Below are positions 1 through 64,000 of a DNA stretch of 64,000 nucleotides, one piece after another. The translations under genes and the position numbers were made by a program. The stretch is from assembly GCA_035328405.1 (NCBI GenBank), contig DAOLIT010000028.1, positions 577-64,576 of the forward strand. The letters run 5' to 3'. The stretch comes from Pseudomonadota bacterium (GTDB lineage Bacteria; Myxococcota_A; Polyangia; Palsa-1104; JAEUJZ01). The notes below the pieces were generated by a model. It worked only from the letters and a program-made list of their open reading frames with translations. It was not told the DNA's origin and searched no databases. How positions within the stretch are numbered: the stretch's first letter is position 1; the number at the start of each line of letters is the position of its first letter.

Positions 1-537
1 AACTTTTCGTTCGACAATCGATCTACCTACCGCAACCTCAAGTTCTGGGAAGACATGCGAAAACACCCAATGTACGGTGTATGTAGAACGCAAACCCAGC
101 AGGCTGAACAGCCGAGCCATAACGCTCAGCCAATTCCGGGATATGGTTTGATCGCGCTCTGGGAATGACGCTGCTGCAGTTCCCTTCAGCAGCCAGTGAG
201 AAAAGAAACCCAGAAAATCAGACAAGGACTCCTCTTTTTGGAGGAGCAGAATCCTGCGAAAGTAGTTTGGGAGTGGTGTTTGAGGGGACAACCAACCCAA
301 GTTCAGACAGACAATCGTTCGACGAGATGGCGCTCGCCGAAACCTCACAGAGTCCACCACGCATCCTGCATGCAGCAGTGTGTCATGACTTTGAAATTCG
401 ATCTCTTCATCCTGATAGCCAAGAAACCTGAGCAAATCCACAAGTGCAAACAGATCGAAGTCGGTGGCCCTTTTCTCAATCTCATTCTCAACCAAATCAT
501 GAACCATTTCCGTCGGTGCAACTGGTTGTCCTGACAT
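1..537 (-). CDS. tssG: TssG (ImpH/VasB-like) baseplate protein, partial: only the 5' part of the gene, cut by the window start
   Basis: Identical to 32331..32867 of the complete copy (see 31932..32867). Confidence 0.7.
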   Translation of the reverse strand, partial: MSGQPVAPTEMVHDLVENEIEKRATDFDLFALVDLLRFLGYQDEEIEFQSHDTLLHAGCVVDSVRFRRAPSRRTIVCLNLGWLSPQTPLPNYFRRILLLQKEESLSDFLGFFSHWLLKGTAAASFPERDQTISRNWLSVMARLFSLLGLRSTYTVHWVFSHVFPELEVAVGRSIVERKV

Positions 538-550
538 CGCATTCCCCGCG

Positions 551-1654
551 TCAAGTTGTCGCTTGAATGAACAGTTCCAAATCAATCCGGTACAGGTCCA
601 TGAGTGCCCGCAACGCGAAATCATCCTTCACGTCCAGACTCGGAAGCAACTTGTCTGCATGCGCAACAATGTTGCTAAAGTAGTCCCCAAAGATCGACGG
701 CAAGAACAATCGGGGATCAAATTTTTCGATCGTTTCAGCGATGTCCTTGTAGATGATCGCGGCATGTTTGAAGCGACCCAAACGTACCAATCTGTTGAAG
801 GCCCCAATTTTCTTGATGAGTGCGTGCATGAGAGGCGACAACGTGATCACCAAGGTCGGCTGTCCAGACACTCCTGACACCACAGCGATCGGACCCGTTT
901 TTCCGGTCGCTCCCCCTGATGCGTTTCCTGTTTCTGCATTTGGATCTTGTGGCTTCATGTGCTGTCTCTCCGAGGTAGGGAAGACTCCCTGCGTGTCATG
1001 GATTTCCAAACACTCATGTGAACTTCGATCTATCGGTGATATCTCCGACCCGTTCGCATTCCCATCCATTTTTGCAGACTCCTTTTTGGGGGATTCCTTC
1101 CGAGTGGTGGGAAGGTCGTGTAGGGACTTCTGTAGCTGTAATAATGCCGTCCTTGCCAAATAGGTTGGTGTTCCGGAAAACGTGTGCTCCAGATGTGCGA
1201 TCACCTCGGCAAGCTTCCCAAGCGCGGAGGCCTGATTCGCCTTCTCCCAATCCCCCAGAAGCGTTTGCCACGCCTTTGGATTGAGTTTCTTTGCAAACCT
1301 GAATTGGCTTTGAAGAGTGGTTGCAAAAAAGCGCAGCGCGCCATCCAGATGACGCAATTTGTTGTGCGCTGGTCCGACGAGGGAAAACTGTACCTCCAGT
1401 ACATGCAGAGTAGCCTCAAACACCCGTTCCAGCGCCCCCATTCCTTGTTGATCAAGGACTGCATACAAGAGAACCCCCAATGTTCGTGCATCATACACAC
1501 CGTCGCGCCAGAGTTTCTCTGCAATTTCTCCAGCGGGCACAAATTGATTGCGTTCGGCCATAGACAGAATTTGATCCAAATCAGCGTCGATCGAGTTTGT
1601 TCCAACGACCTTCGGAGGTCCAAGCGGTTGTCGAAAAAAATCCAAGTCAATCAT
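551..1654 (-). CDS. TssA-like (ImpA_N-type) T6SS protein, provisional
   Basis: 367-aa ORF. The N-terminal stretch ...WRDGVYDARTLGVLLYAVLDQQGMGALERVFEATLHVLEVQF...HLDGALRFF... resembles the ImpA_N/TssA N-domain pattern. A Ser/Pro/Lys-rich central linker follows. The start overlaps the upstream DUF4280 stop as ATGA (1651-1654). By-eye assignment only. Confidence 0.5.
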   Translation of the reverse strand: MIDLDFFRQPLGPPKVVGTNSIDADLDQILSMAERNQFVPAGEIAEKLWRDGVYDARTLGVLLYAVLDQQGMGALERVFEATLHVLEVQFSLVGPAHNKLRHLDGALRFFATTLQSQFRFAKKLNPKAWQTLLGDWEKANQASALGKLAEVIAHLEHTFSGTPTYLARTALLQLQKSLHDLPTTRKESPKKESAKMDGNANGSEISPIDRSSHECLEIHDTQGVFPTSERQHMKPQDPNAETGNASGGATGKTGPIAVVSGVSGQPTLVITLSPLMHALIKKIGAFNRLVRLGRFKHAAIIYKDIAETIEKFDPRLFLPSIFGDYFSNIVAHADKLLPSLDVKDDFALRALMDLYRIDLELFIQATT

Positions 1655-2058
1655 GCCTCACTCCTTTCAACCTTCGGCGTATTGCCAGACGGAAACGCAA
1701 CTGCGCACGGAGCCGGGTCCGCGATTCGGATTTGTCCTCCTTCCGAACAAAGCAAAACCGCGTCTGTCGATAGCACCGTCAACTTGACCAGTTGAACGAC
1801 TTGTTCGCGCTGCGCCCATGTTCCCATCGGTTTAGGAACGCAAACAGGGGGACTCCCGCTTAGCTTCGATCTGGCAACCACAGGAGGAGACCCACACCGC
1901 GAAAAGGGTGTGATGTTGGAACCGGGTTTCACGTCTTCTACGGTCGCAAATGGCTGTCCAGACGTACAAAAAACTCCGCGCGAAAGCACGACCAACGTAG
2001 ACCCCCCTTGACCCCAAGTGCACACAAGTCTTGCTCCGTTGCGAACCCACTCACTCAT
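1651..2058 (-). CDS. DUF4280-family PAAR-like spike-tip protein
   Basis: The track ORF runs to 2211, but the ATG at 2058 (MSEWVRNGARLVCTWGQGGSTLVVL...) forms an ATGA overlap with the stop of the upstream gene. The 135-aa product fits the DUF4280 pattern: GA.L.C..G...L.V, FATVEDV, NITPF..CGSPP, PPVCVP, LLCSEGGQIRI. Confidence 0.75.
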   Translation of the reverse strand: MSEWVRNGARLVCTWGQGGSTLVVLSRGVFCTSGQPFATVEDVKPGSNITPFSRCGSPPVVARSKLSGSPPVCVPKPMGTWAQREQVVQLVKLTVLSTDAVLLCSEGGQIRIADPAPCAVAFPSGNTPKVERSEA

Positions 2059-3962
2059 CCCATTCCCCCTTTCTTGGTGGCTCTCTGCGCGTCCCCTTTC
2101 CTCTTGTTCAAGACCGTTGCATTTGTCGTTACCCGAAGTGCATCCAGCAAACGAAAGGTCGGTTCTTCCTCTCTGTCTCTTAGTGTTCCGCGCAGAAACT
2201 CTCGTTCGCAAAAAGCAGCATCCACCTCTTTGCCATTCATTCTTGGGAACATCGCAAACTGTTCGATGAAATCCGGCAGAGCGGAAGAACCCAACCGCTG
2301 TAGGATGACTTCTCGTACGATGGATTCCCTGACCGTATTTAGTTCACGTGCGACGGTGAGCGGCTCAGGCCCCGTAAACAGCAGAAGCACTATTCCGCCA
2401 CGATCGCCCGGCTCACAAACCACCAAGGATGCTGCAAGAAACGGCAATTTTTGCACAACGTCCGTGACTTCCTGAGCAGGATACGGTCGCCCCCGTTTGC
2501 TCGGCAGATAAGTTCCACAGTATAGGTAGCCTCCTTCTTGCGAGGACAGAAGCAAACCACAACCCCTTTTATGCGAATTCAACACGCCGATTTCGGAAGG
2601 CAGCCTAACTTTCCTGGATGACCCTGCGTTTGTCTCTGTTTCTGGCTCTGTTTCTGGCTCTGTTTCTGGCTCTGTTACACTCTCTGTTCCAGTCCTCGCT
2701 CCCTGCAATGTTCCTGGATATTCCAATGTGTACGTTCGCACAGGAGATACCCGCAAAAAGCGTGAAAAAGCGCCTTTTCTCCGCAACGAAAACAGCAGAC
2801 ATCCACCAATGGCCGAGTCATAAAGCCATGTTTGACATTCCGTATCCCGAAGGTCTGCACGATGAACAAAGTCATTCCAATGCATTCCTTCTGGACTCAG
2901 TGCTTCTATCAGACAGAGCCGAAGACCGAACTGTGCCCATGGTCTGGCACGAGGATGTTCAATCAGGACGCTGTCACGAAGTTGCTCTCCGACCAGCAAC
3001 ACATGAAGTTCGCACGGAAGACTCTTTTCAACCAGAGAATTGTGAAGCGACAAGGGGTCACAGTGTACATACGCTCCCCCATGAAACAGACAACACAGTA
3101 TGAGCAGAGGAACATACTGCAAGGAGTCCGAACCCGGAGCTGCCACCGTCGATCCAGGCCACAACGACAAGTGCAAAAGGCCGTCTCTCATCAGGGACAA
3201 CAAGACATCCCGCGCACGCAATTCTGTGGGTCCGGTGTTCTTGTCATCCCAACGATCAAACGGCGAAAAAAGAGCGAACACAGAGTCCTTGGGAGAATAC
3301 GTATGCGACGTGTAGTGGTGATCGATTCCCAATATCGGCGTAGGAAGTTCTTCGACAAATAGGCAACGGTCGTGGAACGGGCTCAGAAGCGAAGAGTAAC
3401 GCAAGGGAGTCGAGATCTTGGCATCGGGAACGGCTTGAATCCGTCTGTGCAAAAAATCCAAACCACGAGGAGGAAGGACAGTCACTTTCAGGCCCATCCT
3501 CAGCCCACTCAGCAGCGCAATGAGTAACTCTGGTTCTACATCCGAGATGATGCACAAGGCGTCTCCTGCTTTGAGTTGCTTGGCCTGCCATTTCTGACAC
3601 CGTGCCGTACATGCCTCGTGCAATTCTTGATAACTCAAGCAAGACCAAAGCGCTTTTTCGTTCCCCGCATTGCGTAGGGAAGAGCGGACACGTACCGCTT
3701 GGGAATCCATGGTTTGATACAGAAGTGCGGGTCGATTTGCATTGTGCGCGAGATGTCGAAGCACGGCATCGTGATACAGATCCACACCGCTGTGCATGTT
3801 GCTTTTGAGAGACGCAGGACACCGATCCAGATGCAGTTTGACCAGGGTAAAAAAGAATGCCTCCCGTGCTTTGCGCGTTTCCTCTAGCCACGGCATCCGG
3901 CGAAACAATCCGTCACCCGGTTGCGTGATTCCCAACAGATCGGCTGGTTCAAACTGTGTCAC
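2055..3962 (-). CDS. ANL-superfamily (acyl-CoA synthetase / adenylate-forming enzyme)-like protein with a degenerate P-loop
   Basis: 635 aa. The N-terminus follows the ANL layout (DLYHDAVLRHLAHNANRPALLY...LSYQELHEACTARCQKWQAKQLKAGDALCIISDVEPELLIALLSGLRMGLKVTVLPP). The C-terminal subdomain is also ANL-like (GTYLPSKRGRPYPAQEVTDVVQKLPFLAASLVVCEPGDRGGIVLLLF; FPRMNGKEVD, matching the A10 GK). The position of the (S/T)SGTTGxPKG loop instead reads FSPFDRWDDKNTGP. The GTG start overlaps the upstream stop (GTGA); an alternative ATG lies at M23. Confidence 0.6.
   Translation of the reverse strand: MTQFEPADLLGITQPGDGLFRRMPWLEETRKAREAFFFTLVKLHLDRCPASLKSNMHSGVDLYHDAVLRHLAHNANRPALLYQTMDSQAVRVRSSLRNAGNEKALWSCLSYQELHEACTARCQKWQAKQLKAGDALCIISDVEPELLIALLSGLRMGLKVTVLPPRGLDFLHRRIQAVPDAKISTPLRYSSLLSPFHDRCLFVEELPTPILGIDHHYTSHTYSPKDSVFALFSPFDRWDDKNTGPTELRARDVLLSLMRDGLLHLSLWPGSTVAAPGSDSLQYVPLLILCCLFHGGAYVHCDPLSLHNSLVEKSLPCELHVLLVGEQLRDSVLIEHPRARPWAQFGLRLCLIEALSPEGMHWNDFVHRADLRDTECQTWLYDSAIGGCLLFSLRRKGAFSRFLRVSPVRTYTLEYPGTLQGARTGTESVTEPETEPETEPETETNAGSSRKVRLPSEIGVLNSHKRGCGLLLSSQEGGYLYCGTYLPSKRGRPYPAQEVTDVVQKLPFLAASLVVCEPGDRGGIVLLLFTGPEPLTVARELNTVRESIVREVILQRLGSSALPDFIEQFAMFPRMNGKEVDAAFCEREFLRGTLRDREEEPTFRLLDALRVTTNATVLNKRKGDAQRATKKGGMG
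2635..2676. repeat. In-frame 12-bp tandem repeat (tctgtttctggc x3.5) encoding (TEPE)n inside the ANL-like gene
   Basis: Read directly: 2635-2646, 2647-2658 and 2659-2670 are identical, plus a half unit. The protein reads SVTEPETEPETEPETETN. Confidence 0.95.
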
Positions 3963-4414
3963 AGATTTTGTTCTCTTTTCCGTCGGAAAAAGCCGCTCAA
4001 AGCCAAGTCCAGTTCCTTCAGTAGGAGTCCAATCTCTCTCTTCACACTGACGCTGCTCGGACCTCTGTGCGCTTCATTCTGTTGCGAAGACAGAAGCGTT
4101 ATTTGCTCACAAAGGGGCTTCCACACAGAGATCAAGGACAAACGATCCTCGGGGAAGACAGTGCGCAGGCGTTGCGCAAGCTTGACGAGCAGCTCGTCTG
4201 GTCTTTCCACGATTACATGCGATTGGATGGCCACCTGACGCAATTCTTCCGGCGTTTGTGTAGCCCGAGTACGAGGCGCAAGACTCTCTTTCGGAAGCTC
4301 CTCCGCGAGGTCCTGTTCAACGCGACGAGTGGTTTCCTTGCAAGCAGGATTTGCACGTTCCCAGCGTTGTCGTAACTCTTGTGGATCAAAACGGAACCCC
4401 CAATCCTTTGGCAT
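3959..4414 (-). CDS. Hypothetical 151-aa protein
   Basis: ATG preceded by AAGGGGGA about 9 nt upstream. The stop overlaps the next gene's start (GTGA). The protein is charged and probably helical, with no motif I recognise. Confidence 0.6.
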   Translation of the reverse strand: MPKDWGFRFDPQELRQRWERANPACKETTRRVEQDLAEELPKESLAPRTRATQTPEELRQVAIQSHVIVERPDELLVKLAQRLRTVFPEDRLSLISVWKPLCEQITLLSSQQNEAHRGPSSVSVKREIGLLLKELDLALSGFFRRKREQNL

Positions 4415-4478
4415 GATTCTATGTCCCCCTTTTCGATGCCTTCATACCCCTTTTCATCCATGATCTCTACCCCCTGTT

Positions 4479-5186
4479 TTACAGGTTGGAGAAAACCAAC
4501 AACCCACCGATAAACAAGGTCAAGAGACTCAACGAAGCCAAATAGTACCAAGCAGAAGAACGGCTTTTCTGTGCCACTTGCGGAGCTGGCGAAACCATGT
4601 GAATGAGTGCTTTGTCAGCGTGAGCTTGCAATTCCCTTGCATCGCGTCGCCTTTTCCTCTTCCGAATCGGATTCACTGCTCCTGGGATACGCTCTGTGAC
4701 CAGTGCCTTGTACCGAAGTAGCTTGCTGTTGTCAGCCCCGAATTTTCCAACAAAGCCGGATGCCAGGCAGTAATACAGAACTTCAAAAACCACTGAAGGG
4801 GTGTCTGGCTTCGCCAATCGTTCGTCGACAAAGTCATAGAAGACATCTCCTCCGTAATTGATCTGGAACAGATCGGATTGCAGCAGGAGCCAGCTAGTCT
4901 GTTGCTGTTTCGGTAGATGACTCATCACCATTTCATCGCAGAGCAAGACCAGTGGAAACATCACCAAGTAGACTTCGTTCTCGCCCATCTCTCGGGTCAG
5001 ATTGTCCTTGAGTGTGTCAAGCTGCGTTTTGACCTCGCTGCGCAGACGATCCAGTGTCTCACTAGGAATCATTGTTGCGACCCCATTGCGCTCTCTTGTT
5101 TTCTCTTTCTGATGCACCGTGCGTTCAAGGAGATTGGCAATATCTCGTCTGAGCATGATGATCATCTTCCATAACGTGAGTTTCAC
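4479..5186 (-). CDS. tssL: TssL / DotU-family membrane-complex protein
   Basis: 235 aa with a DotU-like core (YLVMFPLVLLCDEMVM...WLLLQSDLF...GGDVFYDFVDERL...VFEVLYYCLASGFVGKF) and a single C-terminal TM (WYYLASLSLLTLFIGGLLVF). The GTG start overlaps the tssF stop; alternative ATGs lie 7 and 10 codons in. Confidence 0.75.
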   Translation of the reverse strand: MKLTLWKMIIMLRRDIANLLERTVHQKEKTRERNGVATMIPSETLDRLRSEVKTQLDTLKDNLTREMGENEVYLVMFPLVLLCDEMVMSHLPKQQQTSWLLLQSDLFQINYGGDVFYDFVDERLAKPDTPSVVFEVLYYCLASGFVGKFGADNSKLLRYKALVTERIPGAVNPIRKRKRRRDARELQAHADKALIHMVSPAPQVAQKSRSSAWYYLASLSLLTLFIGGLLVFSNL

Positions 5187-6883
5187 ACAGTTCTCCTTTG
5201 CGCTCGGGGAATCTCCGCATGTTTCAATGGAATCAGGTCAGGAGTCGTCCGAATGTCGACTCGTGCTTCGTAGTCCCACGCATCCAAAATGTTCGCAAGT
5301 TGCAATAGGTACTGCGTGAGCATCGGAGTATCCTGGTCATCATGAGGTGCGAGTTCGATGTGATACACATGACGAATACCTGCGCCGCTGAGCGTTCCGT
5401 CGGGAACGATCGAATGGGTGATCTTGGAAAGGAGTTTGGTCATGCGCGCAAAGGGGCTCCGTTCCAAAGAGGCGAACATCTCCAATAGGTCTAGCAGTTC
5501 TTCTTTTTGCAACACCGGTTTCATTTTCAGGGATAGAAGGTACAAGAGACGATCTGGATCTTGACGCAGAGGGGAATCGAGTGACTGAGAAAGGAGACCG
5601 ATTTGCCTAAAATCGAGACCCGCCGCCACTCGCTCAAGCGGAATCACCTGGACAGGACCCACGGCTCCATTCACAAACAGTGGCTGATACCAATGCGCCT
5701 CGACCACCAACTGTTGGGGGTCCATGAATGCTTCGGGTCTGCGGATAATCAAGGAATACGAAGGAAAGCGAGTATCGCTTGTCTGTTCCTCGATTTCGTA
5801 TGCCTGACGGAAGGTTCCCAACGCAGCATGCCCGAGCGGCTCTAGACCTTTTGCTGTCGTCCGATACACTCCCAAAGGCCGCTCCATCGCAAAAGTGGAA
5901 TCATTGTTTAGGAAGCGAACAGGGTACTCGTCCTTGGTTCCATCACAATCGATCGTGCGGGAAAACGCGCGGTAACGATTGGCCACCGCCACGGTGTGTG
6001 GTCGGAATACGTCTCGATGCAAAGGTTGGTCGCGCGGAAAATCATGGTCCAAATCCATGCAAACATACACTCTGTTCCATGTCTGTGTAGCAGGGGGAAT
6101 CGTGATATACACCATAAGATCCTGCGACGGAAAATGGAAAAATGTACGGACCTGTTCGAGCGGGTTTTGCGCATTGTCTTCATACGGACGATCGAAGTAC
6201 ATTCCGAAAGTCACTTCACAGCGGACTCCACTCGTATTCGGTCCAAAATTCCCATCGTAGAACACGAAGCACTCTTTCAAGTGTTTCCTCAGAAGATGAT
6301 GCAATTTCAGGGAGGCTGGGTAGTGGTCCAGGTAGTTGATGTGTATGGGAATCGTTCCCAAATTGTCCCCCCGTTGATGCAGAGACAAGAACATCAGCAC
6401 CAAACGGAACCCCTGTTTCGTCAATTGCAACTCAACACGAGCTAACGTAATCGGCACAACGCGCAGTTCCGAAAGAGTCTGGAACGATCCGACTGCACCG
6501 TCGAGGGTCCGAAACTGCATCGAACTCCCACGCGGCAGAGTCACCGTGTCTGTCATCTGCGGAGTAACGACTGCCTGAAGCATCGTCATGCTGGGCAGAG
6601 GCTGCAAAATGAAGTGAAAGTAGGCCGACAGAAGCCGCTTCCAGGTCACAAACAGATTCCGCATCGTCGTCTGACGTGTACGCACCGAGCTGTACGCCAA
6701 TGCTTCAATCAAACGCCTGACATCGGGGTCCTCCATACCAAGCTGGGCAGACGGATGTTCAAGTTGGTAGCGTACTCTTTCATCGTCGAGTAGGCGCAAC
6801 TCCTCCAGCAAACTTTCCTGCACATTCCGGGTTTCCTTCATGCACCTGTGGCCTCTTTGCAAACGCTCATCATTGCAACGCAA
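5183..6883 (-). CDS. tssF: TssF (ImpG/VasA-like) baseplate protein
   Basis: The N-terminus fits the TssF pattern: LLEELRLLDDERVRYQLEHPSAQLGMEDPDVRRLIEALAYSSVRTR...LQPLPSMTMLQAVV. The size (~550 aa) is typical. The true start may be M15 (6841). Confidence 0.85.
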   Translation of the reverse strand: MRCNDERLQRGHRCMKETRNVQESLLEELRLLDDERVRYQLEHPSAQLGMEDPDVRRLIEALAYSSVRTRQTTMRNLFVTWKRLLSAYFHFILQPLPSMTMLQAVVTPQMTDTVTLPRGSSMQFRTLDGAVGSFQTLSELRVVPITLARVELQLTKQGFRLVLMFLSLHQRGDNLGTIPIHINYLDHYPASLKLHHLLRKHLKECFVFYDGNFGPNTSGVRCEVTFGMYFDRPYEDNAQNPLEQVRTFFHFPSQDLMVYITIPPATQTWNRVYVCMDLDHDFPRDQPLHRDVFRPHTVAVANRYRAFSRTIDCDGTKDEYPVRFLNNDSTFAMERPLGVYRTTAKGLEPLGHAALGTFRQAYEIEEQTSDTRFPSYSLIIRRPEAFMDPQQLVVEAHWYQPLFVNGAVGPVQVIPLERVAAGLDFRQIGLLSQSLDSPLRQDPDRLLYLLSLKMKPVLQKEELLDLLEMFASLERSPFARMTKLLSKITHSIVPDGTLSGAGIRHVYHIELAPHDDQDTPMLTQYLLQLANILDAWDYEARVDIRTTPDLIPLKHAEIPRAQRRTV

Positions 6884-6919
6884 CTCTTTCTGACCGGCTA
6901 TCCTGCTGCTCTCCCACTC

Positions 6920-9900
6920 CTATTCCTTAAAGTGCTGTGCTGTTTTGTCTGCCGCTTGTTCTGTCCGTGGTGCCAGTTGTTTTGCGGCACTCATGACATT
7001 CTTTGCAAACGCCAGGACCTTGGCCAACCAGTCCTCTCCAATTGGTTCCAGTGGTCCCTCTTTGCCCTCTGTTTGCTCCCACTTGTTGCTGATTTGCGAG
7101 CCTTTTCCGGGCTCAAGGAACGCCAGTTCGCTCTTCTGGTTCTGCGGTTCAAGTGCTTCGCCCTCAGTCTTGAGCCACTCCTCGGTGAGTTCCGCCAAGG
7201 CCGTTTCATTTTCCGCAGTTCCCCTTTGAGTTTTGCCCTGATCTCCGCCCTCATGCAGTGCCCTTGTTTTAAGAATTTCTAACGTCTTTTTCAGGACGTG
7301 GGCCAGATCCTGCGGAAGTTGCTTTGCTGCGACCGCGCGCTGTCCCTGGTTCATCAGTTCCGCCACGTCATTGTGTTGCGAAAGGACATGTAGCCAGGGT
7401 TTGAGATCCGACAGTTTCCGTATACTACCGGAGTTCCCATCGGGAGTCTTCTCGGGAGTCTTCTCGCCTATCGACAACGCAGCGCCCAAAATCGATGCTC
7501 CAACAGAGAGAATGTTCTCACCCGGAAGGCTCAACAGAGTAGCGGTTGGAGCCGCTTTCAAGATTGTTTCCACCGTTTCCCAGTCTTTCACAAGCGCGCG
7601 AGAAGCACTTTTTGGGGCCTCTTTTTGGGAGAAGGACACCTGCGTTTTTGCAACCCCTTTTTCGGCGCTCTGAACGGTCTCCGTGATCGCATCCAGCACA
7701 ATTCGCTTGGGAAATGATTCGCTGCCTTCTTTGGCACTTTTCTCGGTAGTTTCTTTTGCAGTCCCCTTTGGAGTTTCCTTTGCAGCCCCCTTTGGAGTTT
7801 CTTTTGCAGTCCCCTTTGGAGTTTCCTTTGCAGCCCCCTTTGCAGCCCCTTTGGCGGTCCCCTTTGAAGGGTCCGTAGTCGATTTCTGTCCTATTTCTTG
7901 GACTACATCTTTCGTTGTTTGTGATGTCTTTTCCTTTGACGACGGAGTAGCCGCATCTGTCCCTGTTTTCTGTTGCGTCGTGGGCTGTCCCTTCACAGTC
8001 CCCTGTCCCGCCTCTTTGATGGCCCCCTTTTCGATCTCTTGTGCGAATTTCTTTTCTGCTGTCTGCATCGAGGCATTCACAACACTTTTCGGATCAGGTT
8101 TCAGTATTTCGATCGCTCTCGATGAGGTATCTTTGTATGAATCATCCGCCAGCGACGCCGCAGCCTCCGCGATTGCATCCATTCGCGGAGGCTTTCCTTC
8201 CACAATGTCTGCCGTTATTTTCAACACCTGCATCGCTGCGACTAGTTCTGGGAGTCGATGAAGTGCCACAATGGGATTTTCCGCGATTGCAATCGCCGAA
8301 GATCGAGGCAGATGGCCCGCTTCTGTTGCAGCAGCAGCAAAGTCCACGATCGGTTGGAGCTTGTTTGGCTCGTGATCTCGTGCAACCCCTATGGTTTCTG
8401 TGTCATGGTTCGGGACTTCCTTTTGAAGCAGTTGAGCGCGCAGTTCGGCTACTTCCAGACTGCTCATGTTCGCTAGTTGGTATCCACGGATGGCATGCGG
8501 TGCAATCGATGGGGGCAAAAGGTCCGCTCTCCCCGCCAGCCCGAGGAGAATGAACAACACAGCCAATTCTGGGCGAGCATCAAAAATCGCTTCCGCAATG
8601 TTCCGCAATGGAGCAGAGTGGTTCCCAGAAAGAACCCCCGCTTGTCCCGCGAGTGCCGCAGAAAGAAGCTGTGGAATCAGCAACGGTCTGTATCTGAGTA
8701 CATCAAGCAGTCTGTCGCGATGGATGGCTTCCAGGAGTGCCAACAGCGACGCTTCCGAGAGACCCGGAATCTCGACCACATTGGATGGTTTGTCTGCATT
8801 TGTAATCGACTCCACATCATCCAAGGAGTGCGAGGGAGGGGGCGCATCGGAAAGGTCTGTGTGCTCTGGATTTGTGGGTTCTGATTCCACCGGAGGGAGG
8901 TCATGTCCCAACTCTGCAAGATACATTTGAAGTGCCAGGTAGAACTGCACTTGATAGGGGGTTAGGTGTTCTGGATGACCCGCATCGCTGTCTTGTTCCA
9001 GGTTGGTTCGCGCCTGAAAGGCCTTCAACATGTCTTCCAGTTCAGCGATTGGGTGAGGGGCTCCTGCTGACGCGATCTGGAAAGTATGCAGCATGTCATT
9101 GGGAGTCATCCCTTCCCAGATCATATGTGAAAACAGAGACACCAAACGCTCCATGACAACATAGGGGTCCTGCTGCGGCGCTCCTCGCAACAGATGACTC
9201 TTGGTGCTTTCTGAGTCCCCAAACTTGTCGTCCAAACCGCCGTTTGCGAGCGCCTCGATCTTCGCCAAAAGCTTGGCCGCAGCCTCGACGTTGCCCGGTT
9301 TCTGCGATGGAATGGGGCCACTGCGAGCAACCTCTCCGAAGAGTGAATTCCCGATCCGCTCAGCGGCCTCCTTCGCACTCGAAGTCACGCTTGCAACAGT
9401 CTGTTTTGGCTCAGCGCGCTGGACTTCCACCTTCTTCTGTTTGTCGTGCGCGAAAGCATCATTTTGTCGGTCCCGCCATCGCTGTTTCCGGCTGTGGGGT
9501 TCGCGATCATCCGCGCTGGACTCTGCTGCTTCCTGTTCGTGTTGTGCTGCACGGGACTCTGTATGTTGCGGTTGTTTGTCGTCTTCCGGGGATTCTGTTT
9601 CCTGCTGTTCGGTACGCTTCCTGGACACTCTCTTTGTGCCACGTTGTCTGACAGCTTCTTCGGTCGGTGAGATGAGCCTCATCACAAGACTTGATGCGGT
9701 CTTGGCGTCTTCTGAATTCTCGCGCCAAATCGGCTCTGAGTTTTTCTGGCTTCGTTCGGAATCTCGTTCGGAATCCTGCTCAGAATCTCGTTCGGAATCC
9801 TCGTGAGTCTCCCTTCCCAAATCTTTGTGAGACTTTTCCATCGAGGCTTTTTCCGCGTCTTTTTTGGAGTCTTTTTTGGAGACTCGTTCGGAATCCTTTT

Positions 9901-12900
9901 CTGAATCCCTTTCGGACTCATCCTCGTCGTCCAGATCGTTCTCTGTATCCAGTGAGTTCGTCTTTGGTGGCGGTCCAATTTCAACCTGCGTCCCATGCAC
10001 ACGAGTTGTCACGCCAGTCATTGAATTGCGGAGTCCTGTTGAAGAAACCTCGGAACCGAAACTGTGAATGCCAGGCCCGCCCCCAAAGGTTCCGACTCCT
10101 CCAGTGATTCCCATGAGTCGAATCCCCTTGAGCGCATTGATAAGGACCTTGAGGGCATTCACAACGACCCCGTTCATGGCTGTGAGGTTCAGACCGGACG
10201 GCGTTTGCAACGACATTCCAGCCAAACTGGATAAGGTCATCCGTCCCAGACTTTGGTAGCTCGAACTTTTCTGCGAGCGGACCCACAACTTTTCGACGTC
10301 GATTTTCAGTTCACGACACTTGATGGTGATGGTGTCGCCGTGTTGTTCGATGCTGGCTTTGTGGTCTCCGTTTGCCGTCTCAATGCGGATGCCCTGTGGT
10401 CCCACGAGCACGGCGTGGCTGGCCTTGTGTGAAGGACAATCGATTTCCAAAGCAGCCCCACTCCCAGAGTCCATTCCAAACCGACAGTGGGAAGGAACGA
10501 GAGGTTCTCCTTGGGTCTCCGATCCGGGCCTGGGCAACGGAGGTAGTTCAGGCGGGGATTTGTCGTTGTTTTCTTCGCCTGTATCCTCGAAATCCTTGTC
10601 GCTGTCCTTGTCTCTGTCCTTTCCCCTGTCCTTGCCCCTGTCCTTGTTTCTGCTCTCGTCTCTGCTCTCGTCTCTGCTCTCGTCTCTGTCCTTGCCTCTT
10701 GGTATGTCGTTGGCAGCGAAACTCGGTACAGCATAGGGGTACTTTTCATCACCGATATCGCCCCATCCTTGATCGTACAAACCCCGTCTACTCGCTTGCT
10801 GGGGATTGTTTTTGCGGTTCGGTGTGCGTGCTCGTTCTGCGACGATGACATCCGCGTCAAATTCCGACTGTGGTTTTTCATCCAATTCGTGCGCAAGGAG
10901 TCCGTCCGCCTTCCGCATTCTGGCATTTTCGGATACGCGGGCATGCTTTTCTGTCCGCAGCATTTTTGTAGAGTGGAGTGTTTCTTTCGTGTCCGTTTCG
11001 TGAAGCGATTGTTCTGTCTTTGCGAGTTCCTGCAATTCTCGTTTGGCCTGTTCAGCGACGATCTTCCGCAGATTCCTCACAACCCAACGCGGAGTTTTTG
11101 CGGTGATGTCTGTTTTTCTTCCAACTTGGGGGACCGACTCCTGTGGGCCTCTGATGTGGTTTGCTTTTGGACTCTGTTTTGCATTTTTCTTCAAAAATTT
11201 CGCAGAGATGTTGTGCATGGCTGCGGCGTGCTTGGCCTGCGCTTTCAGGAGTGTCATCGTAATCACTTGGTCTGGAAGGCTTGCAGTAGGTCCGGGGACC
11301 TGTGCCTCAGCTTTCATGCCGCCCCCCATTCCTCCTGGCATGAGCGAAAGGAGTCCGGCTACCCCCGCCTTGCACTTGATCTCAAGCGCCTTGCTCAAAG
11401 CGAGCGTAGCCCTCTGGATGGCCAAATCCACCTTGGGACTGATCGGGGGAATCGACTTCTGTTCAATGCCGCTTTGGTACATGCGCAGAAACTGCATGGT
11501 GCTGTACCGTTGCCTTTGTATCTTGTATTCGGGCACGTCCTTGTCATACGTCAGTTTGTGTGTGACGCCGTTTGTGAAGTCGTGCCCGATCATGAGCTGG
11601 TTCCCCTGATTGCGCGACGGTATCGTCGCCATGGGTCGCCAGTCCAGATAACGACCCAGATCGGCTCTGTCGAAGTAGAGACTGACCTGTACGTGCTCCT
11701 TTCGATATGCAGGATAGAAGTACTGTCCAGGTTGAAAATTGGGAATGAAAGGGGTCTTGACGAGCTGGCAACCGAACACCGGCAATTGAATTTGATAGTA
11801 CTGCTGGCTACCAATAATCGTTGAGGCGTTTTCCCACGTTTGTGTTCCCGGCATGCCCATCATGGAATACACAATCCCTTCGACTTCCAGCGGATATCGG
11901 GGCTTCACATAGCTTGGTAAGGAGGGCTCTGTATCGCGGCCTGTTTTCAGAAAAACCGCCAAGGAACACGCAAACAGTCCCGTGCTTTTTGCGGACATCC
12001 TGGGCATCACATCGGTTTCGACGGTCTTGGCTTCAAACACCATGCGGGCGACGCGGTTGACTCGTCTGGCTGCTTTGGGAATCACAAATTCGTGGTTCGG
12101 AAAATCAAGGGGGTCCAAGTTGAAATCAAGACCCACACCCGGTGGAAAAGGCCTGGAAGGGAAGCGGCGAAAGTAGAGCAAAAACGCAGGAGATGGCTGG
12201 GAAAAGGTGGCCAACCGTTTGATGTATTCCATGGCAAAGTTCAACGGAACCGGCGTGGGAAACCACCTGTCTTGCTTCAGGGGAGAAAGCGCCTGCAAAT
12301 TCAGTACGGCTTGGGTACTCGCCACGCGCGCGGAGTCATTCCTAAGTCGCTCCTCATAAAAGCGTCCCATGGTTCCCGTTGTGACGATTTTCGCGATGTC
12401 TCTTGCAAAAATCTGGAACGGTTTGGGACGACGGGGGCGCTCCTGGATGACGTAGATGTTCTGTGAGTAATCGTAGGTCAGGGTGTGCTCCATCTCGTCG
12501 AGCCGCCAGACCAACCAGTCATAAAAACTCGCGCGCTCGGTAACGGAGTGTTGCCGATTCAGATTGAGGAAAATCTGGTCTTGTGGAAGCGAAAGGGGGA
12601 TGCTTTTCACCTTCACGTTGATGAGCAAATTGGCGTTCTTTTTGATCACCTGGGACATTGATGTGTTCGTGTACAGCTCAATGGGAAAATGTTGCTTCCA
12701 CAAAGCTTGCGCGGGGTCGCAAAACTCAATCGCATATTCACGGACAGAGACGATTAGATCATTGGCTTCGCGGCTTGTATGTTGACAGACCGTGTGCGAG
12801 GTGATGACCGCCGTAAGCAGCATCTCGATGGGAACCAAAGGGCCGTTCGGTGAAAGTCCTGGTTCCAGCAGTTGCGGGATTCCCACCATGGCAGGAACCG

Positions 12901-13849
12901 GCGCAACAATCGGAACCAATTTCGGGGGAAGGACCCCCGGAGGCGCAACATTCTGGAAAGACTTCAATGCGACGCTGATGTCAGGGGGGGGAATCGGTCT
13001 TGCGAGTTGTTCCAGAAGTACCTGTCTCTCTTTCAAGAGCTGCGCTTGCCCGGCGGCATTGCCGGCCAACTGGGCTTGGATCAGTTGGGTCGCAGCAGCG
13101 ATGGTTTCAGGGGGTTGAGGAACGACCAGCAAAAGGGAGAGATTTCCCGAAAGAGACGCGGCCTGTTCCTGCATGAGCAGCAGCGCACGTTGATTCTGAA
13201 GTAGACTCTGCTGAAGGATTGCCCGTTGCTGCTGAATGGCCGCCGCAACTGCCGCTGGAAGTCCTTGAAGAGCCTGGAGTGCCTGTGCAATCGCCGGACT
13301 GATGGGCACGACGACGGGCATCGTGGGAATCGCTCCGACAATTTGAGGAACCATTTCAAGGGTTAAAGGGGGCACGGCTTTCAGATCGTTGTACACAGGA
13401 CGCAAACACAGTTTGAGCATCAAGATGTTGTTGCCCGCAAACGCCTTGGCTACTTTGTCGGTATCCTTGATGTCGCCAAGGAGTTTTGTGTCGGACATCC
13501 GAAAACGCATCCGCCCCGTGAAACCATGGGTGGCCATGTCAAGAGAGAGGTGTGTGATGTTGTGTCCTTCAATCTTAATGGGAGGAAGTTGTCCCAAAAA
13601 AGGGGGCATGATGGGACTGCCCGGCTTCACCGCACCGGGCGGCGGTTTGTGGGGAGGCTTCGTTGCCAAGTCGATGTTATCGAGTTCCGTGAGTACAAGC
13701 GGAACGGGCGGGGGTGCAGGCAACACTGCCGGAGGAACCACTTGCACAATTTCAAACACAAAACTCAGCTGTTCGTGAAATGTAGGGGTCTCTTTGGCCA
13801 GCTCTTCTTCGAGGGTATCTGGCTCTTGTCCGGGGTGTTTACGATCCAT
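6920..13849 (-). CDS. vgrG: Giant VgrG-like spike protein (gp27-like, gp5 OB-like and beta-helix regions plus a ~940-aa C-terminal extension)
   Basis: ~2,310 aa. gp27-like segments: ITHLSLDMATHGFTGRMRFRMSD; EYAIEFCDPAQALWKQHFPIELYTNTSMSQVIKK; SFYDWLVWRLDEMEHTLTYDY. gp5 OB-like segment: YYQIQLPVFGCQLVKTPFIPNFQPGQYFYPAYRKEHVQVSLYFDRADLGRYLDW. Beta-helix-like repeats: GIRIETANGDHKASIEQHGDTITIKCRELKIDVEK...LNLTAMNGVVVNALKV. The ATG at 13849 (track TTG at 13855) overlaps the tssE end. Confidence 0.75.
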   Translation of the reverse strand: MDRKHPGQEPDTLEEELAKETPTFHEQLSFVFEIVQVVPPAVLPAPPPVPLVLTELDNIDLATKPPHKPPPGAVKPGSPIMPPFLGQLPPIKIEGHNITHLSLDMATHGFTGRMRFRMSDTKLLGDIKDTDKVAKAFAGNNILMLKLCLRPVYNDLKAVPPLTLEMVPQIVGAIPTMPVVVPISPAIAQALQALQGLPAAVAAAIQQQRAILQQSLLQNQRALLLMQEQAASLSGNLSLLLVVPQPPETIAAATQLIQAQLAGNAAGQAQLLKERQVLLEQLARPIPPPDISVALKSFQNVAPPGVLPPKLVPIVAPVPAMVGIPQLLEPGLSPNGPLVPIEMLLTAVITSHTVCQHTSREANDLIVSVREYAIEFCDPAQALWKQHFPIELYTNTSMSQVIKKNANLLINVKVKSIPLSLPQDQIFLNLNRQHSVTERASFYDWLVWRLDEMEHTLTYDYSQNIYVIQERPRRPKPFQIFARDIAKIVTTGTMGRFYEERLRNDSARVASTQAVLNLQALSPLKQDRWFPTPVPLNFAMEYIKRLATFSQPSPAFLLYFRRFPSRPFPPGVGLDFNLDPLDFPNHEFVIPKAARRVNRVARMVFEAKTVETDVMPRMSAKSTGLFACSLAVFLKTGRDTEPSLPSYVKPRYPLEVEGIVYSMMGMPGTQTWENASTIIGSQQYYQIQLPVFGCQLVKTPFIPNFQPGQYFYPAYRKEHVQVSLYFDRADLGRYLDWRPMATIPSRNQGNQLMIGHDFTNGVTHKLTYDKDVPEYKIQRQRYSTMQFLRMYQSGIEQKSIPPISPKVDLAIQRATLALSKALEIKCKAGVAGLLSLMPGGMGGGMKAEAQVPGPTASLPDQVITMTLLKAQAKHAAAMHNISAKFLKKNAKQSPKANHIRGPQESVPQVGRKTDITAKTPRWVVRNLRKIVAEQAKRELQELAKTEQSLHETDTKETLHSTKMLRTEKHARVSENARMRKADGLLAHELDEKPQSEFDADVIVAERARTPNRKNNPQQASRRGLYDQGWGDIGDEKYPYAVPSFAANDIPRGKDRDESRDESRDESRNKDRGKDRGKDRDKDSDKDFEDTGEENNDKSPPELPPLPRPGSETQGEPLVPSHCRFGMDSGSGAALEIDCPSHKASHAVLVGPQGIRIETANGDHKASIEQHGDTITIKCRELKIDVEKLWVRSQKSSSYQSLGRMTLSSLAGMSLQTPSGLNLTAMNGVVVNALKVLINALKGIRLMGITGGVGTFGGGPGIHSFGSEVSSTGLRNSMTGVTTRVHGTQVEIGPPPKTNSLDTENDLDDEDESERDSEKDSERVSKKDSKKDAEKASMEKSHKDLGRETHEDSERDSEQDSERDSERSQKNSEPIWRENSEDAKTASSLVMRLISPTEEAVRQRGTKRVSRKRTEQQETESPEDDKQPQHTESRAAQHEQEAAESSADDREPHSRKQRWRDRQNDAFAHDKQKKVEVQRAEPKQTVASVTSSAKEAAERIGNSLFGEVARSGPIPSQKPGNVEAAAKLLAKIEALANGGLDDKFGDSESTKSHLLRGAPQQDPYVVMERLVSLFSHMIWEGMTPNDMLHTFQIASAGAPHPIAELEDMLKAFQARTNLEQDSDAGHPEHLTPYQVQFYLALQMYLAELGHDLPPVESEPTNPEHTDLSDAPPPSHSLDDVESITNADKPSNVVEIPGLSEASLLALLEAIHRDRLLDVLRYRPLLIPQLLSAALAGQAGVLSGNHSAPLRNIAEAIFDARPELAVLFILLGLAGRADLLPPSIAPHAIRGYQLANMSSLEVAELRAQLLQKEVPNHDTETIGVARDHEPNKLQPIVDFAAAATEAGHLPRSSAIAIAENPIVALHRLPELVAAMQVLKITADIVEGKPPRMDAIAEAAASLADDSYKDTSSRAIEILKPDPKSVVNASMQTAEKKFAQEIEKGAIKEAGQGTVKGQPTTQQKTGTDAATPSSKEKTSQTTKDVVQEIGQKSTTDPSKGTAKGAAKGAAKETPKGTAKETPKGAAKETPKGTAKETTEKSAKEGSESFPKRIVLDAITETVQSAEKGVAKTQVSFSQKEAPKSASRALVKDWETVETILKAAPTATLLSLPGENILSVGASILGAALSIGEKTPEKTPDGNSGSIRKLSDLKPWLHVLSQHNDVAELMNQGQRAVAAKQLPQDLAHVLKKTLEILKTRALHEGGDQGKTQRGTAENETALAELTEEWLKTEGEALEPQNQKSELAFLEPGKGSQISNKWEQTEGKEGPLEPIGEDWLAKVLAFAKNVMSAAKQLAPRTEQAADKTAQHFKE
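7749..7870. repeat. In-frame 24-bp tandem repeat encoding (AKETPKGT/A)n in the VgrG C-terminal extension
   Basis: The ttgca units start at 7756, 7780, 7804 and 7828 (period 24), then degenerate to period 12. The protein reads KGAAKGAAKETPKGTAKETPKGAAKETPKGTAKETTEK. Confidence 0.9.
9753..9800. repeat. In-frame 12-bp tandem repeat (cgttcggaatcy x4, one unit diverged) encoding (DSER/DSEQ)n in VgrG
   Basis: Read directly. The protein reads EDSERDSEQDSERDSERS, inside a wider acidic low-complexity tract (~9740-9960). Confidence 0.85.
10649..10684. repeat. In-frame 12-bp tandem repeat (tctgctctcgtc x3) encoding (RDES)n in VgrG
   Basis: Three identical 12-mers read directly. The protein reads KDRDESRDESRDESRNKDRGKDRGKDRDKDSDKD, inside a wider tract (~10575-10700). 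Confidence 0.9.
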
Positions 13850-14225
13850 GCACAAGCTCCACAGTCACACTCCCGCTAGGTGTATGAAAGCGAATGAGCA
13901 ACTGACAGGGGAACCCCCAATAGCTAGACAGGATGGTGCCTTGCAGCTCAATGTAAAGCCGAAGTGTGTTGTCTCTGCCGTGTACTTTTAGACTGTTCAC
14001 GCGCAACCTGGGTTCGTACGTTGCGATGGTGTCGTTGATTTCACGCAGAAGAGTCTGTGTGGCGGCACTTCCGCCCGATTCCTTCAAGTAGTCTGCGGTG
14101 CCAAAGCTGTGAAGGAGTGAACCAAAGCCCCGGCGCGCATTGAGCACATGGTCTAGATTCCGCACCACGCTTTGTGCCTCTGTATCCTTGGGTGCGTCCG
14201 GCAAAAAGCGATTCAAAAACGACAC
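13839..14225 (-). CDS. tssE: TssE (gp25-like) baseplate wedge protein
   Basis: 128 aa fitting the GPW_gp25 pattern: VVRNLDHVLNARRGFGSLLHSFG...LLREINDTIATYEPRLRVNSLKV...LRLYIELQG. The GTG start is preceded by GGGGGAG. Confidence 0.85.
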   Translation of the reverse strand: MSFLNRFLPDAPKDTEAQSVVRNLDHVLNARRGFGSLLHSFGTADYLKESGGSAATQTLLREINDTIATYEPRLRVNSLKVHGRDNTLRLYIELQGTILSSYWGFPCQLLIRFHTPSGSVTVELVHGS

Positions 14226-14255
14226 GGTTTCTCCCCCTCATCATTCAGTGAAAAC

Positions 14256-15500
14256 CTAGCGCCAGAACAGAAATGCGTTGGCTTTTTCAAGAACCGGGTG
14301 GACGTAGAAAGCGACAGCAGACTCGCGCAGAACGTGGTTCCATTCTTCGCCCCCTTGCAACAAATAAAAATCGACCTCTGGGCCAAAAGTATGTTGAAAA
14401 GGGGGTCTTTCCATATGTTTGAAAGGGACACCCCGCAACACCAAACGGTGTACGAGCGCAAGGCGGGACGTACACGACACTTTGACCTCGGCCAGATCAA
14501 TCCGTTCATGCAAGGTCGCGCGTTGGATCAACAGGTAAACTTCTTGGGAGTCCTTCACTTCTTCGGGAAGACCGCTCAGCGAAAACAGACCATTGTTCTT
14601 GACGAAGCGCAGATGTGTCGATCGCGTGTACACCGGACGCAAATGTCGATTCAGTTCTGATAGCAAACTGAAAAACGAAATAGCCAATTCGTCGTGTCGA
14701 TAAGGAAAAGAAGGATGATCTGGAACGACTTCATGAAAAGTACAGAGTTCCAAAAGGAGCCTGCGCAGAACAACAAACAGGTCGTATGGATGCAAAGGAA
14801 CGTGGTGCTTTAGATCAGCCAGCGTGGACAAGGTTTCGTACAAAAGGGCCAGACAGCGACGCATCGCTTGCAAGCGTTCGGGACGCAAAAACGTGTCTTG
14901 AAGCTGGGCCACCATTTGCGGTTCCAGATTGGTCAAACGGGTTTCAAGATCCGACAGGGGTTGAAACAAATATGGGGTCGTGTTCACTTGCAAAAATGGG
15001 GGAACGTAGGTATTTGCGAGTTTCCAACTTCCGTCGGCTTCTTTGCGAAAATCGCCCAGTTTCAGCGAGCCGACAGCGCGTTCGTGTTTGTCGCTGATGC
15101 TTAAGTAGGCGCGGTGCAGGACACGCTCCACGACGCGAGGATCGGAATCGTAGGTGCGGTTCCCCTCGCGGCCCAGCTCCTCATCTGTGATGTGAACATA
15201 GACAGGGAGGTAGGTCGCTGAAGTGGCCTTGAGAGAGAGGGGAGATACGATCGCATTGCCCGGCACACTCACGATCTGTCCATCTGGAAGGAGGATCGTG
15301 AGTGCGCTCAAACTCAACACCCCGTCTTCCAGCAGGGGTTCAGAAAAGGACAGTTCCGCCACCCCGTAACAGGGGCGTCCCAAAAAGCGCGTACGGAGGT
15401 CGGCCTGCGCAAAGGAGGTCGCTTGTTGGGCACGCAAGTGTTCGGGCAACACAGTCTGCCCAAGAAACCAACGAACAGGGGCGATTTTGAGGTGGCTCAT
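14256..15500 (-). CDS. tssK: TssK (ImpJ/VasE-like) baseplate protein
   Basis: The N-terminus reads MSHLKIAPVRWFLGQTVLPEHLRAQQ...YGVAELSFSEPLLEDGVLSLSALTILLPDGQIV, which is the TssK signature. I chose the ATG at 15500 (track start 15533) because the upstream gene stops at 15509. Confidence 0.85.
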   Translation of the reverse strand: MSHLKIAPVRWFLGQTVLPEHLRAQQATSFAQADLRTRFLGRPCYGVAELSFSEPLLEDGVLSLSALTILLPDGQIVSVPGNAIVSPLSLKATSATYLPVYVHITDEELGREGNRTYDSDPRVVERVLHRAYLSISDKHERAVGSLKLGDFRKEADGSWKLANTYVPPFLQVNTTPYLFQPLSDLETRLTNLEPQMVAQLQDTFLRPERLQAMRRCLALLYETLSTLADLKHHVPLHPYDLFVVLRRLLLELCTFHEVVPDHPSFPYRHDELAISFFSLLSELNRHLRPVYTRSTHLRFVKNNGLFSLSGLPEEVKDSQEVYLLIQRATLHERIDLAEVKVSCTSRLALVHRLVLRGVPFKHMERPPFQHTFGPEVDFYLLQGGEEWNHVLRESAVAFYVHPVLEKANAFLFWR

Positions 15501-15508
15501 GGCGATGG

Positions 15509-16129
15509 CTACGTGGGGTTTGTGCGGCCCCACATCTTGGTGATCGGTGCCTTGTCTTTCGCAGCCAAGATGATCGACTGATTCAGACCTGCGGGGACGA
15601 TCTTGATCGAAAACGCATAGAAAGAGTTGTCTTGGATAGACAGGTCGTCATTGTCGTTGAGGTCGATCGCCAGCTCGCGGTCCCCTTCCTTTAAGACTTT
15701 GCCTTTCAAGAGTGGTGCATCAAAGCATGCATAGTATTTCTTGGCTGTTGAGAGTGGATCGTATTCAAAGACTTTCACTGCAAAGTCTACACTGATATCT
15801 GTCAGACTTGCGTACAACAGATTGACCAGCGTCTGTTTGAGCATAATGGGAACAAGTCCCTCTAGGATAATGGGATCAGTCGCTCCCAAGTCCCAGCGCA
15901 CTCGCGTCAACAGAGCCACCGCATTGACCTGCCCAGCGGTCTCGGCCCCACCCGCTCCCGCCGCCGCTGCTGGCGCCGCCGCAGCCAGACTCGGATCTTT
16001 GCAGGCGATGATGAAGGGGGTGACGATCAGTGACAAATCAAATTTGGCCATATAACCAAATGGTGCGCGCGAGTTGGGTTTGTGATTGATTGCTTGTTCG
16101 GGTGACAGTCGTTTGTCAAATACAAACAT
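15509..16129 (-). CDS. Hypothetical 206-aa protein occupying the Hcp/TssD position
   Basis: A strong AAGGAG sits 6 nt before the ATG. The gene lies between tssC and tssK, where hcp often sits. The sequence has alternating hydrophobic patterns that look beta-rich, plus an Ala/Gly-rich loop (AAAAPAAAAGAGGAETAG). I see no resemblance to canonical Hcp N-termini. Confidence 0.7.
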   Translation of the reverse strand: MFVFDKRLSPEQAINHKPNSRAPFGYMAKFDLSLIVTPFIIACKDPSLAAAAPAAAAGAGGAETAGQVNAVALLTRVRWDLGATDPIILEGLVPIMLKQTLVNLLYASLTDISVDFAVKVFEYDPLSTAKKYYACFDAPLLKGKVLKEGDRELAIDLNDNDDLSIQDNSFYAFSIKIVPAGLNQSIILAAKDKAPITKMWGRTNPT

Positions 16130-16177
16130 GTGTGTTCTCCTTCGTTGTGCTTGTACGTCTGCAAGAAAAGGGAGTCG

Positions 16178-17665
16178 TTATCCCAGCCGACTTTCGAGCT
16201 TGAGTTCGATGTCCATTCCTTCAAACTGGATGTGCGGCAAAATGGAAACCTTGCAATCGTAGAAGCCGATGCGACCAGGCACAGCGTCCACCTTCACAGC
16301 GCAGGCCTTGAATGGAAAGCGGCGCATGGTGACGTCGTTCGGAGTCACCGCCGTGGTTACGTAGCGCGACAGCCAGCTCGTAAGTTGTTCCTTCAGGGAT
16401 TTGTCGTCTGAATTGTCGCCGATGTTGTCGCGCACGATGCTCTTGAAGTAGTGGGCGATTCGCGAAACAGAGAACGTGTACGCCAGGTTTGTGACCAGTT
16501 GGGAATTTTCGGTGTCCTTCGGATCGCGATATTCCTTGGGAAGCTTGATTGCGGGGACGCTGAAGAACACGGCTTCTGCTGTGCCTTTGCGATGTACCAG
16601 GGACGCAATTCCACAACGGGTAAACTCCAATTCCCTGTAGTCGGGAATGTACATCTCGATCGGAATCCGAACTTCTGATTCTCCACGGACGTTGAAGGTA
16701 TCGACTGGAAGACCCGCGATATGTCCGCCGCCCCCTGGTCCGCGGATGTACTGACACCAACCGGATTGTTCAAAGGAGCGGATCAGGTTGCGCGCCAACA
16801 GCAAAGCAGAGTTTCCCCACAGGTAGTTTTGTCGTTGTCCGCGAGTCACTTCCACAAACTGAAGTCCGGGGCTCGGATTCGTTTCCGGGTTCCAGGGCAG
16901 ACGAATCACGTACCGAGGGAAAGCCAGGCCGACGTATGCGGCTTCGGGGGTGTCCCGCAGGGCCAACCATTGACCGAATTTGGGTTGACTGAAAACACCC
17001 TCCAGGTCGCGAATGGCCTCGACTTCCTCGATGTCTTTGCAACCAAAAAACTGTGGTTTCACAGAGGTCAAAAACGGCGCGTGTGCCGCTGCCGCCACCT
17101 TGGACATATTCCGCAACCAGAACAGGTCGGCAGGGGACGTATCAAACTCATAAATACCCAACAAACATCCGTAGGGTTTGCCTCCGTACTGGTCGTACTC
17201 TGTCTTGTAGACTTTGCTGAACAGCGCGCCGGCGAACACGTCGGTGGAATTCGAGTCAAAATCCTGGTGCAGTTCTTCCTTGCTGGCGTCGAGCAACGCG
17301 ATCTGGATGTTGGATTCGAAATTGGTGGTTTCCACAAGACCATTGATTCCGCGCCAGGTGGCTTCCAGATCCTGAAAAACAGGGTGATGCAGAATTTCGT
17401 TCAACTGATCGTTCACCGTCTGGTCAATCTGGCGCACGACCTCGAGCACTTTGCCCTTTTCGATTCGCTCTGCAGACTCATCCAGGTTGCACAGCATCGC
17501 AGCCAAACCGGTCAGCAGACGCTCCTCCTGCGTGACATCCTCACGCGCAGCAACAAAGCGGTCTGAAAACATGCGGGTCAGACTTTTGGTTTCTTGTCCA
17601 AGTTGAGCGGCTTCCAGAATGCGAGGCAGAATGCGCGTCTGGGTACCAGTGGGTGTCTCGGCCAT
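16178..17665 (-). CDS. tssC: TssC / VipB contractile sheath large subunit
   Basis: 495 aa with classic TssC blocks: HHPVFQDLEATWRGINGLV, YGGKPYGCLLGIYEF, AAAAHAPFLTSV, AYVGLAFPRYVIRLPW, YLWGNSALLLARNLIRSF, RIPIEMYIPDYRELEF, VSRIAHYFK. AAGGAG precedes the ATG. Confidence 0.97.
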   Translation of the reverse strand: MAETPTGTQTRILPRILEAAQLGQETKSLTRMFSDRFVAAREDVTQEERLLTGLAAMLCNLDESAERIEKGKVLEVVRQIDQTVNDQLNEILHHPVFQDLEATWRGINGLVETTNFESNIQIALLDASKEELHQDFDSNSTDVFAGALFSKVYKTEYDQYGGKPYGCLLGIYEFDTSPADLFWLRNMSKVAAAAHAPFLTSVKPQFFGCKDIEEVEAIRDLEGVFSQPKFGQWLALRDTPEAAYVGLAFPRYVIRLPWNPETNPSPGLQFVEVTRGQRQNYLWGNSALLLARNLIRSFEQSGWCQYIRGPGGGGHIAGLPVDTFNVRGESEVRIPIEMYIPDYRELEFTRCGIASLVHRKGTAEAVFFSVPAIKLPKEYRDPKDTENSQLVTNLAYTFSVSRIAHYFKSIVRDNIGDNSDDKSLKEQLTSWLSRYVTTAVTPNDVTMRRFPFKACAVKVDAVPGRIGFYDCKVSILPHIQFEGMDIELKLESRLG

Positions 17666-17747
17666 AACGTACTCCTTTGGTTTCTGTTTCCGTCGCTGGG
17701 TTCCTCTTCAAACGGCAACATATTCGTTTGGGAATCCAATTCTGTTT

Positions 17748-18290
17748 CTACGCAAGCACCGTTCGGGGGGCCAACTCCTTGCGCGACAAAAGCTTCAGAT
17801 TCCCAAAGGGTTCAAGTTCCTTCCGCAGCTGCGCGCGTTCTGCTGCATTCCCAAGAATCTGTTGGAGCAGATTGCGCACATCCTTGCGGTTGTCCACTTG
17901 AGCCATCATTTCAAGGAGCACTTTTCGCAGAAGGAGAAGCGACCGAATCTGCGGAATGTTGCTGGCGACCTCAGCCGGATTGAAAGACTTGCGGTTCGTG
18001 ATGGGAATGTCGACTTCAAGCTCTCCAGCCTCGGGGTCGAGGTGATTTTTTGCGGCGAGCTTCAAACGGATTTTCATGTTTTCCATGAGCTCGTCGATGT
18101 TCTTGGCATCCAGGTTGCGTAGCCGGCGCGTTTCCAGATCGACACTGCGATCGGTAGACGTTCCATGCGACAAATCTGCCAGCACGATCAAACGAAACGG
18201 GAGTTCCACTTCCTTGAGCTGACCTTGCACATTGGTTTCGTAAGTCAGGTTGACGCGGGAGCGCGGGATCAATTGTTGAATCGACTTCAC
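17748..18290 (-). CDS. tssB: TssB / VipA contractile sheath small subunit
   Basis: The 180-aa product starts at GTG 18290 (VKSIQQLIPRSRVNLTYETNVQGQLKEVELPFRLIVLADLS...), preceded by AAGGAGGA 5 nt upstream. This matches the TssB pattern (R.RV.I.Y......veLPF...VlaDls; FNPAEVASNIPQIRSLLLLRKVL). The track ORF extends to 18542 with no support. Confidence 0.9.
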   Translation of the reverse strand: MKSIQQLIPRSRVNLTYETNVQGQLKEVELPFRLIVLADLSHGTSTDRSVDLETRRLRNLDAKNIDELMENMKIRLKLAAKNHLDPEAGELEVDIPITNRKSFNPAEVASNIPQIRSLLLLRKVLLEMMAQVDNRKDVRNLLQQILGNAAERAQLRKELEPFGNLKLLSRKELAPRTVLA

Positions 18291-18330
18291 GGTGTCCTCC
18301 TTATGGGGTGAGAGATACCGTGACTGTGAC

Positions 18331-18347
18331 AGCACTGACCATGCCAA
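18331..18347 (-). promoter_or_regulatory. Candidate sigma-54 (-24/-12) promoter for tssB and downstream genes
   Basis: The minus strand reads TTGGCAT-GGTCA-GTGCT, against the consensus TGGCAC-N5-TTGCW with correct GG/GC spacing. It lies about 40 nt upstream of the tssB GTG and 110-150 bp downstream of a palindrome array. Confidence 0.6.
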
Positions 18348-18453
18348 CTTCCCAATCACCGCCGCACTGCATTCGGTCAAAACTTTGCAAGGGAAACCCG
18401 GTGTTTGGGACATGCCGAGAGCATTCATCCCGACGACAAACGCGGGAGTGGTC

Positions 18454-18485
18454 TGTGCGCTCAACATGCGCACACTGCGCGCACA
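18454..18485. promoter_or_regulatory. Array of 11-bp-phased GC-rich palindromic decamers (putative upstream activator/operator sites)
   Basis: The plus strand reads TGTGCGC-TCAA-CATGCGCACA-C-TGCGCGCACA, with units starting at 18454, 18465 and 18476. The same motif family and phasing occur at 27050-27095. Confidence 0.6.
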
Positions 18486-18514
18486 TACTTGCTGTTGGGA
18501 AAGACATGTACCGT

Positions 18515-18967
18515 TTATGGGAGTCCCCTTCCCAAACGACATTCTTTGACTTGAGGAATGATCATTCCGGTTCGACCAAGCGGAACAGAAATCGTCCAGG
18601 GAAGTGGTGGAGGAAGCAGCAATTTCCAGCTCCCTGTCGTTGAATCCAGCAGCAAATAGATCCCCACAGATTTGTCACTGGGAACGGTCAAAAACATCCT
18701 CCTTTTTTGATTCGGTTCAAGCAAGAGAGTCCGAATCACCGTCTTGTCTGGCTTCACTGCAAGCTGAACCACATCCGCGTAACTTTCGTCGCGGTATTGT
18801 TCGGAAGAAACAGTCCGAACCAGCACATGCAGAGGCCTCCCCTGGTTTGTGTCTTGGTGGCTTTGGACCGTCACCCACATTCGCCAAGACGAACACCCAC
18901 TTTGCAACAAAAACAATGCAACCAAACACCACCATCCAAAAGAAAATCGACGCAGCGCGGGGTTCAT
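18515..18967 (-). CDS. tssJ: TssJ-like (VasD/SciN-type) outer-membrane lipoprotein
   Basis: 150 aa with a signal peptide and lipobox-like LLQSGC. The body fits the TssJ pattern (RPLHVLVRTVSSEQYRDESYADVV...RRMFLTVPSDKSVGIYLLLDSTTGSWKLLL). An ATGA overlap joins it to the tssM stop. Confidence 0.7.
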   Translation of the reverse strand: MNPALRRFSFGWWCLVALFLLQSGCSSWRMWVTVQSHQDTNQGRPLHVLVRTVSSEQYRDESYADVVQLAVKPDKTVIRTLLLEPNQKRRMFLTVPSDKSVGIYLLLDSTTGSWKLLLPPPLPWTISVPLGRTGMIIPQVKECRLGRGLP

Positions 18968-21900
18968 GGTGATGTAACCCGAAACAGCAACCAGGGATCG
19001 GGCGCGATCACAAAGCGAATCACTTGAACTTCTCCCGCTCCCTCATCGTGAATCCGCCACGTACTTTCCCCGTCGTTTTCCACAGTGCTTTTTTGCAGCA
19101 GCCGAAACAGACTCCACGCAGAATCGGCCACTTCCAACGTCTGCGTGTGTCTGCGTCCCGATTTGCTCGATGTACTTTCGATTCCCACAAGCGCGGCCCC
19201 CTGATTCCACCATTCGATCGATACCGAATCCGCAGTCGTGCGCTGGTTGAGTCCATAGAAGGTATTTTTTCCTACGCGCAAAAAGGCCACTGATGGCTGT
19301 ACTCCTGCACCCTCTTGCGCCCGTTTTCCTTGTACACCCCGAATCGTCAAACGGAGTGGTTGACGGCCTCCTTTTGCGTCGAAAAGTACCCGACTCAACT
19401 TTGCGATTTGGTTCACCGTTTTGAGCAACTCGGAAGGCAAAGGAAGGGCACCCAAACTGCTGCGCCGTGGTCGATACAAACCGTCTTGCAGCACAATTGC
19501 GGGTTCATAAAACGATCGAACATCTTGGAAAAAAGACCCACTGCTTTCGTTCAGCACATCGAGTTCAGAAGGCGCAACCTCACGTTCGGCGGAAGCGTGA
19601 AAGGGAAAACGCTGAAGAAGTGTCTGTAATTTTGGAAGAGCTTCTTTGTTCCAGTGGTCGGAAAGGGTCGTAGCAATGTCCTTTTCGCCTCGACGGTAAA
19701 CGGCCAAGAAGGGGTCCATAAAGGGTTTGCGGAATGCGCCCACAATCCCTGCTTTGTCCAAGAATTTCTCTGCTTCAGAAAGAGGAGAACCATCCCCTGA
19801 ACCGGATGGTTGCGACATCAAGAGGGCACTTTTACCAAGCGGTCCCAAACGATCTGCAAGACCTGTTTTTCCGTCGGGATTCTTTCCGTCGCCCTTGCTG
19901 TGTGAGCCCCACGGCGCATCCAAAGACTCGGCCAATTTGGCTATCGTGGACAAATAGGGTTCAAGCCCTTTCGGTTTCTCGTCACTCCCTTCCACAGTCG
20001 CATTCCCTGGCCCATTCCCAACCGTGTCATTCCCTTTCCCGGCGGACTTTGGCGGAGTGTCCGTTTTCTGTGTCTCCTTCTCTGTCACCTTCTCTTTTTG
20101 TGGGACTTCAGGATTCGGCTTTTCTCGACGACGCTTGAGCAAATCAGGATTCACAACCCGAACCAGGGGTTCAAATTCCGCAAGACAGACTGCCAGCGGT
20201 TTCAAAAACGGATCATCCAAACCCGACAAGGCTGCGTTTTCCGCCACGGTTTGTACATGCGCCACAAAACGGGAGCCGGGTTTCACGATGTCTAGCAACG
20301 CGGTATGAACATCCTCGACGGAATGGCCGCTCCCTCGAATGTGAAAGTGATAGCTCAAATAGTATCGGGACAGTCCTTTGCAGTACTTGTCTGCATACCC
20401 CTCGATCTCATTCCGAACCAAGTGTGTGAGTCGGATTTTGTCCTCGGGTCCAAGCGCCTTGCTTTCCGCAACAGCCCTCCGCAATTCGCGCACCAATGGA
20501 AGGACTTCATGGTCAAACACCGTTCGGTTGTATTCGTCTCCCAAATCATCCGCAGGGAGTTCTCCGGTGCTCAAAAGATGTGCAATCCGTGGTCGGAGTT
20601 CCTCGTGGCTAAAGGGTGGCATATCGTGGCTGTGCCTGGACGGACGACACGATCGATCGCGACTGCTCTTTCCCGCATCGTCACAAGGGACACATTCCCC
20701 TCTTTTTCGCTTCCGTTCGGACACACAGCGGCAACACGTTTCTCGACTTGTATGGGAATGGGAATGCCCGCCTTGATGAACATGGTGAATGTGATGGGAC
20801 AATAGCCACCGCTTTCGACTCCGCAAAAGAAGATCCAGCCACCCCTGTTCGCTGATCTCCAGGATTTTTCCATTCGGAAATGCAAAATGCGTGGGCTCTT
20901 GGGGGAGTGTGGATCTTATCGCAGAGACACCTGTTCGTTTCTCTTCTCCAGACGACAGTGCATTCACGTAGCGCAAGAGTTGATAAAGACTCATGTGCCT
21001 GTGTTTGCCGGATTGCGCGCTACTTTCTTCGATCAAGCGCAAAAGGAGTTCCAAGTTGGTCAGGTTGTCCACCAGCCAAGGTTCAGGGAGGAGGACTCCT
21101 GCATCTCCCCCAAACAGTTTGTTCATGTCGAGCGGGGTTTCCTCTGCCAACATTTGATAGACGCGGCGCAACACGCTTGCTCGTCGCACACGCTCGATTG
21201 TTTCGCGCAGATTCAGGGTCTTTTTTCGCAAGTTCTCGAGTTGTTCGTTGGAAATCGAAGGCTGCAAAATCGCGTGCGCGATCGTTTGTACATACTCCTG
21301 CCACGGGCGAAGATCCGTCACGGGGTACTTCGCGGATTCGGTAGGAATCGGCGGCAAGAGGAGCAGAGCCTTGTCTTTCCAGGCTACCGGACTGTTTGCA
21401 ACGTAGTCTGTCAGCAGATCCACTGGAAGAGACAACGTTTCTGAAAAATCGCTGCGCTGCGTATCCAAAAGAGTTCCGAGGGCGGTTCCTTTTGCGGCAT
21501 ACAGCGCCGCAAGTGCATACAGAATTTTGTCCCTTGCACGTTGACGCACACCCGATTCCAGCGCCGGTCGCAGATAACCTTGCCGCAATCCCTCCACAAA
21601 ACTCTGTTCTGCGTCCGCTTTTTCCTTTCGTGCCAGCAAACGGAACAAACGAAAACGCTGCTCGTCTTGACGAAAATGATCGAGAGCCTGAGCGGCTTCC
21701 CGTTCACTGCGGCGAACCACATCCGATTCCCGCGGTGAAGACAGCGATTCCTGAGCCCGCCTCACACTCCTCTCAAACGCCTCGGTTGCGTCGGTGGCCA
21801 GCTTTACTTTGTGCGCGTGCCTGTGTGTTAAGTACCAAATCGGAAAGGCCCCCCCGAATAAAAGAAGAAGACTCAGCAACGTATGCAAGGGTCGAATGCC

Positions 21901-22974
21901 CAGCGCCAAAAACCAGCGCCAGATTCGCGTAAAGAAGCCGGGCGCTCGCGTTCCCTTGGCTAACACCGGATCAAACGGATTCCCAACCTCTTCATCCGAT
22001 GCAAGAGAGAAGAAGTACACAGCCTGTACATCGGGCCGAACAGAGGTTACTGCACCCTCGACAAGTGCTGTGATAAATGCGCGCACAGGCGTCATCAATT
22101 CCTGTGCTGAATGCAGTATCTCAATGCTGGCTTCAAACGGACCCACCGGCATGGTCGTCAGTGCGCGCGGCAGGTGTTTCTCATATCCTTGCAGAGCGGC
22201 CCCCAAACTGCTCTGCGCGTCGCCACCGGCATCCAGAACGAGTGGAATTTTGTTTTTGTGCAAAAAGCGCGAAAATTCCGAATACCCCGAAATCCGTTCC
22301 ATGTTCGTCAGGCATAAACGAGTATGAATCGGTGCCCCATAGATCTCTGTAAGCAGATTGATTTTTCCCCGAATCAGCTTGGCTTGTTGTCGCAAAACAT
22401 CGGGACTCATTGTGGACAGCACAGAGACCTTGAGAACGATGAGTACCGTCGGGATTTGTGCGGACGGAAGCGACGTTTTCCACAACTTTCGGAAACCATC
22501 GTGCGCTTCTCTGCTGGCCGATTGAAGCAGTGTTGAGGAAACTTCGTGTATCACGCACCGACTACCCAAATAAATCTGCAAAAGGGGGTCAGCCGTATAA
22601 CTTGGGAGGAACTGACTGGCTTGGCTCTGCCAATCGACACGCCGACTGATGAGCGCACTCTTGCCAACACCAGGATCACCAAAGACCAGAAAGTGATCAT
22701 AGTCCGAGAGTGCGACGCGAACACTGGCAGGAAGGGGTGCAAGAAAGCGCTGCCATATGGACAGAAGCCGTTTGCGGTTTGCTTGGTTCACTGCTCCTTG
22801 GCTGGGTCGTTCCGTAGGTGAACGTTTTCGAAACAGACGGACAACCAGATAGATCCCCCCGATCACGAAGGAAACAAACAGGATGGCGAGCAGAATCAGC
22901 GCGACAGTGTTCGTCCCACGAACCATTCCATCCGCCAACCCTGATGACATTCCGAGCATGGCTATCCCAACCAT
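18964..22974 (-). CDS. tssM: TssM / IcmF-family membrane-complex protein with a Walker A motif and a His/Cys-rich insertion
   Basis: 1,336 aa. It has an N-terminal TM, then DHFLVFGDPGVGKSALISR (Walker A, as in IcmF/TssM), then a TM block around FFTRIWRWFLALGIRPLHTLLSLLLLFGGAFPIWYL, then a long C-terminal region. Confidence 0.9.
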   Translation of the reverse strand: MVGIAMLGMSSGLADGMVRGTNTVALILLAILFVSFVIGGIYLVVRLFRKRSPTERPSQGAVNQANRKRLLSIWQRFLAPLPASVRVALSDYDHFLVFGDPGVGKSALISRRVDWQSQASQFLPSYTADPLLQIYLGSRCVIHEVSSTLLQSASREAHDGFRKLWKTSLPSAQIPTVLIVLKVSVLSTMSPDVLRQQAKLIRGKINLLTEIYGAPIHTRLCLTNMERISGYSEFSRFLHKNKIPLVLDAGGDAQSSLGAALQGYEKHLPRALTTMPVGPFEASIEILHSAQELMTPVRAFITALVEGAVTSVRPDVQAVYFFSLASDEEVGNPFDPVLAKGTRAPGFFTRIWRWFLALGIRPLHTLLSLLLLFGGAFPIWYLTHRHAHKVKLATDATEAFERSVRRAQESLSSPRESDVVRRSEREAAQALDHFRQDEQRFRLFRLLARKEKADAEQSFVEGLRQGYLRPALESGVRQRARDKILYALAALYAAKGTALGTLLDTQRSDFSETLSLPVDLLTDYVANSPVAWKDKALLLLPPIPTESAKYPVTDLRPWQEYVQTIAHAILQPSISNEQLENLRKKTLNLRETIERVRRASVLRRVYQMLAEETPLDMNKLFGGDAGVLLPEPWLVDNLTNLELLLRLIEESSAQSGKHRHMSLYQLLRYVNALSSGEEKRTGVSAIRSTLPQEPTHFAFPNGKILEISEQGWLDLLLRSRKRWLLSHHIHHVHQGGHSHSHTSRETCCRCVSERKRKRGECVPCDDAGKSSRDRSCRPSRHSHDMPPFSHEELRPRIAHLLSTGELPADDLGDEYNRTVFDHEVLPLVRELRRAVAESKALGPEDKIRLTHLVRNEIEGYADKYCKGLSRYYLSYHFHIRGSGHSVEDVHTALLDIVKPGSRFVAHVQTVAENAALSGLDDPFLKPLAVCLAEFEPLVRVVNPDLLKRRREKPNPEVPQKEKVTEKETQKTDTPPKSAGKGNDTVGNGPGNATVEGSDEKPKGLEPYLSTIAKLAESLDAPWGSHSKGDGKNPDGKTGLADRLGPLGKSALLMSQPSGSGDGSPLSEAEKFLDKAGIVGAFRKPFMDPFLAVYRRGEKDIATTLSDHWNKEALPKLQTLLQRFPFHASAEREVAPSELDVLNESSGSFFQDVRSFYEPAIVLQDGLYRPRRSSLGALPLPSELLKTVNQIAKLSRVLFDAKGGRQPLRLTIRGVQGKRAQEGAGVQPSVAFLRVGKNTFYGLNQRTTADSVSIEWWNQGAALVGIESTSSKSGRRHTQTLEVADSAWSLFRLLQKSTVENDGESTWRIHDEGAGEVQVIRFVIAPDPWLLFRVTSP

Positions 22975-23040
22975 GTGGTTCTTCCCACCAAACCGTGCAA
23001 AGTACTCCTCCTGGAAATTCGACCCCGCTTTGCGTCACTA

Positions 23041-24516
23041 CTACAATACTTGTCGTTCTCTCTTTGTATGTTGGTTCTTCGTTCTGTCTTTTCCCTTTCC
23101 ATTACCCCTATTGTTATTTTTGTCGTGGGACTTGAGTTTGGTTGTACCGCTGTCCTTTTTGCCGATGTCCTTCACATTCTGTGTTTCTGTTTCTTCAGCA
23201 TCTTTCGGCTTTGGGTTTGCCGCGAGTGCCGTCAGCACGACTCTTTCCGTGAGGTCTTTGCTCCGATCACAGGGAATGCGGAATTCTGCATATCCCTCCT
23301 TTCGGATAGACAGAACGTCCACGGATCTTGCATAGGTTCGCACTTGAAAAAGGGGTGTCTGTCCCAAGCTTTGTCCGATGGCGTCAAAGACCTCCGCGCC
23401 TTGCGGTTCGCTGTCGATGCTCCAACGTACTTGTTGTGGAGTAGAAGACTGTCCCGATAGCAGAAGCCGCATCACGATCCCGATTCCCAGAAGTCCTACG
23501 AGCAAAAGCAAACCTGCTCCAATTGCGACCCCACGATTTTCCGAAAGTGGGCGCAAGAGCATCGAAAATCCCCCTTCTGCGTCTTGCCGAAGACCAAAGG
23601 TTGGATTCCCCATCGGAAGGGATGGAAGATGTGACGGACTTGTATCCAGAATAGGAATGAGACCTGTGACTGATCCGCTCAAACGACCCAGGGTCGCAGC
23701 GATTTCTGCTGCACTTGGGCGGGAATCCGGCTGTTTGGCGAGCATTCTGTTGACGAGTCCCAAAAGCTCTGCGGGAAGACCTGGAACTTTGCTTTCAAGT
23801 GCAGGCGGCATTTGGCCGATGTGCGATGCCATCATCGCGCTGTCCGCCTTCATGGCTTCTACAAAGGGGTGTTCACCGGAAAGGGCCTCAAACAACATCA
23901 CGCCAAGGGAATACACATCACTACGATCGGTAACTTCACGAGCATCTCTGCACAATTCGGGAGACATGTATGCTGGCGTTCCCATCGACACCCCCATTCG
24001 TGTCAGGGGTTGTGCGGTTGCGCTTGTGGCGAGTTTTGCGATTCCAAAATCGAGGATTTTGGGCCGCTCACCGTCTGGTCCATCGGTGTCTGCAACAATC
24101 AGTACGTTTCCGGGCTTGAGATCCCGATGCACAATTTTTTTGGCATGTGCGGCTTGGAGTCCTGATGCAATTTGACGAAAGGTCTTCATGGCCTGCATCG
24201 GGTCCATTGAACCTCCCTTGGTCATCCGCTGCCGCAGGGTTTCTCCTTCCAGGTACTCCATCACAATGTATGGAGCACCCTCCTCCGTCGTGCCAAAGTC
24301 ATATACATTGACGACGCTGGGATGATTGATGATGTTTGCGGCTCGCGCTTCGTTGAAAAAGCGCTGTACAAATTCGGGATCTTGCTGAAGTTCTTTGGCC
24401 AATGTCTTGATCGCGGCACGTCGTTCGATTTGCGGATGGAATGCTTCATAGACAGAGCCCATTCCCCCTGTTCCGATCAATCGGACAATTTGATACGGAC
24501 CAATCTGTTTCTCCAA
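23041..24516 (-). CDS. Hanks-type Ser/Thr protein kinase, membrane-anchored, with a C-terminal PEGA-like domain
   Basis: Kinase motifs: GTGGMGSVYEA, AAIKTL, HRDLKPGNVLI, DFGIAKL, GTPAYMSPE. TM: VAIGAGLLLLVGLLGIGIVM. PEGA-like: WSIDSEPQGAEVFDAIGQSLGQTPLF...IRKEGY. The tail is Lys-rich. The TTG start is preceded by AAGGAGA. Confidence 0.95.
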   Translation of the reverse strand: MEKQIGPYQIVRLIGTGGMGSVYEAFHPQIERRAAIKTLAKELQQDPEFVQRFFNEARAANIINHPSVVNVYDFGTTEEGAPYIVMEYLEGETLRQRMTKGGSMDPMQAMKTFRQIASGLQAAHAKKIVHRDLKPGNVLIVADTDGPDGERPKILDFGIAKLATSATAQPLTRMGVSMGTPAYMSPELCRDAREVTDRSDVYSLGVMLFEALSGEHPFVEAMKADSAMMASHIGQMPPALESKVPGLPAELLGLVNRMLAKQPDSRPSAAEIAATLGRLSGSVTGLIPILDTSPSHLPSLPMGNPTFGLRQDAEGGFSMLLRPLSENRGVAIGAGLLLLVGLLGIGIVMRLLLSGQSSTPQQVRWSIDSEPQGAEVFDAIGQSLGQTPLFQVRTYARSVDVLSIRKEGYAEFRIPCDRSKDLTERVVLTALAANPKPKDAEETETQNVKDIGKKDSGTTKLKSHDKNNNRGNGKGKDRTKNQHTKRERQVL

Positions 24517-24556
24517 AATGACTAGTCTCCTTGATCAAGCTACATGTTGGGAACAC

Positions 24557-25498
24557 TCAACGAGGGAATCGTCTCCTGTGCTTTCTCTTGCCGGAAGGAG
24601 GAGGTTCAACTTCAGGGGAATCTGTCAACGGCGACGGTGGTGGCTCTACGACTGGAACATGAGGGGGAATGTAGAGTGGAAGGATCGGGACGACTGATGG
24701 CACCTGTCTTTTCGCAGGGGCAGCGGTGTCTTCCTGTTTGGCTTGCAGAAACAGAGGTTGCAAACTGGGCAATGGTTTCACAGGTTCTGAACTCTGTTCC
24801 AACACCGACTTCGAGGGCCTGCGAAATGAGAAGGAGAACGTCGGCACACCCATAAGGAGAGCAGCGCTTCCACCCGCTACGAGACCAATTCCTAACGAGC
24901 GCGTTGAGTACACCTGTTCACAGACCAGAGCAGGGGCTATTGCATCGCGCGTACATGTTCCGTTAAGTCCCAACATACCACCCCCAATGCCGATTGCACC
25001 AAGGCCTAGGAGACCCGTCGTCACACCAAGGGGGCGCAACCAAATTGGCATCGGTTTCTCTTTGGCAACGTACAAGAGTTTCGTTTTCTCGATCACCTGC
25101 GGAGCATTCGCAAGCCGTTCCTTTTCACGCGCTTCCACAAGGAGTGCATCGAGTTCTGCGGCTGTCTCGGGAGTCATTCCCGGATGTACCTTCCGGTACA
25201 ATTCGAGGTACACATGAGCCTCGCTCCACTTTCCAAGTTTGCGGTACGCTTGACCTATGTTGTACAGCAGCGCCGGAAGAGGGCGCACCGCATACGCCGC
25301 TTGCAAAAAGGGGATTGCAGCTTGGTAGTCTCCACTGCTGTACGCTTTGCGTGCGGCCTCATACGCCGATGCAAAGCCTTCCCCCTTCGCCGCTAGGTCT
25401 TCCTCCTGTGCCGCGCAGTGTGCCTGCGGGATTTCGCAAAGAGAGAACACAAACACTGTCGTCTGTACAATGTGTGCAAGAGGACTCTTCGTGGACAT
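24557..25498 (-). CDS. TPR-repeat membrane protein with a signal peptide
   Basis: The start at ATG 25498 (MSTKSPLAHIVQTTVFVFSLCEIPQAHCAAQ) avoids overlapping the upstream kinase stop at 25503. TPR-like: YSSGDYQAAIPFLQAAYAVRPLPALLYNIGQAYRKLGKWSEAHVYLELY. Gly-rich TM segments and a Pro-rich C-terminus follow. Confidence 0.7.
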   Translation of the reverse strand: MSTKSPLAHIVQTTVFVFSLCEIPQAHCAAQEEDLAAKGEGFASAYEAARKAYSSGDYQAAIPFLQAAYAVRPLPALLYNIGQAYRKLGKWSEAHVYLELYRKVHPGMTPETAAELDALLVEAREKERLANAPQVIEKTKLLYVAKEKPMPIWLRPLGVTTGLLGLGAIGIGGGMLGLNGTCTRDAIAPALVCEQVYSTRSLGIGLVAGGSAALLMGVPTFSFSFRRPSKSVLEQSSEPVKPLPSLQPLFLQAKQEDTAAPAKRQVPSVVPILPLYIPPHVPVVEPPPSPLTDSPEVEPPPSGKRKHRRRFPR

Positions 25499-25502
25499 CG
25501 TA

Positions 25503-26990
25503 TTACTTCCACAAATCCACTTGTACCTTCCCATCCGTCGTTGCTTCGGAATCCCTTCTTCGTCCTCCCTTTCCAGGTTTGGGTCCCTTTCCGCTTGTCT
25601 TTTTGTGGTCTATTGTCCCGCCGGAAGGAACCTTGTGTGAATCGTTTTTTACATCCAAATGTTCTGGTTCTATAACCGATTGGCTCAGATCAGGCAGGAC
25701 CAGTGGAAAGGGCTTTTCCGATGGATTAGTAGTCGTTTGAGGGCTCGGAAGAGGAGGTTGACTTTTCTTTTGGGCGAAGAAAAACCCCGCAAGAACCACA
25801 AGAACTGCAAGCATGATCAACAGAAGTGATGGCGTTGTACGTTCTCTCTGGGCAGAGCCGGTCTGAATCAATTCGCCACGCTTGCTTGCCCGATTTCCCG
25901 TCGTCAATTGAGATTCAAGGAGGCCGACTGGTTCCGTTACTTTTCGTTGTTGGTTGGTGTAGCCAAGGCAAGGGCGTTCGGAAATGGAGCCATCCGAAAG
26001 ACCCGTTTGGGGGATGGTGGTCAGCGCGTCCACAAGCTCGGCCATCGACGGGCGATTTGCAGGTTGTTTGTCCAGCAAACGATGAACGAGTGCGTCGAGA
26101 GATTCAACGACATGGGGAACTCTGTCCTTCAAACGAGGCGGAGTGCCAAACATCTGCAACGCAAACAGTTCACCAGCAGAGTCCGATACAAAAGGGGGTT
26201 CACCATACAAGAGTTCATACAGAATGATTCCAATGGAATAGACATCCGTTTTTTCATCAGGAGGGGAAGACGCACGACATTGTTCAGGGGACATGTACAT
26301 GGGTGTGCCAAGGAGTGTCCCCGTTCGCGTTGCTGCGTTCCCATCGGGACGTGTCCCCTCGTCGGGTAGAAGCTTTGCGATCCCAAAGTCTAGGATTTTC
26401 GCTCTTTTCCCGCACGTTGCATCCAGGTCCTGCACCAGAATCACATTCTCCGGCTTCAAATCACGGTGGATGATTCTTTTTGCGTGTGCCGCAGCCAGTG
26501 CAGAGGCCATCTGCGACACGATCTCTGTGGCACTGGTTCCTAAGTATGCTTCATCCTGAGCTTGTCTAAGCGACCTCCCGTCGAGATACTCCATCGCGAT
26601 GAACGCTTCCCCCAGATCTGTTTTTCCGTGCTCCAAAATGCGCACGAGGGACGGATGCTGCACCATTCCGGTCGCTTTTGCCTCCAGGAAGAAACGATTC
26701 ACGGCCTCCGGGCGACTGCTCAATTCAGGAAGCAGAACTTTGATTGCGGCTCTCTGTTGGTTGTCTGTGTCCAGGGCTTCGTAAACGGCTCCCATTCCCC
26801 CTTGTGCGATTTTTCGCACGACTCGATATCGACCCACCAACGATCCAATCACTGGGTCAGGAGGCTGGTTTGTGGGGGTGTTGCTGTCCACGTCGTGCCG
26901 TACCTCTTCGGCCCAATTCAGGGGACCGACCTTTGGCGGAAGCGAGAAAGAGCAAGCCCGGTGCCAAACAACCGCTGCGGTCTTATGCAC
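25503..26990 (-). CDS. Hanks-type Ser/Thr protein kinase, membrane-anchored
   Basis: Kinase motifs: AQGGMGAVYEA, AAIKVL, HRDLKPENVIL, DFGIAKL, GTPMYMSPE. TM: LLLIMLAVLVVLAGFFFA. The track start (GTG 26990) places a near-perfect sigma-54 promoter inside codons 8-14, so the real start is probably downstream, e.g. GTG 26891. Confidence 0.9.
   Translation of the reverse strand: MHKTAAVVWHRACSFSLPPKVGPLNWAEEVRHDVDSNTPTNQPPDPVIGSLVGRYRVVRKIAQGGMGAVYEALDTDNQQRAAIKVLLPELSSRPEAVNRFFLEAKATGMVQHPSLVRILEHGKTDLGEAFIAMEYLDGRSLRQAQDEAYLGTSATEIVSQMASALAAAHAKRIIHRDLKPENVILVQDLDATCGKRAKILDFGIAKLLPDEGTRPDGNAATRTGTLLGTPMYMSPEQCRASSPPDEKTDVYSIGIILYELLYGEPPFVSDSAGELFALQMFGTPPRLKDRVPHVVESLDALVHRLLDKQPANRPSMAELVDALTTIPQTGLSDGSISERPCLGYTNQQRKVTEPVGLLESQLTTGNRASKRGELIQTGSAQRERTTPSLLLIMLAVLVVLAGFFFAQKKSQPPLPSPQTTTNPSEKPFPLVLPDLSQSVIEPEHLDVKNDSHKVPSGGTIDHKKTSGKGPKPGKGGRRRDSEATTDGKVQVDLWK
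26951..26967 (-). promoter_or_regulatory. Candidate sigma-54 (-24/-12) promoter for the kinase-TPR-kinase-tssM-tssJ genes
   Basis: The minus strand reads TTGGCAC-CGGGC-TTGCT, a full match to TGGCAC-N5-TTGCW. It lies 85-130 bp from the palindrome array at 27050-27095. Confidence 0.65.
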
Positions 26991-27049
26991 ATCGAGGCAG
27001 GTTCAGGTTGCGACCTGCCTCTGGGCATTCCCAACGCCCACATTTCGAG

Positions 27050-27095
27050 TGTGCGCTCGATGTTGTGCGCACAGTGTGCGCGCATTGTGCGCACA
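27050..27095. promoter_or_regulatory. Array of 11-bp-phased palindromic decamers in the divergent control region (putative activator/operator sites)
   Basis: The sequence reads TGTGCGC-TCGATGT-TGTGCGCACA-G-TGTGCGCGCA-T-TGTGCGCACA, with full decamers starting at 27064, 27075 and 27086. TGTGCGCACA is a perfect 10-bp palindrome. Confidence 0.65.
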
Positions 27096-27290
27096 CTGGT
27101 TGGGGGGAGGTGCTCATGAAGAAAGTGAGGTCTTTTTCCGGGCAATTCGCGTTTGCGAAACCATCGAACGTGGGGCGGCTGGGCGTGAAGATCCAACAGA
27201 AGTCAGGCCTTGCATCGCGTAGAGCAATACGTCACACTGACGCACCACGTCCAGTGTCATGGACGGCTTTGAATCGGTAACAAGGCTTTC

Positions 27291-27306
27291 CGGCATGTTG
27301 GTTGCT
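27291..27306 (+). promoter_or_regulatory. Candidate sigma-54 (-24/-12) promoter for the regulator and NHL genes
   Basis: The sequence reads CGGCAT-GTTGG-TTGCT with correct GG/GC spacing. It lies about 75 nt upstream of the TTG start at 27380 and about 200 bp from the palindrome array. Confidence 0.55.
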
Positions 27307-27379
27307 TCTGGTTGAAGCTCGGTAGTTTTCTGCCTATTCATGGCTGTCTAGGCACCGATTTCAAGCGTAGGAGACCGCA

Positions 27380-28978
27380 TTGAGTAGTGAGCACCGTACT
27401 TGTGCCCCATCCGCCATCACGGGACCCGAGTTACCCATGGATACTGAGCACTCTCAACGAGCAGAATGCCTGGCTCTGGTGATTGCATGGTCCGCACGCG
27501 AACCCCATCGCGTTGGAGAAACCGGTTTGCTCTACCCCGAGAAACCGGAGCACATCTTGGGACGAGACCCGACGAACTTGTTAGAAAATTCGGGGGCAAT
27601 AGCTAGACTCCCTTTGGGTTCTGGGATCACCCCTAACGGCGAACTCCTTCCTGAAGCAGACATGCAGGGAGAACCCGTGGTTTTCTTTCGCCAACGACCA
27701 CAGGGTCTGGGCTTCAGCTCAGAGACTGAAAGGGGTAGCAGTATCCTGCACGGAGAGTCTCTTTCCCGGAGACAGCTCGCCATCCGTGTTGGAACTGACT
27801 CTCTGTTGGTTCGCAACATTGGTCGCTGTCGTTTGTCTGTGAATGGCCAAGTCGTGCGAGAAGCAATCGTTCGTTCGGGAGACACCCTTTATCTTAGGAA
27901 TCAACTTCTCCTGTATTGTACGTATCGTCCCCTTATCGCTCCTGGGCTGAAAGCATACCCTGTGGATCGTGTTCCCCCTTTTGGCGAGCCCGATCGAGAT
28001 GGAATGATCGGGGAGAGTCCAATCATGTGGAAACTCCGCGATCGGATCGCTGCGTGTGCGCGTACAAGTTATCACGTCCTGGTCGTGGGGGAGAGTGGTT
28101 GCGGCAAGGAGTTGGCAGCCCAAGCGATCCATTCGCTGTCGAATCGCGCGCATCGGAAACTTGTGGCAGACAACATCGCCGCGATTCCTCCCAGCTTGGC
28201 TTCTGCGCTTCTGTTTGGAAACAAAAAAAACTTTCCCAACCCTGGCATGGAGGAACGTGCGGGGTTGCTTGGATCGGCACATGGGTCTTCTCTGTTTCTC
28301 GATGAAATCGGAGACATGCCCGAGGAAGTCCAGCCGTTGTTTCTTCGCGTAACAGAGCACAATGGGGAGTACTTTCGTTTGGGAGAGGAGAATAGACTTC
28401 AGCAGTCAGACTTCCGTCTGATTGGAGCCACGAATCGACCCGAACAGATGCGGTATGAACTCAAGCGTCGTTTTCAACGCGAAATCCGCGTTCCAGGGGT
28501 TAATTCTCGCAAAGAAGATATCCCCTTATTGATACGCCATTTGCTGAAACAGCAGGCTGAAGCCGACGACGTGGATGCTTCCAGATTCATCGTAAATGGA
28601 TATCCAATGGTTCATCCACAACTCGTCGAGCAACTTATCCATCACAATTATAAAACACATGTCTCTGAGGTGATGTTTTTGCTCGGTCAAGCGATGTCGG
28701 AAAGTGACCACGACATCATTATGCCGCTTGGGTCAGGAATTAAACCAGAAACAGCCGCACGGCCTGCTCGGATCGATTCGGCAAAACGCTCATCTCCGCG
28801 TCCTCTTCCGTCGATAGATGAAGTGAGGCGTGCTTTAGATGAGCAAAAGTGGCACATCACGCGCACGGCCAATGCACTGGATATTTCGCGTGATCAACTC
28901 AACCGATTGATACGAAAAGAAGGCCTTCAAGTTGATCGAGGCAAGCAATCTATGCGCAGTTTCATTGAGGGAAAATAA
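27380..28978 (+). CDS. Enhancer-binding-protein-family AAA+ regulator (FHA-like N-domain, AAA+ core, Fis-type HTH) with a degenerate GAFTGA loop
   Basis: Walker A: VVGESGCGKELAA. Walker B: SLFLDEIGDM. Other AAA+ blocks: RLIGATNRP, VPGVNSRKEDIPLLIRHLL. C-terminal HTH: KWHITRTANALDISRDQLNRLIRKEGL. The N-terminal FHA-like block is SLSRRQLAIRVGTDSLLVRNIGRCRLSVNGQVV...GDTLYL. The GAFTGA position reads NFPNPG. The TTG start is preceded by AGGAG 6 nt upstream. Confidence 0.88.
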   Translation: MSSEHRTCAPSAITGPELPMDTEHSQRAECLALVIAWSAREPHRVGETGLLYPEKPEHILGRDPTNLLENSGAIARLPLGSGITPNGELLPEADMQGEPVVFFRQRPQGLGFSSETERGSSILHGESLSRRQLAIRVGTDSLLVRNIGRCRLSVNGQVVREAIVRSGDTLYLRNQLLLYCTYRPLIAPGLKAYPVDRVPPFGEPDRDGMIGESPIMWKLRDRIAACARTSYHVLVVGESGCGKELAAQAIHSLSNRAHRKLVADNIAAIPPSLASALLFGNKKNFPNPGMEERAGLLGSAHGSSLFLDEIGDMPEEVQPLFLRVTEHNGEYFRLGEENRLQQSDFRLIGATNRPEQMRYELKRRFQREIRVPGVNSRKEDIPLLIRHLLKQQAEADDVDASRFIVNGYPMVHPQLVEQLIHHNYKTHVSEVMFLLGQAMSESDHDIIMPLGSGIKPETAARPARIDSAKRSSPRPLPSIDEVRRALDEQKWHITRTANALDISRDQLNRLIRKEGLQVDRGKQSMRSFIEGK

Positions 28979-29047
28979 CATAGATACATGTGACTTTTCA
29001 TTGGCTTTTAATCCAACAGAATCACATGGCTGTAATATCGGTGGTTC

Positions 29048-31552
29048 ATGCGAAAACTTCTTTGTATTCTAGCAATTATATCGCCAGGATGTGACCTGTT
29101 TATCACATCAAATCCTGCAAATTGCGTATTATCCGAAACAAACTGCCAGACTGGATATCAGTGCAATCGGGTCAGCCAGCGTTGCGAAAAAATTGCGGAT
29201 TGCATCGAAGATCCGTTCTCGTGTTCTCCCACCGAAACCTGCGATGCCACTGCTCGGATTTGTATTCCCAAGCACTGTGGAACAGATCCATCCATCTGTT
29301 CGCAAGACCAAGCCTGCGATGGCGCAACTGGACAGTGCATGACGCGCGCCTTCGTACTGGGACAGATCGATACGGTCATGAACGCGAGTTTGGCGTATGG
29401 ATTGACAAACCCCTATTCCGTGCTCTTCGTTCCCGATGTGAGCAATCCTTTGCGAACGAAGTTGATTGTCGCAGACTCTGGGAACCGGCGTGTGTTGATC
29501 TGGAACGACGTTCCCACGAGCAATCGCCCAGCCGATGCCGTGTTGGGACAACCCGATGTGTACACATCCAGTAGCGGCCCCTATGGTGGTGTCAACGAAG
29601 GAAGTCTTGGGTGGCCGGTATCTGTGTCAACAGACGGAACCCAACTTGCAGTCAGCGATGGGCAGGCGTATCGCGTGCTGTTTTGGGGTCAAATTCCCAT
29701 GCAAGCTCCCACGCGCGGTCCCATTCCTGCGGTTCGCATTTGGGGGCAGAGCAATTTTCAAAACGCCTCGCCCAATGCTGGTTCCCCTGATCCAAGTCCG
29801 CGTGGGATCACACTTCCATTTGCAGCCTTTGGTCCGACTGGAAGATTCTTTGTTTCGGACTATCACAACGCGCGTCTCTTGGGATTTACGACGCCTCCTG
29901 CCGGTGGACAGACATCGGCTTCGTTTGTAGCCGGACAGACTGACTTTGTGAGTAACATTCCAAGTCCAACAGACTCAGGAATGAATCATCCTCGAGGTCT
30001 TTCCACAGATGGAACTCAGCTGTTTGTTCCTGATTCTGGATACCACCGAATCCAGGTGTTTGATAATGCGATGTTCGCAAACGGGGCGAAGGCGACCGCC
30101 GTGATTGGGCAATCGAATTTCACCGCAATCAGTCCGAACGCGGGTGGCCCCCTCTCTGCGACCACACTGTATACTCCGTCAGGCGCTGCGGTTGCACCAT
30201 CCACCCCTCGCTTTCTGTTTGTCGCAGATTTTTCAAACAATCGCGTCGTTCGATATCCGATCACGACGGTTCCTATGTTTGGCCTTGCGGCGGATCTGGT
30301 GTTGGGACAACCCAACATGACCAGCGGAAGTCCCAACCAAGGGGGGCCGGCAACCGCAGCCACCATGAACCGTCCTATTGGTGTTGCCACCGACGGGAAG
30401 AGACTTGCCGTTGCAGACTATTCAAATCATCGCGTTCTTCTGTGGAACACGTTGCCGACCGTTTCAGGGGCCAATGCAGATGTGATTTTGGGACAACCCA
30501 ATGCAGGATCTGTCTTACCGAACGTCGCCCCCGCTCGCGGCCCTTTGCAGTTTGTGGGACCGCAAGGAGTCGATACCGATGGAGAACGTCTGGCGCTCGC
30601 AGACACCACAAACCATCGCATACTCCTTTGGAAGAAAATTCCGGTCGATGGAACGCAACCTCCTGATCTGGTGTTGGGACAAACAGACTTTCAACAGAGT
30701 ACCCAGAACGGTGGAACAGGGGCGGTTTCTGGATCGGGATTGTCCAGTCCGAACTGGATCTCTTTATTCAATGGGAGACTCGCTGTTGCTGATTCAGGCA
30801 ACAACCGGATTCTGATCTGGAATGTGTTTCCCACTCAAAACAATCAGCCTGCGGACATTTGTTTGGGACAGACGAGCTGTACATCGGCATTGGCATCCGC
30901 AGGTACCTCTGGATTCCGTGTGCCCAGCGGACTCTCTTGGATGGGAGAACAGCTCATTGTGTCTGACACCGGAAACCACAGGGTCCTGTTGTTTCCGTCT
31001 CCTGTGACCCAGGGATCGAGCGCCAAGATCGTGTTGGGACAAGCGGATTTTGTGACGGTCACAGCGAACAGCGGCGGCTTGTCTGCCAAGTCTCTGTATA
31101 GCCCTCGCGGTGTCACCACATATGACGGAAAACTTCTGGTGGCAGATCGCGCCAACCATCGCGTTTTGGTGTGGAACGCCATTCCCACCGCAAGCGGCAT
31201 TCCGGGAAACAGCGTTCTGTGTCAGATTGATTTTGTCACCAGCTACACAAGACCCGATCAACACCTTTGTGAAGCCCCTCTAGGAGTGATCGTCAATCAA
31301 GGACGTATCTATGTGTCAAGTGGAGGACAAAGCCGAATTCTGTATTGGAATGCGTTTCCGTCAGAAAATGGCATTCCTGCGGATGGTGTATTAGGGCAGA
31401 CCAGTTTTCTCGGTTCCGCTCCCAACAGTGCAGCACTCCCCTCTATTGAACGGCTGTCCGTTCCAACACAAATCGCCGCGTTTGACCATCAGCTTTTTGT
31501 TGCAGACCAAGAGTACAACAGAATCGTTATACGACCATTGCCTAGTCTTTAA
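29048..31552 (+). CDS. Secreted lipoprotein with a Cys-rich N-terminal region and 12 NHL-type beta-propeller repeats
   Basis: Signal/lipobox: MRKLLCILAIISPGC. A Cys-rich stretch follows (about 16 Cys in the first ~100 aa). Then come 12 repeats of the type (V/L)ADxxNHRVLxWNxxP...ADxVLGQxxF. Confidence 0.85.
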   Translation: MRKLLCILAIISPGCDLFITSNPANCVLSETNCQTGYQCNRVSQRCEKIADCIEDPFSCSPTETCDATARICIPKHCGTDPSICSQDQACDGATGQCMTRAFVLGQIDTVMNASLAYGLTNPYSVLFVPDVSNPLRTKLIVADSGNRRVLIWNDVPTSNRPADAVLGQPDVYTSSSGPYGGVNEGSLGWPVSVSTDGTQLAVSDGQAYRVLFWGQIPMQAPTRGPIPAVRIWGQSNFQNASPNAGSPDPSPRGITLPFAAFGPTGRFFVSDYHNARLLGFTTPPAGGQTSASFVAGQTDFVSNIPSPTDSGMNHPRGLSTDGTQLFVPDSGYHRIQVFDNAMFANGAKATAVIGQSNFTAISPNAGGPLSATTLYTPSGAAVAPSTPRFLFVADFSNNRVVRYPITTVPMFGLAADLVLGQPNMTSGSPNQGGPATAATMNRPIGVATDGKRLAVADYSNHRVLLWNTLPTVSGANADVILGQPNAGSVLPNVAPARGPLQFVGPQGVDTDGERLALADTTNHRILLWKKIPVDGTQPPDLVLGQTDFQQSTQNGGTGAVSGSGLSSPNWISLFNGRLAVADSGNNRILIWNVFPTQNNQPADICLGQTSCTSALASAGTSGFRVPSGLSWMGEQLIVSDTGNHRVLLFPSPVTQGSSAKIVLGQADFVTVTANSGGLSAKSLYSPRGVTTYDGKLLVADRANHRVLVWNAIPTASGIPGNSVLCQIDFVTSYTRPDQHLCEAPLGVIVNQGRIYVSSGGQSRILYWNAFPSENGIPADGVLGQTSFLGSAPNSAALPSIERLSVPTQIAAFDHQLFVADQEYNRIVIRPLPSL

Positions 31553-31931
31553 GTCACTTTCAATGTATGTAAAGTGGTGTAAGTATGCCAAACTCATATT
31601 CCACAGACTTGTGCCTGAATGTGGTTTATATGTTTAACACTCAAACAACGAAGTTCTGTGTAAAGAAGATAGATATGATATGTTTGAAATGTGATAATGT
31701 AATACTCAATGAGATGAGTATGTCATCCATGTGAACCTACAATCCACCTTTTCCATCCCGTATCAACCCTATTCCCGTCGAAGAAGCACGTTTCGGATTG
31801 ACAGACCTGTGAAAAAAAACTGGATTGTGTATCTGGGCTCTGAAAGGGGGCCTCTATGGGGTGTGTATGCGTACAAAAGACGGGCCCCTGTGTGACCTCA
31901 TGCTAGGAAGGGGGAATGTCTACCGTGGGAA

Positions 31932-32867
31932 TCATGTGCTCTGGTATGCCTGTGTGTCGTCTCTGTGCGGAGTGGCTTCACCTTGCAACAGAACAATGGT
32001 CCTCTCCGATTTCGTGCGAGCAGTCACAGTTTGGCTCGAACCTGAAAGGGGCTCGAACCCGAGGAACTGATTCGGTGCCAGCATCATGAAACTGCTTTGA
32101 TCGCGTAGGACGAGTTTTACATCCAAAAACAGACCCCGCGAATCCAAAGCAGGAAGAACGTGATCGTGCAGTCTGCGCATCGCTTCTATGGGCCATGGCC
32201 TTCCACAACCGCAAGTGGCATGGTCGGCATGCAGCGTAATAGAAACGGCAGAAACCAGAATCGTTGCAAACCCTCCGCAGACAGAACCGTCTCCGATGAT
32301 CCACTCTCCCAGAATCATGAAAGACGCCCGAACTTTTCGTTCGACAATCGATCTACCTACCGCAACCTCAAGTTCTGGGAAGACATGCGAAAACACCCAA
32401 TGTACGGTGTATGTAGAACGCAAACCCAGCAGGCTGAACAGCCGAGCCATAACGCTCAGCCAATTCCGGGATATGGTTTGATCGCGCTCTGGGAATGACG
32501 CTGCTGCAGTTCCCTTCAGCAGCCAGTGAGAAAAGAAACCCAGAAAATCAGACAAGGACTCCTCTTTTTGGAGGAGCAGAATCCTGCGAAAGTAGTTTGG
32601 GAGTGGTGTTTGAGGGGACAACCAACCCAAGTTCAGACAGACAATCGTTCGACGAGATGGCGCTCGCCGAAACCTCACAGAGTCCACCACGCATCCTGCA
32701 TGCAGCAGTGTGTCATGACTTTGAAATTCGATCTCTTCATCCTGATAGCCAAGAAACCTGAGCAAATCCACAAGTGCAAACAGATCGAAGTCGGTGGCCC
32801 TTTTCTCAATCTCATTCTCAACCAAATCATGAACCATTTCCGTCGGTGCAACTGGTTGTCCTGACAT
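31932..32867 (-). CDS. tssG: TssG (ImpH/VasB-like) baseplate protein, the only complete copy in the window
   Basis: The start at ATG 32867 (MSGQPVAPTEMVHDL...) lies 13 nt after the TssA-like stop; the track start at 32954 would overlap that gene by 74 nt. TssG-like blocks: DFDLFALVDLLRFLG...IEFQSHDTL...LNLGWLSPQTPLPNYF...LSDFLGFFSHWLL. Confidence 0.8.
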   Translation of the reverse strand: MSGQPVAPTEMVHDLVENEIEKRATDFDLFALVDLLRFLGYQDEEIEFQSHDTLLHAGCVVDSVRFRRAPSRRTIVCLNLGWLSPQTPLPNYFRRILLLQKEESLSDFLGFFSHWLLKGTAAASFPERDQTISRNWLSVMARLFSLLGLRSTYTVHWVFSHVFPELEVAVGRSIVERKVRASFMILGEWIIGDGSVCGGFATILVSAVSITLHADHATCGCGRPWPIEAMRRLHDHVLPALDSRGLFLDVKLVLRDQSSFMMLAPNQFLGFEPLSGSSQTVTARTKSERTIVLLQGEATPHRDDTQAYQST

Positions 32868-32880
32868 CGCATTCCCCGCG

Positions 32881-33984
32881 TCAAGTTGTCGCTTGAATGA
32901 ACAGTTCCAAATCAATCCGGTACAGGTCCATGAGTGCCCGCAACGCGAAATCATCCTTCACGTCCAGACTCGGAAGCAACTTGTCTGCATGCGCAACAAT
33001 GTTGCTAAAGTAGTCCCCAAAGATCGACGGCAAGAACAATCGGGGATCAAATTTTTCGATCGTTTCAGCGATGTCCTTGTAGATGATCGCGGCATGTTTG
33101 AAGCGACCCAAACGTACCAATCTGTTGAAGGCCCCAATTTTCTTGATGAGTGCGTGCATGAGAGGCGACAACGTGATCACCAAGGTCGGCTGTCCAGACA
33201 CTCCTGACACCACAGCGATCGGACCCGTTTTTCCGGTCGCTCCCCCTGATGCGTTTCCTGTTTCTGCATTTGGATCTTGTGGCTTCATGTGCTGTCTCTC
33301 CGAGGTAGGGAAGACTCCCTGCGTGTCATGGATTTCCAAACACTCATGTGAACTTCGATCTATCGGTGATATCTCCGACCCGTTCGCATTCCCATCCATT
33401 TTTGCAGACTCCTTTTTGGGGGATTCCTTCCGAGTGGTGGGAAGGTCGTGTAGGGACTTCTGTAGCTGTAATAATGCCGTCCTTGCCAAATAGGTTGGTG
33501 TTCCGGAAAACGTGTGCTCCAGATGTGCGATCACCTCGGCAAGCTTCCCAAGCGCGGAGGCCTGATTCGCCTTCTCCCAATCCCCCAGAAGCGTTTGCCA
33601 CGCCTTTGGATTGAGTTTCTTTGCAAACCTGAATTGGCTTTGAAGAGTGGTTGCAAAAAAGCGCAGCGCGCCATCCAGATGACGCAATTTGTTGTGCGCT
33701 GGTCCGACGAGGGAAAACTGTACCTCCAGTACATGCAGAGTAGCCTCAAACACCCGTTCCAGCGCCCCCATTCCTTGTTGATCAAGGACTGCATACAAGA
33801 GAACCCCCAATGTTCGTGCATCATACACACCGTCGCGCCAGAGTTTCTCTGCAATTTCTCCAGCGGGCACAAATTGATTGCGTTCGGCCATAGACAGAAT
33901 TTGATCCAAATCAGCGTCGATCGAGTTTGTTCCAACGACCTTCGGAGGTCCAAGCGGTTGTCGAAAAAAATCCAAGTCAATCAT
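32881..33984 (-). CDS. TssA-like protein (second copy)
   Basis: Exact copy (+32,330) of 551..1654. Confidence 0.5.
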   Translation of the reverse strand: MIDLDFFRQPLGPPKVVGTNSIDADLDQILSMAERNQFVPAGEIAEKLWRDGVYDARTLGVLLYAVLDQQGMGALERVFEATLHVLEVQFSLVGPAHNKLRHLDGALRFFATTLQSQFRFAKKLNPKAWQTLLGDWEKANQASALGKLAEVIAHLEHTFSGTPTYLARTALLQLQKSLHDLPTTRKESPKKESAKMDGNANGSEISPIDRSSHECLEIHDTQGVFPTSERQHMKPQDPNAETGNASGGATGKTGPIAVVSGVSGQPTLVITLSPLMHALIKKIGAFNRLVRLGRFKHAAIIYKDIAETIEKFDPRLFLPSIFGDYFSNIVAHADKLLPSLDVKDDFALRALMDLYRIDLELFIQATT

Positions 33985-34388
33985 GCCTCACTCCTTTCAA
34001 CCTTCGGCGTATTGCCAGACGGAAACGCAACTGCGCACGGAGCCGGGTCCGCGATTCGGATTTGTCCTCCTTCCGAACAAAGCAAAACCGCGTCTGTCGA
34101 TAGCACCGTCAACTTGACCAGTTGAACGACTTGTTCGCGCTGCGCCCATGTTCCCATCGGTTTAGGAACGCAAACAGGGGGACTCCCGCTTAGCTTCGAT
34201 CTGGCAACCACAGGAGGAGACCCACACCGCGAAAAGGGTGTGATGTTGGAACCGGGTTTCACGTCTTCTACGGTCGCAAATGGCTGTCCAGACGTACAAA
34301 AAACTCCGCGCGAAAGCACGACCAACGTAGACCCCCCTTGACCCCAAGTGCACACAAGTCTTGCTCCGTTGCGAACCCACTCACTCAT
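33981..34388 (-). CDS. DUF4280 PAAR-like protein (second copy)
   Basis: Exact copy (+32,330) of 1651..2058. Confidence 0.75.
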   Translation of the reverse strand: MSEWVRNGARLVCTWGQGGSTLVVLSRGVFCTSGQPFATVEDVKPGSNITPFSRCGSPPVVARSKLSGSPPVCVPKPMGTWAQREQVVQLVKLTVLSTDAVLLCSEGGQIRIADPAPCAVAFPSGNTPKVERSEA

Positions 34389-36292
34389 CCCATTCCCCCT
34401 TTCTTGGTGGCTCTCTGCGCGTCCCCTTTCCTCTTGTTCAAGACCGTTGCATTTGTCGTTACCCGAAGTGCATCCAGCAAACGAAAGGTCGGTTCTTCCT
34501 CTCTGTCTCTTAGTGTTCCGCGCAGAAACTCTCGTTCGCAAAAAGCAGCATCCACCTCTTTGCCATTCATTCTTGGGAACATCGCAAACTGTTCGATGAA
34601 ATCCGGCAGAGCGGAAGAACCCAACCGCTGTAGGATGACTTCTCGTACGATGGATTCCCTGACCGTATTTAGTTCACGTGCGACGGTGAGCGGCTCAGGC
34701 CCCGTAAACAGCAGAAGCACTATTCCGCCACGATCGCCCGGCTCACAAACCACCAAGGATGCTGCAAGAAACGGCAATTTTTGCACAACGTCCGTGACTT
34801 CCTGAGCAGGATACGGTCGCCCCCGTTTGCTCGGCAGATAAGTTCCACAGTATAGGTAGCCTCCTTCTTGCGAGGACAGAAGCAAACCACAACCCCTTTT
34901 ATGCGAATTCAACACGCCGATTTCGGAAGGCAGCCTAACTTTCCTGGATGACCCTGCGTTTGTCTCTGTTTCTGGCTCTGTTTCTGGCTCTGTTTCTGGC
35001 TCTGTTACACTCTCTGTTCCAGTCCTCGCTCCCTGCAATGTTCCTGGATATTCCAATGTGTACGTTCGCACAGGAGATACCCGCAAAAAGCGTGAAAAAG
35101 CGCCTTTTCTCCGCAACGAAAACAGCAGACATCCACCAATGGCCGAGTCATAAAGCCATGTTTGACATTCCGTATCCCGAAGGTCTGCACGATGAACAAA
35201 GTCATTCCAATGCATTCCTTCTGGACTCAGTGCTTCTATCAGACAGAGCCGAAGACCGAACTGTGCCCATGGTCTGGCACGAGGATGTTCAATCAGGACG
35301 CTGTCACGAAGTTGCTCTCCGACCAGCAACACATGAAGTTCGCACGGAAGACTCTTTTCAACCAGAGAATTGTGAAGCGACAAGGGGTCACAGTGTACAT
35401 ACGCTCCCCCATGAAACAGACAACACAGTATGAGCAGAGGAACATACTGCAAGGAGTCCGAACCCGGAGCTGCCACCGTCGATCCAGGCCACAACGACAA
35501 GTGCAAAAGGCCGTCTCTCATCAGGGACAACAAGACATCCCGCGCACGCAATTCTGTGGGTCCGGTGTTCTTGTCATCCCAACGATCAAACGGCGAAAAA
35601 AGAGCGAACACAGAGTCCTTGGGAGAATACGTATGCGACGTGTAGTGGTGATCGATTCCCAATATCGGCGTAGGAAGTTCTTCGACAAATAGGCAACGGT
35701 CGTGGAACGGGCTCAGAAGCGAAGAGTAACGCAAGGGAGTCGAGATCTTGGCATCGGGAACGGCTTGAATCCGTCTGTGCAAAAAATCCAAACCACGAGG
35801 AGGAAGGACAGTCACTTTCAGGCCCATCCTCAGCCCACTCAGCAGCGCAATGAGTAACTCTGGTTCTACATCCGAGATGATGCACAAGGCGTCTCCTGCT
35901 TTGAGTTGCTTGGCCTGCCATTTCTGACACCGTGCCGTACATGCCTCGTGCAATTCTTGATAACTCAAGCAAGACCAAAGCGCTTTTTCGTTCCCCGCAT
36001 TGCGTAGGGAAGAGCGGACACGTACCGCTTGGGAATCCATGGTTTGATACAGAAGTGCGGGTCGATTTGCATTGTGCGCGAGATGTCGAAGCACGGCATC
36101 GTGATACAGATCCACACCGCTGTGCATGTTGCTTTTGAGAGACGCAGGACACCGATCCAGATGCAGTTTGACCAGGGTAAAAAAGAATGCCTCCCGTGCT
36201 TTGCGCGTTTCCTCTAGCCACGGCATCCGGCGAAACAATCCGTCACCCGGTTGCGTGATTCCCAACAGATCGGCTGGTTCAAACTGTGTCAC
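34385..36292 (-). CDS. ANL-superfamily-like protein with degenerate P-loop (second copy)
   Basis: Exact copy (+32,330) of 2055..3962. Confidence 0.6.
   Translation of the reverse strand: MTQFEPADLLGITQPGDGLFRRMPWLEETRKAREAFFFTLVKLHLDRCPASLKSNMHSGVDLYHDAVLRHLAHNANRPALLYQTMDSQAVRVRSSLRNAGNEKALWSCLSYQELHEACTARCQKWQAKQLKAGDALCIISDVEPELLIALLSGLRMGLKVTVLPPRGLDFLHRRIQAVPDAKISTPLRYSSLLSPFHDRCLFVEELPTPILGIDHHYTSHTYSPKDSVFALFSPFDRWDDKNTGPTELRARDVLLSLMRDGLLHLSLWPGSTVAAPGSDSLQYVPLLILCCLFHGGAYVHCDPLSLHNSLVEKSLPCELHVLLVGEQLRDSVLIEHPRARPWAQFGLRLCLIEALSPEGMHWNDFVHRADLRDTECQTWLYDSAIGGCLLFSLRRKGAFSRFLRVSPVRTYTLEYPGTLQGARTGTESVTEPETEPETEPETETNAGSSRKVRLPSEIGVLNSHKRGCGLLLSSQEGGYLYCGTYLPSKRGRPYPAQEVTDVVQKLPFLAASLVVCEPGDRGGIVLLLFTGPEPLTVARELNTVRESIVREVILQRLGSSALPDFIEQFAMFPRMNGKEVDAAFCEREFLRGTLRDREEEPTFRLLDALRVTTNATVLNKRKGDAQRATKKGGMG
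34965..35006. repeat. 12-bp in-frame tandem repeat (TEPE)n (second copy)
   Basis: Exact copy of 2635..2676. Confidence 0.95.
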
Positions 36293-36744
36293 AGATTTTG
36301 TTCTCTTTTCCGTCGGAAAAAGCCGCTCAAAGCCAAGTCCAGTTCCTTCAGTAGGAGTCCAATCTCTCTCTTCACACTGACGCTGCTCGGACCTCTGTGC
36401 GCTTCATTCTGTTGCGAAGACAGAAGCGTTATTTGCTCACAAAGGGGCTTCCACACAGAGATCAAGGACAAACGATCCTCGGGGAAGACAGTGCGCAGGC
36501 GTTGCGCAAGCTTGACGAGCAGCTCGTCTGGTCTTTCCACGATTACATGCGATTGGATGGCCACCTGACGCAATTCTTCCGGCGTTTGTGTAGCCCGAGT
36601 ACGAGGCGCAAGACTCTCTTTCGGAAGCTCCTCCGCGAGGTCCTGTTCAACGCGACGAGTGGTTTCCTTGCAAGCAGGATTTGCACGTTCCCAGCGTTGT
36701 CGTAACTCTTGTGGATCAAAACGGAACCCCCAATCCTTTGGCAT
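36289..36744 (-). CDS. Hypothetical 151-aa protein (second copy)
   Basis: Exact copy of 3959..4414. Confidence 0.6.
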   Translation of the reverse strand: MPKDWGFRFDPQELRQRWERANPACKETTRRVEQDLAEELPKESLAPRTRATQTPEELRQVAIQSHVIVERPDELLVKLAQRLRTVFPEDRLSLISVWKPLCEQITLLSSQQNEAHRGPSSVSVKREIGLLLKELDLALSGFFRRKREQNL

Positions 36745-36808
36745 GATTCTATGTCCCCCTTTTCGATGCCTTCATACCCCTTTTCATCCATGATCTCTAC
36801 CCCCTGTT

Positions 36809-37516
36809 TTACAGGTTGGAGAAAACCAACAACCCACCGATAAACAAGGTCAAGAGACTCAACGAAGCCAAATAGTACCAAGCAGAAGAACGGCTTTTCT
36901 GTGCCACTTGCGGAGCTGGCGAAACCATGTGAATGAGTGCTTTGTCAGCGTGAGCTTGCAATTCCCTTGCATCGCGTCGCCTTTTCCTCTTCCGAATCGG
37001 ATTCACTGCTCCTGGGATACGCTCTGTGACCAGTGCCTTGTACCGAAGTAGCTTGCTGTTGTCAGCCCCGAATTTTCCAACAAAGCCGGATGCCAGGCAG
37101 TAATACAGAACTTCAAAAACCACTGAAGGGGTGTCTGGCTTCGCCAATCGTTCGTCGACAAAGTCATAGAAGACATCTCCTCCGTAATTGATCTGGAACA
37201 GATCGGATTGCAGCAGGAGCCAGCTAGTCTGTTGCTGTTTCGGTAGATGACTCATCACCATTTCATCGCAGAGCAAGACCAGTGGAAACATCACCAAGTA
37301 GACTTCGTTCTCGCCCATCTCTCGGGTCAGATTGTCCTTGAGTGTGTCAAGCTGCGTTTTGACCTCGCTGCGCAGACGATCCAGTGTCTCACTAGGAATC
37401 ATTGTTGCGACCCCATTGCGCTCTCTTGTTTTCTCTTTCTGATGCACCGTGCGTTCAAGGAGATTGGCAATATCTCGTCTGAGCATGATGATCATCTTCC
37501 ATAACGTGAGTTTCAC
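36809..37516 (-). CDS. tssL: TssL / DotU-family protein (second copy)
   Basis: Exact copy of 4479..5186. Confidence 0.75.
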   Translation of the reverse strand: MKLTLWKMIIMLRRDIANLLERTVHQKEKTRERNGVATMIPSETLDRLRSEVKTQLDTLKDNLTREMGENEVYLVMFPLVLLCDEMVMSHLPKQQQTSWLLLQSDLFQINYGGDVFYDFVDERLAKPDTPSVVFEVLYYCLASGFVGKFGADNSKLLRYKALVTERIPGAVNPIRKRKRRRDARELQAHADKALIHMVSPAPQVAQKSRSSAWYYLASLSLLTLFIGGLLVFSNL

Positions 37517-39213
37517 ACAGTTCTCCTTTGCGCTCGGGGAATCTCCGCATGTTTCAATGGAATCAGGTCAGGAGTCGTCCGAATGTCGACTCGTGCTTCG
37601 TAGTCCCACGCATCCAAAATGTTCGCAAGTTGCAATAGGTACTGCGTGAGCATCGGAGTATCCTGGTCATCATGAGGTGCGAGTTCGATGTGATACACAT
37701 GACGAATACCTGCGCCGCTGAGCGTTCCGTCGGGAACGATCGAATGGGTGATCTTGGAAAGGAGTTTGGTCATGCGCGCAAAGGGGCTCCGTTCCAAAGA
37801 GGCGAACATCTCCAATAGGTCTAGCAGTTCTTCTTTTTGCAACACCGGTTTCATTTTCAGGGATAGAAGGTACAAGAGACGATCTGGATCTTGACGCAGA
37901 GGGGAATCGAGTGACTGAGAAAGGAGACCGATTTGCCTAAAATCGAGACCCGCCGCCACTCGCTCAAGCGGAATCACCTGGACAGGACCCACGGCTCCAT
38001 TCACAAACAGTGGCTGATACCAATGCGCCTCGACCACCAACTGTTGGGGGTCCATGAATGCTTCGGGTCTGCGGATAATCAAGGAATACGAAGGAAAGCG
38101 AGTATCGCTTGTCTGTTCCTCGATTTCGTATGCCTGACGGAAGGTTCCCAACGCAGCATGCCCGAGCGGCTCTAGACCTTTTGCTGTCGTCCGATACACT
38201 CCCAAAGGCCGCTCCATCGCAAAAGTGGAATCATTGTTTAGGAAGCGAACAGGGTACTCGTCCTTGGTTCCATCACAATCGATCGTGCGGGAAAACGCGC
38301 GGTAACGATTGGCCACCGCCACGGTGTGTGGTCGGAATACGTCTCGATGCAAAGGTTGGTCGCGCGGAAAATCATGGTCCAAATCCATGCAAACATACAC
38401 TCTGTTCCATGTCTGTGTAGCAGGGGGAATCGTGATATACACCATAAGATCCTGCGACGGAAAATGGAAAAATGTACGGACCTGTTCGAGCGGGTTTTGC
38501 GCATTGTCTTCATACGGACGATCGAAGTACATTCCGAAAGTCACTTCACAGCGGACTCCACTCGTATTCGGTCCAAAATTCCCATCGTAGAACACGAAGC
38601 ACTCTTTCAAGTGTTTCCTCAGAAGATGATGCAATTTCAGGGAGGCTGGGTAGTGGTCCAGGTAGTTGATGTGTATGGGAATCGTTCCCAAATTGTCCCC
38701 CCGTTGATGCAGAGACAAGAACATCAGCACCAAACGGAACCCCTGTTTCGTCAATTGCAACTCAACACGAGCTAACGTAATCGGCACAACGCGCAGTTCC
38801 GAAAGAGTCTGGAACGATCCGACTGCACCGTCGAGGGTCCGAAACTGCATCGAACTCCCACGCGGCAGAGTCACCGTGTCTGTCATCTGCGGAGTAACGA
38901 CTGCCTGAAGCATCGTCATGCTGGGCAGAGGCTGCAAAATGAAGTGAAAGTAGGCCGACAGAAGCCGCTTCCAGGTCACAAACAGATTCCGCATCGTCGT
39001 CTGACGTGTACGCACCGAGCTGTACGCCAATGCTTCAATCAAACGCCTGACATCGGGGTCCTCCATACCAAGCTGGGCAGACGGATGTTCAAGTTGGTAG
39101 CGTACTCTTTCATCGTCGAGTAGGCGCAACTCCTCCAGCAAACTTTCCTGCACATTCCGGGTTTCCTTCATGCACCTGTGGCCTCTTTGCAAACGCTCAT
39201 CATTGCAACGCAA
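37513..39213 (-). CDS. tssF: TssF (second copy)
   Basis: Exact copy of 5183..6883. Confidence 0.85.
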   Translation of the reverse strand: MRCNDERLQRGHRCMKETRNVQESLLEELRLLDDERVRYQLEHPSAQLGMEDPDVRRLIEALAYSSVRTRQTTMRNLFVTWKRLLSAYFHFILQPLPSMTMLQAVVTPQMTDTVTLPRGSSMQFRTLDGAVGSFQTLSELRVVPITLARVELQLTKQGFRLVLMFLSLHQRGDNLGTIPIHINYLDHYPASLKLHHLLRKHLKECFVFYDGNFGPNTSGVRCEVTFGMYFDRPYEDNAQNPLEQVRTFFHFPSQDLMVYITIPPATQTWNRVYVCMDLDHDFPRDQPLHRDVFRPHTVAVANRYRAFSRTIDCDGTKDEYPVRFLNNDSTFAMERPLGVYRTTAKGLEPLGHAALGTFRQAYEIEEQTSDTRFPSYSLIIRRPEAFMDPQQLVVEAHWYQPLFVNGAVGPVQVIPLERVAAGLDFRQIGLLSQSLDSPLRQDPDRLLYLLSLKMKPVLQKEELLDLLEMFASLERSPFARMTKLLSKITHSIVPDGTLSGAGIRHVYHIELAPHDDQDTPMLTQYLLQLANILDAWDYEARVDIRTTPDLIPLKHAEIPRAQRRTV

Positions 39214-39249
39214 CTCTTTCTGACCGGCTATCCTGCTGCTCTCCCACTC

Positions 39250-42200
39250 CTATTCCTTAAAGTGCTGTGCTGTTTTGTCTGCCGCTTGTTCTGTCCGTGG
39301 TGCCAGTTGTTTTGCGGCACTCATGACATTCTTTGCAAACGCCAGGACCTTGGCCAACCAGTCCTCTCCAATTGGTTCCAGTGGTCCCTCTTTGCCCTCT
39401 GTTTGCTCCCACTTGTTGCTGATTTGCGAGCCTTTTCCGGGCTCAAGGAACGCCAGTTCGCTCTTCTGGTTCTGCGGTTCAAGTGCTTCGCCCTCAGTCT
39501 TGAGCCACTCCTCGGTGAGTTCCGCCAAGGCCGTTTCATTTTCCGCAGTTCCCCTTTGAGTTTTGCCCTGATCTCCGCCCTCATGCAGTGCCCTTGTTTT
39601 AAGAATTTCTAACGTCTTTTTCAGGACGTGGGCCAGATCCTGCGGAAGTTGCTTTGCTGCGACCGCGCGCTGTCCCTGGTTCATCAGTTCCGCCACGTCA
39701 TTGTGTTGCGAAAGGACATGTAGCCAGGGTTTGAGATCCGACAGTTTCCGTATACTACCGGAGTTCCCATCGGGAGTCTTCTCGGGAGTCTTCTCGCCTA
39801 TCGACAACGCAGCGCCCAAAATCGATGCTCCAACAGAGAGAATGTTCTCACCCGGAAGGCTCAACAGAGTAGCGGTTGGAGCCGCTTTCAAGATTGTTTC
39901 CACCGTTTCCCAGTCTTTCACAAGCGCGCGAGAAGCACTTTTTGGGGCCTCTTTTTGGGAGAAGGACACCTGCGTTTTTGCAACCCCTTTTTCGGCGCTC
40001 TGAACGGTCTCCGTGATCGCATCCAGCACAATTCGCTTGGGAAATGATTCGCTGCCTTCTTTGGCACTTTTCTCGGTAGTTTCTTTTGCAGTCCCCTTTG
40101 GAGTTTCCTTTGCAGCCCCCTTTGGAGTTTCTTTTGCAGTCCCCTTTGGAGTTTCCTTTGCAGCCCCCTTTGCAGCCCCTTTGGCGGTCCCCTTTGAAGG
40201 GTCCGTAGTCGATTTCTGTCCTATTTCTTGGACTACATCTTTCGTTGTTTGTGATGTCTTTTCCTTTGACGACGGAGTAGCCGCATCTGTCCCTGTTTTC
40301 TGTTGCGTCGTGGGCTGTCCCTTCACAGTCCCCTGTCCCGCCTCTTTGATGGCCCCCTTTTCGATCTCTTGTGCGAATTTCTTTTCTGCTGTCTGCATCG
40401 AGGCATTCACAACACTTTTCGGATCAGGTTTCAGTATTTCGATCGCTCTCGATGAGGTATCTTTGTATGAATCATCCGCCAGCGACGCCGCAGCCTCCGC
40501 GATTGCATCCATTCGCGGAGGCTTTCCTTCCACAATGTCTGCCGTTATTTTCAACACCTGCATCGCTGCGACTAGTTCTGGGAGTCGATGAAGTGCCACA
40601 ATGGGATTTTCCGCGATTGCAATCGCCGAAGATCGAGGCAGATGGCCCGCTTCTGTTGCAGCAGCAGCAAAGTCCACGATCGGTTGGAGCTTGTTTGGCT
40701 CGTGATCTCGTGCAACCCCTATGGTTTCTGTGTCATGGTTCGGGACTTCCTTTTGAAGCAGTTGAGCGCGCAGTTCGGCTACTTCCAGACTGCTCATGTT
40801 CGCTAGTTGGTATCCACGGATGGCATGCGGTGCAATCGATGGGGGCAAAAGGTCCGCTCTCCCCGCCAGCCCGAGGAGAATGAACAACACAGCCAATTCT
40901 GGGCGAGCATCAAAAATCGCTTCCGCAATGTTCCGCAATGGAGCAGAGTGGTTCCCAGAAAGAACCCCCGCTTGTCCCGCGAGTGCCGCAGAAAGAAGCT
41001 GTGGAATCAGCAACGGTCTGTATCTGAGTACATCAAGCAGTCTGTCGCGATGGATGGCTTCCAGGAGTGCCAACAGCGACGCTTCCGAGAGACCCGGAAT
41101 CTCGACCACATTGGATGGTTTGTCTGCATTTGTAATCGACTCCACATCATCCAAGGAGTGCGAGGGAGGGGGCGCATCGGAAAGGTCTGTGTGCTCTGGA
41201 TTTGTGGGTTCTGATTCCACCGGAGGGAGGTCATGTCCCAACTCTGCAAGATACATTTGAAGTGCCAGGTAGAACTGCACTTGATAGGGGGTTAGGTGTT
41301 CTGGATGACCCGCATCGCTGTCTTGTTCCAGGTTGGTTCGCGCCTGAAAGGCCTTCAACATGTCTTCCAGTTCAGCGATTGGGTGAGGGGCTCCTGCTGA
41401 CGCGATCTGGAAAGTATGCAGCATGTCATTGGGAGTCATCCCTTCCCAGATCATATGTGAAAACAGAGACACCAAACGCTCCATGACAACATAGGGGTCC
41501 TGCTGCGGCGCTCCTCGCAACAGATGACTCTTGGTGCTTTCTGAGTCCCCAAACTTGTCGTCCAAACCGCCGTTTGCGAGCGCCTCGATCTTCGCCAAAA
41601 GCTTGGCCGCAGCCTCGACGTTGCCCGGTTTCTGCGATGGAATGGGGCCACTGCGAGCAACCTCTCCGAAGAGTGAATTCCCGATCCGCTCAGCGGCCTC
41701 CTTCGCACTCGAAGTCACGCTTGCAACAGTCTGTTTTGGCTCAGCGCGCTGGACTTCCACCTTCTTCTGTTTGTCGTGCGCGAAAGCATCATTTTGTCGG
41801 TCCCGCCATCGCTGTTTCCGGCTGTGGGGTTCGCGATCATCCGCGCTGGACTCTGCTGCTTCCTGTTCGTGTTGTGCTGCACGGGACTCTGTATGTTGCG
41901 GTTGTTTGTCGTCTTCCGGGGATTCTGTTTCCTGCTGTTCGGTACGCTTCCTGGACACTCTCTTTGTGCCACGTTGTCTGACAGCTTCTTCGGTCGGTGA
42001 GATGAGCCTCATCACAAGACTTGATGCGGTCTTGGCGTCTTCTGAATTCTCGCGCCAAATCGGCTCTGAGTTTTTCTGGCTTCGTTCGGAATCTCGTTCG
42101 GAATCCTGCTCAGAATCTCGTTCGGAATCCTCGTGAGTCTCCCTTCCCAAATCTTTGTGAGACTTTTCCATCGAGGCTTTTTCCGCGTCTTTTTTGGAGT

Positions 42201-45200
42201 CTTTTTTGGAGACTCGTTCGGAATCCTTTTCTGAATCCCTTTCGGACTCATCCTCGTCGTCCAGATCGTTCTCTGTATCCAGTGAGTTCGTCTTTGGTGG
42301 CGGTCCAATTTCAACCTGCGTCCCATGCACACGAGTTGTCACGCCAGTCATTGAATTGCGGAGTCCTGTTGAAGAAACCTCGGAACCGAAACTGTGAATG
42401 CCAGGCCCGCCCCCAAAGGTTCCGACTCCTCCAGTGATTCCCATGAGTCGAATCCCCTTGAGCGCATTGATAAGGACCTTGAGGGCATTCACAACGACCC
42501 CGTTCATGGCTGTGAGGTTCAGACCGGACGGCGTTTGCAACGACATTCCAGCCAAACTGGATAAGGTCATCCGTCCCAGACTTTGGTAGCTCGAACTTTT
42601 CTGCGAGCGGACCCACAACTTTTCGACGTCGATTTTCAGTTCACGACACTTGATGGTGATGGTGTCGCCGTGTTGTTCGATGCTGGCTTTGTGGTCTCCG
42701 TTTGCCGTCTCAATGCGGATGCCCTGTGGTCCCACGAGCACGGCGTGGCTGGCCTTGTGTGAAGGACAATCGATTTCCAAAGCAGCCCCACTCCCAGAGT
42801 CCATTCCAAACCGACAGTGGGAAGGAACGAGAGGTTCTCCTTGGGTCTCCGATCCGGGCCTGGGCAACGGAGGTAGTTCAGGCGGGGATTTGTCGTTGTT
42901 TTCTTCGCCTGTATCCTCGAAATCCTTGTCGCTGTCCTTGTCTCTGTCCTTTCCCCTGTCCTTGCCCCTGTCCTTGTTTCTGCTCTCGTCTCTGCTCTCG
43001 TCTCTGCTCTCGTCTCTGTCCTTGCCTCTTGGTATGTCGTTGGCAGCGAAACTCGGTACAGCATAGGGGTACTTTTCATCACCGATATCGCCCCATCCTT
43101 GATCGTACAAACCCCGTCTACTCGCTTGCTGGGGATTGTTTTTGCGGTTCGGTGTGCGTGCTCGTTCTGCGACGATGACATCCGCGTCAAATTCCGACTG
43201 TGGTTTTTCATCCAATTCGTGCGCAAGGAGTCCGTCCGCCTTCCGCATTCTGGCATTTTCGGATACGCGGGCATGCTTTTCTGTCCGCAGCATTTTTGTA
43301 GAGTGGAGTGTTTCTTTCGTGTCCGTTTCGTGAAGCGATTGTTCTGTCTTTGCGAGTTCCTGCAATTCTCGTTTGGCCTGTTCAGCGACGATCTTCCGCA
43401 GATTCCTCACAACCCAACGCGGAGTTTTTGCGGTGATGTCTGTTTTTCTTCCAACTTGGGGGACCGACTCCTGTGGGCCTCTGATGTGGTTTGCTTTTGG
43501 ACTCTGTTTTGCATTTTTCTTCAAAAATTTCGCAGAGATGTTGTGCATGGCTGCGGCGTGCTTGGCCTGCGCTTTCAGGAGTGTCATCGTAATCACTTGG
43601 TCTGGAAGGCTTGCAGTAGGTCCGGGGACCTGTGCCTCAGCTTTCATGCCGCCCCCCATTCCTCCTGGCATGAGCGAAAGGAGTCCGGCTACCCCCGCCT
43701 TGCACTTGATCTCAAGCGCCTTGCTCAAAGCGAGCGTAGCCCTCTGGATGGCCAAATCCACCTTGGGACTGATCGGGGGAATCGACTTCTGTTCAATGCC
43801 GCTTTGGTACATGCGCAGAAACTGCATGGTGCTGTACCGTTGCCTTTGTATCTTGTATTCGGGCACGTCCTTGTCATACGTCAGTTTGTGTGTGACGCCG
43901 TTTGTGAAGTCGTGCCCGATCATGAGCTGGTTCCCCTGATTGCGCGACGGTATCGTCGCCATGGGTCGCCAGTCCAGATAACGACCCAGATCGGCTCTGT
44001 CGAAGTAGAGACTGACCTGTACGTGCTCCTTTCGATATGCAGGATAGAAGTACTGTCCAGGTTGAAAATTGGGAATGAAAGGGGTCTTGACGAGCTGGCA
44101 ACCGAACACCGGCAATTGAATTTGATAGTACTGCTGGCTACCAATAATCGTTGAGGCGTTTTCCCACGTTTGTGTTCCCGGCATGCCCATCATGGAATAC
44201 ACAATCCCTTCGACTTCCAGCGGATATCGGGGCTTCACATAGCTTGGTAAGGAGGGCTCTGTATCGCGGCCTGTTTTCAGAAAAACCGCCAAGGAACACG
44301 CAAACAGTCCCGTGCTTTTTGCGGACATCCTGGGCATCACATCGGTTTCGACGGTCTTGGCTTCAAACACCATGCGGGCGACGCGGTTGACTCGTCTGGC
44401 TGCTTTGGGAATCACAAATTCGTGGTTCGGAAAATCAAGGGGGTCCAAGTTGAAATCAAGACCCACACCCGGTGGAAAAGGCCTGGAAGGGAAGCGGCGA
44501 AAGTAGAGCAAAAACGCAGGAGATGGCTGGGAAAAGGTGGCCAACCGTTTGATGTATTCCATGGCAAAGTTCAACGGAACCGGCGTGGGAAACCACCTGT
44601 CTTGCTTCAGGGGAGAAAGCGCCTGCAAATTCAGTACGGCTTGGGTACTCGCCACGCGCGCGGAGTCATTCCTAAGTCGCTCCTCATAAAAGCGTCCCAT
44701 GGTTCCCGTTGTGACGATTTTCGCGATGTCTCTTGCAAAAATCTGGAACGGTTTGGGACGACGGGGGCGCTCCTGGATGACGTAGATGTTCTGTGAGTAA
44801 TCGTAGGTCAGGGTGTGCTCCATCTCGTCGAGCCGCCAGACCAACCAGTCATAAAAACTCGCGCGCTCGGTAACGGAGTGTTGCCGATTCAGATTGAGGA
44901 AAATCTGGTCTTGTGGAAGCGAAAGGGGGATGCTTTTCACCTTCACGTTGATGAGCAAATTGGCGTTCTTTTTGATCACCTGGGACATTGATGTGTTCGT
45001 GTACAGCTCAATGGGAAAATGTTGCTTCCACAAAGCTTGCGCGGGGTCGCAAAACTCAATCGCATATTCACGGACAGAGACGATTAGATCATTGGCTTCG
45101 CGGCTTGTATGTTGACAGACCGTGTGCGAGGTGATGACCGCCGTAAGCAGCATCTCGATGGGAACCAAAGGGCCGTTCGGTGAAAGTCCTGGTTCCAGCA

Positions 45201-46179
45201 GTTGCGGGATTCCCACCATGGCAGGAACCGGCGCAACAATCGGAACCAATTTCGGGGGAAGGACCCCCGGAGGCGCAACATTCTGGAAAGACTTCAATGC
45301 GACGCTGATGTCAGGGGGGGGAATCGGTCTTGCGAGTTGTTCCAGAAGTACCTGTCTCTCTTTCAAGAGCTGCGCTTGCCCGGCGGCATTGCCGGCCAAC
45401 TGGGCTTGGATCAGTTGGGTCGCAGCAGCGATGGTTTCAGGGGGTTGAGGAACGACCAGCAAAAGGGAGAGATTTCCCGAAAGAGACGCGGCCTGTTCCT
45501 GCATGAGCAGCAGCGCACGTTGATTCTGAAGTAGACTCTGCTGAAGGATTGCCCGTTGCTGCTGAATGGCCGCCGCAACTGCCGCTGGAAGTCCTTGAAG
45601 AGCCTGGAGTGCCTGTGCAATCGCCGGACTGATGGGCACGACGACGGGCATCGTGGGAATCGCTCCGACAATTTGAGGAACCATTTCAAGGGTTAAAGGG
45701 GGCACGGCTTTCAGATCGTTGTACACAGGACGCAAACACAGTTTGAGCATCAAGATGTTGTTGCCCGCAAACGCCTTGGCTACTTTGTCGGTATCCTTGA
45801 TGTCGCCAAGGAGTTTTGTGTCGGACATCCGAAAACGCATCCGCCCCGTGAAACCATGGGTGGCCATGTCAAGAGAGAGGTGTGTGATGTTGTGTCCTTC
45901 AATCTTAATGGGAGGAAGTTGTCCCAAAAAAGGGGGCATGATGGGACTGCCCGGCTTCACCGCACCGGGCGGCGGTTTGTGGGGAGGCTTCGTTGCCAAG
46001 TCGATGTTATCGAGTTCCGTGAGTACAAGCGGAACGGGCGGGGGTGCAGGCAACACTGCCGGAGGAACCACTTGCACAATTTCAAACACAAAACTCAGCT
46101 GTTCGTGAAATGTAGGGGTCTCTTTGGCCAGCTCTTCTTCGAGGGTATCTGGCTCTTGTCCGGGGTGTTTACGATCCAT
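39250..46179 (-). CDS. vgrG: Giant VgrG-like spike protein (second copy)
   Basis: Exact copy of 6920..13849. Confidence 0.75.
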   Translation of the reverse strand: MDRKHPGQEPDTLEEELAKETPTFHEQLSFVFEIVQVVPPAVLPAPPPVPLVLTELDNIDLATKPPHKPPPGAVKPGSPIMPPFLGQLPPIKIEGHNITHLSLDMATHGFTGRMRFRMSDTKLLGDIKDTDKVAKAFAGNNILMLKLCLRPVYNDLKAVPPLTLEMVPQIVGAIPTMPVVVPISPAIAQALQALQGLPAAVAAAIQQQRAILQQSLLQNQRALLLMQEQAASLSGNLSLLLVVPQPPETIAAATQLIQAQLAGNAAGQAQLLKERQVLLEQLARPIPPPDISVALKSFQNVAPPGVLPPKLVPIVAPVPAMVGIPQLLEPGLSPNGPLVPIEMLLTAVITSHTVCQHTSREANDLIVSVREYAIEFCDPAQALWKQHFPIELYTNTSMSQVIKKNANLLINVKVKSIPLSLPQDQIFLNLNRQHSVTERASFYDWLVWRLDEMEHTLTYDYSQNIYVIQERPRRPKPFQIFARDIAKIVTTGTMGRFYEERLRNDSARVASTQAVLNLQALSPLKQDRWFPTPVPLNFAMEYIKRLATFSQPSPAFLLYFRRFPSRPFPPGVGLDFNLDPLDFPNHEFVIPKAARRVNRVARMVFEAKTVETDVMPRMSAKSTGLFACSLAVFLKTGRDTEPSLPSYVKPRYPLEVEGIVYSMMGMPGTQTWENASTIIGSQQYYQIQLPVFGCQLVKTPFIPNFQPGQYFYPAYRKEHVQVSLYFDRADLGRYLDWRPMATIPSRNQGNQLMIGHDFTNGVTHKLTYDKDVPEYKIQRQRYSTMQFLRMYQSGIEQKSIPPISPKVDLAIQRATLALSKALEIKCKAGVAGLLSLMPGGMGGGMKAEAQVPGPTASLPDQVITMTLLKAQAKHAAAMHNISAKFLKKNAKQSPKANHIRGPQESVPQVGRKTDITAKTPRWVVRNLRKIVAEQAKRELQELAKTEQSLHETDTKETLHSTKMLRTEKHARVSENARMRKADGLLAHELDEKPQSEFDADVIVAERARTPNRKNNPQQASRRGLYDQGWGDIGDEKYPYAVPSFAANDIPRGKDRDESRDESRDESRNKDRGKDRGKDRDKDSDKDFEDTGEENNDKSPPELPPLPRPGSETQGEPLVPSHCRFGMDSGSGAALEIDCPSHKASHAVLVGPQGIRIETANGDHKASIEQHGDTITIKCRELKIDVEKLWVRSQKSSSYQSLGRMTLSSLAGMSLQTPSGLNLTAMNGVVVNALKVLINALKGIRLMGITGGVGTFGGGPGIHSFGSEVSSTGLRNSMTGVTTRVHGTQVEIGPPPKTNSLDTENDLDDEDESERDSEKDSERVSKKDSKKDAEKASMEKSHKDLGRETHEDSERDSEQDSERDSERSQKNSEPIWRENSEDAKTASSLVMRLISPTEEAVRQRGTKRVSRKRTEQQETESPEDDKQPQHTESRAAQHEQEAAESSADDREPHSRKQRWRDRQNDAFAHDKQKKVEVQRAEPKQTVASVTSSAKEAAERIGNSLFGEVARSGPIPSQKPGNVEAAAKLLAKIEALANGGLDDKFGDSESTKSHLLRGAPQQDPYVVMERLVSLFSHMIWEGMTPNDMLHTFQIASAGAPHPIAELEDMLKAFQARTNLEQDSDAGHPEHLTPYQVQFYLALQMYLAELGHDLPPVESEPTNPEHTDLSDAPPPSHSLDDVESITNADKPSNVVEIPGLSEASLLALLEAIHRDRLLDVLRYRPLLIPQLLSAALAGQAGVLSGNHSAPLRNIAEAIFDARPELAVLFILLGLAGRADLLPPSIAPHAIRGYQLANMSSLEVAELRAQLLQKEVPNHDTETIGVARDHEPNKLQPIVDFAAAATEAGHLPRSSAIAIAENPIVALHRLPELVAAMQVLKITADIVEGKPPRMDAIAEAAASLADDSYKDTSSRAIEILKPDPKSVVNASMQTAEKKFAQEIEKGAIKEAGQGTVKGQPTTQQKTGTDAATPSSKEKTSQTTKDVVQEIGQKSTTDPSKGTAKGAAKGAAKETPKGTAKETPKGAAKETPKGTAKETTEKSAKEGSESFPKRIVLDAITETVQSAEKGVAKTQVSFSQKEAPKSASRALVKDWETVETILKAAPTATLLSLPGENILSVGASILGAALSIGEKTPEKTPDGNSGSIRKLSDLKPWLHVLSQHNDVAELMNQGQRAVAAKQLPQDLAHVLKKTLEILKTRALHEGGDQGKTQRGTAENETALAELTEEWLKTEGEALEPQNQKSELAFLEPGKGSQISNKWEQTEGKEGPLEPIGEDWLAKVLAFAKNVMSAAKQLAPRTEQAADKTAQHFKE
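40079..40200. repeat. 24-bp in-frame tandem repeat in VgrG tail (second copy)
   Basis: Exact copy of 7749..7870. Confidence 0.9.
42083..42130. repeat. 12-bp in-frame tandem repeat (DSER)n (second copy)
   Basis: Exact copy of 9753..9800. Confidence 0.85.
42979..43014. repeat. 12-bp in-frame tandem repeat (RDES)n (second copy)
   Basis: Exact copy of 10649..10684. Confidence 0.9.
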
Positions 46180-46555
46180 GCACAAGCTCCACAGTCACAC
46201 TCCCGCTAGGTGTATGAAAGCGAATGAGCAACTGACAGGGGAACCCCCAATAGCTAGACAGGATGGTGCCTTGCAGCTCAATGTAAAGCCGAAGTGTGTT
46301 GTCTCTGCCGTGTACTTTTAGACTGTTCACGCGCAACCTGGGTTCGTACGTTGCGATGGTGTCGTTGATTTCACGCAGAAGAGTCTGTGTGGCGGCACTT
46401 CCGCCCGATTCCTTCAAGTAGTCTGCGGTGCCAAAGCTGTGAAGGAGTGAACCAAAGCCCCGGCGCGCATTGAGCACATGGTCTAGATTCCGCACCACGC
46501 TTTGTGCCTCTGTATCCTTGGGTGCGTCCGGCAAAAAGCGATTCAAAAACGACAC
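46169..46555 (-). CDS. tssE: TssE (second copy)
   Basis: Exact copy of 13839..14225. Confidence 0.85.
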   Translation of the reverse strand: MSFLNRFLPDAPKDTEAQSVVRNLDHVLNARRGFGSLLHSFGTADYLKESGGSAATQTLLREINDTIATYEPRLRVNSLKVHGRDNTLRLYIELQGTILSSYWGFPCQLLIRFHTPSGSVTVELVHGS

Positions 46556-46585
46556 GGTTTCTCCCCCTCATCATTCAGTGAAAAC

Positions 46586-47830
46586 CTAGCGCCAGAACAG
46601 AAATGCGTTGGCTTTTTCAAGAACCGGGTGGACGTAGAAAGCGACAGCAGACTCGCGCAGAACGTGGTTCCATTCTTCGCCCCCTTGCAACAAATAAAAA
46701 TCGACCTCTGGGCCAAAAGTATGTTGAAAAGGGGGTCTTTCCATATGTTTGAAAGGGACACCCCGCAACACCAAACGGTGTACGAGCGCAAGGCGGGACG
46801 TACACGACACTTTGACCTCGGCCAGATCAATCCGTTCATGCAAGGTCGCGCGTTGGATCAACAGGTAAACTTCTTGGGAGTCCTTCACTTCTTCGGGAAG
46901 ACCGCTCAGCGAAAACAGACCATTGTTCTTGACGAAGCGCAGATGTGTCGATCGCGTGTACACCGGACGCAAATGTCGATTCAGTTCTGATAGCAAACTG
47001 AAAAACGAAATAGCCAATTCGTCGTGTCGATAAGGAAAAGAAGGATGATCTGGAACGACTTCATGAAAAGTACAGAGTTCCAAAAGGAGCCTGCGCAGAA
47101 CAACAAACAGGTCGTATGGATGCAAAGGAACGTGGTGCTTTAGATCAGCCAGCGTGGACAAGGTTTCGTACAAAAGGGCCAGACAGCGACGCATCGCTTG
47201 CAAGCGTTCGGGACGCAAAAACGTGTCTTGAAGCTGGGCCACCATTTGCGGTTCCAGATTGGTCAAACGGGTTTCAAGATCCGACAGGGGTTGAAACAAA
47301 TATGGGGTCGTGTTCACTTGCAAAAATGGGGGAACGTAGGTATTTGCGAGTTTCCAACTTCCGTCGGCTTCTTTGCGAAAATCGCCCAGTTTCAGCGAGC
47401 CGACAGCGCGTTCGTGTTTGTCGCTGATGCTTAAGTAGGCGCGGTGCAGGACACGCTCCACGACGCGAGGATCGGAATCGTAGGTGCGGTTCCCCTCGCG
47501 GCCCAGCTCCTCATCTGTGATGTGAACATAGACAGGGAGGTAGGTCGCTGAAGTGGCCTTGAGAGAGAGGGGAGATACGATCGCATTGCCCGGCACACTC
47601 ACGATCTGTCCATCTGGAAGGAGGATCGTGAGTGCGCTCAAACTCAACACCCCGTCTTCCAGCAGGGGTTCAGAAAAGGACAGTTCCGCCACCCCGTAAC
47701 AGGGGCGTCCCAAAAAGCGCGTACGGAGGTCGGCCTGCGCAAAGGAGGTCGCTTGTTGGGCACGCAAGTGTTCGGGCAACACAGTCTGCCCAAGAAACCA
47801 ACGAACAGGGGCGATTTTGAGGTGGCTCAT
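46586..47830 (-). CDS. tssK: TssK (second copy)
   Basis: Exact copy of 14256..15500. Confidence 0.85.
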   Translation of the reverse strand: MSHLKIAPVRWFLGQTVLPEHLRAQQATSFAQADLRTRFLGRPCYGVAELSFSEPLLEDGVLSLSALTILLPDGQIVSVPGNAIVSPLSLKATSATYLPVYVHITDEELGREGNRTYDSDPRVVERVLHRAYLSISDKHERAVGSLKLGDFRKEADGSWKLANTYVPPFLQVNTTPYLFQPLSDLETRLTNLEPQMVAQLQDTFLRPERLQAMRRCLALLYETLSTLADLKHHVPLHPYDLFVVLRRLLLELCTFHEVVPDHPSFPYRHDELAISFFSLLSELNRHLRPVYTRSTHLRFVKNNGLFSLSGLPEEVKDSQEVYLLIQRATLHERIDLAEVKVSCTSRLALVHRLVLRGVPFKHMERPPFQHTFGPEVDFYLLQGGEEWNHVLRESAVAFYVHPVLEKANAFLFWR

Positions 47831-47838
47831 GGCGATGG

Positions 47839-48459
47839 CTACGTGGGGTTTGTGCGGCCCCACATCTTGGTGATCGGTGCCTTGTCTTTCGCAGCCAAGA
47901 TGATCGACTGATTCAGACCTGCGGGGACGATCTTGATCGAAAACGCATAGAAAGAGTTGTCTTGGATAGACAGGTCGTCATTGTCGTTGAGGTCGATCGC
48001 CAGCTCGCGGTCCCCTTCCTTTAAGACTTTGCCTTTCAAGAGTGGTGCATCAAAGCATGCATAGTATTTCTTGGCTGTTGAGAGTGGATCGTATTCAAAG
48101 ACTTTCACTGCAAAGTCTACACTGATATCTGTCAGACTTGCGTACAACAGATTGACCAGCGTCTGTTTGAGCATAATGGGAACAAGTCCCTCTAGGATAA
48201 TGGGATCAGTCGCTCCCAAGTCCCAGCGCACTCGCGTCAACAGAGCCACCGCATTGACCTGCCCAGCGGTCTCGGCCCCACCCGCTCCCGCCGCCGCTGC
48301 TGGCGCCGCCGCAGCCAGACTCGGATCTTTGCAGGCGATGATGAAGGGGGTGACGATCAGTGACAAATCAAATTTGGCCATATAACCAAATGGTGCGCGC
48401 GAGTTGGGTTTGTGATTGATTGCTTGTTCGGGTGACAGTCGTTTGTCAAATACAAACAT
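47839..48459 (-). CDS. Hypothetical 206-aa protein in Hcp position (second copy)
   Basis: Exact copy of 15509..16129. Confidence 0.7.
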   Translation of the reverse strand: MFVFDKRLSPEQAINHKPNSRAPFGYMAKFDLSLIVTPFIIACKDPSLAAAAPAAAAGAGGAETAGQVNAVALLTRVRWDLGATDPIILEGLVPIMLKQTLVNLLYASLTDISVDFAVKVFEYDPLSTAKKYYACFDAPLLKGKVLKEGDRELAIDLNDNDDLSIQDNSFYAFSIKIVPAGLNQSIILAAKDKAPITKMWGRTNPT

Positions 48460-48507
48460 GTGTGTTCTCCTTCGTTGTGCTTGTACGTCTGCAAGAAAAG
48501 GGAGTCG

Positions 48508-49995
48508 TTATCCCAGCCGACTTTCGAGCTTGAGTTCGATGTCCATTCCTTCAAACTGGATGTGCGGCAAAATGGAAACCTTGCAATCGTAGAAGCCGAT
48601 GCGACCAGGCACAGCGTCCACCTTCACAGCGCAGGCCTTGAATGGAAAGCGGCGCATGGTGACGTCGTTCGGAGTCACCGCCGTGGTTACGTAGCGCGAC
48701 AGCCAGCTCGTAAGTTGTTCCTTCAGGGATTTGTCGTCTGAATTGTCGCCGATGTTGTCGCGCACGATGCTCTTGAAGTAGTGGGCGATTCGCGAAACAG
48801 AGAACGTGTACGCCAGGTTTGTGACCAGTTGGGAATTTTCGGTGTCCTTCGGATCGCGATATTCCTTGGGAAGCTTGATTGCGGGGACGCTGAAGAACAC
48901 GGCTTCTGCTGTGCCTTTGCGATGTACCAGGGACGCAATTCCACAACGGGTAAACTCCAATTCCCTGTAGTCGGGAATGTACATCTCGATCGGAATCCGA
49001 ACTTCTGATTCTCCACGGACGTTGAAGGTATCGACTGGAAGACCCGCGATATGTCCGCCGCCCCCTGGTCCGCGGATGTACTGACACCAACCGGATTGTT
49101 CAAAGGAGCGGATCAGGTTGCGCGCCAACAGCAAAGCAGAGTTTCCCCACAGGTAGTTTTGTCGTTGTCCGCGAGTCACTTCCACAAACTGAAGTCCGGG
49201 GCTCGGATTCGTTTCCGGGTTCCAGGGCAGACGAATCACGTACCGAGGGAAAGCCAGGCCGACGTATGCGGCTTCGGGGGTGTCCCGCAGGGCCAACCAT
49301 TGACCGAATTTGGGTTGACTGAAAACACCCTCCAGGTCGCGAATGGCCTCGACTTCCTCGATGTCTTTGCAACCAAAAAACTGTGGTTTCACAGAGGTCA
49401 AAAACGGCGCGTGTGCCGCTGCCGCCACCTTGGACATATTCCGCAACCAGAACAGGTCGGCAGGGGACGTATCAAACTCATAAATACCCAACAAACATCC
49501 GTAGGGTTTGCCTCCGTACTGGTCGTACTCTGTCTTGTAGACTTTGCTGAACAGCGCGCCGGCGAACACGTCGGTGGAATTCGAGTCAAAATCCTGGTGC
49601 AGTTCTTCCTTGCTGGCGTCGAGCAACGCGATCTGGATGTTGGATTCGAAATTGGTGGTTTCCACAAGACCATTGATTCCGCGCCAGGTGGCTTCCAGAT
49701 CCTGAAAAACAGGGTGATGCAGAATTTCGTTCAACTGATCGTTCACCGTCTGGTCAATCTGGCGCACGACCTCGAGCACTTTGCCCTTTTCGATTCGCTC
49801 TGCAGACTCATCCAGGTTGCACAGCATCGCAGCCAAACCGGTCAGCAGACGCTCCTCCTGCGTGACATCCTCACGCGCAGCAACAAAGCGGTCTGAAAAC
49901 ATGCGGGTCAGACTTTTGGTTTCTTGTCCAAGTTGAGCGGCTTCCAGAATGCGAGGCAGAATGCGCGTCTGGGTACCAGTGGGTGTCTCGGCCAT
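48508..49995 (-). CDS. tssC: TssC / VipB (second copy)
   Basis: Exact copy of 16178..17665. Confidence 0.97.
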   Translation of the reverse strand: MAETPTGTQTRILPRILEAAQLGQETKSLTRMFSDRFVAAREDVTQEERLLTGLAAMLCNLDESAERIEKGKVLEVVRQIDQTVNDQLNEILHHPVFQDLEATWRGINGLVETTNFESNIQIALLDASKEELHQDFDSNSTDVFAGALFSKVYKTEYDQYGGKPYGCLLGIYEFDTSPADLFWLRNMSKVAAAAHAPFLTSVKPQFFGCKDIEEVEAIRDLEGVFSQPKFGQWLALRDTPEAAYVGLAFPRYVIRLPWNPETNPSPGLQFVEVTRGQRQNYLWGNSALLLARNLIRSFEQSGWCQYIRGPGGGGHIAGLPVDTFNVRGESEVRIPIEMYIPDYRELEFTRCGIASLVHRKGTAEAVFFSVPAIKLPKEYRDPKDTENSQLVTNLAYTFSVSRIAHYFKSIVRDNIGDNSDDKSLKEQLTSWLSRYVTTAVTPNDVTMRRFPFKACAVKVDAVPGRIGFYDCKVSILPHIQFEGMDIELKLESRLG

Positions 49996-50077
49996 AACGT
50001 ACTCCTTTGGTTTCTGTTTCCGTCGCTGGGTTCCTCTTCAAACGGCAACATATTCGTTTGGGAATCCAATTCTGTTT

Positions 50078-50620
50078 CTACGCAAGCACCGTTCGGGGGG
50101 CCAACTCCTTGCGCGACAAAAGCTTCAGATTCCCAAAGGGTTCAAGTTCCTTCCGCAGCTGCGCGCGTTCTGCTGCATTCCCAAGAATCTGTTGGAGCAG
50201 ATTGCGCACATCCTTGCGGTTGTCCACTTGAGCCATCATTTCAAGGAGCACTTTTCGCAGAAGGAGAAGCGACCGAATCTGCGGAATGTTGCTGGCGACC
50301 TCAGCCGGATTGAAAGACTTGCGGTTCGTGATGGGAATGTCGACTTCAAGCTCTCCAGCCTCGGGGTCGAGGTGATTTTTTGCGGCGAGCTTCAAACGGA
50401 TTTTCATGTTTTCCATGAGCTCGTCGATGTTCTTGGCATCCAGGTTGCGTAGCCGGCGCGTTTCCAGATCGACACTGCGATCGGTAGACGTTCCATGCGA
50501 CAAATCTGCCAGCACGATCAAACGAAACGGGAGTTCCACTTCCTTGAGCTGACCTTGCACATTGGTTTCGTAAGTCAGGTTGACGCGGGAGCGCGGGATC
50601 AATTGTTGAATCGACTTCAC
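50078..50620 (-). CDS. tssB: TssB / VipA (second copy)
   Basis: Exact copy of 17748..18290. Confidence 0.9.
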   Translation of the reverse strand: MKSIQQLIPRSRVNLTYETNVQGQLKEVELPFRLIVLADLSHGTSTDRSVDLETRRLRNLDAKNIDELMENMKIRLKLAAKNHLDPEAGELEVDIPITNRKSFNPAEVASNIPQIRSLLLLRKVLLEMMAQVDNRKDVRNLLQQILGNAAERAQLRKELEPFGNLKLLSRKELAPRTVLA

Positions 50621-50660
50621 GGTGTCCTCCTTATGGGGTGAGAGATACCGTGACTGTGAC

Positions 50661-50677
50661 AGCACTGACCATGCCAA
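50661..50677 (-). promoter_or_regulatory. Candidate sigma-54 promoter upstream of tssB (second copy)
   Basis: Exact copy of 18331..18347. Confidence 0.6.
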
Positions 50678-50783
50678 CTTCCCAATCACCGCCGCACTGC
50701 ATTCGGTCAAAACTTTGCAAGGGAAACCCGGTGTTTGGGACATGCCGAGAGCATTCATCCCGACGACAAACGCGGGAGTGGTC

Positions 50784-50815
50784 TGTGCGCTCAACATGCG
50801 CACACTGCGCGCACA
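50784..50815. promoter_or_regulatory. 11-bp-phased palindromic decamer array (second copy)
   Basis: Exact copy of 18454..18485. Confidence 0.6.
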
Positions 50816-50844
50816 TACTTGCTGTTGGGAAAGACATGTACCGT

Positions 50845-51297
50845 TTATGGGAGTCCCCTTCCCAAACGACATTCTTTGACTTGAGGAATGATCATTCCGG
50901 TTCGACCAAGCGGAACAGAAATCGTCCAGGGAAGTGGTGGAGGAAGCAGCAATTTCCAGCTCCCTGTCGTTGAATCCAGCAGCAAATAGATCCCCACAGA
51001 TTTGTCACTGGGAACGGTCAAAAACATCCTCCTTTTTTGATTCGGTTCAAGCAAGAGAGTCCGAATCACCGTCTTGTCTGGCTTCACTGCAAGCTGAACC
51101 ACATCCGCGTAACTTTCGTCGCGGTATTGTTCGGAAGAAACAGTCCGAACCAGCACATGCAGAGGCCTCCCCTGGTTTGTGTCTTGGTGGCTTTGGACCG
51201 TCACCCACATTCGCCAAGACGAACACCCACTTTGCAACAAAAACAATGCAACCAAACACCACCATCCAAAAGAAAATCGACGCAGCGCGGGGTTCAT
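50845..51297 (-). CDS. tssJ: TssJ-like lipoprotein (second copy)
   Basis: Exact copy of 18515..18967. Confidence 0.7.
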   Translation of the reverse strand: MNPALRRFSFGWWCLVALFLLQSGCSSWRMWVTVQSHQDTNQGRPLHVLVRTVSSEQYRDESYADVVQLAVKPDKTVIRTLLLEPNQKRRMFLTVPSDKSVGIYLLLDSTTGSWKLLLPPPLPWTISVPLGRTGMIIPQVKECRLGRGLP

Positions 51298-54200
51298 GGT
51301 GATGTAACCCGAAACAGCAACCAGGGATCGGGCGCGATCACAAAGCGAATCACTTGAACTTCTCCCGCTCCCTCATCGTGAATCCGCCACGTACTTTCCC
51401 CGTCGTTTTCCACAGTGCTTTTTTGCAGCAGCCGAAACAGACTCCACGCAGAATCGGCCACTTCCAACGTCTGCGTGTGTCTGCGTCCCGATTTGCTCGA
51501 TGTACTTTCGATTCCCACAAGCGCGGCCCCCTGATTCCACCATTCGATCGATACCGAATCCGCAGTCGTGCGCTGGTTGAGTCCATAGAAGGTATTTTTT
51601 CCTACGCGCAAAAAGGCCACTGATGGCTGTACTCCTGCACCCTCTTGCGCCCGTTTTCCTTGTACACCCCGAATCGTCAAACGGAGTGGTTGACGGCCTC
51701 CTTTTGCGTCGAAAAGTACCCGACTCAACTTTGCGATTTGGTTCACCGTTTTGAGCAACTCGGAAGGCAAAGGAAGGGCACCCAAACTGCTGCGCCGTGG
51801 TCGATACAAACCGTCTTGCAGCACAATTGCGGGTTCATAAAACGATCGAACATCTTGGAAAAAAGACCCACTGCTTTCGTTCAGCACATCGAGTTCAGAA
51901 GGCGCAACCTCACGTTCGGCGGAAGCGTGAAAGGGAAAACGCTGAAGAAGTGTCTGTAATTTTGGAAGAGCTTCTTTGTTCCAGTGGTCGGAAAGGGTCG
52001 TAGCAATGTCCTTTTCGCCTCGACGGTAAACGGCCAAGAAGGGGTCCATAAAGGGTTTGCGGAATGCGCCCACAATCCCTGCTTTGTCCAAGAATTTCTC
52101 TGCTTCAGAAAGAGGAGAACCATCCCCTGAACCGGATGGTTGCGACATCAAGAGGGCACTTTTACCAAGCGGTCCCAAACGATCTGCAAGACCTGTTTTT
52201 CCGTCGGGATTCTTTCCGTCGCCCTTGCTGTGTGAGCCCCACGGCGCATCCAAAGACTCGGCCAATTTGGCTATCGTGGACAAATAGGGTTCAAGCCCTT
52301 TCGGTTTCTCGTCACTCCCTTCCACAGTCGCATTCCCTGGCCCATTCCCAACCGTGTCATTCCCTTTCCCGGCGGACTTTGGCGGAGTGTCCGTTTTCTG
52401 TGTCTCCTTCTCTGTCACCTTCTCTTTTTGTGGGACTTCAGGATTCGGCTTTTCTCGACGACGCTTGAGCAAATCAGGATTCACAACCCGAACCAGGGGT
52501 TCAAATTCCGCAAGACAGACTGCCAGCGGTTTCAAAAACGGATCATCCAAACCCGACAAGGCTGCGTTTTCCGCCACGGTTTGTACATGCGCCACAAAAC
52601 GGGAGCCGGGTTTCACGATGTCTAGCAACGCGGTATGAACATCCTCGACGGAATGGCCGCTCCCTCGAATGTGAAAGTGATAGCTCAAATAGTATCGGGA
52701 CAGTCCTTTGCAGTACTTGTCTGCATACCCCTCGATCTCATTCCGAACCAAGTGTGTGAGTCGGATTTTGTCCTCGGGTCCAAGCGCCTTGCTTTCCGCA
52801 ACAGCCCTCCGCAATTCGCGCACCAATGGAAGGACTTCATGGTCAAACACCGTTCGGTTGTATTCGTCTCCCAAATCATCCGCAGGGAGTTCTCCGGTGC
52901 TCAAAAGATGTGCAATCCGTGGTCGGAGTTCCTCGTGGCTAAAGGGTGGCATATCGTGGCTGTGCCTGGACGGACGACACGATCGATCGCGACTGCTCTT
53001 TCCCGCATCGTCACAAGGGACACATTCCCCTCTTTTTCGCTTCCGTTCGGACACACAGCGGCAACACGTTTCTCGACTTGTATGGGAATGGGAATGCCCG
53101 CCTTGATGAACATGGTGAATGTGATGGGACAATAGCCACCGCTTTCGACTCCGCAAAAGAAGATCCAGCCACCCCTGTTCGCTGATCTCCAGGATTTTTC
53201 CATTCGGAAATGCAAAATGCGTGGGCTCTTGGGGGAGTGTGGATCTTATCGCAGAGACACCTGTTCGTTTCTCTTCTCCAGACGACAGTGCATTCACGTA
53301 GCGCAAGAGTTGATAAAGACTCATGTGCCTGTGTTTGCCGGATTGCGCGCTACTTTCTTCGATCAAGCGCAAAAGGAGTTCCAAGTTGGTCAGGTTGTCC
53401 ACCAGCCAAGGTTCAGGGAGGAGGACTCCTGCATCTCCCCCAAACAGTTTGTTCATGTCGAGCGGGGTTTCCTCTGCCAACATTTGATAGACGCGGCGCA
53501 ACACGCTTGCTCGTCGCACACGCTCGATTGTTTCGCGCAGATTCAGGGTCTTTTTTCGCAAGTTCTCGAGTTGTTCGTTGGAAATCGAAGGCTGCAAAAT
53601 CGCGTGCGCGATCGTTTGTACATACTCCTGCCACGGGCGAAGATCCGTCACGGGGTACTTCGCGGATTCGGTAGGAATCGGCGGCAAGAGGAGCAGAGCC
53701 TTGTCTTTCCAGGCTACCGGACTGTTTGCAACGTAGTCTGTCAGCAGATCCACTGGAAGAGACAACGTTTCTGAAAAATCGCTGCGCTGCGTATCCAAAA
53801 GAGTTCCGAGGGCGGTTCCTTTTGCGGCATACAGCGCCGCAAGTGCATACAGAATTTTGTCCCTTGCACGTTGACGCACACCCGATTCCAGCGCCGGTCG
53901 CAGATAACCTTGCCGCAATCCCTCCACAAAACTCTGTTCTGCGTCCGCTTTTTCCTTTCGTGCCAGCAAACGGAACAAACGAAAACGCTGCTCGTCTTGA
54001 CGAAAATGATCGAGAGCCTGAGCGGCTTCCCGTTCACTGCGGCGAACCACATCCGATTCCCGCGGTGAAGACAGCGATTCCTGAGCCCGCCTCACACTCC
54101 TCTCAAACGCCTCGGTTGCGTCGGTGGCCAGCTTTACTTTGTGCGCGTGCCTGTGTGTTAAGTACCAAATCGGAAAGGCCCCCCCGAATAAAAGAAGAAG

Positions 54201-55304
54201 ACTCAGCAACGTATGCAAGGGTCGAATGCCCAGCGCCAAAAACCAGCGCCAGATTCGCGTAAAGAAGCCGGGCGCTCGCGTTCCCTTGGCTAACACCGGA
54301 TCAAACGGATTCCCAACCTCTTCATCCGATGCAAGAGAGAAGAAGTACACAGCCTGTACATCGGGCCGAACAGAGGTTACTGCACCCTCGACAAGTGCTG
54401 TGATAAATGCGCGCACAGGCGTCATCAATTCCTGTGCTGAATGCAGTATCTCAATGCTGGCTTCAAACGGACCCACCGGCATGGTCGTCAGTGCGCGCGG
54501 CAGGTGTTTCTCATATCCTTGCAGAGCGGCCCCCAAACTGCTCTGCGCGTCGCCACCGGCATCCAGAACGAGTGGAATTTTGTTTTTGTGCAAAAAGCGC
54601 GAAAATTCCGAATACCCCGAAATCCGTTCCATGTTCGTCAGGCATAAACGAGTATGAATCGGTGCCCCATAGATCTCTGTAAGCAGATTGATTTTTCCCC
54701 GAATCAGCTTGGCTTGTTGTCGCAAAACATCGGGACTCATTGTGGACAGCACAGAGACCTTGAGAACGATGAGTACCGTCGGGATTTGTGCGGACGGAAG
54801 CGACGTTTTCCACAACTTTCGGAAACCATCGTGCGCTTCTCTGCTGGCCGATTGAAGCAGTGTTGAGGAAACTTCGTGTATCACGCACCGACTACCCAAA
54901 TAAATCTGCAAAAGGGGGTCAGCCGTATAACTTGGGAGGAACTGACTGGCTTGGCTCTGCCAATCGACACGCCGACTGATGAGCGCACTCTTGCCAACAC
55001 CAGGATCACCAAAGACCAGAAAGTGATCATAGTCCGAGAGTGCGACGCGAACACTGGCAGGAAGGGGTGCAAGAAAGCGCTGCCATATGGACAGAAGCCG
55101 TTTGCGGTTTGCTTGGTTCACTGCTCCTTGGCTGGGTCGTTCCGTAGGTGAACGTTTTCGAAACAGACGGACAACCAGATAGATCCCCCCGATCACGAAG
55201 GAAACAAACAGGATGGCGAGCAGAATCAGCGCGACAGTGTTCGTCCCACGAACCATTCCATCCGCCAACCCTGATGACATTCCGAGCATGGCTATCCCAA
55301 CCAT
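51294..55304 (-). CDS. tssM: TssM / IcmF-family protein (second copy)
   Basis: Exact copy of 18964..22974. Confidence 0.9.
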   Translation of the reverse strand: MVGIAMLGMSSGLADGMVRGTNTVALILLAILFVSFVIGGIYLVVRLFRKRSPTERPSQGAVNQANRKRLLSIWQRFLAPLPASVRVALSDYDHFLVFGDPGVGKSALISRRVDWQSQASQFLPSYTADPLLQIYLGSRCVIHEVSSTLLQSASREAHDGFRKLWKTSLPSAQIPTVLIVLKVSVLSTMSPDVLRQQAKLIRGKINLLTEIYGAPIHTRLCLTNMERISGYSEFSRFLHKNKIPLVLDAGGDAQSSLGAALQGYEKHLPRALTTMPVGPFEASIEILHSAQELMTPVRAFITALVEGAVTSVRPDVQAVYFFSLASDEEVGNPFDPVLAKGTRAPGFFTRIWRWFLALGIRPLHTLLSLLLLFGGAFPIWYLTHRHAHKVKLATDATEAFERSVRRAQESLSSPRESDVVRRSEREAAQALDHFRQDEQRFRLFRLLARKEKADAEQSFVEGLRQGYLRPALESGVRQRARDKILYALAALYAAKGTALGTLLDTQRSDFSETLSLPVDLLTDYVANSPVAWKDKALLLLPPIPTESAKYPVTDLRPWQEYVQTIAHAILQPSISNEQLENLRKKTLNLRETIERVRRASVLRRVYQMLAEETPLDMNKLFGGDAGVLLPEPWLVDNLTNLELLLRLIEESSAQSGKHRHMSLYQLLRYVNALSSGEEKRTGVSAIRSTLPQEPTHFAFPNGKILEISEQGWLDLLLRSRKRWLLSHHIHHVHQGGHSHSHTSRETCCRCVSERKRKRGECVPCDDAGKSSRDRSCRPSRHSHDMPPFSHEELRPRIAHLLSTGELPADDLGDEYNRTVFDHEVLPLVRELRRAVAESKALGPEDKIRLTHLVRNEIEGYADKYCKGLSRYYLSYHFHIRGSGHSVEDVHTALLDIVKPGSRFVAHVQTVAENAALSGLDDPFLKPLAVCLAEFEPLVRVVNPDLLKRRREKPNPEVPQKEKVTEKETQKTDTPPKSAGKGNDTVGNGPGNATVEGSDEKPKGLEPYLSTIAKLAESLDAPWGSHSKGDGKNPDGKTGLADRLGPLGKSALLMSQPSGSGDGSPLSEAEKFLDKAGIVGAFRKPFMDPFLAVYRRGEKDIATTLSDHWNKEALPKLQTLLQRFPFHASAEREVAPSELDVLNESSGSFFQDVRSFYEPAIVLQDGLYRPRRSSLGALPLPSELLKTVNQIAKLSRVLFDAKGGRQPLRLTIRGVQGKRAQEGAGVQPSVAFLRVGKNTFYGLNQRTTADSVSIEWWNQGAALVGIESTSSKSGRRHTQTLEVADSAWSLFRLLQKSTVENDGESTWRIHDEGAGEVQVIRFVIAPDPWLLFRVTSP

Positions 55305-55370
55305 GTGGTTCTTCCCACCAAACCGTGCAAAGTACTCCTCCTGGAAATTCGACCCCGCTTTGCGTCACTA

Positions 55371-56846
55371 CTACAATACTTGTCGTTCTCTCTTTGTATG
55401 TTGGTTCTTCGTTCTGTCTTTTCCCTTTCCATTACCCCTATTGTTATTTTTGTCGTGGGACTTGAGTTTGGTTGTACCGCTGTCCTTTTTGCCGATGTCC
55501 TTCACATTCTGTGTTTCTGTTTCTTCAGCATCTTTCGGCTTTGGGTTTGCCGCGAGTGCCGTCAGCACGACTCTTTCCGTGAGGTCTTTGCTCCGATCAC
55601 AGGGAATGCGGAATTCTGCATATCCCTCCTTTCGGATAGACAGAACGTCCACGGATCTTGCATAGGTTCGCACTTGAAAAAGGGGTGTCTGTCCCAAGCT
55701 TTGTCCGATGGCGTCAAAGACCTCCGCGCCTTGCGGTTCGCTGTCGATGCTCCAACGTACTTGTTGTGGAGTAGAAGACTGTCCCGATAGCAGAAGCCGC
55801 ATCACGATCCCGATTCCCAGAAGTCCTACGAGCAAAAGCAAACCTGCTCCAATTGCGACCCCACGATTTTCCGAAAGTGGGCGCAAGAGCATCGAAAATC
55901 CCCCTTCTGCGTCTTGCCGAAGACCAAAGGTTGGATTCCCCATCGGAAGGGATGGAAGATGTGACGGACTTGTATCCAGAATAGGAATGAGACCTGTGAC
56001 TGATCCGCTCAAACGACCCAGGGTCGCAGCGATTTCTGCTGCACTTGGGCGGGAATCCGGCTGTTTGGCGAGCATTCTGTTGACGAGTCCCAAAAGCTCT
56101 GCGGGAAGACCTGGAACTTTGCTTTCAAGTGCAGGCGGCATTTGGCCGATGTGCGATGCCATCATCGCGCTGTCCGCCTTCATGGCTTCTACAAAGGGGT
56201 GTTCACCGGAAAGGGCCTCAAACAACATCACGCCAAGGGAATACACATCACTACGATCGGTAACTTCACGAGCATCTCTGCACAATTCGGGAGACATGTA
56301 TGCTGGCGTTCCCATCGACACCCCCATTCGTGTCAGGGGTTGTGCGGTTGCGCTTGTGGCGAGTTTTGCGATTCCAAAATCGAGGATTTTGGGCCGCTCA
56401 CCGTCTGGTCCATCGGTGTCTGCAACAATCAGTACGTTTCCGGGCTTGAGATCCCGATGCACAATTTTTTTGGCATGTGCGGCTTGGAGTCCTGATGCAA
56501 TTTGACGAAAGGTCTTCATGGCCTGCATCGGGTCCATTGAACCTCCCTTGGTCATCCGCTGCCGCAGGGTTTCTCCTTCCAGGTACTCCATCACAATGTA
56601 TGGAGCACCCTCCTCCGTCGTGCCAAAGTCATATACATTGACGACGCTGGGATGATTGATGATGTTTGCGGCTCGCGCTTCGTTGAAAAAGCGCTGTACA
56701 AATTCGGGATCTTGCTGAAGTTCTTTGGCCAATGTCTTGATCGCGGCACGTCGTTCGATTTGCGGATGGAATGCTTCATAGACAGAGCCCATTCCCCCTG
56801 TTCCGATCAATCGGACAATTTGATACGGACCAATCTGTTTCTCCAA
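55371..56846 (-). CDS. Hanks-type Ser/Thr kinase with PEGA-like domain (second copy)
   Basis: Exact copy of 23041..24516. Confidence 0.95.
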   Translation of the reverse strand: MEKQIGPYQIVRLIGTGGMGSVYEAFHPQIERRAAIKTLAKELQQDPEFVQRFFNEARAANIINHPSVVNVYDFGTTEEGAPYIVMEYLEGETLRQRMTKGGSMDPMQAMKTFRQIASGLQAAHAKKIVHRDLKPGNVLIVADTDGPDGERPKILDFGIAKLATSATAQPLTRMGVSMGTPAYMSPELCRDAREVTDRSDVYSLGVMLFEALSGEHPFVEAMKADSAMMASHIGQMPPALESKVPGLPAELLGLVNRMLAKQPDSRPSAAEIAATLGRLSGSVTGLIPILDTSPSHLPSLPMGNPTFGLRQDAEGGFSMLLRPLSENRGVAIGAGLLLLVGLLGIGIVMRLLLSGQSSTPQQVRWSIDSEPQGAEVFDAIGQSLGQTPLFQVRTYARSVDVLSIRKEGYAEFRIPCDRSKDLTERVVLTALAANPKPKDAEETETQNVKDIGKKDSGTTKLKSHDKNNNRGNGKGKDRTKNQHTKRERQVL

Positions 56847-56886
56847 AATGACTAGTCTCCTTGATCAAGCTACATGTTGGGAACAC

Positions 56887-57828
56887 TCAACGAGGGAATC
56901 GTCTCCTGTGCTTTCTCTTGCCGGAAGGAGGAGGTTCAACTTCAGGGGAATCTGTCAACGGCGACGGTGGTGGCTCTACGACTGGAACATGAGGGGGAAT
57001 GTAGAGTGGAAGGATCGGGACGACTGATGGCACCTGTCTTTTCGCAGGGGCAGCGGTGTCTTCCTGTTTGGCTTGCAGAAACAGAGGTTGCAAACTGGGC
57101 AATGGTTTCACAGGTTCTGAACTCTGTTCCAACACCGACTTCGAGGGCCTGCGAAATGAGAAGGAGAACGTCGGCACACCCATAAGGAGAGCAGCGCTTC
57201 CACCCGCTACGAGACCAATTCCTAACGAGCGCGTTGAGTACACCTGTTCACAGACCAGAGCAGGGGCTATTGCATCGCGCGTACATGTTCCGTTAAGTCC
57301 CAACATACCACCCCCAATGCCGATTGCACCAAGGCCTAGGAGACCCGTCGTCACACCAAGGGGGCGCAACCAAATTGGCATCGGTTTCTCTTTGGCAACG
57401 TACAAGAGTTTCGTTTTCTCGATCACCTGCGGAGCATTCGCAAGCCGTTCCTTTTCACGCGCTTCCACAAGGAGTGCATCGAGTTCTGCGGCTGTCTCGG
57501 GAGTCATTCCCGGATGTACCTTCCGGTACAATTCGAGGTACACATGAGCCTCGCTCCACTTTCCAAGTTTGCGGTACGCTTGACCTATGTTGTACAGCAG
57601 CGCCGGAAGAGGGCGCACCGCATACGCCGCTTGCAAAAAGGGGATTGCAGCTTGGTAGTCTCCACTGCTGTACGCTTTGCGTGCGGCCTCATACGCCGAT
57701 GCAAAGCCTTCCCCCTTCGCCGCTAGGTCTTCCTCCTGTGCCGCGCAGTGTGCCTGCGGGATTTCGCAAAGAGAGAACACAAACACTGTCGTCTGTACAA
57801 TGTGTGCAAGAGGACTCTTCGTGGACAT
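56887..57828 (-). CDS. TPR-repeat membrane protein (second copy)
   Basis: Exact copy of 24557..25498. Confidence 0.7.
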   Translation of the reverse strand: MSTKSPLAHIVQTTVFVFSLCEIPQAHCAAQEEDLAAKGEGFASAYEAARKAYSSGDYQAAIPFLQAAYAVRPLPALLYNIGQAYRKLGKWSEAHVYLELYRKVHPGMTPETAAELDALLVEAREKERLANAPQVIEKTKLLYVAKEKPMPIWLRPLGVTTGLLGLGAIGIGGGMLGLNGTCTRDAIAPALVCEQVYSTRSLGIGLVAGGSAALLMGVPTFSFSFRRPSKSVLEQSSEPVKPLPSLQPLFLQAKQEDTAAPAKRQVPSVVPILPLYIPPHVPVVEPPPSPLTDSPEVEPPPSGKRKHRRRFPR

Positions 57829-57832
57829 CGTA

Positions 57833-59320
57833 TTACTTCCACAAATCCACTTGTACCTTCCCATCCGTCGTTGCTTCGGAATCCCTTCTTCGTCCTCCCT
57901 TTCCAGGTTTGGGTCCCTTTCCGCTTGTCTTTTTGTGGTCTATTGTCCCGCCGGAAGGAACCTTGTGTGAATCGTTTTTTACATCCAAATGTTCTGGTTC
58001 TATAACCGATTGGCTCAGATCAGGCAGGACCAGTGGAAAGGGCTTTTCCGATGGATTAGTAGTCGTTTGAGGGCTCGGAAGAGGAGGTTGACTTTTCTTT
58101 TGGGCGAAGAAAAACCCCGCAAGAACCACAAGAACTGCAAGCATGATCAACAGAAGTGATGGCGTTGTACGTTCTCTCTGGGCAGAGCCGGTCTGAATCA
58201 ATTCGCCACGCTTGCTTGCCCGATTTCCCGTCGTCAATTGAGATTCAAGGAGGCCGACTGGTTCCGTTACTTTTCGTTGTTGGTTGGTGTAGCCAAGGCA
58301 AGGGCGTTCGGAAATGGAGCCATCCGAAAGACCCGTTTGGGGGATGGTGGTCAGCGCGTCCACAAGCTCGGCCATCGACGGGCGATTTGCAGGTTGTTTG
58401 TCCAGCAAACGATGAACGAGTGCGTCGAGAGATTCAACGACATGGGGAACTCTGTCCTTCAAACGAGGCGGAGTGCCAAACATCTGCAACGCAAACAGTT
58501 CACCAGCAGAGTCCGATACAAAAGGGGGTTCACCATACAAGAGTTCATACAGAATGATTCCAATGGAATAGACATCCGTTTTTTCATCAGGAGGGGAAGA
58601 CGCACGACATTGTTCAGGGGACATGTACATGGGTGTGCCAAGGAGTGTCCCCGTTCGCGTTGCTGCGTTCCCATCGGGACGTGTCCCCTCGTCGGGTAGA
58701 AGCTTTGCGATCCCAAAGTCTAGGATTTTCGCTCTTTTCCCGCACGTTGCATCCAGGTCCTGCACCAGAATCACATTCTCCGGCTTCAAATCACGGTGGA
58801 TGATTCTTTTTGCGTGTGCCGCAGCCAGTGCAGAGGCCATCTGCGACACGATCTCTGTGGCACTGGTTCCTAAGTATGCTTCATCCTGAGCTTGTCTAAG
58901 CGACCTCCCGTCGAGATACTCCATCGCGATGAACGCTTCCCCCAGATCTGTTTTTCCGTGCTCCAAAATGCGCACGAGGGACGGATGCTGCACCATTCCG
59001 GTCGCTTTTGCCTCCAGGAAGAAACGATTCACGGCCTCCGGGCGACTGCTCAATTCAGGAAGCAGAACTTTGATTGCGGCTCTCTGTTGGTTGTCTGTGT
59101 CCAGGGCTTCGTAAACGGCTCCCATTCCCCCTTGTGCGATTTTTCGCACGACTCGATATCGACCCACCAACGATCCAATCACTGGGTCAGGAGGCTGGTT
59201 TGTGGGGGTGTTGCTGTCCACGTCGTGCCGTACCTCTTCGGCCCAATTCAGGGGACCGACCTTTGGCGGAAGCGAGAAAGAGCAAGCCCGGTGCCAAACA
59301 ACCGCTGCGGTCTTATGCAC
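57833..59320 (-). CDS. Hanks-type Ser/Thr kinase (second copy)
   Basis: Exact copy of 25503..26990, with the same start-codon caveat. Confidence 0.9.
   Translation of the reverse strand: MHKTAAVVWHRACSFSLPPKVGPLNWAEEVRHDVDSNTPTNQPPDPVIGSLVGRYRVVRKIAQGGMGAVYEALDTDNQQRAAIKVLLPELSSRPEAVNRFFLEAKATGMVQHPSLVRILEHGKTDLGEAFIAMEYLDGRSLRQAQDEAYLGTSATEIVSQMASALAAAHAKRIIHRDLKPENVILVQDLDATCGKRAKILDFGIAKLLPDEGTRPDGNAATRTGTLLGTPMYMSPEQCRASSPPDEKTDVYSIGIILYELLYGEPPFVSDSAGELFALQMFGTPPRLKDRVPHVVESLDALVHRLLDKQPANRPSMAELVDALTTIPQTGLSDGSISERPCLGYTNQQRKVTEPVGLLESQLTTGNRASKRGELIQTGSAQRERTTPSLLLIMLAVLVVLAGFFFAQKKSQPPLPSPQTTTNPSEKPFPLVLPDLSQSVIEPEHLDVKNDSHKVPSGGTIDHKKTSGKGPKPGKGGRRRDSEATTDGKVQVDLWK
59281..59297 (-). 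promoter_or_regulatory. Candidate sigma-54 promoter TTGGCAC-N5-TTGCT (second copy)
   Basis: Exact copy of 26951..26967. Confidence 0.65.
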
Positions 59321-59379
59321 ATCGAGGCAGGTTCAGGTTGCGACCTGCCTCTGGGCATTCCCAACGCCCACATTTCGAG

Positions 59380-59425
59380 TGTGCGCTCGATGTTGTGCGC
59401 ACAGTGTGCGCGCATTGTGCGCACA
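59380..59425. promoter_or_regulatory. 11-bp-phased TGTGCGCACA palindrome array (second copy)
   Basis: Exact copy of 27050..27095. Confidence 0.65.
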
Positions 59426-59620
59426 CTGGTTGGGGGGAGGTGCTCATGAAGAAAGTGAGGTCTTTTTCCGGGCAATTCGCGTTTGCGAAACCATCGAACG
59501 TGGGGCGGCTGGGCGTGAAGATCCAACAGAAGTCAGGCCTTGCATCGCGTAGAGCAATACGTCACACTGACGCACCACGTCCAGTGTCATGGACGGCTTT
59601 GAATCGGTAACAAGGCTTTC

Positions 59621-59636
59621 CGGCATGTTGGTTGCT
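59621..59636 (+). promoter_or_regulatory. Candidate sigma-54 promoter upstream of the regulator gene (second copy)
   Basis: Exact copy of 27291..27306. Confidence 0.55.
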
Positions 59637-59709
59637 TCTGGTTGAAGCTCGGTAGTTTTCTGCCTATTCATGGCTGTCTAGGCACCGATTTCAAGCGTAG
59701 GAGACCGCA

Positions 59710-61308
59710 TTGAGTAGTGAGCACCGTACTTGTGCCCCATCCGCCATCACGGGACCCGAGTTACCCATGGATACTGAGCACTCTCAACGAGCAGAATGCC
59801 TGGCTCTGGTGATTGCATGGTCCGCACGCGAACCCCATCGCGTTGGAGAAACCGGTTTGCTCTACCCCGAGAAACCGGAGCACATCTTGGGACGAGACCC
59901 GACGAACTTGTTAGAAAATTCGGGGGCAATAGCTAGACTCCCTTTGGGTTCTGGGATCACCCCTAACGGCGAACTCCTTCCTGAAGCAGACATGCAGGGA
60001 GAACCCGTGGTTTTCTTTCGCCAACGACCACAGGGTCTGGGCTTCAGCTCAGAGACTGAAAGGGGTAGCAGTATCCTGCACGGAGAGTCTCTTTCCCGGA
60101 GACAGCTCGCCATCCGTGTTGGAACTGACTCTCTGTTGGTTCGCAACATTGGTCGCTGTCGTTTGTCTGTGAATGGCCAAGTCGTGCGAGAAGCAATCGT
60201 TCGTTCGGGAGACACCCTTTATCTTAGGAATCAACTTCTCCTGTATTGTACGTATCGTCCCCTTATCGCTCCTGGGCTGAAAGCATACCCTGTGGATCGT
60301 GTTCCCCCTTTTGGCGAGCCCGATCGAGATGGAATGATCGGGGAGAGTCCAATCATGTGGAAACTCCGCGATCGGATCGCTGCGTGTGCGCGTACAAGTT
60401 ATCACGTCCTGGTCGTGGGGGAGAGTGGTTGCGGCAAGGAGTTGGCAGCCCAAGCGATCCATTCGCTGTCGAATCGCGCGCATCGGAAACTTGTGGCAGA
60501 CAACATCGCCGCGATTCCTCCCAGCTTGGCTTCTGCGCTTCTGTTTGGAAACAAAAAAAACTTTCCCAACCCTGGCATGGAGGAACGTGCGGGGTTGCTT
60601 GGATCGGCACATGGGTCTTCTCTGTTTCTCGATGAAATCGGAGACATGCCCGAGGAAGTCCAGCCGTTGTTTCTTCGCGTAACAGAGCACAATGGGGAGT
60701 ACTTTCGTTTGGGAGAGGAGAATAGACTTCAGCAGTCAGACTTCCGTCTGATTGGAGCCACGAATCGACCCGAACAGATGCGGTATGAACTCAAGCGTCG
60801 TTTTCAACGCGAAATCCGCGTTCCAGGGGTTAATTCTCGCAAAGAAGATATCCCCTTATTGATACGCCATTTGCTGAAACAGCAGGCTGAAGCCGACGAC
60901 GTGGATGCTTCCAGATTCATCGTAAATGGATATCCAATGGTTCATCCACAACTCGTCGAGCAACTTATCCATCACAATTATAAAACACATGTCTCTGAGG
61001 TGATGTTTTTGCTCGGTCAAGCGATGTCGGAAAGTGACCACGACATCATTATGCCGCTTGGGTCAGGAATTAAACCAGAAACAGCCGCACGGCCTGCTCG
61101 GATCGATTCGGCAAAACGCTCATCTCCGCGTCCTCTTCCGTCGATAGATGAAGTGAGGCGTGCTTTAGATGAGCAAAAGTGGCACATCACGCGCACGGCC
61201 AATGCACTGGATATTTCGCGTGATCAACTCAACCGATTGATACGAAAAGAAGGCCTTCAAGTTGATCGAGGCAAGCAATCTATGCGCAGTTTCATTGAGG
61301 GAAAATAA
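59710..61308 (+). CDS. FHA-like/AAA+/HTH enhancer-binding-protein homologue (second copy)
   Basis: Exact copy of 27380..28978. Confidence 0.88.
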   Translation: MSSEHRTCAPSAITGPELPMDTEHSQRAECLALVIAWSAREPHRVGETGLLYPEKPEHILGRDPTNLLENSGAIARLPLGSGITPNGELLPEADMQGEPVVFFRQRPQGLGFSSETERGSSILHGESLSRRQLAIRVGTDSLLVRNIGRCRLSVNGQVVREAIVRSGDTLYLRNQLLLYCTYRPLIAPGLKAYPVDRVPPFGEPDRDGMIGESPIMWKLRDRIAACARTSYHVLVVGESGCGKELAAQAIHSLSNRAHRKLVADNIAAIPPSLASALLFGNKKNFPNPGMEERAGLLGSAHGSSLFLDEIGDMPEEVQPLFLRVTEHNGEYFRLGEENRLQQSDFRLIGATNRPEQMRYELKRRFQREIRVPGVNSRKEDIPLLIRHLLKQQAEADDVDASRFIVNGYPMVHPQLVEQLIHHNYKTHVSEVMFLLGQAMSESDHDIIMPLGSGIKPETAARPARIDSAKRSSPRPLPSIDEVRRALDEQKWHITRTANALDISRDQLNRLIRKEGLQVDRGKQSMRSFIEGK

Positions 61309-61377
61309 CATAGATACATGTGACTTTTCATTGGCTTTTAATCCAACAGAATCACATGGCTGTAATATCGGTGGTTC

Positions 61378-63882
61378 ATGCGAAAACTTCTTTGTATTCT
61401 AGCAATTATATCGCCAGGATGTGACCTGTTTATCACATCAAATCCTGCAAATTGCGTATTATCCGAAACAAACTGCCAGACTGGATATCAGTGCAATCGG
61501 GTCAGCCAGCGTTGCGAAAAAATTGCGGATTGCATCGAAGATCCGTTCTCGTGTTCTCCCACCGAAACCTGCGATGCCACTGCTCGGATTTGTATTCCCA
61601 AGCACTGTGGAACAGATCCATCCATCTGTTCGCAAGACCAAGCCTGCGATGGCGCAACTGGACAGTGCATGACGCGCGCCTTCGTACTGGGACAGATCGA
61701 TACGGTCATGAACGCGAGTTTGGCGTATGGATTGACAAACCCCTATTCCGTGCTCTTCGTTCCCGATGTGAGCAATCCTTTGCGAACGAAGTTGATTGTC
61801 GCAGACTCTGGGAACCGGCGTGTGTTGATCTGGAACGACGTTCCCACGAGCAATCGCCCAGCCGATGCCGTGTTGGGACAACCCGATGTGTACACATCCA
61901 GTAGCGGCCCCTATGGTGGTGTCAACGAAGGAAGTCTTGGGTGGCCGGTATCTGTGTCAACAGACGGAACCCAACTTGCAGTCAGCGATGGGCAGGCGTA
62001 TCGCGTGCTGTTTTGGGGTCAAATTCCCATGCAAGCTCCCACGCGCGGTCCCATTCCTGCGGTTCGCATTTGGGGGCAGAGCAATTTTCAAAACGCCTCG
62101 CCCAATGCTGGTTCCCCTGATCCAAGTCCGCGTGGGATCACACTTCCATTTGCAGCCTTTGGTCCGACTGGAAGATTCTTTGTTTCGGACTATCACAACG
62201 CGCGTCTCTTGGGATTTACGACGCCTCCTGCCGGTGGACAGACATCGGCTTCGTTTGTAGCCGGACAGACTGACTTTGTGAGTAACATTCCAAGTCCAAC
62301 AGACTCAGGAATGAATCATCCTCGAGGTCTTTCCACAGATGGAACTCAGCTGTTTGTTCCTGATTCTGGATACCACCGAATCCAGGTGTTTGATAATGCG
62401 ATGTTCGCAAACGGGGCGAAGGCGACCGCCGTGATTGGGCAATCGAATTTCACCGCAATCAGTCCGAACGCGGGTGGCCCCCTCTCTGCGACCACACTGT
62501 ATACTCCGTCAGGCGCTGCGGTTGCACCATCCACCCCTCGCTTTCTGTTTGTCGCAGATTTTTCAAACAATCGCGTCGTTCGATATCCGATCACGACGGT
62601 TCCTATGTTTGGCCTTGCGGCGGATCTGGTGTTGGGACAACCCAACATGACCAGCGGAAGTCCCAACCAAGGGGGGCCGGCAACCGCAGCCACCATGAAC
62701 CGTCCTATTGGTGTTGCCACCGACGGGAAGAGACTTGCCGTTGCAGACTATTCAAATCATCGCGTTCTTCTGTGGAACACGTTGCCGACCGTTTCAGGGG
62801 CCAATGCAGATGTGATTTTGGGACAACCCAATGCAGGATCTGTCTTACCGAACGTCGCCCCCGCTCGCGGCCCTTTGCAGTTTGTGGGACCGCAAGGAGT
62901 CGATACCGATGGAGAACGTCTGGCGCTCGCAGACACCACAAACCATCGCATACTCCTTTGGAAGAAAATTCCGGTCGATGGAACGCAACCTCCTGATCTG
63001 GTGTTGGGACAAACAGACTTTCAACAGAGTACCCAGAACGGTGGAACAGGGGCGGTTTCTGGATCGGGATTGTCCAGTCCGAACTGGATCTCTTTATTCA
63101 ATGGGAGACTCGCTGTTGCTGATTCAGGCAACAACCGGATTCTGATCTGGAATGTGTTTCCCACTCAAAACAATCAGCCTGCGGACATTTGTTTGGGACA
63201 GACGAGCTGTACATCGGCATTGGCATCCGCAGGTACCTCTGGATTCCGTGTGCCCAGCGGACTCTCTTGGATGGGAGAACAGCTCATTGTGTCTGACACC
63301 GGAAACCACAGGGTCCTGTTGTTTCCGTCTCCTGTGACCCAGGGATCGAGCGCCAAGATCGTGTTGGGACAAGCGGATTTTGTGACGGTCACAGCGAACA
63401 GCGGCGGCTTGTCTGCCAAGTCTCTGTATAGCCCTCGCGGTGTCACCACATATGACGGAAAACTTCTGGTGGCAGATCGCGCCAACCATCGCGTTTTGGT
63501 GTGGAACGCCATTCCCACCGCAAGCGGCATTCCGGGAAACAGCGTTCTGTGTCAGATTGATTTTGTCACCAGCTACACAAGACCCGATCAACACCTTTGT
63601 GAAGCCCCTCTAGGAGTGATCGTCAATCAAGGACGTATCTATGTGTCAAGTGGAGGACAAAGCCGAATTCTGTATTGGAATGCGTTTCCGTCAGAAAATG
63701 GCATTCCTGCGGATGGTGTATTAGGGCAGACCAGTTTTCTCGGTTCCGCTCCCAACAGTGCAGCACTCCCCTCTATTGAACGGCTGTCCGTTCCAACACA
63801 AATCGCCGCGTTTGACCATCAGCTTTTTGTTGCAGACCAAGAGTACAACAGAATCGTTATACGACCATTGCCTAGTCTTTAA
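61378..63882 (+). CDS. 12-repeat NHL-type beta-propeller lipoprotein (second copy)
   Basis: Exact copy of 29048..31552. Confidence 0.85.
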   Translation: MRKLLCILAIISPGCDLFITSNPANCVLSETNCQTGYQCNRVSQRCEKIADCIEDPFSCSPTETCDATARICIPKHCGTDPSICSQDQACDGATGQCMTRAFVLGQIDTVMNASLAYGLTNPYSVLFVPDVSNPLRTKLIVADSGNRRVLIWNDVPTSNRPADAVLGQPDVYTSSSGPYGGVNEGSLGWPVSVSTDGTQLAVSDGQAYRVLFWGQIPMQAPTRGPIPAVRIWGQSNFQNASPNAGSPDPSPRGITLPFAAFGPTGRFFVSDYHNARLLGFTTPPAGGQTSASFVAGQTDFVSNIPSPTDSGMNHPRGLSTDGTQLFVPDSGYHRIQVFDNAMFANGAKATAVIGQSNFTAISPNAGGPLSATTLYTPSGAAVAPSTPRFLFVADFSNNRVVRYPITTVPMFGLAADLVLGQPNMTSGSPNQGGPATAATMNRPIGVATDGKRLAVADYSNHRVLLWNTLPTVSGANADVILGQPNAGSVLPNVAPARGPLQFVGPQGVDTDGERLALADTTNHRILLWKKIPVDGTQPPDLVLGQTDFQQSTQNGGTGAVSGSGLSSPNWISLFNGRLAVADSGNNRILIWNVFPTQNNQPADICLGQTSCTSALASAGTSGFRVPSGLSWMGEQLIVSDTGNHRVLLFPSPVTQGSSAKIVLGQADFVTVTANSGGLSAKSLYSPRGVTTYDGKLLVADRANHRVLVWNAIPTASGIPGNSVLCQIDFVTSYTRPDQHLCEAPLGVIVNQGRIYVSSGGQSRILYWNAFPSENGIPADGVLGQTSFLGSAPNSAALPSIERLSVPTQIAAFDHQLFVADQEYNRIVIRPLPSL

Positions 63883-64000
63883 GTCACTTTCAATGTATGT
63901 AAAGTGGTGTAAGTATGCCAAACTCATATTCCACAGACTTGTGCCTGAATGTGGTTTATATGTTTAACACTCAAACAACGAAGTTCTGTGTAAAGAAGAT

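Follow-up and report, generated by a model that had tools for sequence, protein, structure and literature searches.

We found that a single giant gene in a 64,000-nt stretch of DNA from an uncultured myxobacterium (hereafter, the window) very probably encodes the central spike of a type VI secretion system (T6SS) like that of the Francisella pathogenicity island (FPI), in which hub and needle are fused into one polypeptide that carries an extra payload-like extension. The complete gene lies at 6920..13849 on the minus strand and encodes 2,309 aa followed by a stop codon. Its ATG is situated two codons inside an uninterrupted ORF at 6920..13855 (−), which comprises 2,311 codons and is initiated by TTG. 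Since the homologues start with MDRK or MERK, the ATG at 13849 was taken as the real start, and gene calling in two other assemblies yielded the same product. The 2,311-aa ORF described in an earlier note on this DNA was thereby borne out, with its product shortened by two residues.

The spike ORF is real. An identical 6,930-nt ORF, with zero differences, was present on a 116-kb ENA contig (ERZ27258524) and on a 19-kb JGI contig (3300006092), and 13 full-length homologues of 1,474–2,628 aa from different assemblies, sharing 36–51% overall identity, retained the block order and the fused layout. These observations answered the concern, raised with the first description, that a frameshift had joined separate genes. 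One giant homologue was found in a Myxococcales MAG within a syntenic T6SS locus, and medium-sized members of the family (650–855 aa) were likewise fused. The window itself consists of one 32,330-bp unit that is exactly repeated, a sign that sequence was processed or wrapped, and related loci encode hub and needle as separate genes. Both points would suit an assembly or sequencing artefact fusing two or more genes, but in view of the unchanged ORF on two other contigs and the fused layout of the homologues, we consider such an origin extremely improbable. Because the window repeats its unit, a second identical copy of the spike gene occurs at 39250..46179, counted from the ATG (ORF 39250..46185). 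The exact period of 32,330 bp also suggested a circular plasmid or phage, a candidate that was rejected because the 116-kb contig contains the same locus but diverges from the repeated sequence at unit coordinate 31803.

The N-terminal 832 residues are modelled as a PdpA-like hub, equivalent to gp27 and the gp5 OB domain. The first part of this hub (aa 1–151; 13397..13849, −) contributes a helix and the initial beta-barrel strands to the gp27/PdpA-like head, with strands at residues 23–37, 98–119, and 142–151 in the AlphaFold model and with G109, F110, and D131 invariant in all 24 aligned family members. The hub core (aa 341–832; 11354..12829, −) supplies the rest of the gp27-like head together with OB-like beta domains and is closed by a conserved helix at residues 805–832; its identity is 46–74% among the giant homologues and 23–35% to stand-alone hubs. 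When the AlphaFold model of aa 1–843, which is of moderate quality (mean pLDDT 68.7), was searched with Foldseek, the top three matches were the PdpA structures 6u9e, 6u9f, and 6u9g, with E-values from 1.7e-21 (6u9e_A) to 2.5e-21 and TM-scores of 0.42–0.57 (0.46–0.57 when target-normalised). Ranked below PdpA were spikes of eCIS, PVC, and AFP, followed by T6SS VgrG1 and gp27. The matches to VgrG1 (4mtk, E 6.6e-13), to gp27–gp5 (2z6b, E 1.5e-4), and to the further VgrG structures 4uhv, 8gra, and 9mlp each extended over about 500 aligned columns. At the sequence level, a whole-length profile returned low-complexity noise from the PDB (colicin E1, TCERG1) and PdpA at just E 0.13; trimming to the core cured this, and the core profile matched PdpA residues 312–406 at E 0.0014. 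The region therefore resembles PdpA in both fold and sequence, as expected for a PdpA-like hub. An exhaustive HMMER search indicated that the hub family comprises 322 clusters at 50% identity, mostly of 535–650 aa, for which no Pfam or NCBIfam model exists.

The earlier note had called the protein an evolved VgrG and had staked this call on a VgrG-family hit. No such hit was obtained: Pfam-A and NCBIfam (E ≤ 1, whole protein) as well as PHROGs returned no family, and the curated VgrG, Phage_GPD (PF05954), Phage_base_V (PF04717), T6SS_Vgr, DUF2345, and TIGR VgrG models did not match the protein. Precomputed Pfam domains were likewise absent from all 24 homologues. The aa 1–843 model (pLDDT 68.7) nevertheless combines a gp27-like head with a gp5 OB-fold, one element of the structural definition of a VgrG; that definition also includes a trimeric beta-helical needle placed directly after the OB-fold. 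The identification as a spike thus comes from structural and profile evidence, in which PdpA ranks first and canonical VgrG second (Foldseek E 1.7e-21 versus ~1e-12). The original call is broadly right in its central idea of a spike with a split gp27/gp5-like head, a needle, and a long extension.

The hub is split by a lineage-specific insertion of ~190 aa in a loop (aa 152–340; 12830..13396, −), in agreement with the earlier observation that a Pro- and Gln/Ala-rich segment interrupts the N-terminal blocks. AlphaFold predicted a Gln/Ala/Leu-rich helical hairpin here (helices 197–242 and 247–283, pLDDT 66–88), bordered by disordered Pro-rich arms. The insertion was missing from the stand-alone hubs (P0014–P0024) and variable among close homologues, and a sister clade carries ~500 aa at the same site, including the C2 module described below.

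The OB region is parted from the needle-type domain by ~270 disordered residues, which constitute linker 1 (aa 833–1105; 10535..11353, −). This linker is Gly-rich at first and then of low complexity and rich in Lys, Arg, Asp, and Glu, with (G/D)KDR and DESR repeats and 12-nt tandem repeats at 10593–10699; charged residues account for 35% of it (GRAVY −1.12), and it was unalignable among homologues. We know of no precedent among solved spikes for a linker of this length between an OB domain and a needle. The needle (aa 1106–1295; 9965..10534, −) is a probable VgrG-like beta-helical spike domain, of beta type and rich in Gly, Ser, and Thr, and it coincides with the beta-helix-like region that had been placed at ~9970–10500. 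It is conserved in all 13 giant homologues. Residues 1121–1286 aligned with a 186-aa gene downstream of the hub P0021 in locus L003 (E 1e-9) and with the N-terminus of a 1,101-aa gene downstream of the hub P0019 in locus L002 (E 1e-10). The needle profile gave weak matches to two solved C-terminal beta-helices, those of the CIS spike from Anabaena (E 0.0054) and of VgrG 8gra (E 0.014), and Francisella VgrG was not recovered in this search.

In related loci, a stand-alone hub (540–650 aa) and a needle (186 or 1,101 aa) are adjacent between tssE and tssF. The order is tssE, 542-aa hub, 186-aa needle, and tssF in L003, and tssE, 646-aa hub, 1,101-aa needle-plus-extension, and tssF in L002. In most relatives, as in Francisella, the two are separate proteins; among 171 members of the family that were retrieved, 26 had hub and needle fused. 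Given that the hub resembles PdpA and that the needle is homologous to separate needle genes, the protein is best understood as the product of two spike genes that became naturally fused, one for a PdpA-like hub and the other for a VgrG-like needle. A 151-aa ORF at 3959–4414 was also considered as the true VgrG on account of FPI vgrG synteny, as it precedes the gene in the IglF position and IglG; it was rejected since it looks helical and charged by eye, had no PDB or family match, and a true needle domain is encoded within the giant gene.

The genes surrounding the spike gene point to an FPI-type system. Immediately upstream is tssE, which encodes the gp25-like baseplate wedge (13839..14225, −; PF04965, E 5.6e-11); the spike start overlaps its stop by 11 nt, and both the overlap and the gene order are repeated in loci L001–L003. 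The baseplate gene tssF/iglH (5183..6883, −; PF05947, E 2.8e-22; TIGR03359; NF041246) lies immediately downstream and stands where an immunity gene would otherwise be placed. The locus further encodes IglE (IglE_N PF22361, E 4.3e-19; NF041245, E 3e-13), a 367-aa IglI-family protein (E 9e-56; 189.9 bits versus a cutoff of 100), a 635-aa ORF in the IglF position, TssG, DotU, IcmF, and a TssC whose best solved relative is Francisella IglB (3j9o, 373 bits versus 334). A DUF4280/IglG-like PAAR-type protein is encoded at 1651..2211 (−; PF14107, E 9.2e-16; IglG model NF041248, E 2.9e-4, below cutoff). Its true start is probably near 2040, since the ORF as listed runs into the gene upstream of it, and its homologue in L001 has 128 aa. 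Among the ORFs scanned, no HMM matches to ClpV, TssA, Hcp, or VgrG were detected, so that IglE, IglI, an IglG-like protein, and an IglB-like sheath occur together here without ClpV or TssA, the combination that marks the FPI type. A strict T6SS-ii has no recognisable TssE and has IglD for TssK, whereas here a gp25/TssE is present and TssK is canonical (PF05936, E 1.6e-46), with PDB matches to TssK and not to IglD. We therefore regard the locus as FPI-like and not as a strict T6SS-ii member.

We propose that the hub would form a trimer and so mediate between the six-fold symmetry of tube and baseplate and the three-fold needle, and that the beta-helical needle is probably capped by the DUF4280/IglG-like protein. 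The disordered, charged linker 1 may permit hub and needle to assemble as if they were separate chains. Two lineage-specific additions are borne on this spike, namely the hairpin in the hub loop and the extension, which consists of an acidic linker, C1 and C2, and a variable tail. As the extension is covalently attached, three copies would surround the needle within the baseplate cavity and be expelled with the spike at sheath contraction; upon firing, the extension would thus exit the cell.

The extension (aa 1296–2309) begins with linker 2 (aa 1296–1545; 9215..9964, −), an acidic low-complexity sequence rich in Ser, Glu, Asp, and Lys, with 42% charged residues, a net charge of −14, and 12-nt repeats at 9752–9916; its length and sequence vary across homologues. 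It is followed by a conserved all-alpha domain of ~360 aa (aa ~1546–1905; 8135..9214, −), which is composed of sub-block C1 (aa ~1550–1650), with the motif SLFSHM.WEG.TP..MLHTF, and sub-block C2 (aa ~1700–1903), with repeated helical units of the form P-E-L...LG.A..AGLLPP. This domain shares 41–48% identity with eight close homologues, including dozens of invariant residues, and C2 was modelled as a helical bundle (pLDDT 65–77). The variable tail (aa 1906–2309; 6923..8134, −) is rich in Lys, Ala, Glu, and Thr and is predicted to form low-confidence helices. It contains the repeat AKETPKGT, encoded by an in-frame 24-nt unit present five times in a 24/48-nt tandem repeat at 7748–7866, and its identity to homologues is below 25% with the reading frame intact in all of them. 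The long helical extension reported previously was thus confirmed as about 1,000 residues that are predicted to be all-helical or disordered, repeats included.

The remote-homology searches and structure prediction that had been proposed for this region returned no relative and no meaningful fold match. Neither a family nor a fold was assigned to aa 1296–2309, and no enzymatic or toxin fold was detected. For the C-terminal 832 aa, AlphaFold produced a poor model (pLDDT 44), to which Foldseek gave only meaningless matches (tryptophan dioxygenase and others, E > 0.6). A profile search retrieved no further protein that carries the C-terminal domain, and a transmembrane scan of the extension revealed no convincing segments. 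With no effector domain recognised and no immunity gene adjacent, the protein departs from an evolved VgrG with a toxin domain. The downstream neighbour is tssF, consistent with the earlier statement that no immunity-like gene follows; the accompanying claim that the spike carries the only effector-sized payload in the locus was overstated, given the 635-aa ORF in the IglF position and the IglI-family protein.

The extension could be a fast-evolving, disordered filler that merely spaces or packs the baseplate cavity and is inactive, so that hub and needle alone would matter. The C-terminal model, in which 654 of the 832 residues have a pLDDT below 50, is in keeping with this, as are the linkers and tail, which are of low complexity, rich in tandem repeats, and unalignable among homologues, and the sister-clade proteins, which terminate ~50 aa past the needle. 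We nevertheless consider a filler role unlikely, since the C1/C2 domain keeps its invariant residues and partly folds with moderate confidence, C2 persisted in the sister clade despite its relocation to a different site (E down to 6e-16), and frames of 2,000–2,600 codons are preserved in all close homologues.

In the sister clade, C2 was also detected within the hub loop (E 6e-16 to 1e-10), so that it constitutes a mobile module of the spike, and the tail of the homologue P0007 holds a second copy. Our preferred reading is that C1 and C2 constitute a spike-borne payload that would act on or in the target. The extension is conserved along with the spike among close relatives and is not exchanged as typical toxin domains are; together with the missing immunity gene, this co-variation makes a structural or adaptor role fit as well as an effector role. 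In such a role, which we regard as possible though on the doubtful side, the extension with C2 would be no effector. It would instead serve as an internal adaptor or a platform for docking, which either recruits separate cargo, such as the IglI-family protein or the 635-aa protein, or makes contact with the baseplate or the membrane complex. A platform of this kind would have a parallel in certain canonical VgrGs, whose C-terminal extensions bind cargo effectors. Conservation of C1/C2 in step with hub and needle throughout the clade, unlike that of polymorphic toxin domains, argues for a platform, as do the two attachment points of C2 (in the hub loop and after the needle), which would be expected of a binding module, and the likeness of its short helical units ending in LLPP to interaction repeats. 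The searches that found no toxin fold or family, the lack of an adjacent immunity gene, and the other candidate cargo genes in the locus point the same way. However, no partner was identified, systems with a stand-alone hub and a 186-aa needle work without the module, so that it is no core requirement, and ~1,000 residues per chain are large for an adaptor. The conserved, movable helical module of the fused giant is an obvious candidate for a payload.

Among known systems, the Francisella PdpA–VgrG spike (6u9e, 6u9f, 6u9g) is the best match to the hub fold. As in the relatives of the window gene, that spike comes in two pieces, a gp27/OB-like hub and a short needle without those domains: Francisella VgrG, at 164 aa, has neither the gp27 nor the OB part, both of which PdpA provides, and the two proteins are secreted (PMC5924787, PMC10653695). 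PdpA also has a basal helical lid and an internal cargo cavity (PMC10653695). The Francisella island and the window locus share FPI-type neighbours (IglE, IglI, IglG-like protein, and IglB-like sheath). The Francisella needle is encoded separately, whereas hub and needle of the window form one polypeptide with a 270-aa disordered linker, and the window gene is situated between tssE and tssF, whereas pdpA is located at the start of its island. The window protein shares about 9–10% sequence identity with PdpA, adds the ~1,000-aa C-terminal extension, and belongs to a myxobacterium whose locus, unlike that of Francisella, has recognisable TssE and TssK. Its helical element is inserted into an internal loop, whereas the lid of PdpA is N-terminal, as Yang and colleagues reportedly described in 2019.

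To our knowledge, PdpA has hitherto been treated as peculiar to Francisella; PdpA-like hubs form a sizeable environmental family of 322 clusters. T6SS-ii was described as confined to the genus Francisella in a 2026 review (PMC13584744), a picture that this gene and its relatives alter. Within the family there is a graded series, in which a hub with a small needle, a hub with an extended needle, and one fused giant follow each other, and this series places the Francisella spike in an evolutionary context. We tentatively suggest that C1/C2 may represent a new spike-borne effector or membrane-active class, and that it may belong to a large, unannotated FPI-like T6SS lineage outside Francisella, with at least 322 hub clusters, in which Myxococcota welded hub, needle, and payload into a protein of ~250 kDa. 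Should this hold, the 'Francisella-only' T6SS-ii would represent a single branch of a clade that is widespread in the environment, and fused spikes would have arisen repeatedly from an ancestral state in which PdpA and VgrG were split. In practical terms, spikes missed by standard VgrG HMMs can be better annotated, and C1/C2 becomes available as a defined domain.

Evolved VgrGs of T6SS-i, such as Vibrio cholerae VgrG-1 (ACD) and VgrG-3, follow the same logic, in which a gp27-like head is succeeded by an OB domain, then by a beta-helical needle, and finally by a spike-borne C-terminal extension. The window protein differs from them in that it has no Phage_GPD, Phage_base_V, or DUF2345 signature, its head is broken by a 190-aa insertion, long disordered linkers flank its needle, and no enzymatic domain can be recognised in its extension; its length of 2,309 aa is also roughly twice that of typical evolved VgrGs. 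The hub/OB fold is shared with eCIS spikes as well (Algoriphagus 7aef_q, Photorhabdus PVC 9qgm, Anabaena 7b5h, and AFP 6rbk; E 1e-12 to 8e-16). Those spikes have ~500–600 aa and no extension, and the window locus is distinguished from eCIS by a T6SS membrane complex (DotU, IcmF-like protein, and IglE) and a TssB/TssC sheath, without eCIS tail-fibre or tape-measure genes.

The spike gene lies in one ORF at window positions 6920..13855 on the minus strand (2,311 codons from a TTG start). A search of 5.8 billion proteins returned 13 full-length homologues of 1,474–2,628 aa, and because their N-termini read MDRK or MERK, we place the true start at the ATG at 13849, which gives a product of 2,309 aa; from there the gene shares 11 nt with the end of the upstream gp25/TssE gene, an overlap also present in related loci. 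Two other contigs, one from ENA (116 kb) and one from JGI (19 kb), encode exactly this 2,309-aa product and show zero differences from the window inside the ORF. The giant single ORF described in the earlier note was thereby borne out, and the possibility that separate genes had been joined by a sequencing frameshift was ruled out. The window itself (1–64000) repeats exactly every 32,330 bp, with 0 mismatches: all genes of the first unit recur 32,330 bp further on, and the spike gene is present twice. Since the 116-kb contig tracks the repeat unit at 99.95% identity and departs from it at unit coordinate 31803, the locus looks chromosomal, and the periodicity looks like that of a wrapped or mis-circularised contig rather than of a plasmid or real circular element.

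Numbering from M1 at the ATG at 13849, we delimited eight segments from a conservation map of 14 giant proteins, composition, tandem repeats and two AlphaFold models. The conserved N part of the hub (aa 1–151) is followed by a variable, Pro/Gln/Ala/Leu-rich insertion (aa 152–340), predicted to form a helical hairpin (helices 197–242 and 247–283) between disordered Pro-rich arms, and by the hub core (aa 341–832), the best conserved segment at 46–74% identity. Linker 1 (aa 833–1105), Gly-rich and then composed of K/R/D/E repeats, is not alignable among homologues and leads to a conserved Gly/Ser/Thr-rich needle (aa 1106–1295). Beyond acidic linker 2 (aa 1296–1545; 42% charged residues) lie the all-alpha C1/C2 domain (aa ~1546–1905), with 41–48% identity in the eight closest homologues, and a variable K/A/E/T-rich tail with AKETPKGT repeats (aa 1906–2309). 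The coiled segment, beta-helix-like region and extension that had been located by DNA coordinates from the sequence alone all fall inside these segments.

The protein had been taken for a VgrG, and a VgrG-family HMM match for its N-terminal part had been named as the test of this call; none was obtained, and searches of the spike protein against Pfam-A, NCBIfam and PHROGs were empty even at E ≤ 1. When the PDB was searched with the sequence alone, Francisella PdpA came out on top, though without significance (E 0.13), while a core-only profile built from seven sequences reached PdpA at E 0.0014 with a convincing block (REY.IEF.DPAQALW..HFP) and also recovered 11 shorter stand-alone relatives of 504–661 aa. 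An AlphaFold model of the hub from a 24-sequence alignment was of moderate quality (mean pLDDT 68.7; core blocks 70–92). Its leading Foldseek matches in the PDB were three PdpA-VgrG entries (E 1.7e-21 to 2.5e-21), with a second tier of eCIS, PVC and AFP spikes (E 1e-12 to 8e-16), T6SS VgrG1 structures at ~1e-12, and then phage hub proteins and T4 gp27-gp5 (1.5e-4). This ranking, together with the profile match, indicates that the N-terminal ~830 residues form a gp27/gp5-OB-type spike hub nearest to PdpA. The described split of the gp27-like head corresponds to a true loop insertion, since stand-alone hubs lack residues 152–340. Exhaustive HMMER searching of 1.84 billion representative proteins assigned 322 or more clusters (50% identity) to the hub family, mostly of 535–650 aa. 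No Pfam or NCBIfam model covers this PdpA-like family, so that the spike goes unannotated by standard methods throughout an entire T6SS lineage.

In Francisella, hub (PdpA) and needle (VgrG) are separate proteins, and VgrG has only 164 aa, without the gp27 and OB parts that PdpA provides (PMC5924787; PMC10653695). This arrangement is mirrored by the separate hub and needle genes of related loci. One of these (L003) has the order tssE, 542-aa hub, 186-aa gene, tssF, dotU, and another (L002) the order tssE, 646-aa hub, 1,101-aa gene, tssF, dotU. Spike residues ~1121–1223 match the entire front part of the 186-aa protein (E 1e-9), and residues ~1121–1286 to residues 57–222 of the 1,101-aa protein (E 1e-10). 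A needle profile gave weak matches to the C-terminal beta-helices of an Anabaena CIS spike (E 0.0054) and a T6SS VgrG (E 0.014). By needle HMM, hub and needle are fused in 26 of the 171 retrieved family proteins, some of them 650–855 aa long without an extension. The family thus shows a graded series, from hub plus small needle, through hub plus extended needle and fused hub-needle, to the fused giant seen here. Disordered C-terminal tails of stand-alone hubs and a disordered N-terminus of the needle protein are both visible in the sequences, and linker 1 plausibly derives from the two. The earlier interpretation was largely right. We class the protein as a PdpA-like hub naturally fused to a VgrG-like needle, from a Francisella-like T6SS of Myxococcota, and not as a member of any curated VgrG family.

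The C-terminal extension carries a novel conserved module. A C1/C2 profile search found no further proteins. In a sister clade (P0009–P0013; loci L007, L008, L010 and L011) whose members end ~50 aa past the needle, ~500 additional residues occupy the hub-loop insertion site, and the C-domain HMM matches this insert (E 5.8e-16 to 1e-10). The tail of another homologue (P0007) holds a second C2 copy (E 7.8e-7). These placements show that C2 is a movable module, always spike-attached, either in the hub or downstream of the needle. The extension was modelled poorly (pLDDT 44) as all-helical, C2 alone reaching pLDDT 65–77. Foldseek of the model gave no match below E 0.6, and a transmembrane scan found no convincing segment. 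In other extended family members, apolipoprotein-like helical repeats are present and no toxin domain was found. Three observations argue against a classic antibacterial toxin: there is no immunity gene, the extension co-varies with the spike instead of being swapped as a domain, and no toxin fold was recognised. Within our overall model we tentatively prefer to read C1/C2 as a payload; a role in cargo docking or as an adaptor ranks second, as a possible but less likely alternative, and inert disordered filler comes last, as an improbable one. In that model the hub trimer would be seated on tube and baseplate, while the needle would trimerise with the DUF4280 protein as its cap and three extensions would be packed in the baseplate cavity and expelled along with the spike.

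The locus spans window positions 551–26990 and 31932–32954, both on the minus strand. Its minus-strand order is two Ser/Thr kinases and a TPR protein, an IcmF-like protein (1,336 aa), IglE lipoprotein, TssB, TssC, a 206-aa ORF in tube position, TssK, TssE, the spike gene, TssF/IglH, DotU, a 151-aa ORF, a 635-aa ORF in the IglF position, a DUF4280/IglG-like protein, an IglI-family protein and TssG. The opposite strand carries genes for a sigma-54 activator and an NHL-repeat protein. Models for ClpV, TssA, Hcp and VgrG had no match among the ORFs scanned. The IglI-family protein scores above the NCBIfam cutoff, and among solved structures TssC is closest to Francisella IglB (373 bits versus 334 for T6SS-i sheaths). 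The likeness to Francisella T6SS-ii comprises the IglE lipoprotein, the IglI-family and IglG-like DUF4280 proteins and the IglB-closest sheath, in a myxobacterial background; the nearest genomic relatives are Myxococcales and Polyangia MAGs. Because TssK matches canonical TssK and TssE is present, whereas Francisella lacks TssE, the system is FPI-like yet not strictly T6SS-ii. A 2026 review confines T6SS-ii to Francisella (PMC13584744), and the spike gene is of greater interest for the spread and evolution of this "Francisella-only" spike design than in itself.

Several individual genes merit mention. The 206-aa ORF (15509–16129, minus strand) sits between tssK and tssC, where the tube component (IglC/Hcp) would be encoded, and searches of Pfam, NCBIfam, PHROG and PDB sequences gave no match. 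ORFs of 192–208 aa occupy this position in the related loci L001–L003, and the 206-aa product probably represents a highly diverged tube component. The 151-aa ORF (3959–4414, minus strand), helical and charged by eye and without a family or PDB match, lies between dotU and the 635-aa gene, by synteny the FPI vgrG site, a position kept in L001, L002 and L003 (152, 160 and 97 aa). The 635-aa gene (2055–3962, minus strand) contains a sub-threshold AMP-binding-like stretch (E 0.004) and a single in-frame 12-nt indel at ~2634–2645 (635 versus 631 aa), the sole difference from the 116-kb contig in 23.8 kb. The DUF4280/IglG-like gene (1651–2211, minus strand; 21783–22184 in L004) is uncalled in the ENA and JGI assemblies, which leave a 400-nt gap there; as its listed 186-aa ORF runs 157 nt into the upstream gene, the true product probably has ~128 aa, like the L001 homologue. 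TssB (17748–18542, minus strand; 264 aa) has ~90 residues before its VipA domain (residues 91–243), its homologues in L001 and L002 having 181–182 aa, and the longer ORF reaches 28 nt into the IglE gene; the excess either belongs to the protein as a genuine N-terminal extension or reflects a start called too far upstream. In L003 the sheath gene is a fused TssB-TssC (899 aa), with an eCIS_core-domain gene nearby. Directly upstream of the IcmF-like gene, a TPR protein lies between two Hanks-type Ser/Thr kinases (23041–26990, minus strand), and the genes of a sigma-54 enhancer-binding protein and of an NHL-repeat protein of 834 aa run divergently from them (27380–31552, plus strand); kinases and sigma-54 activators likewise flank L002, which suggests a conserved regulatory module.

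Follow-up and report, generated by a model that had tools for sequence, protein, structure and literature searches.

The stretch of DNA analysed here, referred to throughout as the window, is 64,000 nt long and made up of 1.98 consecutive copies of one 32,330-bp sequence, with 0 mismatches between them, each feature recurring 32,330 nt downstream. Along the minus strand, this unit encodes, in order, a Ser/Thr kinase, a TPR protein, a second Ser/Thr kinase, a TssM-like protein, an IglE_N lipoprotein, TssB, TssC and the 206-aa ORF that is our subject and that we call X (Pfam and NCBIfam assignments). After X come TssK, TssE (gp25), a 2,311-aa protein, TssF, DotU, a 151-aa ORF and a 635-aa ANL-like protein, and the series ends with a DUF4280 PAAR-like protein, an IglI-family protein and TssG. 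The plus strand of the unit carries a sigma-54-type activator and an NHL-repeat protein. Two of the ORFs probably begin too early as listed. The 25-nt overlap of the TssK ORF with X arises only from the choice of the longest GTG start; the true start is probably the ATG at 15500, 9 nt past the X stop. The 264-aa tssB ORF is probably overlong at its 5' end, with the real start about 80-90 codons downstream, since residue 91 is the first of its VipA domain and the homologues measure only 173-182 aa.

Features of the T6SS cluster around X, with the evidence for each assignment (positions in the window)
Feature	Position	Strand	Evidence
X, IglC-type inner-tube subunit (predicted)	15509..16129	-	ORF, family, model pLDDT 90.7, sole significant PDB match 2qwu
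Ribosome-binding site AAGGAG of X	16137..16142 (CTCCTT on plus)	-	7 nt upstream of ATG at 16127-16129
Ala/Gly-rich variable loop of X, residues 48-66, between strands 3 and 4	15932..15988	-	length variation and lowest model confidence
tssC / iglB-equivalent, sheath large subunit	16178..17665	-	VipB 1.4e-105, VipB_2 4e-33
tssB / iglA-equivalent, sheath small subunit	17748..18542	-	T6SS_VipA 6e-39, residues 91-243
tssK / iglD-equivalent baseplate protein	14256..15533	-	T6SS_VasE 1.6e-46
tssE (gp25-like sheath initiator)	13839..14225	-	GPW_gp25 5.6e-11
2,311-aa putative fused hub and needle spike, PdpA/VgrG-like	6920..13855	-	alignments to separate proteins of related loci
IglE-like lipoprotein (TssJ equivalent)	18515..18967	-	IglE_N 4.3e-19
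TssM/PdpB-like membrane-complex protein	18964..22974	-	IcmF-related_N 2.5e-5, IcmF_C 4e-4
IglI-family protein, 367 aa	551..1654	-	NF041244 IglI_fam 9e-56, 190 bits vs cutoff 100
DUF4280 PAAR-like (IglG-like) spike tip	1651..2211	-	DUF4280 9e-16; PMC5014421
tssF	5183..6883	-	T6SS_TssF 2.8e-22
tssL/dotU	4479..5186	-	DotU 8e-18
tssG, spanning arbitrary start of 32,330-bp unit	31932..32954	-	T6SS_TssG 2.9e-6; residues 43-322 align to TssG of L005 and L013

The X ORF was confirmed on the minus strand, with a translation equal to the protein quoted in an earlier note on this DNA, and a second, identical copy lies at 47839-48459. That note had placed the gene between tssC and tssK and credited it with a strong AAGGAG site. 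Both descriptions hold: X is flanked upstream by tssC (VipB and VipB_2) and downstream by tssK (T6SS_VasE), and the site was found 7 nt ahead of the ATG on the coding strand. The note was mistaken in calling X the only unassigned ORF of this size, as the 151-aa ORF at 3959-4414 is also unassigned, though charged and helical-looking.

Searches by sequence did not connect X to any known tube protein. At E<=10, Pfam gave no match for X or for any of its 24 close relatives, T6SS_HCP included, and the T6SS_HCP profile likewise found no match in 10 distant or long family members. NCBIfam and PHROGs returned nothing for X or these relatives even at permissive thresholds (in PHROGs, no tail-tube family), and both phmmer with X and hmmsearch with the family profiles A1 and A2, run against all PDB chain sequences including 2qwu, gave nothing at E<=10. 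Among the window ORFs scanned, none matched T6SS_HCP in Pfam or NCBIfam. Pfam includes an IglC family. The earlier note had remarked that X does not look like Hcp and lacks the canonical Hcp N-terminus, and it had suggested searches with T6SS_HCP and tail-tube profiles; that N-terminus is indeed missing, and the empty searches accord with the remark.

X nevertheless belongs to a large family. Twenty-four proteins are 55-72% identical to it, all of them annotated hypothetical, and an exhaustive HMMER search yielded 176 representatives (50% identity) at E<1e-3, mostly 185-220 aa long and thus close in size to Francisella IglC (207-aa chain). Family motifs are spread over the entire length of the protein: QGFNFKKD..PxGF near the N-terminus, W..G.TDP, YDYDP..KYF, SP.NY and K.WG. 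The N-terminal ~25 residues are the best conserved part of the whole family, and X has no signal peptide. The Ala/Gly-rich stretch of X, residues 48-66, reads LAAAAPAAAAGAGGAETAG; its length and sequence vary within the close family, and in distant members it is 10-20 residues shorter. The Ala/Gly loop pointed out in the earlier note is thus present without being a defining feature: it is a variable insertion that joins two strands in this clade only, is dispensable for the fold and probably faces solvent or the lumen. On a maximum-likelihood tree of 152 members, the clade of the window forms one long, fully supported branch. Reference genomes of the close family are Myxococcales/Polyangia MAGs, and the distant members come from one Syntrophobacteraceae MAG and from unclassified proteobacterial MAGs.

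To place X in its genomic setting, we compared 9 informative loci, 3 of them close (X 55-72% identical) and 6 distant (22-32%), on contigs of up to 7.85 Mb. All 9 have a cytoplasmic-type X member in the slot VipA-VipB-X-TssK-gp25. The 3 close loci keep the gene order of the window, and all 6 distant ones also carry IglE_N, a 1,200-aa TssM-like protein, TssF and DotU. A single X immediately follows the sheath genes in each cluster, and no Hcp-family gene lies within 10 kb in any of the 9. The identity of X to its counterparts in the distant clusters (22-32%) corresponds to the same rate as that of TssE, TssK and DotU, with the sheath slower (44-57%); by this measure, X evolves like a structural core component and unlike fast-evolving effectors. 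Because the 24 close homologues are so similar and the gene order is conserved, X is not a chance ORF. That the frame arose by chance or is a fragment annotated in error, a reading with nothing to draw on beyond the absence of database annotation, is practically out of the question: it is refuted by the homologues, the conserved loci, the 176 representatives of the family and a confidently predicted fold (see below), to which the strong ribosome-binding site can be added.

A further protein of these clusters deserves mention. The 635-aa protein of the window (2055-3962, minus strand) shows faint similarity to adenylate-forming (AMP-binding) enzymes, and an ANL-like protein of 565-635 aa is conserved in the lineage (L004 5992-7716, L006 6125-7831, L007 5997-7694, L012 4120-5820). 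Its position varies: it lies between IglE and VipA in distant clusters and beside the PAAR-like gene in the window.

The structure of X was predicted as well. A first AlphaFold model, from an alignment of 24 close sequences, reached a pLDDT of 78.7 and had no significant Foldseek match in PDB or BFVD. A second, AlphaFold2 model was built without templates from a 60-sequence alignment that included distant T6SS-embedded members, and it reached a pLDDT of 90.7 and a pTM of 0.86, with all five models at 87-91. It is a beta-sandwich with one flanking helix (residues 95-107) and strands at residues 4-7, 24-32, 41-49, 65-79, 87-94, 113-124, 131-145, 155-162, 170-179, 184-189 and 195-200; only residues ~50-64, in the Ala/Gly loop, are poorly defined. 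Against PDB, Foldseek returned a single significant match (E 3.2e-5, probability 1.00), namely F. tularensis IglC as solved by crystallography (chain 2qwu_A), and the next match followed at E 0.29. The two align over 216 columns (206 and 207 residues) with TM 0.64/0.64, an rmsd of 4.8 A and 13% identity, values that indicate the same fold for the X model and IglC and not a close match. As no templates were used and there is no sequence similarity, the resemblance to IglC cannot have been copied and must stem from co-variation within the alignment.

Below the threshold of significance, the weak fold matches are enriched in tube-fold proteins of contractile systems, namely PVC baseplate chains, phage baseplate hubs, the CIS tube and PdpA. 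The resemblance to phage and eCIS folds, among them the 'CIS tube protein N-terminal domain', stays at E > 0.01 and TM 0.2-0.46 throughout. To T4 gp19, to Pvc1, Pvc5 and Pvc7 and to the N-domain of the Mu DNA-circulation protein, X is likewise similar at sub-threshold level only, with no PHROGs tail-tube match. Canonical Hcp is absent from the best 50 Foldseek matches of either model, so X is linked to Hcp only by way of the published similarity of IglC to Hcp, the two being described as structurally homologous in a statement of PMC5924787 that cites de Bruin 2011. The comparison with Hcp, gp19 and phage tube folds proposed in the earlier note has therefore singled out one tube protein, IglC; Hcp does not appear among the best 50 matches, and the phage tube folds gave sub-threshold matches only.

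The position of X tells the same story as its fold. In the Francisella pathogenicity island, iglA and iglB specify the sheath, iglC the tube and iglD the equivalent of TssK, in the order iglA-iglB-iglC-iglD (PMC5924787 Table 1; PMC9600919), and IglC is the Hcp-equivalent tube of T6SS-ii (PMC5924787). The cluster order in the window matches this series, and the cluster also contains Francisella-type companions: IglE_N, an IglI_fam match above cutoff, the DUF4280 tip and a PdpA/VgrG-like spike. On the strength of this order, together with IglE, IglI and the DUF4280 tip, all three hallmarks of that island, we regard X as the positional equivalent of IglC. Taken with the modelled fold, these data make it highly likely that X is the inner-tube subunit of this T6SS and a distant structural relative of Francisella IglC. 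The earlier note had left two possibilities: an inner-tube protein that has diverged strongly, or an accessory component of a new kind in a system whose tube gene lies elsewhere. The IglC fold match, the conserved tube slot and the lack of Hcp in the sampled clusters favour the former, which the note had put forward without naming IglC, over the latter.

A narrower role within the tube fold also has to be weighed. X might be a tube-fold adaptor or initiator close to the baseplate, in the manner of gp48/gp54 or Pvc5/Pvc7, or a cap, with a canonical Hcp encoded elsewhere forming the bulk of the tube. Baseplate-region tube-fold chains of PVC and phages do occur among the weak matches of both models, and canonical T6SS often have orphan hcp genes at a distance from the principal cluster (PMC13098142). 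We nonetheless consider this role unlikely, as the sole significant match is a tube protein, the T6SS has no known separate initiator (Hcp/IglC is listed for that role in PMC5924787, Table 1), no Hcp gene lies within 10 kb in the 9 related loci, on contigs of up to 7.85 Mb, and the one X of each cluster sits directly past the sheath genes, in the usual place of the tube gene.

A 190-198-aa ORF between gp25 and TssF in the relatives was considered as an alternative tube and rejected, because it is a small VgrG needle: these needle proteins match the Francisella-type VgrG model NF041249. The 151-aa ORF of the window was rejected on composition. X is then the sole beta-rich protein that remains as a tube candidate in the cluster. 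The needle proteins also bear on the 2,311-aa protein of the window, of which residues 342-781 align to a separate 543-aa hub-like protein of L005 and residues ~1124-1290 to the 190-198-aa needle proteins of L004-L007. Judged by these alignments, it is a hub and a needle in one chain that related clusters encode as separate genes. The matched segments leave about 1,000 C-terminal residues of this protein without assignment.

Not all members of the family sit in secretion clusters. In about a sixth of the representatives, among them P0036, P0089, P0029, P0080, P0117 and P0144, a signal peptide directly precedes the X domain. Some of these exported members are extended by repeats of the Ig-like, HYR or Flg_new type or by a T9SS Por_Secre_tail; one 648-aa family protein contains three tandem X domains. 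There are no T6SS genes near the two exported members whose surroundings we examined (P0036, L008 8001-8639; P0089, L010 1391-2644). On the tree of 152, with "exported" assigned by a heuristic, the exported forms lie dispersed between cytoplasmic members, and the well-supported branches alone force at least 9 switches. Since signal-peptide members stand alone outside T6SS loci, the fold of the X family is not exclusive to tubes. A use of the Hcp/IglC-like fold outside contractile machines is not described in the literature that we searched. We also considered whether the long members are "evolved tube" fusions of the Hcp-toxin type, and rejected this: these proteins begin with a signal peptide and owe their extra length to Ig, HYR or Flg_new repeats or to a T9SS tail, and two of the long members lie outside T6SS loci.

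These exported relatives, with their unrelated neighbourhoods, their repeats or T9SS tails and their scatter on the tree, speak for another view of X, in which it is a general beta-sandwich with a non-structural role (such as secreted substrate, chaperone for effectors or binding protein) and resembles IglC through shared fold ancestry. We find this very improbable for the protein of the window. Members of the cytoplasmic type occupy the tube slot in 9/9 informative loci, clusters deprived of X would have no tube, and X evolves at the pace of the structural core, with its N-terminus the most conserved part and no signal peptide.

As the inner-tube subunit, X would do what Hcp and IglC do. By analogy with these two, X monomers would assemble into hexameric rings, and the rings would stack on the PdpA/VgrG-like spike, beginning at the TssE/F/G/K baseplate. 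The TssB/TssC sheath would polymerise around the X tube, and its contraction would expel tube and spike via the TssM/DotU/IglE membrane complex. We infer ring and tube assembly, sheath contact and secretion of X from these two proteins. In the IglC crystal, the N-terminal 32 residues form an extension positioned so as to block ring formation (PMC5924787). The strong conservation of the X N-terminus suggests that it has a functional role, and one may speculate that this lies in ring stacking or in contact with the sheath.

Measured against canonical Hcp/TssD (for example P. aeruginosa Hcp1), X has the gene neighbourhood and the expected role, a hexameric tube within the TssBC sheath, in common by analogy, and it has the same coarse layout of N-terminal strands, a central helix (95-107) and C-terminal strands. 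Unlike Hcp, it has no T6SS_HCP match, is about 40 residues longer and possesses a conserved N-terminal segment that Hcp lacks. With Francisella IglC, X shares the predicted fold over the full length, the size (206 vs 207 residues), the lack of a signal peptide, and a gene place that is flanked by the genes for the large sheath subunit and the equivalent of TssK, and both clusters have IglE, IglI, a DUF4280 IglG-like tip and a PdpA/VgrG-type spike alongside. It differs in that it is 13% identical to IglC, a relationship invisible to sequence and profile methods, in its clade-specific Ala/Gly-rich loop and in a far larger family with exported paralogues; instead of Francisella, its host is a sludge myxobacterium that is uncultured. 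The IglI-family ORF at 551-1654 represents a component otherwise discussed for Francisella alone.

The system as a whole also departs from that of Francisella, because its baseplate proteins TssE, TssF, TssG and TssK are still recognised by canonical T6SS-i profiles in Pfam. Among the ORFs scanned in the 32.3-kb unit there is no ClpV-type or other AAA+ unfoldase, and sheath recycling must therefore use one encoded elsewhere. Francisella uses ClpB for this step (PMC5481754). Several of the distant clusters are headed by an 865-874-aa ClpB-like double AAA+ gene (L004 1-1752, L006 1-1992, L007 1-1704). Set against the T6SS-ii traits of a baseplate beyond canonical profiles and ClpB in place of ClpV, the window system is Francisella-like in part and not a plain T6SS-ii.

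T6SS-ii has been stated to be restricted to Francisella (PMC4793230, PMC9600919, PMC12955703), and for IglC-like or FPI-like systems elsewhere, the literature that we searched gave only close relatives in Francisellaceae. Given the modelled fold of X, an IglC-type tube most likely also exists in environmental bacteria outside Francisella. The role and the fold of X are known ones; what is new is the family, which is unrecognisable by sequence and has no Pfam or NCBIfam model. We tentatively go one step further, in a proposal that we find plausible without quite leaning towards it. In this proposal, X represents a large unannotated IglC-type family of a T6SS lineage that is widespread in the environment (in Myxococcota, Syntrophobacteraceae and other MAGs) and would combine a canonical-looking baseplate with supposedly Francisella-specific parts (IglC, IglE, IglI, small VgrG/PdpA) and so form an evolutionary bridge between T6SS-i and T6SS-ii. 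The tube fold, moreover, would several times have been taken up by surface proteins that have no link to a T6SS and are Sec-exported, in some cases with T9SS sorting.

A bridge lineage of this kind, if true, would contradict the published confinement of T6SS-ii parts to Francisella, and the X-family clusters would serve as intermediates for reconstructing how Francisella diverged from canonical T6SS. X would fill the apparent "missing tube" here and in environmental T6SS clusters annotated without Hcp, and a profile made from the family alignment A3 would let annotation pipelines recognise X-type tubes. The structure of the native IglC tube was still undetermined as of a 2018 review (PMC5924787); the X family offers non-pathogenic relatives in which the assembly of an IglC-type tube can be studied.

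The organism itself appears to be common. At least 20 runs on activated sludge or wastewater, dated 2015-2025 and belonging to at least 16 studies, contain window positions 14000-19000 in near-identical form (92-100% of sampled words), which marks it as a widespread sludge resident. These include one activated-sludge metatranscriptome, in which the locus has a flat contig depth and may derive from carried-over DNA.

The repetition of the unit was followed in independent activated-sludge DNA runs. The unit contains no integrase or replication gene, and tssG reads through its start without a break. In the independent runs, the junction (31780-31832) falls into the gap that separates the NHL gene from tssG, where the assembly graph has a branch point at 31803-31809; most copies run on from there, on either side, into different flanking DNA. 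A minority path joins the end of the unit to its start via a 7-nt shared core, at a depth of 13 vs 24-30 in one run (X2) and 4 vs 5-13 in another (X3). Such a path would be expected if part of the population had the whole T6SS cluster duplicated in tandem or as a circle.

Follow-up and report, generated by a model that had tools for sequence, protein, structure and literature searches.

The control of type VI secretion systems (T6SS) by sigma-54 and a cluster-encoded activator is already known from Vibrio and Pseudomonas. For VasH/RpoN of Vibrio cholerae and Sfa2/RpoN of the Pseudomonas aeruginosa H2-T6SS, the cluster itself encodes a regulator from the sigma-54-activator family, and -24/-12 promoters are located before T6SS operons (PMC10482370; PMC8855297). 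VasH, Sfa2 and Sfa3 carry the GAFTGA motif (PMC3804575; PMC8855297), which has been described as essential for the contact with sigma-54 (PMC3162934). In V. cholerae, RpoN was shown to control hcp/vgrG and not the sheath operon (PMC3804575), and for an orphan cluster one Sfa2 site has been mapped, at a distance of about 2.1 kb from the RpoN site (PMC8855297). Proteins containing a PF00158 AAA+ domain without GAFTGA have also been identified, like TyrR, DhaR, HupR and VpsR, which were reported or argued to be sigma-70-dependent; among deviant L1 loops, a preference for the exchange of Thr to Pro was noted (PMC3162934).

Two further systems are related to the locus described here. In the threonine-phosphorylation pathway (TPP) of T6SS (PMC10482370), represented by PpkA-Fha1, Ser/Thr kinases and an FHA module are likewise encoded together with the secretion genes; there, however, the FHA protein acts post-translationally on assembly, while in the present locus an FHA-like domain is fused to a transcription regulator. 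In Myxococcus xanthus, the enhancer-binding protein (EBP) PexR acts on repeats with dyad symmetry upstream of sigma-54 promoters, but it contains a GAF sensor and a canonical GAFTGA motif and has unrelated target genes (PMC12754779).

The window, which is the whole stretch of 64,000 nucleotides that was analysed, is a head-to-tail repeat of a 32,330-bp unit, with 0 mismatches between the copies. Every feature therefore recurs at +32,330, and the coordinates quoted are those of the first copy. A plasmid or circular origin of the cluster, as raised by the doubling, was rejected on the linear chromosomal context present in other assemblies. The unit contains a T6SS cluster with nearly all genes on the minus strand (Table 1). 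By its layout alone, the locus is a new example from the Myxococcota of a known arrangement; its architecture is ordinary, and its putative activator is unusual. Compared to VasH, Sfa2 and Sfa3, the regulator contains NFPNPG at the position of GAFTGA and an FHA-like sensory domain paired with Ser/Thr kinases. In contrast to the Sfa2 site at the orphan cluster, the repeat arrays are compact and only about 110-150 bp away from the promoter, and in contrast to the hcp/vgrG targets of V. cholerae RpoN, the predicted target is formed by the sheath genes.

Table 1. Features of the T6SS locus, with positions in the first copy of the 32,330-bp unit except for the last line.
Feature	Position	Strand	Details
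tssG-like, DUF4280/PAAR-like, dotU/tssL and tssF genes		-	
2311-aa ORF, gp25/tssE, tssK and 206-aa ORF in Hcp position		-	
tssC (VipB)	16178..17665	-	Pfam match; single RNA contigs span tssB and tssC
tssB (VipA family)	17748..18290	-	180 aa; GTG start 18290; Pfam PF05591, E = 2e-39
predicted tssB 5' untranslated leader	18296..18320	-	ribosome-binding site AAGGAGG at 18296-18302
P_tssB, sigma-54-type	18331..18346	-	TGGCATGGTCAGTGCT (18346->18331); 14/16 vs TGGCAC-N5-TTGCW; rank 2 with PWM from relatives only
UAS-1, three GTGCGCAC-type decamers	18454..18485	.	centre ~125 bp upstream of the -24 GG
gene for TssJ-like lipoprotein with IglE_N domain	18515..18967	-	last gene of upstream unit; Pfam PF22361, E = 4e-19
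tssM	18964..22974	-	
second Ser/Thr kinase gene	23041..24516	-	Pfam Pkinase
gene for TPR protein, between the two kinase genes	24557..25498	-	Pfam TPR
Ser/Thr kinase gene	25503..26891	-	Pfam Pkinase
sigma-54-type promoter of kinase-TPR-kinase-tssM-tssJ-like unit	26951..26966	-	TGGCACCGGGCTTGCT, 16/16
UAS-2, four decamers	27050..27095	.	units at 27050, 27064, 27075 and 27086; between two divergent promoters
sigma-54-type promoter before regulator gene	27291..27306	+	CGGCATGTTGGTTGCT, 14/16; predicted start ~27317
regulator gene	27437..28978	+	513 aa; FHA-like, AAA+ of sigma-54-activator fold, HTH_8; NHL-repeat protein gene follows
second copy of P_tssB and UAS-1	50661..50815	.	32,330-bp repeat of the window

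It had been predicted that a 224-bp gap before tssB contains a sigma-54-type promoter. The gap was located at 18291-18514, between the GTG of tssB and the stop codon of the TssJ-like gene at 18515. tssB is the first gene of the sheath/baseplate unit, and the N-termini and ribosome-binding sites of its orthologues align at the GTG at 18290. A longer reading frame of 264 aa, which would start at ATG 18542 and turn the gap into coding sequence, was rejected on the basis of the RNA, the ribosome-binding site, the Pfam match and the orthologues. The -24/-12 element was indeed present on the minus strand with the right spacing, with GG at 18344-18345 and GC at 18332-18333 being 10 nt apart. It is located 40 bp before the start of tssB, and from the -12 C at 18332 a transcription start at about 18320 is predicted.

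The total number of matches to the sigma-54 pattern in the window is not above that in shuffled sequences; what stands out is their arrangement and position. A scan was carried out with a PWM derived only from promoters of relatives. Among 64,624 positions, ranks 1 to 3 were taken by 26949-26967(-), 18329-18347(-) and 27290-27308(+), with scores of 18.1, 17.2 and 17.2, while the next best position scored 11.9. The top match of the unit, at 26951-26966(-), has a predicted start at about 26940, is located 60 bp before the start of the kinase gene (called from 26891), and is present as an identical 16-mer in the closest relative, L081.

The decamers upstream of P_tssB start exactly where they had been placed, at 18454 (TGTGCGCTCA), 18465 (CATGCGCACA) and 18476 (TGCGCGCACA), and are thus 11 bp apart, with each unit showing at most two mismatches to the palindrome TGTGCGCACA. 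The degenerate string TGYGCGCRCA, by which the original prediction had described them, is a literal match for the third unit, but not for the first two. Similarly, the recurrence of motif and spacing at 27050-27095 was found for the motif and for two 11-bp steps, whereas the first step is 14 bp, giving an order of 14, 11 and 11. In UAS-2, which is flanked by the two divergent sigma-54-type sites, two of the four units match the palindrome perfectly. Single decamers are not more numerous in the window than in shuffled sequences. However, triple arrays at 11-bp spacing were identified twice in the 32,330-bp unit compared to 0 times in 9.7 Mb of first-order Markov sequence, and from the hit rate of this Markov test about 5e-6 arrays per unit would be expected. 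The arrangement is far beyond chance. Since the 11-bp spacing corresponds to one helical turn, the units are exposed on one face of the DNA, and both arrays consist of grouped sites located about 80-200 bp upstream of a -24/-12 element, as is characteristic for an enhancer (UAS).

A comparable array is reportedly present at norVW in E. coli, where the NorR enhancer is said to comprise three sites, all of them needed for ring assembly; these sites are described as GT-N7-AC inverted repeats that are spaced further apart. The likeness lies in three close sites upstream of a sigma-54 promoter and is consistent with hexamer assembly templated by the sites. In contrast to NorR, the window has units of 10-11 bp that adjoin one another directly, one helical turn apart, and the plain direct repeats in the relatives suggest one helix-turn-helix (HTH) per unit.

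By searches with TssC and the regulator in 185,579 species genomes, the window was assigned to a lineage of uncultured Myxococcales/Polyangia. Its closest relative is MAG-83, with 82% identity for TssC and 75% for the regulator. For the tssB upstream region, 14 distinct sequences were compared from Myxococcales/Polyangia MAGs with TssB proteins 50-73% identical to the one encoded in the window. A -24/-12 element with at most two mismatches was identified in all 14 regions, 32-89 bp before the start codon; GGC and TGC, at 2.0 bits each, do not vary at all, in contrast to the unconserved bases around them. The triple repeat with a period of 11 bp is present in 13 of the 14 regions, centred 126-188 bp upstream. 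The predicted geometry of a sigma-54 promoter combined with upstream sites is hence maintained throughout this set. The repeat unit itself differs by lineage; the window shares GTGCGCAC with MAG-83, while the others have GCGCGAGCA or TGCTCGCGC. Also the regulator genes of the relatives are preceded by a sigma-54 site with at most one mismatch, 45-108 bp upstream, in 16 of 30 cases, as compared to 2.6% of random 430-bp windows. The promoter-plus-enhancer architecture is very probably functional.

The explanation that we prefer, to which we assign a probability of about 0.5, combines the sigma-54-type P_tssB with enhancer arrays and a cluster regulator switching on three promoters. Sigma-54 polymerase at P_tssB would start transcription near 18320, and tssB, tssC and the following tube/baseplate genes would form a unit of their own, with UAS-1, about 125 bp upstream of the -24 element, serving as an enhancer. 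The FHA-like/AAA+/HTH regulator of the cluster would bind to the sites of the arrays, probably with one HTH per 11-bp unit, since the relatives have plain direct repeats, and would oligomerise there into a ring. In this way it would turn on the sheath/baseplate unit, the kinase-tssM-tssJ unit and, in a positive feedback, its own gene. That the regulator is the protein which binds to the arrays is judged from sequence and considered likely; that it activates sigma-54 directly, by remodelling of the polymerase, is put forward tentatively, as somewhat short of an even chance.

The two Ser/Thr kinases encoded within 23041..26891 are candidate inputs to the FHA-like domain of the regulator. In Myxococcus xanthus, the FHA domain serves as input in FHA-domain EBPs. 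A phospho-threonine signal from both kinases would probably reach the FHA-like domain of the regulator before the steps at the promoters.

The regulator is encoded by an open reading frame with a possible alternative start at TTG 27380. Its AAA+ domain was identified by Pfam PF00158 (E = 5e-35), and the AF2 model, with a pLDDT of 88.5, superimposes in this domain on NtrC1 (4lzz) with a TM score of 0.86 and an rmsd of 2.1 Å. The HTH_8 match is marginal (E = 2e-4; 21.5 bits vs the 22-bit cut-off), and the model shows, with high confidence, three short helices at the C-terminus. The match to FHA is weak (E = 0.0056), although across the clade the signature residues GR, SxxQ and N show no or almost no variation. 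The alignment to ZraR, NifA and NtrC1 revealed that Walker A/B, the switch Asn and both arginine fingers have been retained. GAFTGA is absent in this alignment, and NFPNPG is present at the equivalent ungapped position of an L1 insertion whose length is unchanged and whose model is of high confidence. The arginine of sensor II is missing as well, as THVSE is aligned with the NIREL of NIRELEN in ZraR; within this segment, T407 and E411 are invariant in the clade. Since GAFTGA is a defining feature of the canonical enhancer-binding proteins and was not found here, the regulator is not classed as one of them. The analogy to VasH drawn in the original prediction was borne out for the cluster-embedded gene, the AAA+ domain with the fold of sigma-54 activators and the sigma-54 promoters, but does not extend to the L1 loop and the sensor II arginine.

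NFPNPG is identical or near-identical in all members of the clade in the genome collection. Among the 120 best metagenome homologues, which share 41-79% identity with the regulator, 93 contain the exact motif and the remainder NYPNPG or xFPxxx, while a canonical GAFTGA was found in 0 of these 120 and in 0 of the relatives examined. A search with the DNA pattern for NFPNPG identified 30 loci in about 14 MAGs, all of them assigned to Myxococcales or Polyangia or, for three TPA assemblies, only to Pseudomonadota. In the literature, no paper was found containing 'NFPNPG', and none combining GAFTGA, Myxococcus and FHA.

The absence of GAFTGA and the loss of the sensor II arginine are the starting point for a different reading of the same promoter and arrays. 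Here, the NFPNPG regulator would be a DNA-bound partner, an anti-activator or a repressor, and a canonical GAFTGA EBP encoded elsewhere would provide the motor, possibly acting in mixed rings or by recruitment. The literature on homologues without GAFTGA (PMC3162934) is in line with such a role, and PexR is an example of a myxobacterial EBP that works both as repressor and as activator at dyad repeats (PMC12754779). In three relatives (L082-L084), a canonical FHA-EBP with GSFTGA is encoded directly downstream of the NFPNPG gene, which hints at a partner, and in L091 and L095 tandem NFPNPG paralogues are present. However, no canonical EBP was identified in the cluster or up to 10 kb from the regulator gene in both directions, for the window as well as for the closest relative, the regulator gene being the sole one of the sigma-54-activator type in this range, and besides L082-L084 none of the relatives has a canonical EBP in the flanks examined. 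That NFPNPG predominates among homologues of such divergence, and that the loop length, the switch Asn and the arginine fingers have been retained, suggests an L1 surface kept functional by selection and not one in decay. A role of the regulator other than that of the motor is regarded as rather unlikely, though still a serious contender.

TyrR, DhaR, HupR and VpsR share with the regulator a PF00158 AAA+ domain without GAFTGA, but they show loop deletions or decay and belong to sigma-70 promoters, whereas the clade described here has a full-length loop in which NFPNPG predominates, and conserved -24/-12 elements (PMC3162934 for the former). NFPNPG might be a working alternative to GAFTGA throughout the clade of T6SS-linked FHA/AAA+/HTH regulators of uncultured Myxococcales/Polyangia, which would assemble on head-to-tail 11-bp sites and not on dimer palindromes; this reading is considered less likely than not. 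The alternative tip of the L1 loop would perhaps be matched by changes in region I of sigma-54.

The pairing of strictly conserved -24/-12 promoters and phased enhancers with a clade in which NFPNPG replaces GAFTGA is unusual. Should NFPNPG regulators prove to activate sigma-54 directly, activators could no longer be called reliably by filtering for GAFTGA, and the clade would provide a natural variant for the study of the contact between loop and sigma-54. Otherwise, the locus would exemplify an AAA+ partner or anti-activator that binds to DNA while a separate protein provides the motor.

Which protein binds to the arrays was addressed by the distribution of the repeats. In four genomes, the window, JAEUKA, CAZKOY and CALFYE, tssB and the regulator gene are apart from each other, and both control regions carry the motif of the respective genome. 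In L081, L082 and L083, arrays were identified at the place equivalent to UAS-2, and their units again follow the motif of the genome concerned. Other relatives have the regulator gene divergently beside tssB, with a single array shared by two divergent sigma-54 promoters. The HTH recognition helix is ISRDQLNR in proteins associated with the GTGCGCAC motif and I/MSRHQLNR in those associated with the GCGAGCA motif, which fits a co-evolution of protein and site, as seen in a small number of independent lineages.

Myxococcota encode many regulators. Combined with the marginal HTH_8 score, this leaves room for the phased repeats being bound by another factor encoded elsewhere, the neighbouring regulator having other targets. 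Against this speaks that in every genome examined arrays are present before the regulator's own gene and before tssB, that the sequence of the arrays changes together at both places, and that physical linkage to T6SS genes was seen for the regulator gene in all cases, with either tssB or the T6SS kinase genes beside it. Binding by such a factor is therefore improbable, and the cluster regulator is retained as the likely binder.

The sequence of the window is present at 100% in many activated-sludge metagenomes, and RNA from the same type of environment was used to locate the 5' end of the tssB transcript. In nine activated-sludge metatranscriptomes, the contigs covering tssBC all end at 18297-18307, namely at 18297 in X33, at 18299 in X26, X31 and X36, at 18300 in X27, X32 and X37, at 18302 in X34 and at 18307 in X35. 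In these nine data sets, no RNA was detected at 18308-18447, and the coverage of the upstream genes is sparse. DNA-like runs, in contrast, cross 18297-18307 freely, which shows that the break was not caused by the way this sequence assembles. One run labelled as RNA, X3, was rejected as evidence on the start; its 10.5-kb contig passes at a depth of 51 straight through the gap and probably carries DNA.

The tssB transcript is thus separate and more abundant, with its 5' end no further than about 25 nt downstream from the -12 element. The contig ends are located 13-23 nt downstream of the predicted start at about 18320, which at a resolution of about 20 nt does not pin the start to the -12 element; such a shortfall would correspond to the usual behaviour of short-read assemblies at 5' ends. 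With the tssBC contigs ending shortly after the predicted start, tssB is the first gene of a transcription unit of its own. A separately controlled unit of sheath and baseplate genes, as originally predicted, is supported by this RNA boundary directly after the promoter and by the DNA-like control.

The readings that invoke another factor, another promoter or an RNA element are weak. The least probable of them, that the -24/-12 match is unused, that the 5' end of tssB arises by RNA processing or from another type of promoter near 18300-18310, and that the repeats act in the RNA, where they might for instance terminate or stabilise the transcript of the upstream unit, would account for contigs ending at 18297-18307 and not at 18320 and for RNA fragments of the upstream unit ending at 18448-18519, in or beside the array, but short-read contigs are expected to stop short of true 5' ends, scans of 18000-19000 identified neither a sigma-70-like site nor a minus-strand terminator, the RNA fold of the array has a z of 0.02 compared to shuffled sequences and no U-tract, the orthologous arrays consist of direct repeats that would hardly form hairpins, and the invariant GGC...TGC in 14 diverged regions would be left without explanation.

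The organism is both abundant and expressed in activated sludge, where T6SS-mediated antagonism may be of importance. At the regulator side of the locus, the RNA depth is too low to judge the kinase promoter. At the start of the regulator gene, low-depth RNA contigs begin at 27274 and 27301, which is 16-43 nt upstream of the predicted start at 27317, and a second, basal promoter for the regulator gene is possible.

At the L1 loop of the 513-aa regulator (residues LFGNKKNFPNPGMEER), the canonical GAFTGA motif of enhancer-binding proteins (EBPs) is replaced by NFPNPG, and the sensor II segment contains THVSE, where the counterpart in ZraR is NIREL. The NFPNPG loop is the predominant one in the regulator clade, members of which were found in only about 14 uncultured Myxococcales/Polyangia MAGs. 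In three relatives (L082, L083 and L084), the NFPNPG gene is directly followed by a gene for a canonical FHA-EBP with GSFTGA (for example, L083 5553-6995). In two others, L091 and L095, the gene after it is a second NFPNPG paralogue, which lacks its own promoter.

RNA contigs of the regulator gene, which are of low depth, were found to start at 27274-27301, upstream of the start predicted from the sigma-54-type site. A second, basal promoter for this gene is possible. For the upstream unit containing the tssJ-like gene, RNA fragments from four metatranscriptomes, with a depth of only 2-3, end at 18448, 18479, 18503 and 18519. These ends are located inside or adjoining the palindrome array in front of tssB, and read-through might also be halted by the array or by a protein bound to it.

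By automated gene calling, tssB was assigned as a 264-aa ORF starting at ATG 18542 and spanning the entire gap to the tssJ-like gene. Four lines of evidence instead indicate GTG 18290 as the start codon of a 180-aa product: the boundary seen in the RNA, the position of the ribosome-binding site, the start of the Pfam domain and the N-termini of the orthologues.

The window (1-64000) is a head-to-tail repeat of a 32,330-bp unit with zero mismatches, and the metagenome contig from which it was taken (64,763 bp) contains the regulator twice. In a different sludge assembly, a contig of 82 kb shows full identity as far as 31809, beyond which kinase and aconitase genes are found, not tssG. The doubling either arose as an artefact of assembly or reflects a genuine tandem or circular form.

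Coordinates of the features in the window
Feature	Position	Location or character
635-aa ORF	2055-3962	within the T6SS cluster
2311-aa ORF	6920-13855	between tssE and tssF; long charged low-complexity stretches
206-aa ORF	15509-16129	usual hcp position
tssB, automated call	17748-18542	
Regulator gene	27437-28978	
Unit join	31809/31810	equivalent point 64139

For the 635-aa ORF, the sole match was a faint one to AMP-binding enzymes (E = 0.004), below the cut-off. No Pfam match was obtained for the 206-aa ORF or for the 2311-aa ORF, whose location is one that could be anticipated for a VgrG/spike or effector gene. The Pfam-less ORF at the usual hcp position and the IglE_N-type lipoprotein are jointly suggestive of a T6SS of a divergent subtype.

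Follow-up and report, generated by a model that had tools for sequence, protein, structure and literature searches.

Transcription of T6SS operons from sigma-54 promoters, under an activator encoded within the cluster itself, has been described for VasH with RpoN (in Vibrio cholerae, Aeromonas and V. fischeri) and for Sfa2 with RpoN (in the H2-T6SS of Pseudomonas aeruginosa) (PMC10482370). The closest described arrangements of binding sites are those of NorR at norVW in E. coli (PMC2831303) and of PexR at ahpC/katB in Myxococcus xanthus (PMC12754779), in which a sigma-54 promoter is preceded by three tandem dyads, thought to nucleate the hexamer, and the regulator gene and a target diverge from an intergenic region whose sites they share. 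The locus described here, the divergent control region (26891-27379) of a T6SS cluster from an uncultured activated-sludge bacterium of the Polyangia/Myxococcales, resembles both. Unlike VasH and Sfa2, however, its regulator carries a predicted FHA-fold sensor in place of their N-termini, is without GAFTGA, and is divergent from a Ser/Thr-kinase operon in an IglE-containing Myxococcota cluster. In comparison with NorR and PexR the sensor is FHA and not GAF, the regulator gene has a candidate sigma-54 promoter of its own, and the repeated unit is 10 bp long and recurs every 11 bp, making 32 bp in total, rather than the 16-bp CACCG-n6-CGGTG or GT-N7-AC.

Jelsbak, Givskov and Kaiser (cited in PMC12288465) reportedly described, in 2005, FHA-domain enhancer-binding proteins in Myxococcus xanthus, which share with the present regulator the combination of FHA, AAA+ and HTH and a presumed coupling to Ser/Thr kinases. 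In the present regulator the FHA domain has diverged beyond recognition by Pfam and contains a long insert. Its GAFTGA loop is replaced, whereas the M. xanthus proteins contain a canonical GAFTGA. A membrane Ser/Thr kinase and an FHA reader also occur together within a T6SS cluster in the PpkA-PppA-Fha1 system of the P. aeruginosa H1-T6SS (PMC10482370); that system acts post-translationally on assembly, whereas here the predicted FHA domain forms part of a putative transcription activator and no PP2C phosphatase was detected within the 32-kb unit. OdhI/GarA and Bdellovibrio DgcB, the best structural matches, likewise have a conserved threonine N-terminal to the FHA core, for which Thr14 is the candidate phosphosite in our regulator, but they act by inhibiting enzymes or through c-di-GMP synthesis and not on transcription. 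Finally, TyrR, DhaR, HupR and VpsR are sigma-54-interaction AAA+ proteins without an intact GAFTGA that are treated as sigma-70-dependent, Pro at loop position 4 being a common substitution among such defective loops (PMC3162934). The Phe-aligned position 4 is Pro here also; unlike those proteins, which act at sigma-70 promoters, the present regulator has conserved -24/-12 promoters to either side of it.

The analysed stretch of 64 kb (the window) consists of a 32,330-bp unit assembled twice, as an exact twofold repeat, and all features recur at +32,330. A circular 32-kb element was considered and rejected, the unit being linear in other assemblies, where the right flank differs from 31810 onward. 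The T6SS core genes tssB, C, E, F, G, K, L and M are present, with Pfam matches to VipA, VipB, GPW_gp25, TssF, TssG, VasE and DotU, together with weak IcmF matches, IglE_N and DUF4280; Pfam identified no Hcp, VgrG or ClpV among the scanned ORFs, and an Rfam search of 17500-28000 returned no family. Two Pkinase genes lie within the operon divergent from the regulator gene. The features discussed below are as follows.

17748-18290, minus strand: tssB (VipA), 180 aa from the corrected start GTG 18290, preceded by GGAGG at 18296-18300
18294-18302, minus strand: 5' boundary of the tssB RNA contigs in seven metatranscriptomes
18331-18346, minus strand: sigma-54 promoter of the tssB-tssC (sheath) operon, TGGCAT-GGTCA-GTGCT, with the C of GC at 18332
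18454-18485: Array 2, in minus-strand reading TGTGCGCGCA g TGTGCGCATG t TGAGCGCACA, with its three units recurring every 11 bp
18515-25534, minus strand: the operon genes after kinase 1, all probably driven from 26951-26967 and identified by Pfam, namely
18515-18967, minus strand: IglE-like lipoprotein
18964-22974, minus strand: IcmF/TssM-like protein
23041-24516, minus strand: Ser/Thr kinase 2
24557-25534, minus strand: TPR membrane protein
25503-26891, minus strand: membrane Ser/Thr kinase 1, 462 aa and not 495, from the corrected start GTG 26891
26903-26909, minus strand: Shine-Dalgarno-like GAAGAGG, read from the sequence, with an 11-nt spacer to GTG 26891 (26889-26891)
26921-26926, minus strand: 5' boundary of the kinase-operon RNA contigs in three metatranscriptomes
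26951-26967, minus strand: sigma-54 (-24/-12) promoter of the kinase/membrane-complex operon, TTGGCAC-CGGGC-TTGCT
27050-27056: isolated TGTGCGC half-unit, 14 bp before Array 1
27064-27095: Array 1, TGTGCGCACA g TGTGCGCGCA t TGTGCGCACA, with its three decamers recurring every 11 bp
27291-27306, plus strand: candidate sigma-54 promoter of the regulator gene, CGGCAT-GTTGG-TTGCT, with a predicted start near 27317
27380-28978, plus strand: regulator gene, 532 aa, starting at TTG 27380 after AGGAG (27369-27373) and not at ATG 27437

Taken as a whole, the locus is probably a sigma-54/enhancer control region in which arrays of phased units, bound by the cluster's own AAA+ regulator, serve three promoters. 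Control of this type is already known (VasH, NorR, PexR) and is well supported here, with one unusual feature, the loop without GAFTGA.

The regulator matches Sigma54_activat (PF00158, E = 5.3e-35) and has the Walker A (GESGCGKE) and Walker B (LFLDEIG) motifs of an AAA+ protein. At its C-terminus HTH_8 scores 21.5 bits (E 2e-4) against a cut-off of 22, and many homologs have a precomputed PF02954 match. The N-terminus gave no Pfam match even at E = 10 (PF00498 included), and is predicted to adopt the eleven-stranded beta-sandwich of an FHA fold (AF2 pLDDT 83.4): the top 20 Foldseek matches are FHA domains, the best being OdhI, GarA, FhaA and DgcB, and the bacterial matches have target TM-scores of 0.74-0.82. 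Of the phosphothreonine-binding residues of FHA domains (Gly-Arg, Ser-x-x-His, Asn-Gly), G61-R62 and S129-R130 are invariant among 38 homologs and N155 is present in 36, with an invariant Gln132 at the His position; Thr14 is kept in 34. The L1 loop of the regulator, NFPNPG, aligns to the GAFTGA of ZraR (KGAFTGAD); N-F/Y-P-N-P-G is found in 117 of 120 homologs and GAFTGA in none. A search of the literature and supplements for FPNPG returned nothing relevant. Regulators of this GAFTGA-less family were seen mostly in genomes of uncultured Myxococcales/Polyangia. Two distant members (L087, L088) lie outside T6SS clusters, and no clear sigma-54 promoter was seen near them, so that they speak neither for nor against a coupling of the family to sigma-54.

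Since it is without GAFTGA, the regulator might bind the arrays at the sigma-54 promoters and yet be unable to activate there, serving as a repressor, anti-activator, architectural protein or mixed-ring partner whilst a canonical activator encoded elsewhere supplies the ATPase stroke. We consider this unlikely. In its favour, the replacement of the ZraR-type loop is family-wide, GAFTGA-defective homologs have been reported as sigma-70-dependent (PMC3162934), repression by such proteins is exemplified by PexR (PMC12754779), and in the related locus L086 a second FHA activator with a near-canonical GCFTGA lies 2 kb from the regulator orthologue. No second activator gene, however, was found in the 32-kb unit or in the seen flanks of the window lineage; the Walker A and B and arginine-finger regions of the regulator are intact and its loop keeps an aromatic residue; and the only repeated motif conserved close to the promoters varies in step with the lineage of the regulator. 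We infer instead that the regulator activates sigma-54 despite the loop replacement. It is possible, and is put forward tentatively, that it represents a family of FHA-coupled AAA+ proteins that have exchanged GAFTGA, the supposedly essential loop for contact with sigma-54, for N-F/Y-P-N-P-G and nevertheless activate sigma-54 promoters, here controlling an IglE-type T6SS switched by pThr-FHA recognition.

Under activation by the regulator, input would come from the two membrane Ser/Thr kinases, whose substrate would be a threonine, with the conserved Thr14 of the regulator's N-terminal tail as the most plausible candidate, and the FHA domain would read the phosphothreonine as a switch of the OdhI/GarA/DgcB type. 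The three phased units would nucleate the active oligomer, which would loop to sigma-54 RNA polymerase and open all three promoters, giving positive feedback on the regulator and its kinases and induction of the sheath operon; overall, this would amount to a transcriptional version of the PpkA-Fha1 threonine-phosphorylation pathway. If the family does activate sigma-54, the locus would lead from kinases, through a pThr-FHA switch, to a hexamer on a 3 x 11-bp enhancer with positive feedback. The locus offers a compact, testable T6SS regulon in an abundant, uncultured lineage of sludge predators, with three sigma-54 promoters, two arrays, one regulator and two receptor kinases, and a large family of GAFTGA-less regulator genes lying between conserved -24/-12 promoters would allow a direct test of how strictly GAFTGA is needed.

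Autoregulation would require the plus-strand promoter of the regulator gene to be in use. This element, proposed in the original prediction along with autoregulation, is present as described, with GG and GC intact and two mismatches, a quality found at chance frequency in the window (44 seen, 39 expected), and alone it is not significant by sequence; its support is conservation. A conserved footprint (CGGCACAATGGTTGCT and CGGCACACCTGTTGCT) is found in L001, L084 and L085, and a -24/-12 element occupies the same place before the regulator gene in L002-4, L007, L009-13 and L086. The TTG 27380 start of the regulator gene is indicated by PSAITGPEL, which lies upstream of ATG 27437 and is conserved in relatives. 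On the regulator side, three starts of RNA contigs (27256, 27281 and 27301) precede the predicted transcription start and one (27333) follows it; the upstream starts imply that another promoter also feeds the regulator gene. A weak sigma-70-like TTGCAT-N17-CACACT (27210-27238) can be picked out by hand there, tentatively, at 8 of 12 matches and under the scan threshold. The -24/-12 element might be unused, with an upstream non-sigma-54 promoter alone expressing the regulator and no autoregulation. We judge this unlikely, despite the chance-level match, the upstream contig starts and the weak hand-picked site: GG-N10-GC keeps the same position in at least ten orthologous loci whose flanking DNA is unalignable, one contig starts (at 27333) as the sigma-54 promoter predicts, and a scan of 26850-27450 found neither a sigma-70-like site nor a terminator. 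A plus-strand ORF at 27117-27281 (GGAGG-N5-ATG) was rejected as a gene, being unconserved in L001 and without RNA in the metatranscriptome X25.

The decamers of Array 1 begin at 27064, 27075 and 27086, and these positions, the half-site at 27050 and the 11-bp spacing are all as originally predicted. The further claim of three perfect palindromes holds for the outer two decamers; the middle one, TGTGCGCGCA, is one base off. The whole 32 bp is itself 28/32 palindromic, the chance expectation of the triple-decamer pattern is 0.00, and TRF also calls a period-11 array. The proposal that one array could be shared by the divergent promoters is supported by its conservation in relatives, and a second copy of the same geometry, missed in the original prediction, lies upstream of tssB. 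Array 1 is centred ~127 bp upstream of the -12 GC of the kinase promoter and ~225 bp upstream of that of the regulator promoter, and Array 2 ~137 bp upstream of the tssB -12 GC; upstream activator sequences lie roughly 80-200 bp from their promoters, a range that holds the candidate sites at ~127 and ~137 bp. The arrays form three tandem dyads of the NorR/PexR type, with a different unit size and spacing.

Array 1 is conserved in L001 and L085, and is replaced by three copies of TGCTCGCGCA in L002, L003 and L086. Equivalents of Array 2 lie upstream of tssB in L085 (988/999/1010) and L086 (3895, exactly three copies of TGCTCGCGCA), so that the window, L085 and L086 each have two arrays per cluster in the same position relative to the sigma-54 promoters; related Polyangia clusters retain both promoters and both arrays. 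The repeat unit changes with lineage (TGTGCGCACA or TGCTCGCGCA), jointly at the two arrays and with the HTH sequence, and the arrays are conserved islands amid otherwise unalignable DNA. From these sequence comparisons we infer that the arrays are enhancers to which the AAA+ regulator of the cluster binds through its C-terminal HTH. That they instead serve a global regulator encoded elsewhere, or are GC-rich tandem repeats without function, is improbable: similar simple arrays do occur in unrelated metagenome contigs without sigma-54 context, but neither possibility fits two arrays per cluster at the same promoter distance in three lineages, a unit that switches jointly, or conservation against an unalignable background. 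A scan of the metagenome with a degenerate triple-decamer pattern found five such unrelated simple arrays and no further members of the regulon.

The distances from array to promoter are exactly 10 bp apart between the two promoters of the window, and differ by 7 bp between L001 and L085; strict helical phasing between array and promoter is therefore not conserved, and no claim of it is made. Histograms of GCGC distances over ten intergenic regions proved too crude to show periodicity. Three 11-bp units span only 32 bp, tighter than the NorR and PexR sites, a point against the present reading that concerns stoichiometry.

The sigma-54 promoter at 26951-26966 probably drives the kinase-TPR-kinase-TssM-IglE operon. 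As originally predicted, the full consensus is present on the minus strand with no mismatch; it is the sole perfect match to TGGCACN5TTGCW in the window, where two copies arise solely through the self-repeat (chance expectation 0.11 per 64 kb, two copies being reached by no shuffle). The C of its -12 GC is at 26952 and the predicted transcription start near 26940. The promoter is identical in L001 and L085, and GG-N10-GC is retained at orthologous positions in L002, L003 and L084. The original prediction also placed it, correctly, within codons 8-14 of a 495-aa ORF starting at GTG 26990. Judged by sequence comparison it is non-coding, because relatives use another frame (L001 and L085 keep the bases of the promoter, yet the frame differs between the window and L001) or because a stop and an ATG come downstream of the promoter (in L002 the stop lies two codons ahead of the ATG). 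Kinase-side RNA contigs end at 26922 (X25, depth 51), 26921 (X30) and 26926 (X28), 26-31 nt downstream of the -12 C, the contigs being assembled and unstranded, whereas DNA contigs run unbroken through 26921-26926. RNA was absent across 26923-27255 in X25, and no contig of the three metatranscriptomes covers 26927-26990 or GTG 26990. With the contigs ending there, GTG 26990 is untranscribed, and the 5' end of the kinase mRNA falls between the promoter and GTG 26891, so that the kinase starts at this GTG. The predicted correction from GTG 26990 to GTG 26891, ~11 nt after GAAGAGG, accordingly stands, on three independent lines: the relatives' frames, the RNA boundaries and one public gene call (ENA, 462 aa; another uses GTG 26990). 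That the longest ORF, from GTG 26990, is nonetheless the true kinase (Pkinase, E = 1.6e-44) and the promoter-like sequence coding is hardly tenable, being already contradicted by the RNA gap over 26927-26990, by an extension unconserved as protein, with its conserved bases in another frame in L001, and by the L002 stop. A single 10.5-kb RNA contig (X25) covers 16424-26922.

The tssB-tssC operon is probably driven separately, and more strongly, by its own sigma-54 promoter at 18331-18346, which has two mismatches and intact GG and GC at the 10-nt spacing. Its counterparts are TGGCATGTTCGCTGCT in L085 and TGGCACGTCGGCTGCT in L086, along with the promoters that precede tssB in L007 and L009-13. 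In seven metatranscriptomes the tssB RNA contigs end at 18294, 18297, 18299, 18300, 18300, 18300 and 18302, with no RNA upstream of these ends in those seven runs and with DNA contigs continuous across the boundary. These assembled, unstranded contigs end 30-38 nt downstream of the -12 C; at both minus-strand promoters the RNA ends lie 14-26 nt downstream of the starts predicted from the -12 GC. They agree with transcription beginning a little further upstream but, coming from contigs of this kind, do not fix the exact starts or the sigma factor. The metatranscriptomes do, however, already show a promoter of its own for the sheath operon. T6SS_VipA (Pfam) spans residues 7-159 of the 180-aa form of tssB; public calls of 264 or 256 aa include the promoter and Array 2, and the call in L085 is 181 aa. 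Kinase 1 and tssB have thus both been over-extended across their own promoters in public calls, and other genes of these genomes have probably been miscalled in the same way.

The best-supported model for the region between the kinase operon and the regulator gene is a sigma-54/enhancer circuit of the same kind as those of VasH and Sfa2 (PMC10482370), set in what Pfam identifies as a type VI secretion cluster. The genes (Pfam assignments, minus-strand genes from upstream to downstream) and control elements concerned are:

25503-26990, minus: Ser/Thr kinase, as longest ORF
then, minus: TPR membrane protein; second Ser/Thr kinase; IcmF/TssM-like protein; IglE_N lipoprotein
then, minus: TssB; TssC; 206-aa protein (15509-16129, without a Pfam match); TssK; TssE; 2311-aa protein (6920-13855, with 12/24-nt tandem repeats and without a Pfam match)
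then, minus: TssF; DotU; two unknowns; DUF4280/PAAR-like protein; one unknown; TssG
27380-28978, plus: Sigma54_activat and HTH_8 regulator, followed by an NHL-repeat protein
26951-26966, minus: kinase -24/-12 element, TGGCACCGGGCTTGCT
27064, 27075 and 27086: starts of the three decamers of the first array
27291-27306, plus: regulator-side -24/-12 element, CGGCATGTTGGTTGCT
18485-18454, minus: second array, TGTGCGCGCA-g-TGTGCGCATG-t-TGAGCGCACA
18346-18331, minus: tssB -24/-12 element, TTGGCAT-GGTCA-GTGCT, beginning 107 nt past the second array

Every element that the original prediction placed in the control region is present in the sequence, at the coordinates given there. The kinase promoter is the sole zero-mismatch match to TGGCACN5TTGCW in the window (0.11 expected by chance), counted twice only through the window's self-repeat, and its 16 nt are identical in two related loci, L001 and L085, whose in-frame upstream translations are unrelated to that of the window because there the conserved promoter bases are read in another frame. 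A third locus, L002, has a stop two codons ahead of the kinase's own ATG (MEEPQRVDTP...), downstream of that locus's -24/-12 element, and the kinase start V-D-S is common to the window and L001. Alignment of these two retains only four stretches within otherwise diverged DNA: around the start codon, at the promoter, at the array and at the plus-strand promoter (the last offset by the aligner). The promoters stand as conserved non-coding elements. RNA contigs from metatranscriptome runs end at 26922 (X25; depth 51, with 10.5 kb covered from 16424 to that point), 26921 (X30) and 26926 (X28), and X25 contains no RNA at 26923-27255 despite a depth of 22 on the regulator side. Since DNA metagenome contigs are unbroken across 26921-26926, these breaks are not assembly artefacts, and GTG 26990 therefore lies off the mRNA, with GTG 26891 and its GAAGAGG on it. 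Public kinase calls differ (462 aa in ENA, equivalent to GTG 26891, versus 495 aa in Logan); the earlier proposal that GTG 26990 is probably wrong and GTG 26891 a plausible start is thus supported by the frame comparison, the 462-aa call and the RNA ends.

At tssB, seven runs yield RNA contigs with ends at 18294-18302; in those runs there is no RNA upstream of this boundary and little over the upstream genes, so tssBC must have a separate, stronger promoter. A GGAGG-N5-GTG precedes TssB, with the GTG at 18290. Public calls of 264 or 256 aa (start 18542 or 18518) take in both the tssB promoter and the second array, and the 180-aa form (17748-18290) contains the entire VipA domain; we assign GTG 18290 as the true start. 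Both RNA boundaries lie at similar distances on the downstream side of the -12 C, 26-31 nt for the kinase and 30-38 nt for tssB, and miss the predicted C+12 start by 14-26 nt; assembled RNA-seq probably loses the outermost 5' bases, and the starts given here are approximate. A promoter scan of 26850-27450 found no sigma-70-like element. The predicted tssB leader (18287-18323, minus) could fold into a hairpin (-12.7 kcal/mol, z = -1.96) with the GUG start in its 3' arm and AAGGAGG partly in the loop, which may signify translational control, or nothing.

No shuffle reproduced the decamer triple between the kinase and regulator promoters, and TRF calls a period-11 array there. It had been described as three perfect palindromes; the spacing and positions hold, but a single base keeps the middle decamer, TGTGCGCGCA, from perfect symmetry, whilst the 32-bp array is itself 28/32 symmetric. 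The second array, overlooked in the original prediction, is centred ~137 bp from the -12 GC of its promoter, versus ~127 bp at the kinase promoter. MAGs of uncultured Myxococcales/Polyangia encode regulator orthologues with 54-75% identity. L085 (75%) has TGGCATGTTCGCTGCT and three 11-bp-spaced units (988/999/1010) on the tssB side, and its intergenic region shares the window's layout; L086 (63%) carries three exact copies of TGCTCGCGCA upstream of TGGCACGTCGGCTGCT on the tssB side, and three more between the minus and plus -24/-12 elements of the kinase-regulator intergenic region. Three copies of TGCTCGCGCA are also found in L002 and L003, and in L007 and L009-L013 the regulator gene diverges from tssB itself, and GCGC-rich repeats are flanked there on either side by -24/-12 elements. 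The arrays, which resemble the triple-site enhancers of NorR (PMC2831303) and PexR (PMC12754779), are thus duplicated, and their unit varies with lineage as does the regulator's HTH region, which points to the cluster's own DNA-binding protein as the probable ligand.

The regulator-side element has two mismatches, a quality found at chance frequency (44 seen, 39 expected), and therefore needs outside support; its conservation argues that this promoter is probably real. Regulator-side RNA contigs start at 27256 (X25), 27281 (X26) and 27301 (X31), and also at 27333, 27372 and 27427; the first three indicate that at least some transcription begins upstream of the plus-strand promoter. On the simplest reading, a basal promoter is joined by a sigma-54 promoter for feedback, through which the regulator would control its own gene.

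Between the array and this promoter lie a 54-codon ORF (27117-27281, plus) with a strong GGAGG-N5-ATG and a 75-aa gene call (27114-27341, minus); neither is kept in L001, and X25 lacks RNA over most of the stretch. C replaces T as the majority base at 27228 in three DNA metagenomes (X2, X4, X5), and none of the 17 strain differences listed over 17500-28300 falls in a promoter hexamer or decamer. In three related loci (L002 819-850, L003 3739-3770, L004 151-182) a 12-bp dyad, TGTGCGCGCACA, lies immediately next to the -24 element of the promoter of the regulator gene, where it would be better placed to repress than to activate. In the lineage of 75% identity (L001 5899-5931, L085 9971-10003) only ~4 nt separate the first regulator ATG from the upstream start that the -24/-12 element predicts, which may point to a leaderless mRNA or to a mis-set start.

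The true regulator start is TTG 27380, which follows AGGAG; conservation of the protein extends over PSAITGPEL, ahead of ATG 27437. The N-terminal domain has no Pfam match and folds as FHA (structure prediction, pLDDT 83.4), with OdhI, GarA, FhaA, CT664 and DgcB as best Foldseek matches; G61-R62 and S129-R130 are invariant, N155 nearly so, and the usual His is an invariant Gln. Thr14, in a disordered tail ahead of the FHA core, is Thr in 34/38 homologs and is reminiscent of the phospho-threonine switches at the N-termini of OdhI/GarA and DgcB; residues 14-16 (27419-27427) read Thr-x-Pro (Pro kept in 26/38), a candidate phospho-acceptor for a comparable switch. The two membrane kinases encoded alongside would pass their signal to the FHA domain, which would serve as the sensor.

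The main rival holds that the regulator binds but cannot activate. GAFTGA is considered essential, defective versions being sigma-70-dependent (Francke et al., PMC3162934), and here NFPNPG replaces it (aligned to ZraR KGAFTGAD). The ATPase motifs are intact. The variant loop (residues 278-293; window 28211-28228) is a family trait: P286 and M290 are invariant, F/Y occupies 285, and x-F/Y-P-x-x-x occurs in 117/120 homologs, GAFTGA in 0/120. The literature searched holds no description of an NFPNPG-type loop, through which, in the sigma-54 model, activation would have to occur. L086 encodes a second FHA and AAA+ activator with a near-canonical GCFTGA (13667-16334), 2 kb downstream of the orthologous regulator and adjoined by genes for a further Ser/Thr kinase and an IpgD-like phosphatase; no second activator lies within reach in the window lineage.

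Self-comparison shows that the window runs twice through a 32,330-bp unit, exactly (0 mismatches), as does its source, ENA contig NODE_30_length_64763, in which the regulator gene is present twice, 32,330 bp apart. L078, an 82-kb contig of the same locus, is identical to the window contig up to window 31809 and different beyond, and two further contigs terminate exactly there; this identifies the cycle as a path in the assembly graph, with the branch point that it passes located between the NHL gene and tssG. A circular element or plasmid was rejected on the same contig ends and because the 82-kb and 22-kb assemblies are linear, with other genes (255-aa kinase, aconitase) from 31810 onward; the duplication looks like an assembly cycle or structural variant. 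Pfam recognised no Hcp, VgrG or ClpV among the scanned ORFs, whereas the IglE_N lipoprotein is present, and the cluster may represent a non-canonical T6SS subtype. The TssM-like protein carries a His-/Cys-rich insert, HHIHHVHQGGHSHSH..CCRC..C..C, at residues ~865-970 (window ~20060-20380), suggestive of metal binding. Near-identical DNA occurs in many activated-sludge and wastewater runs.
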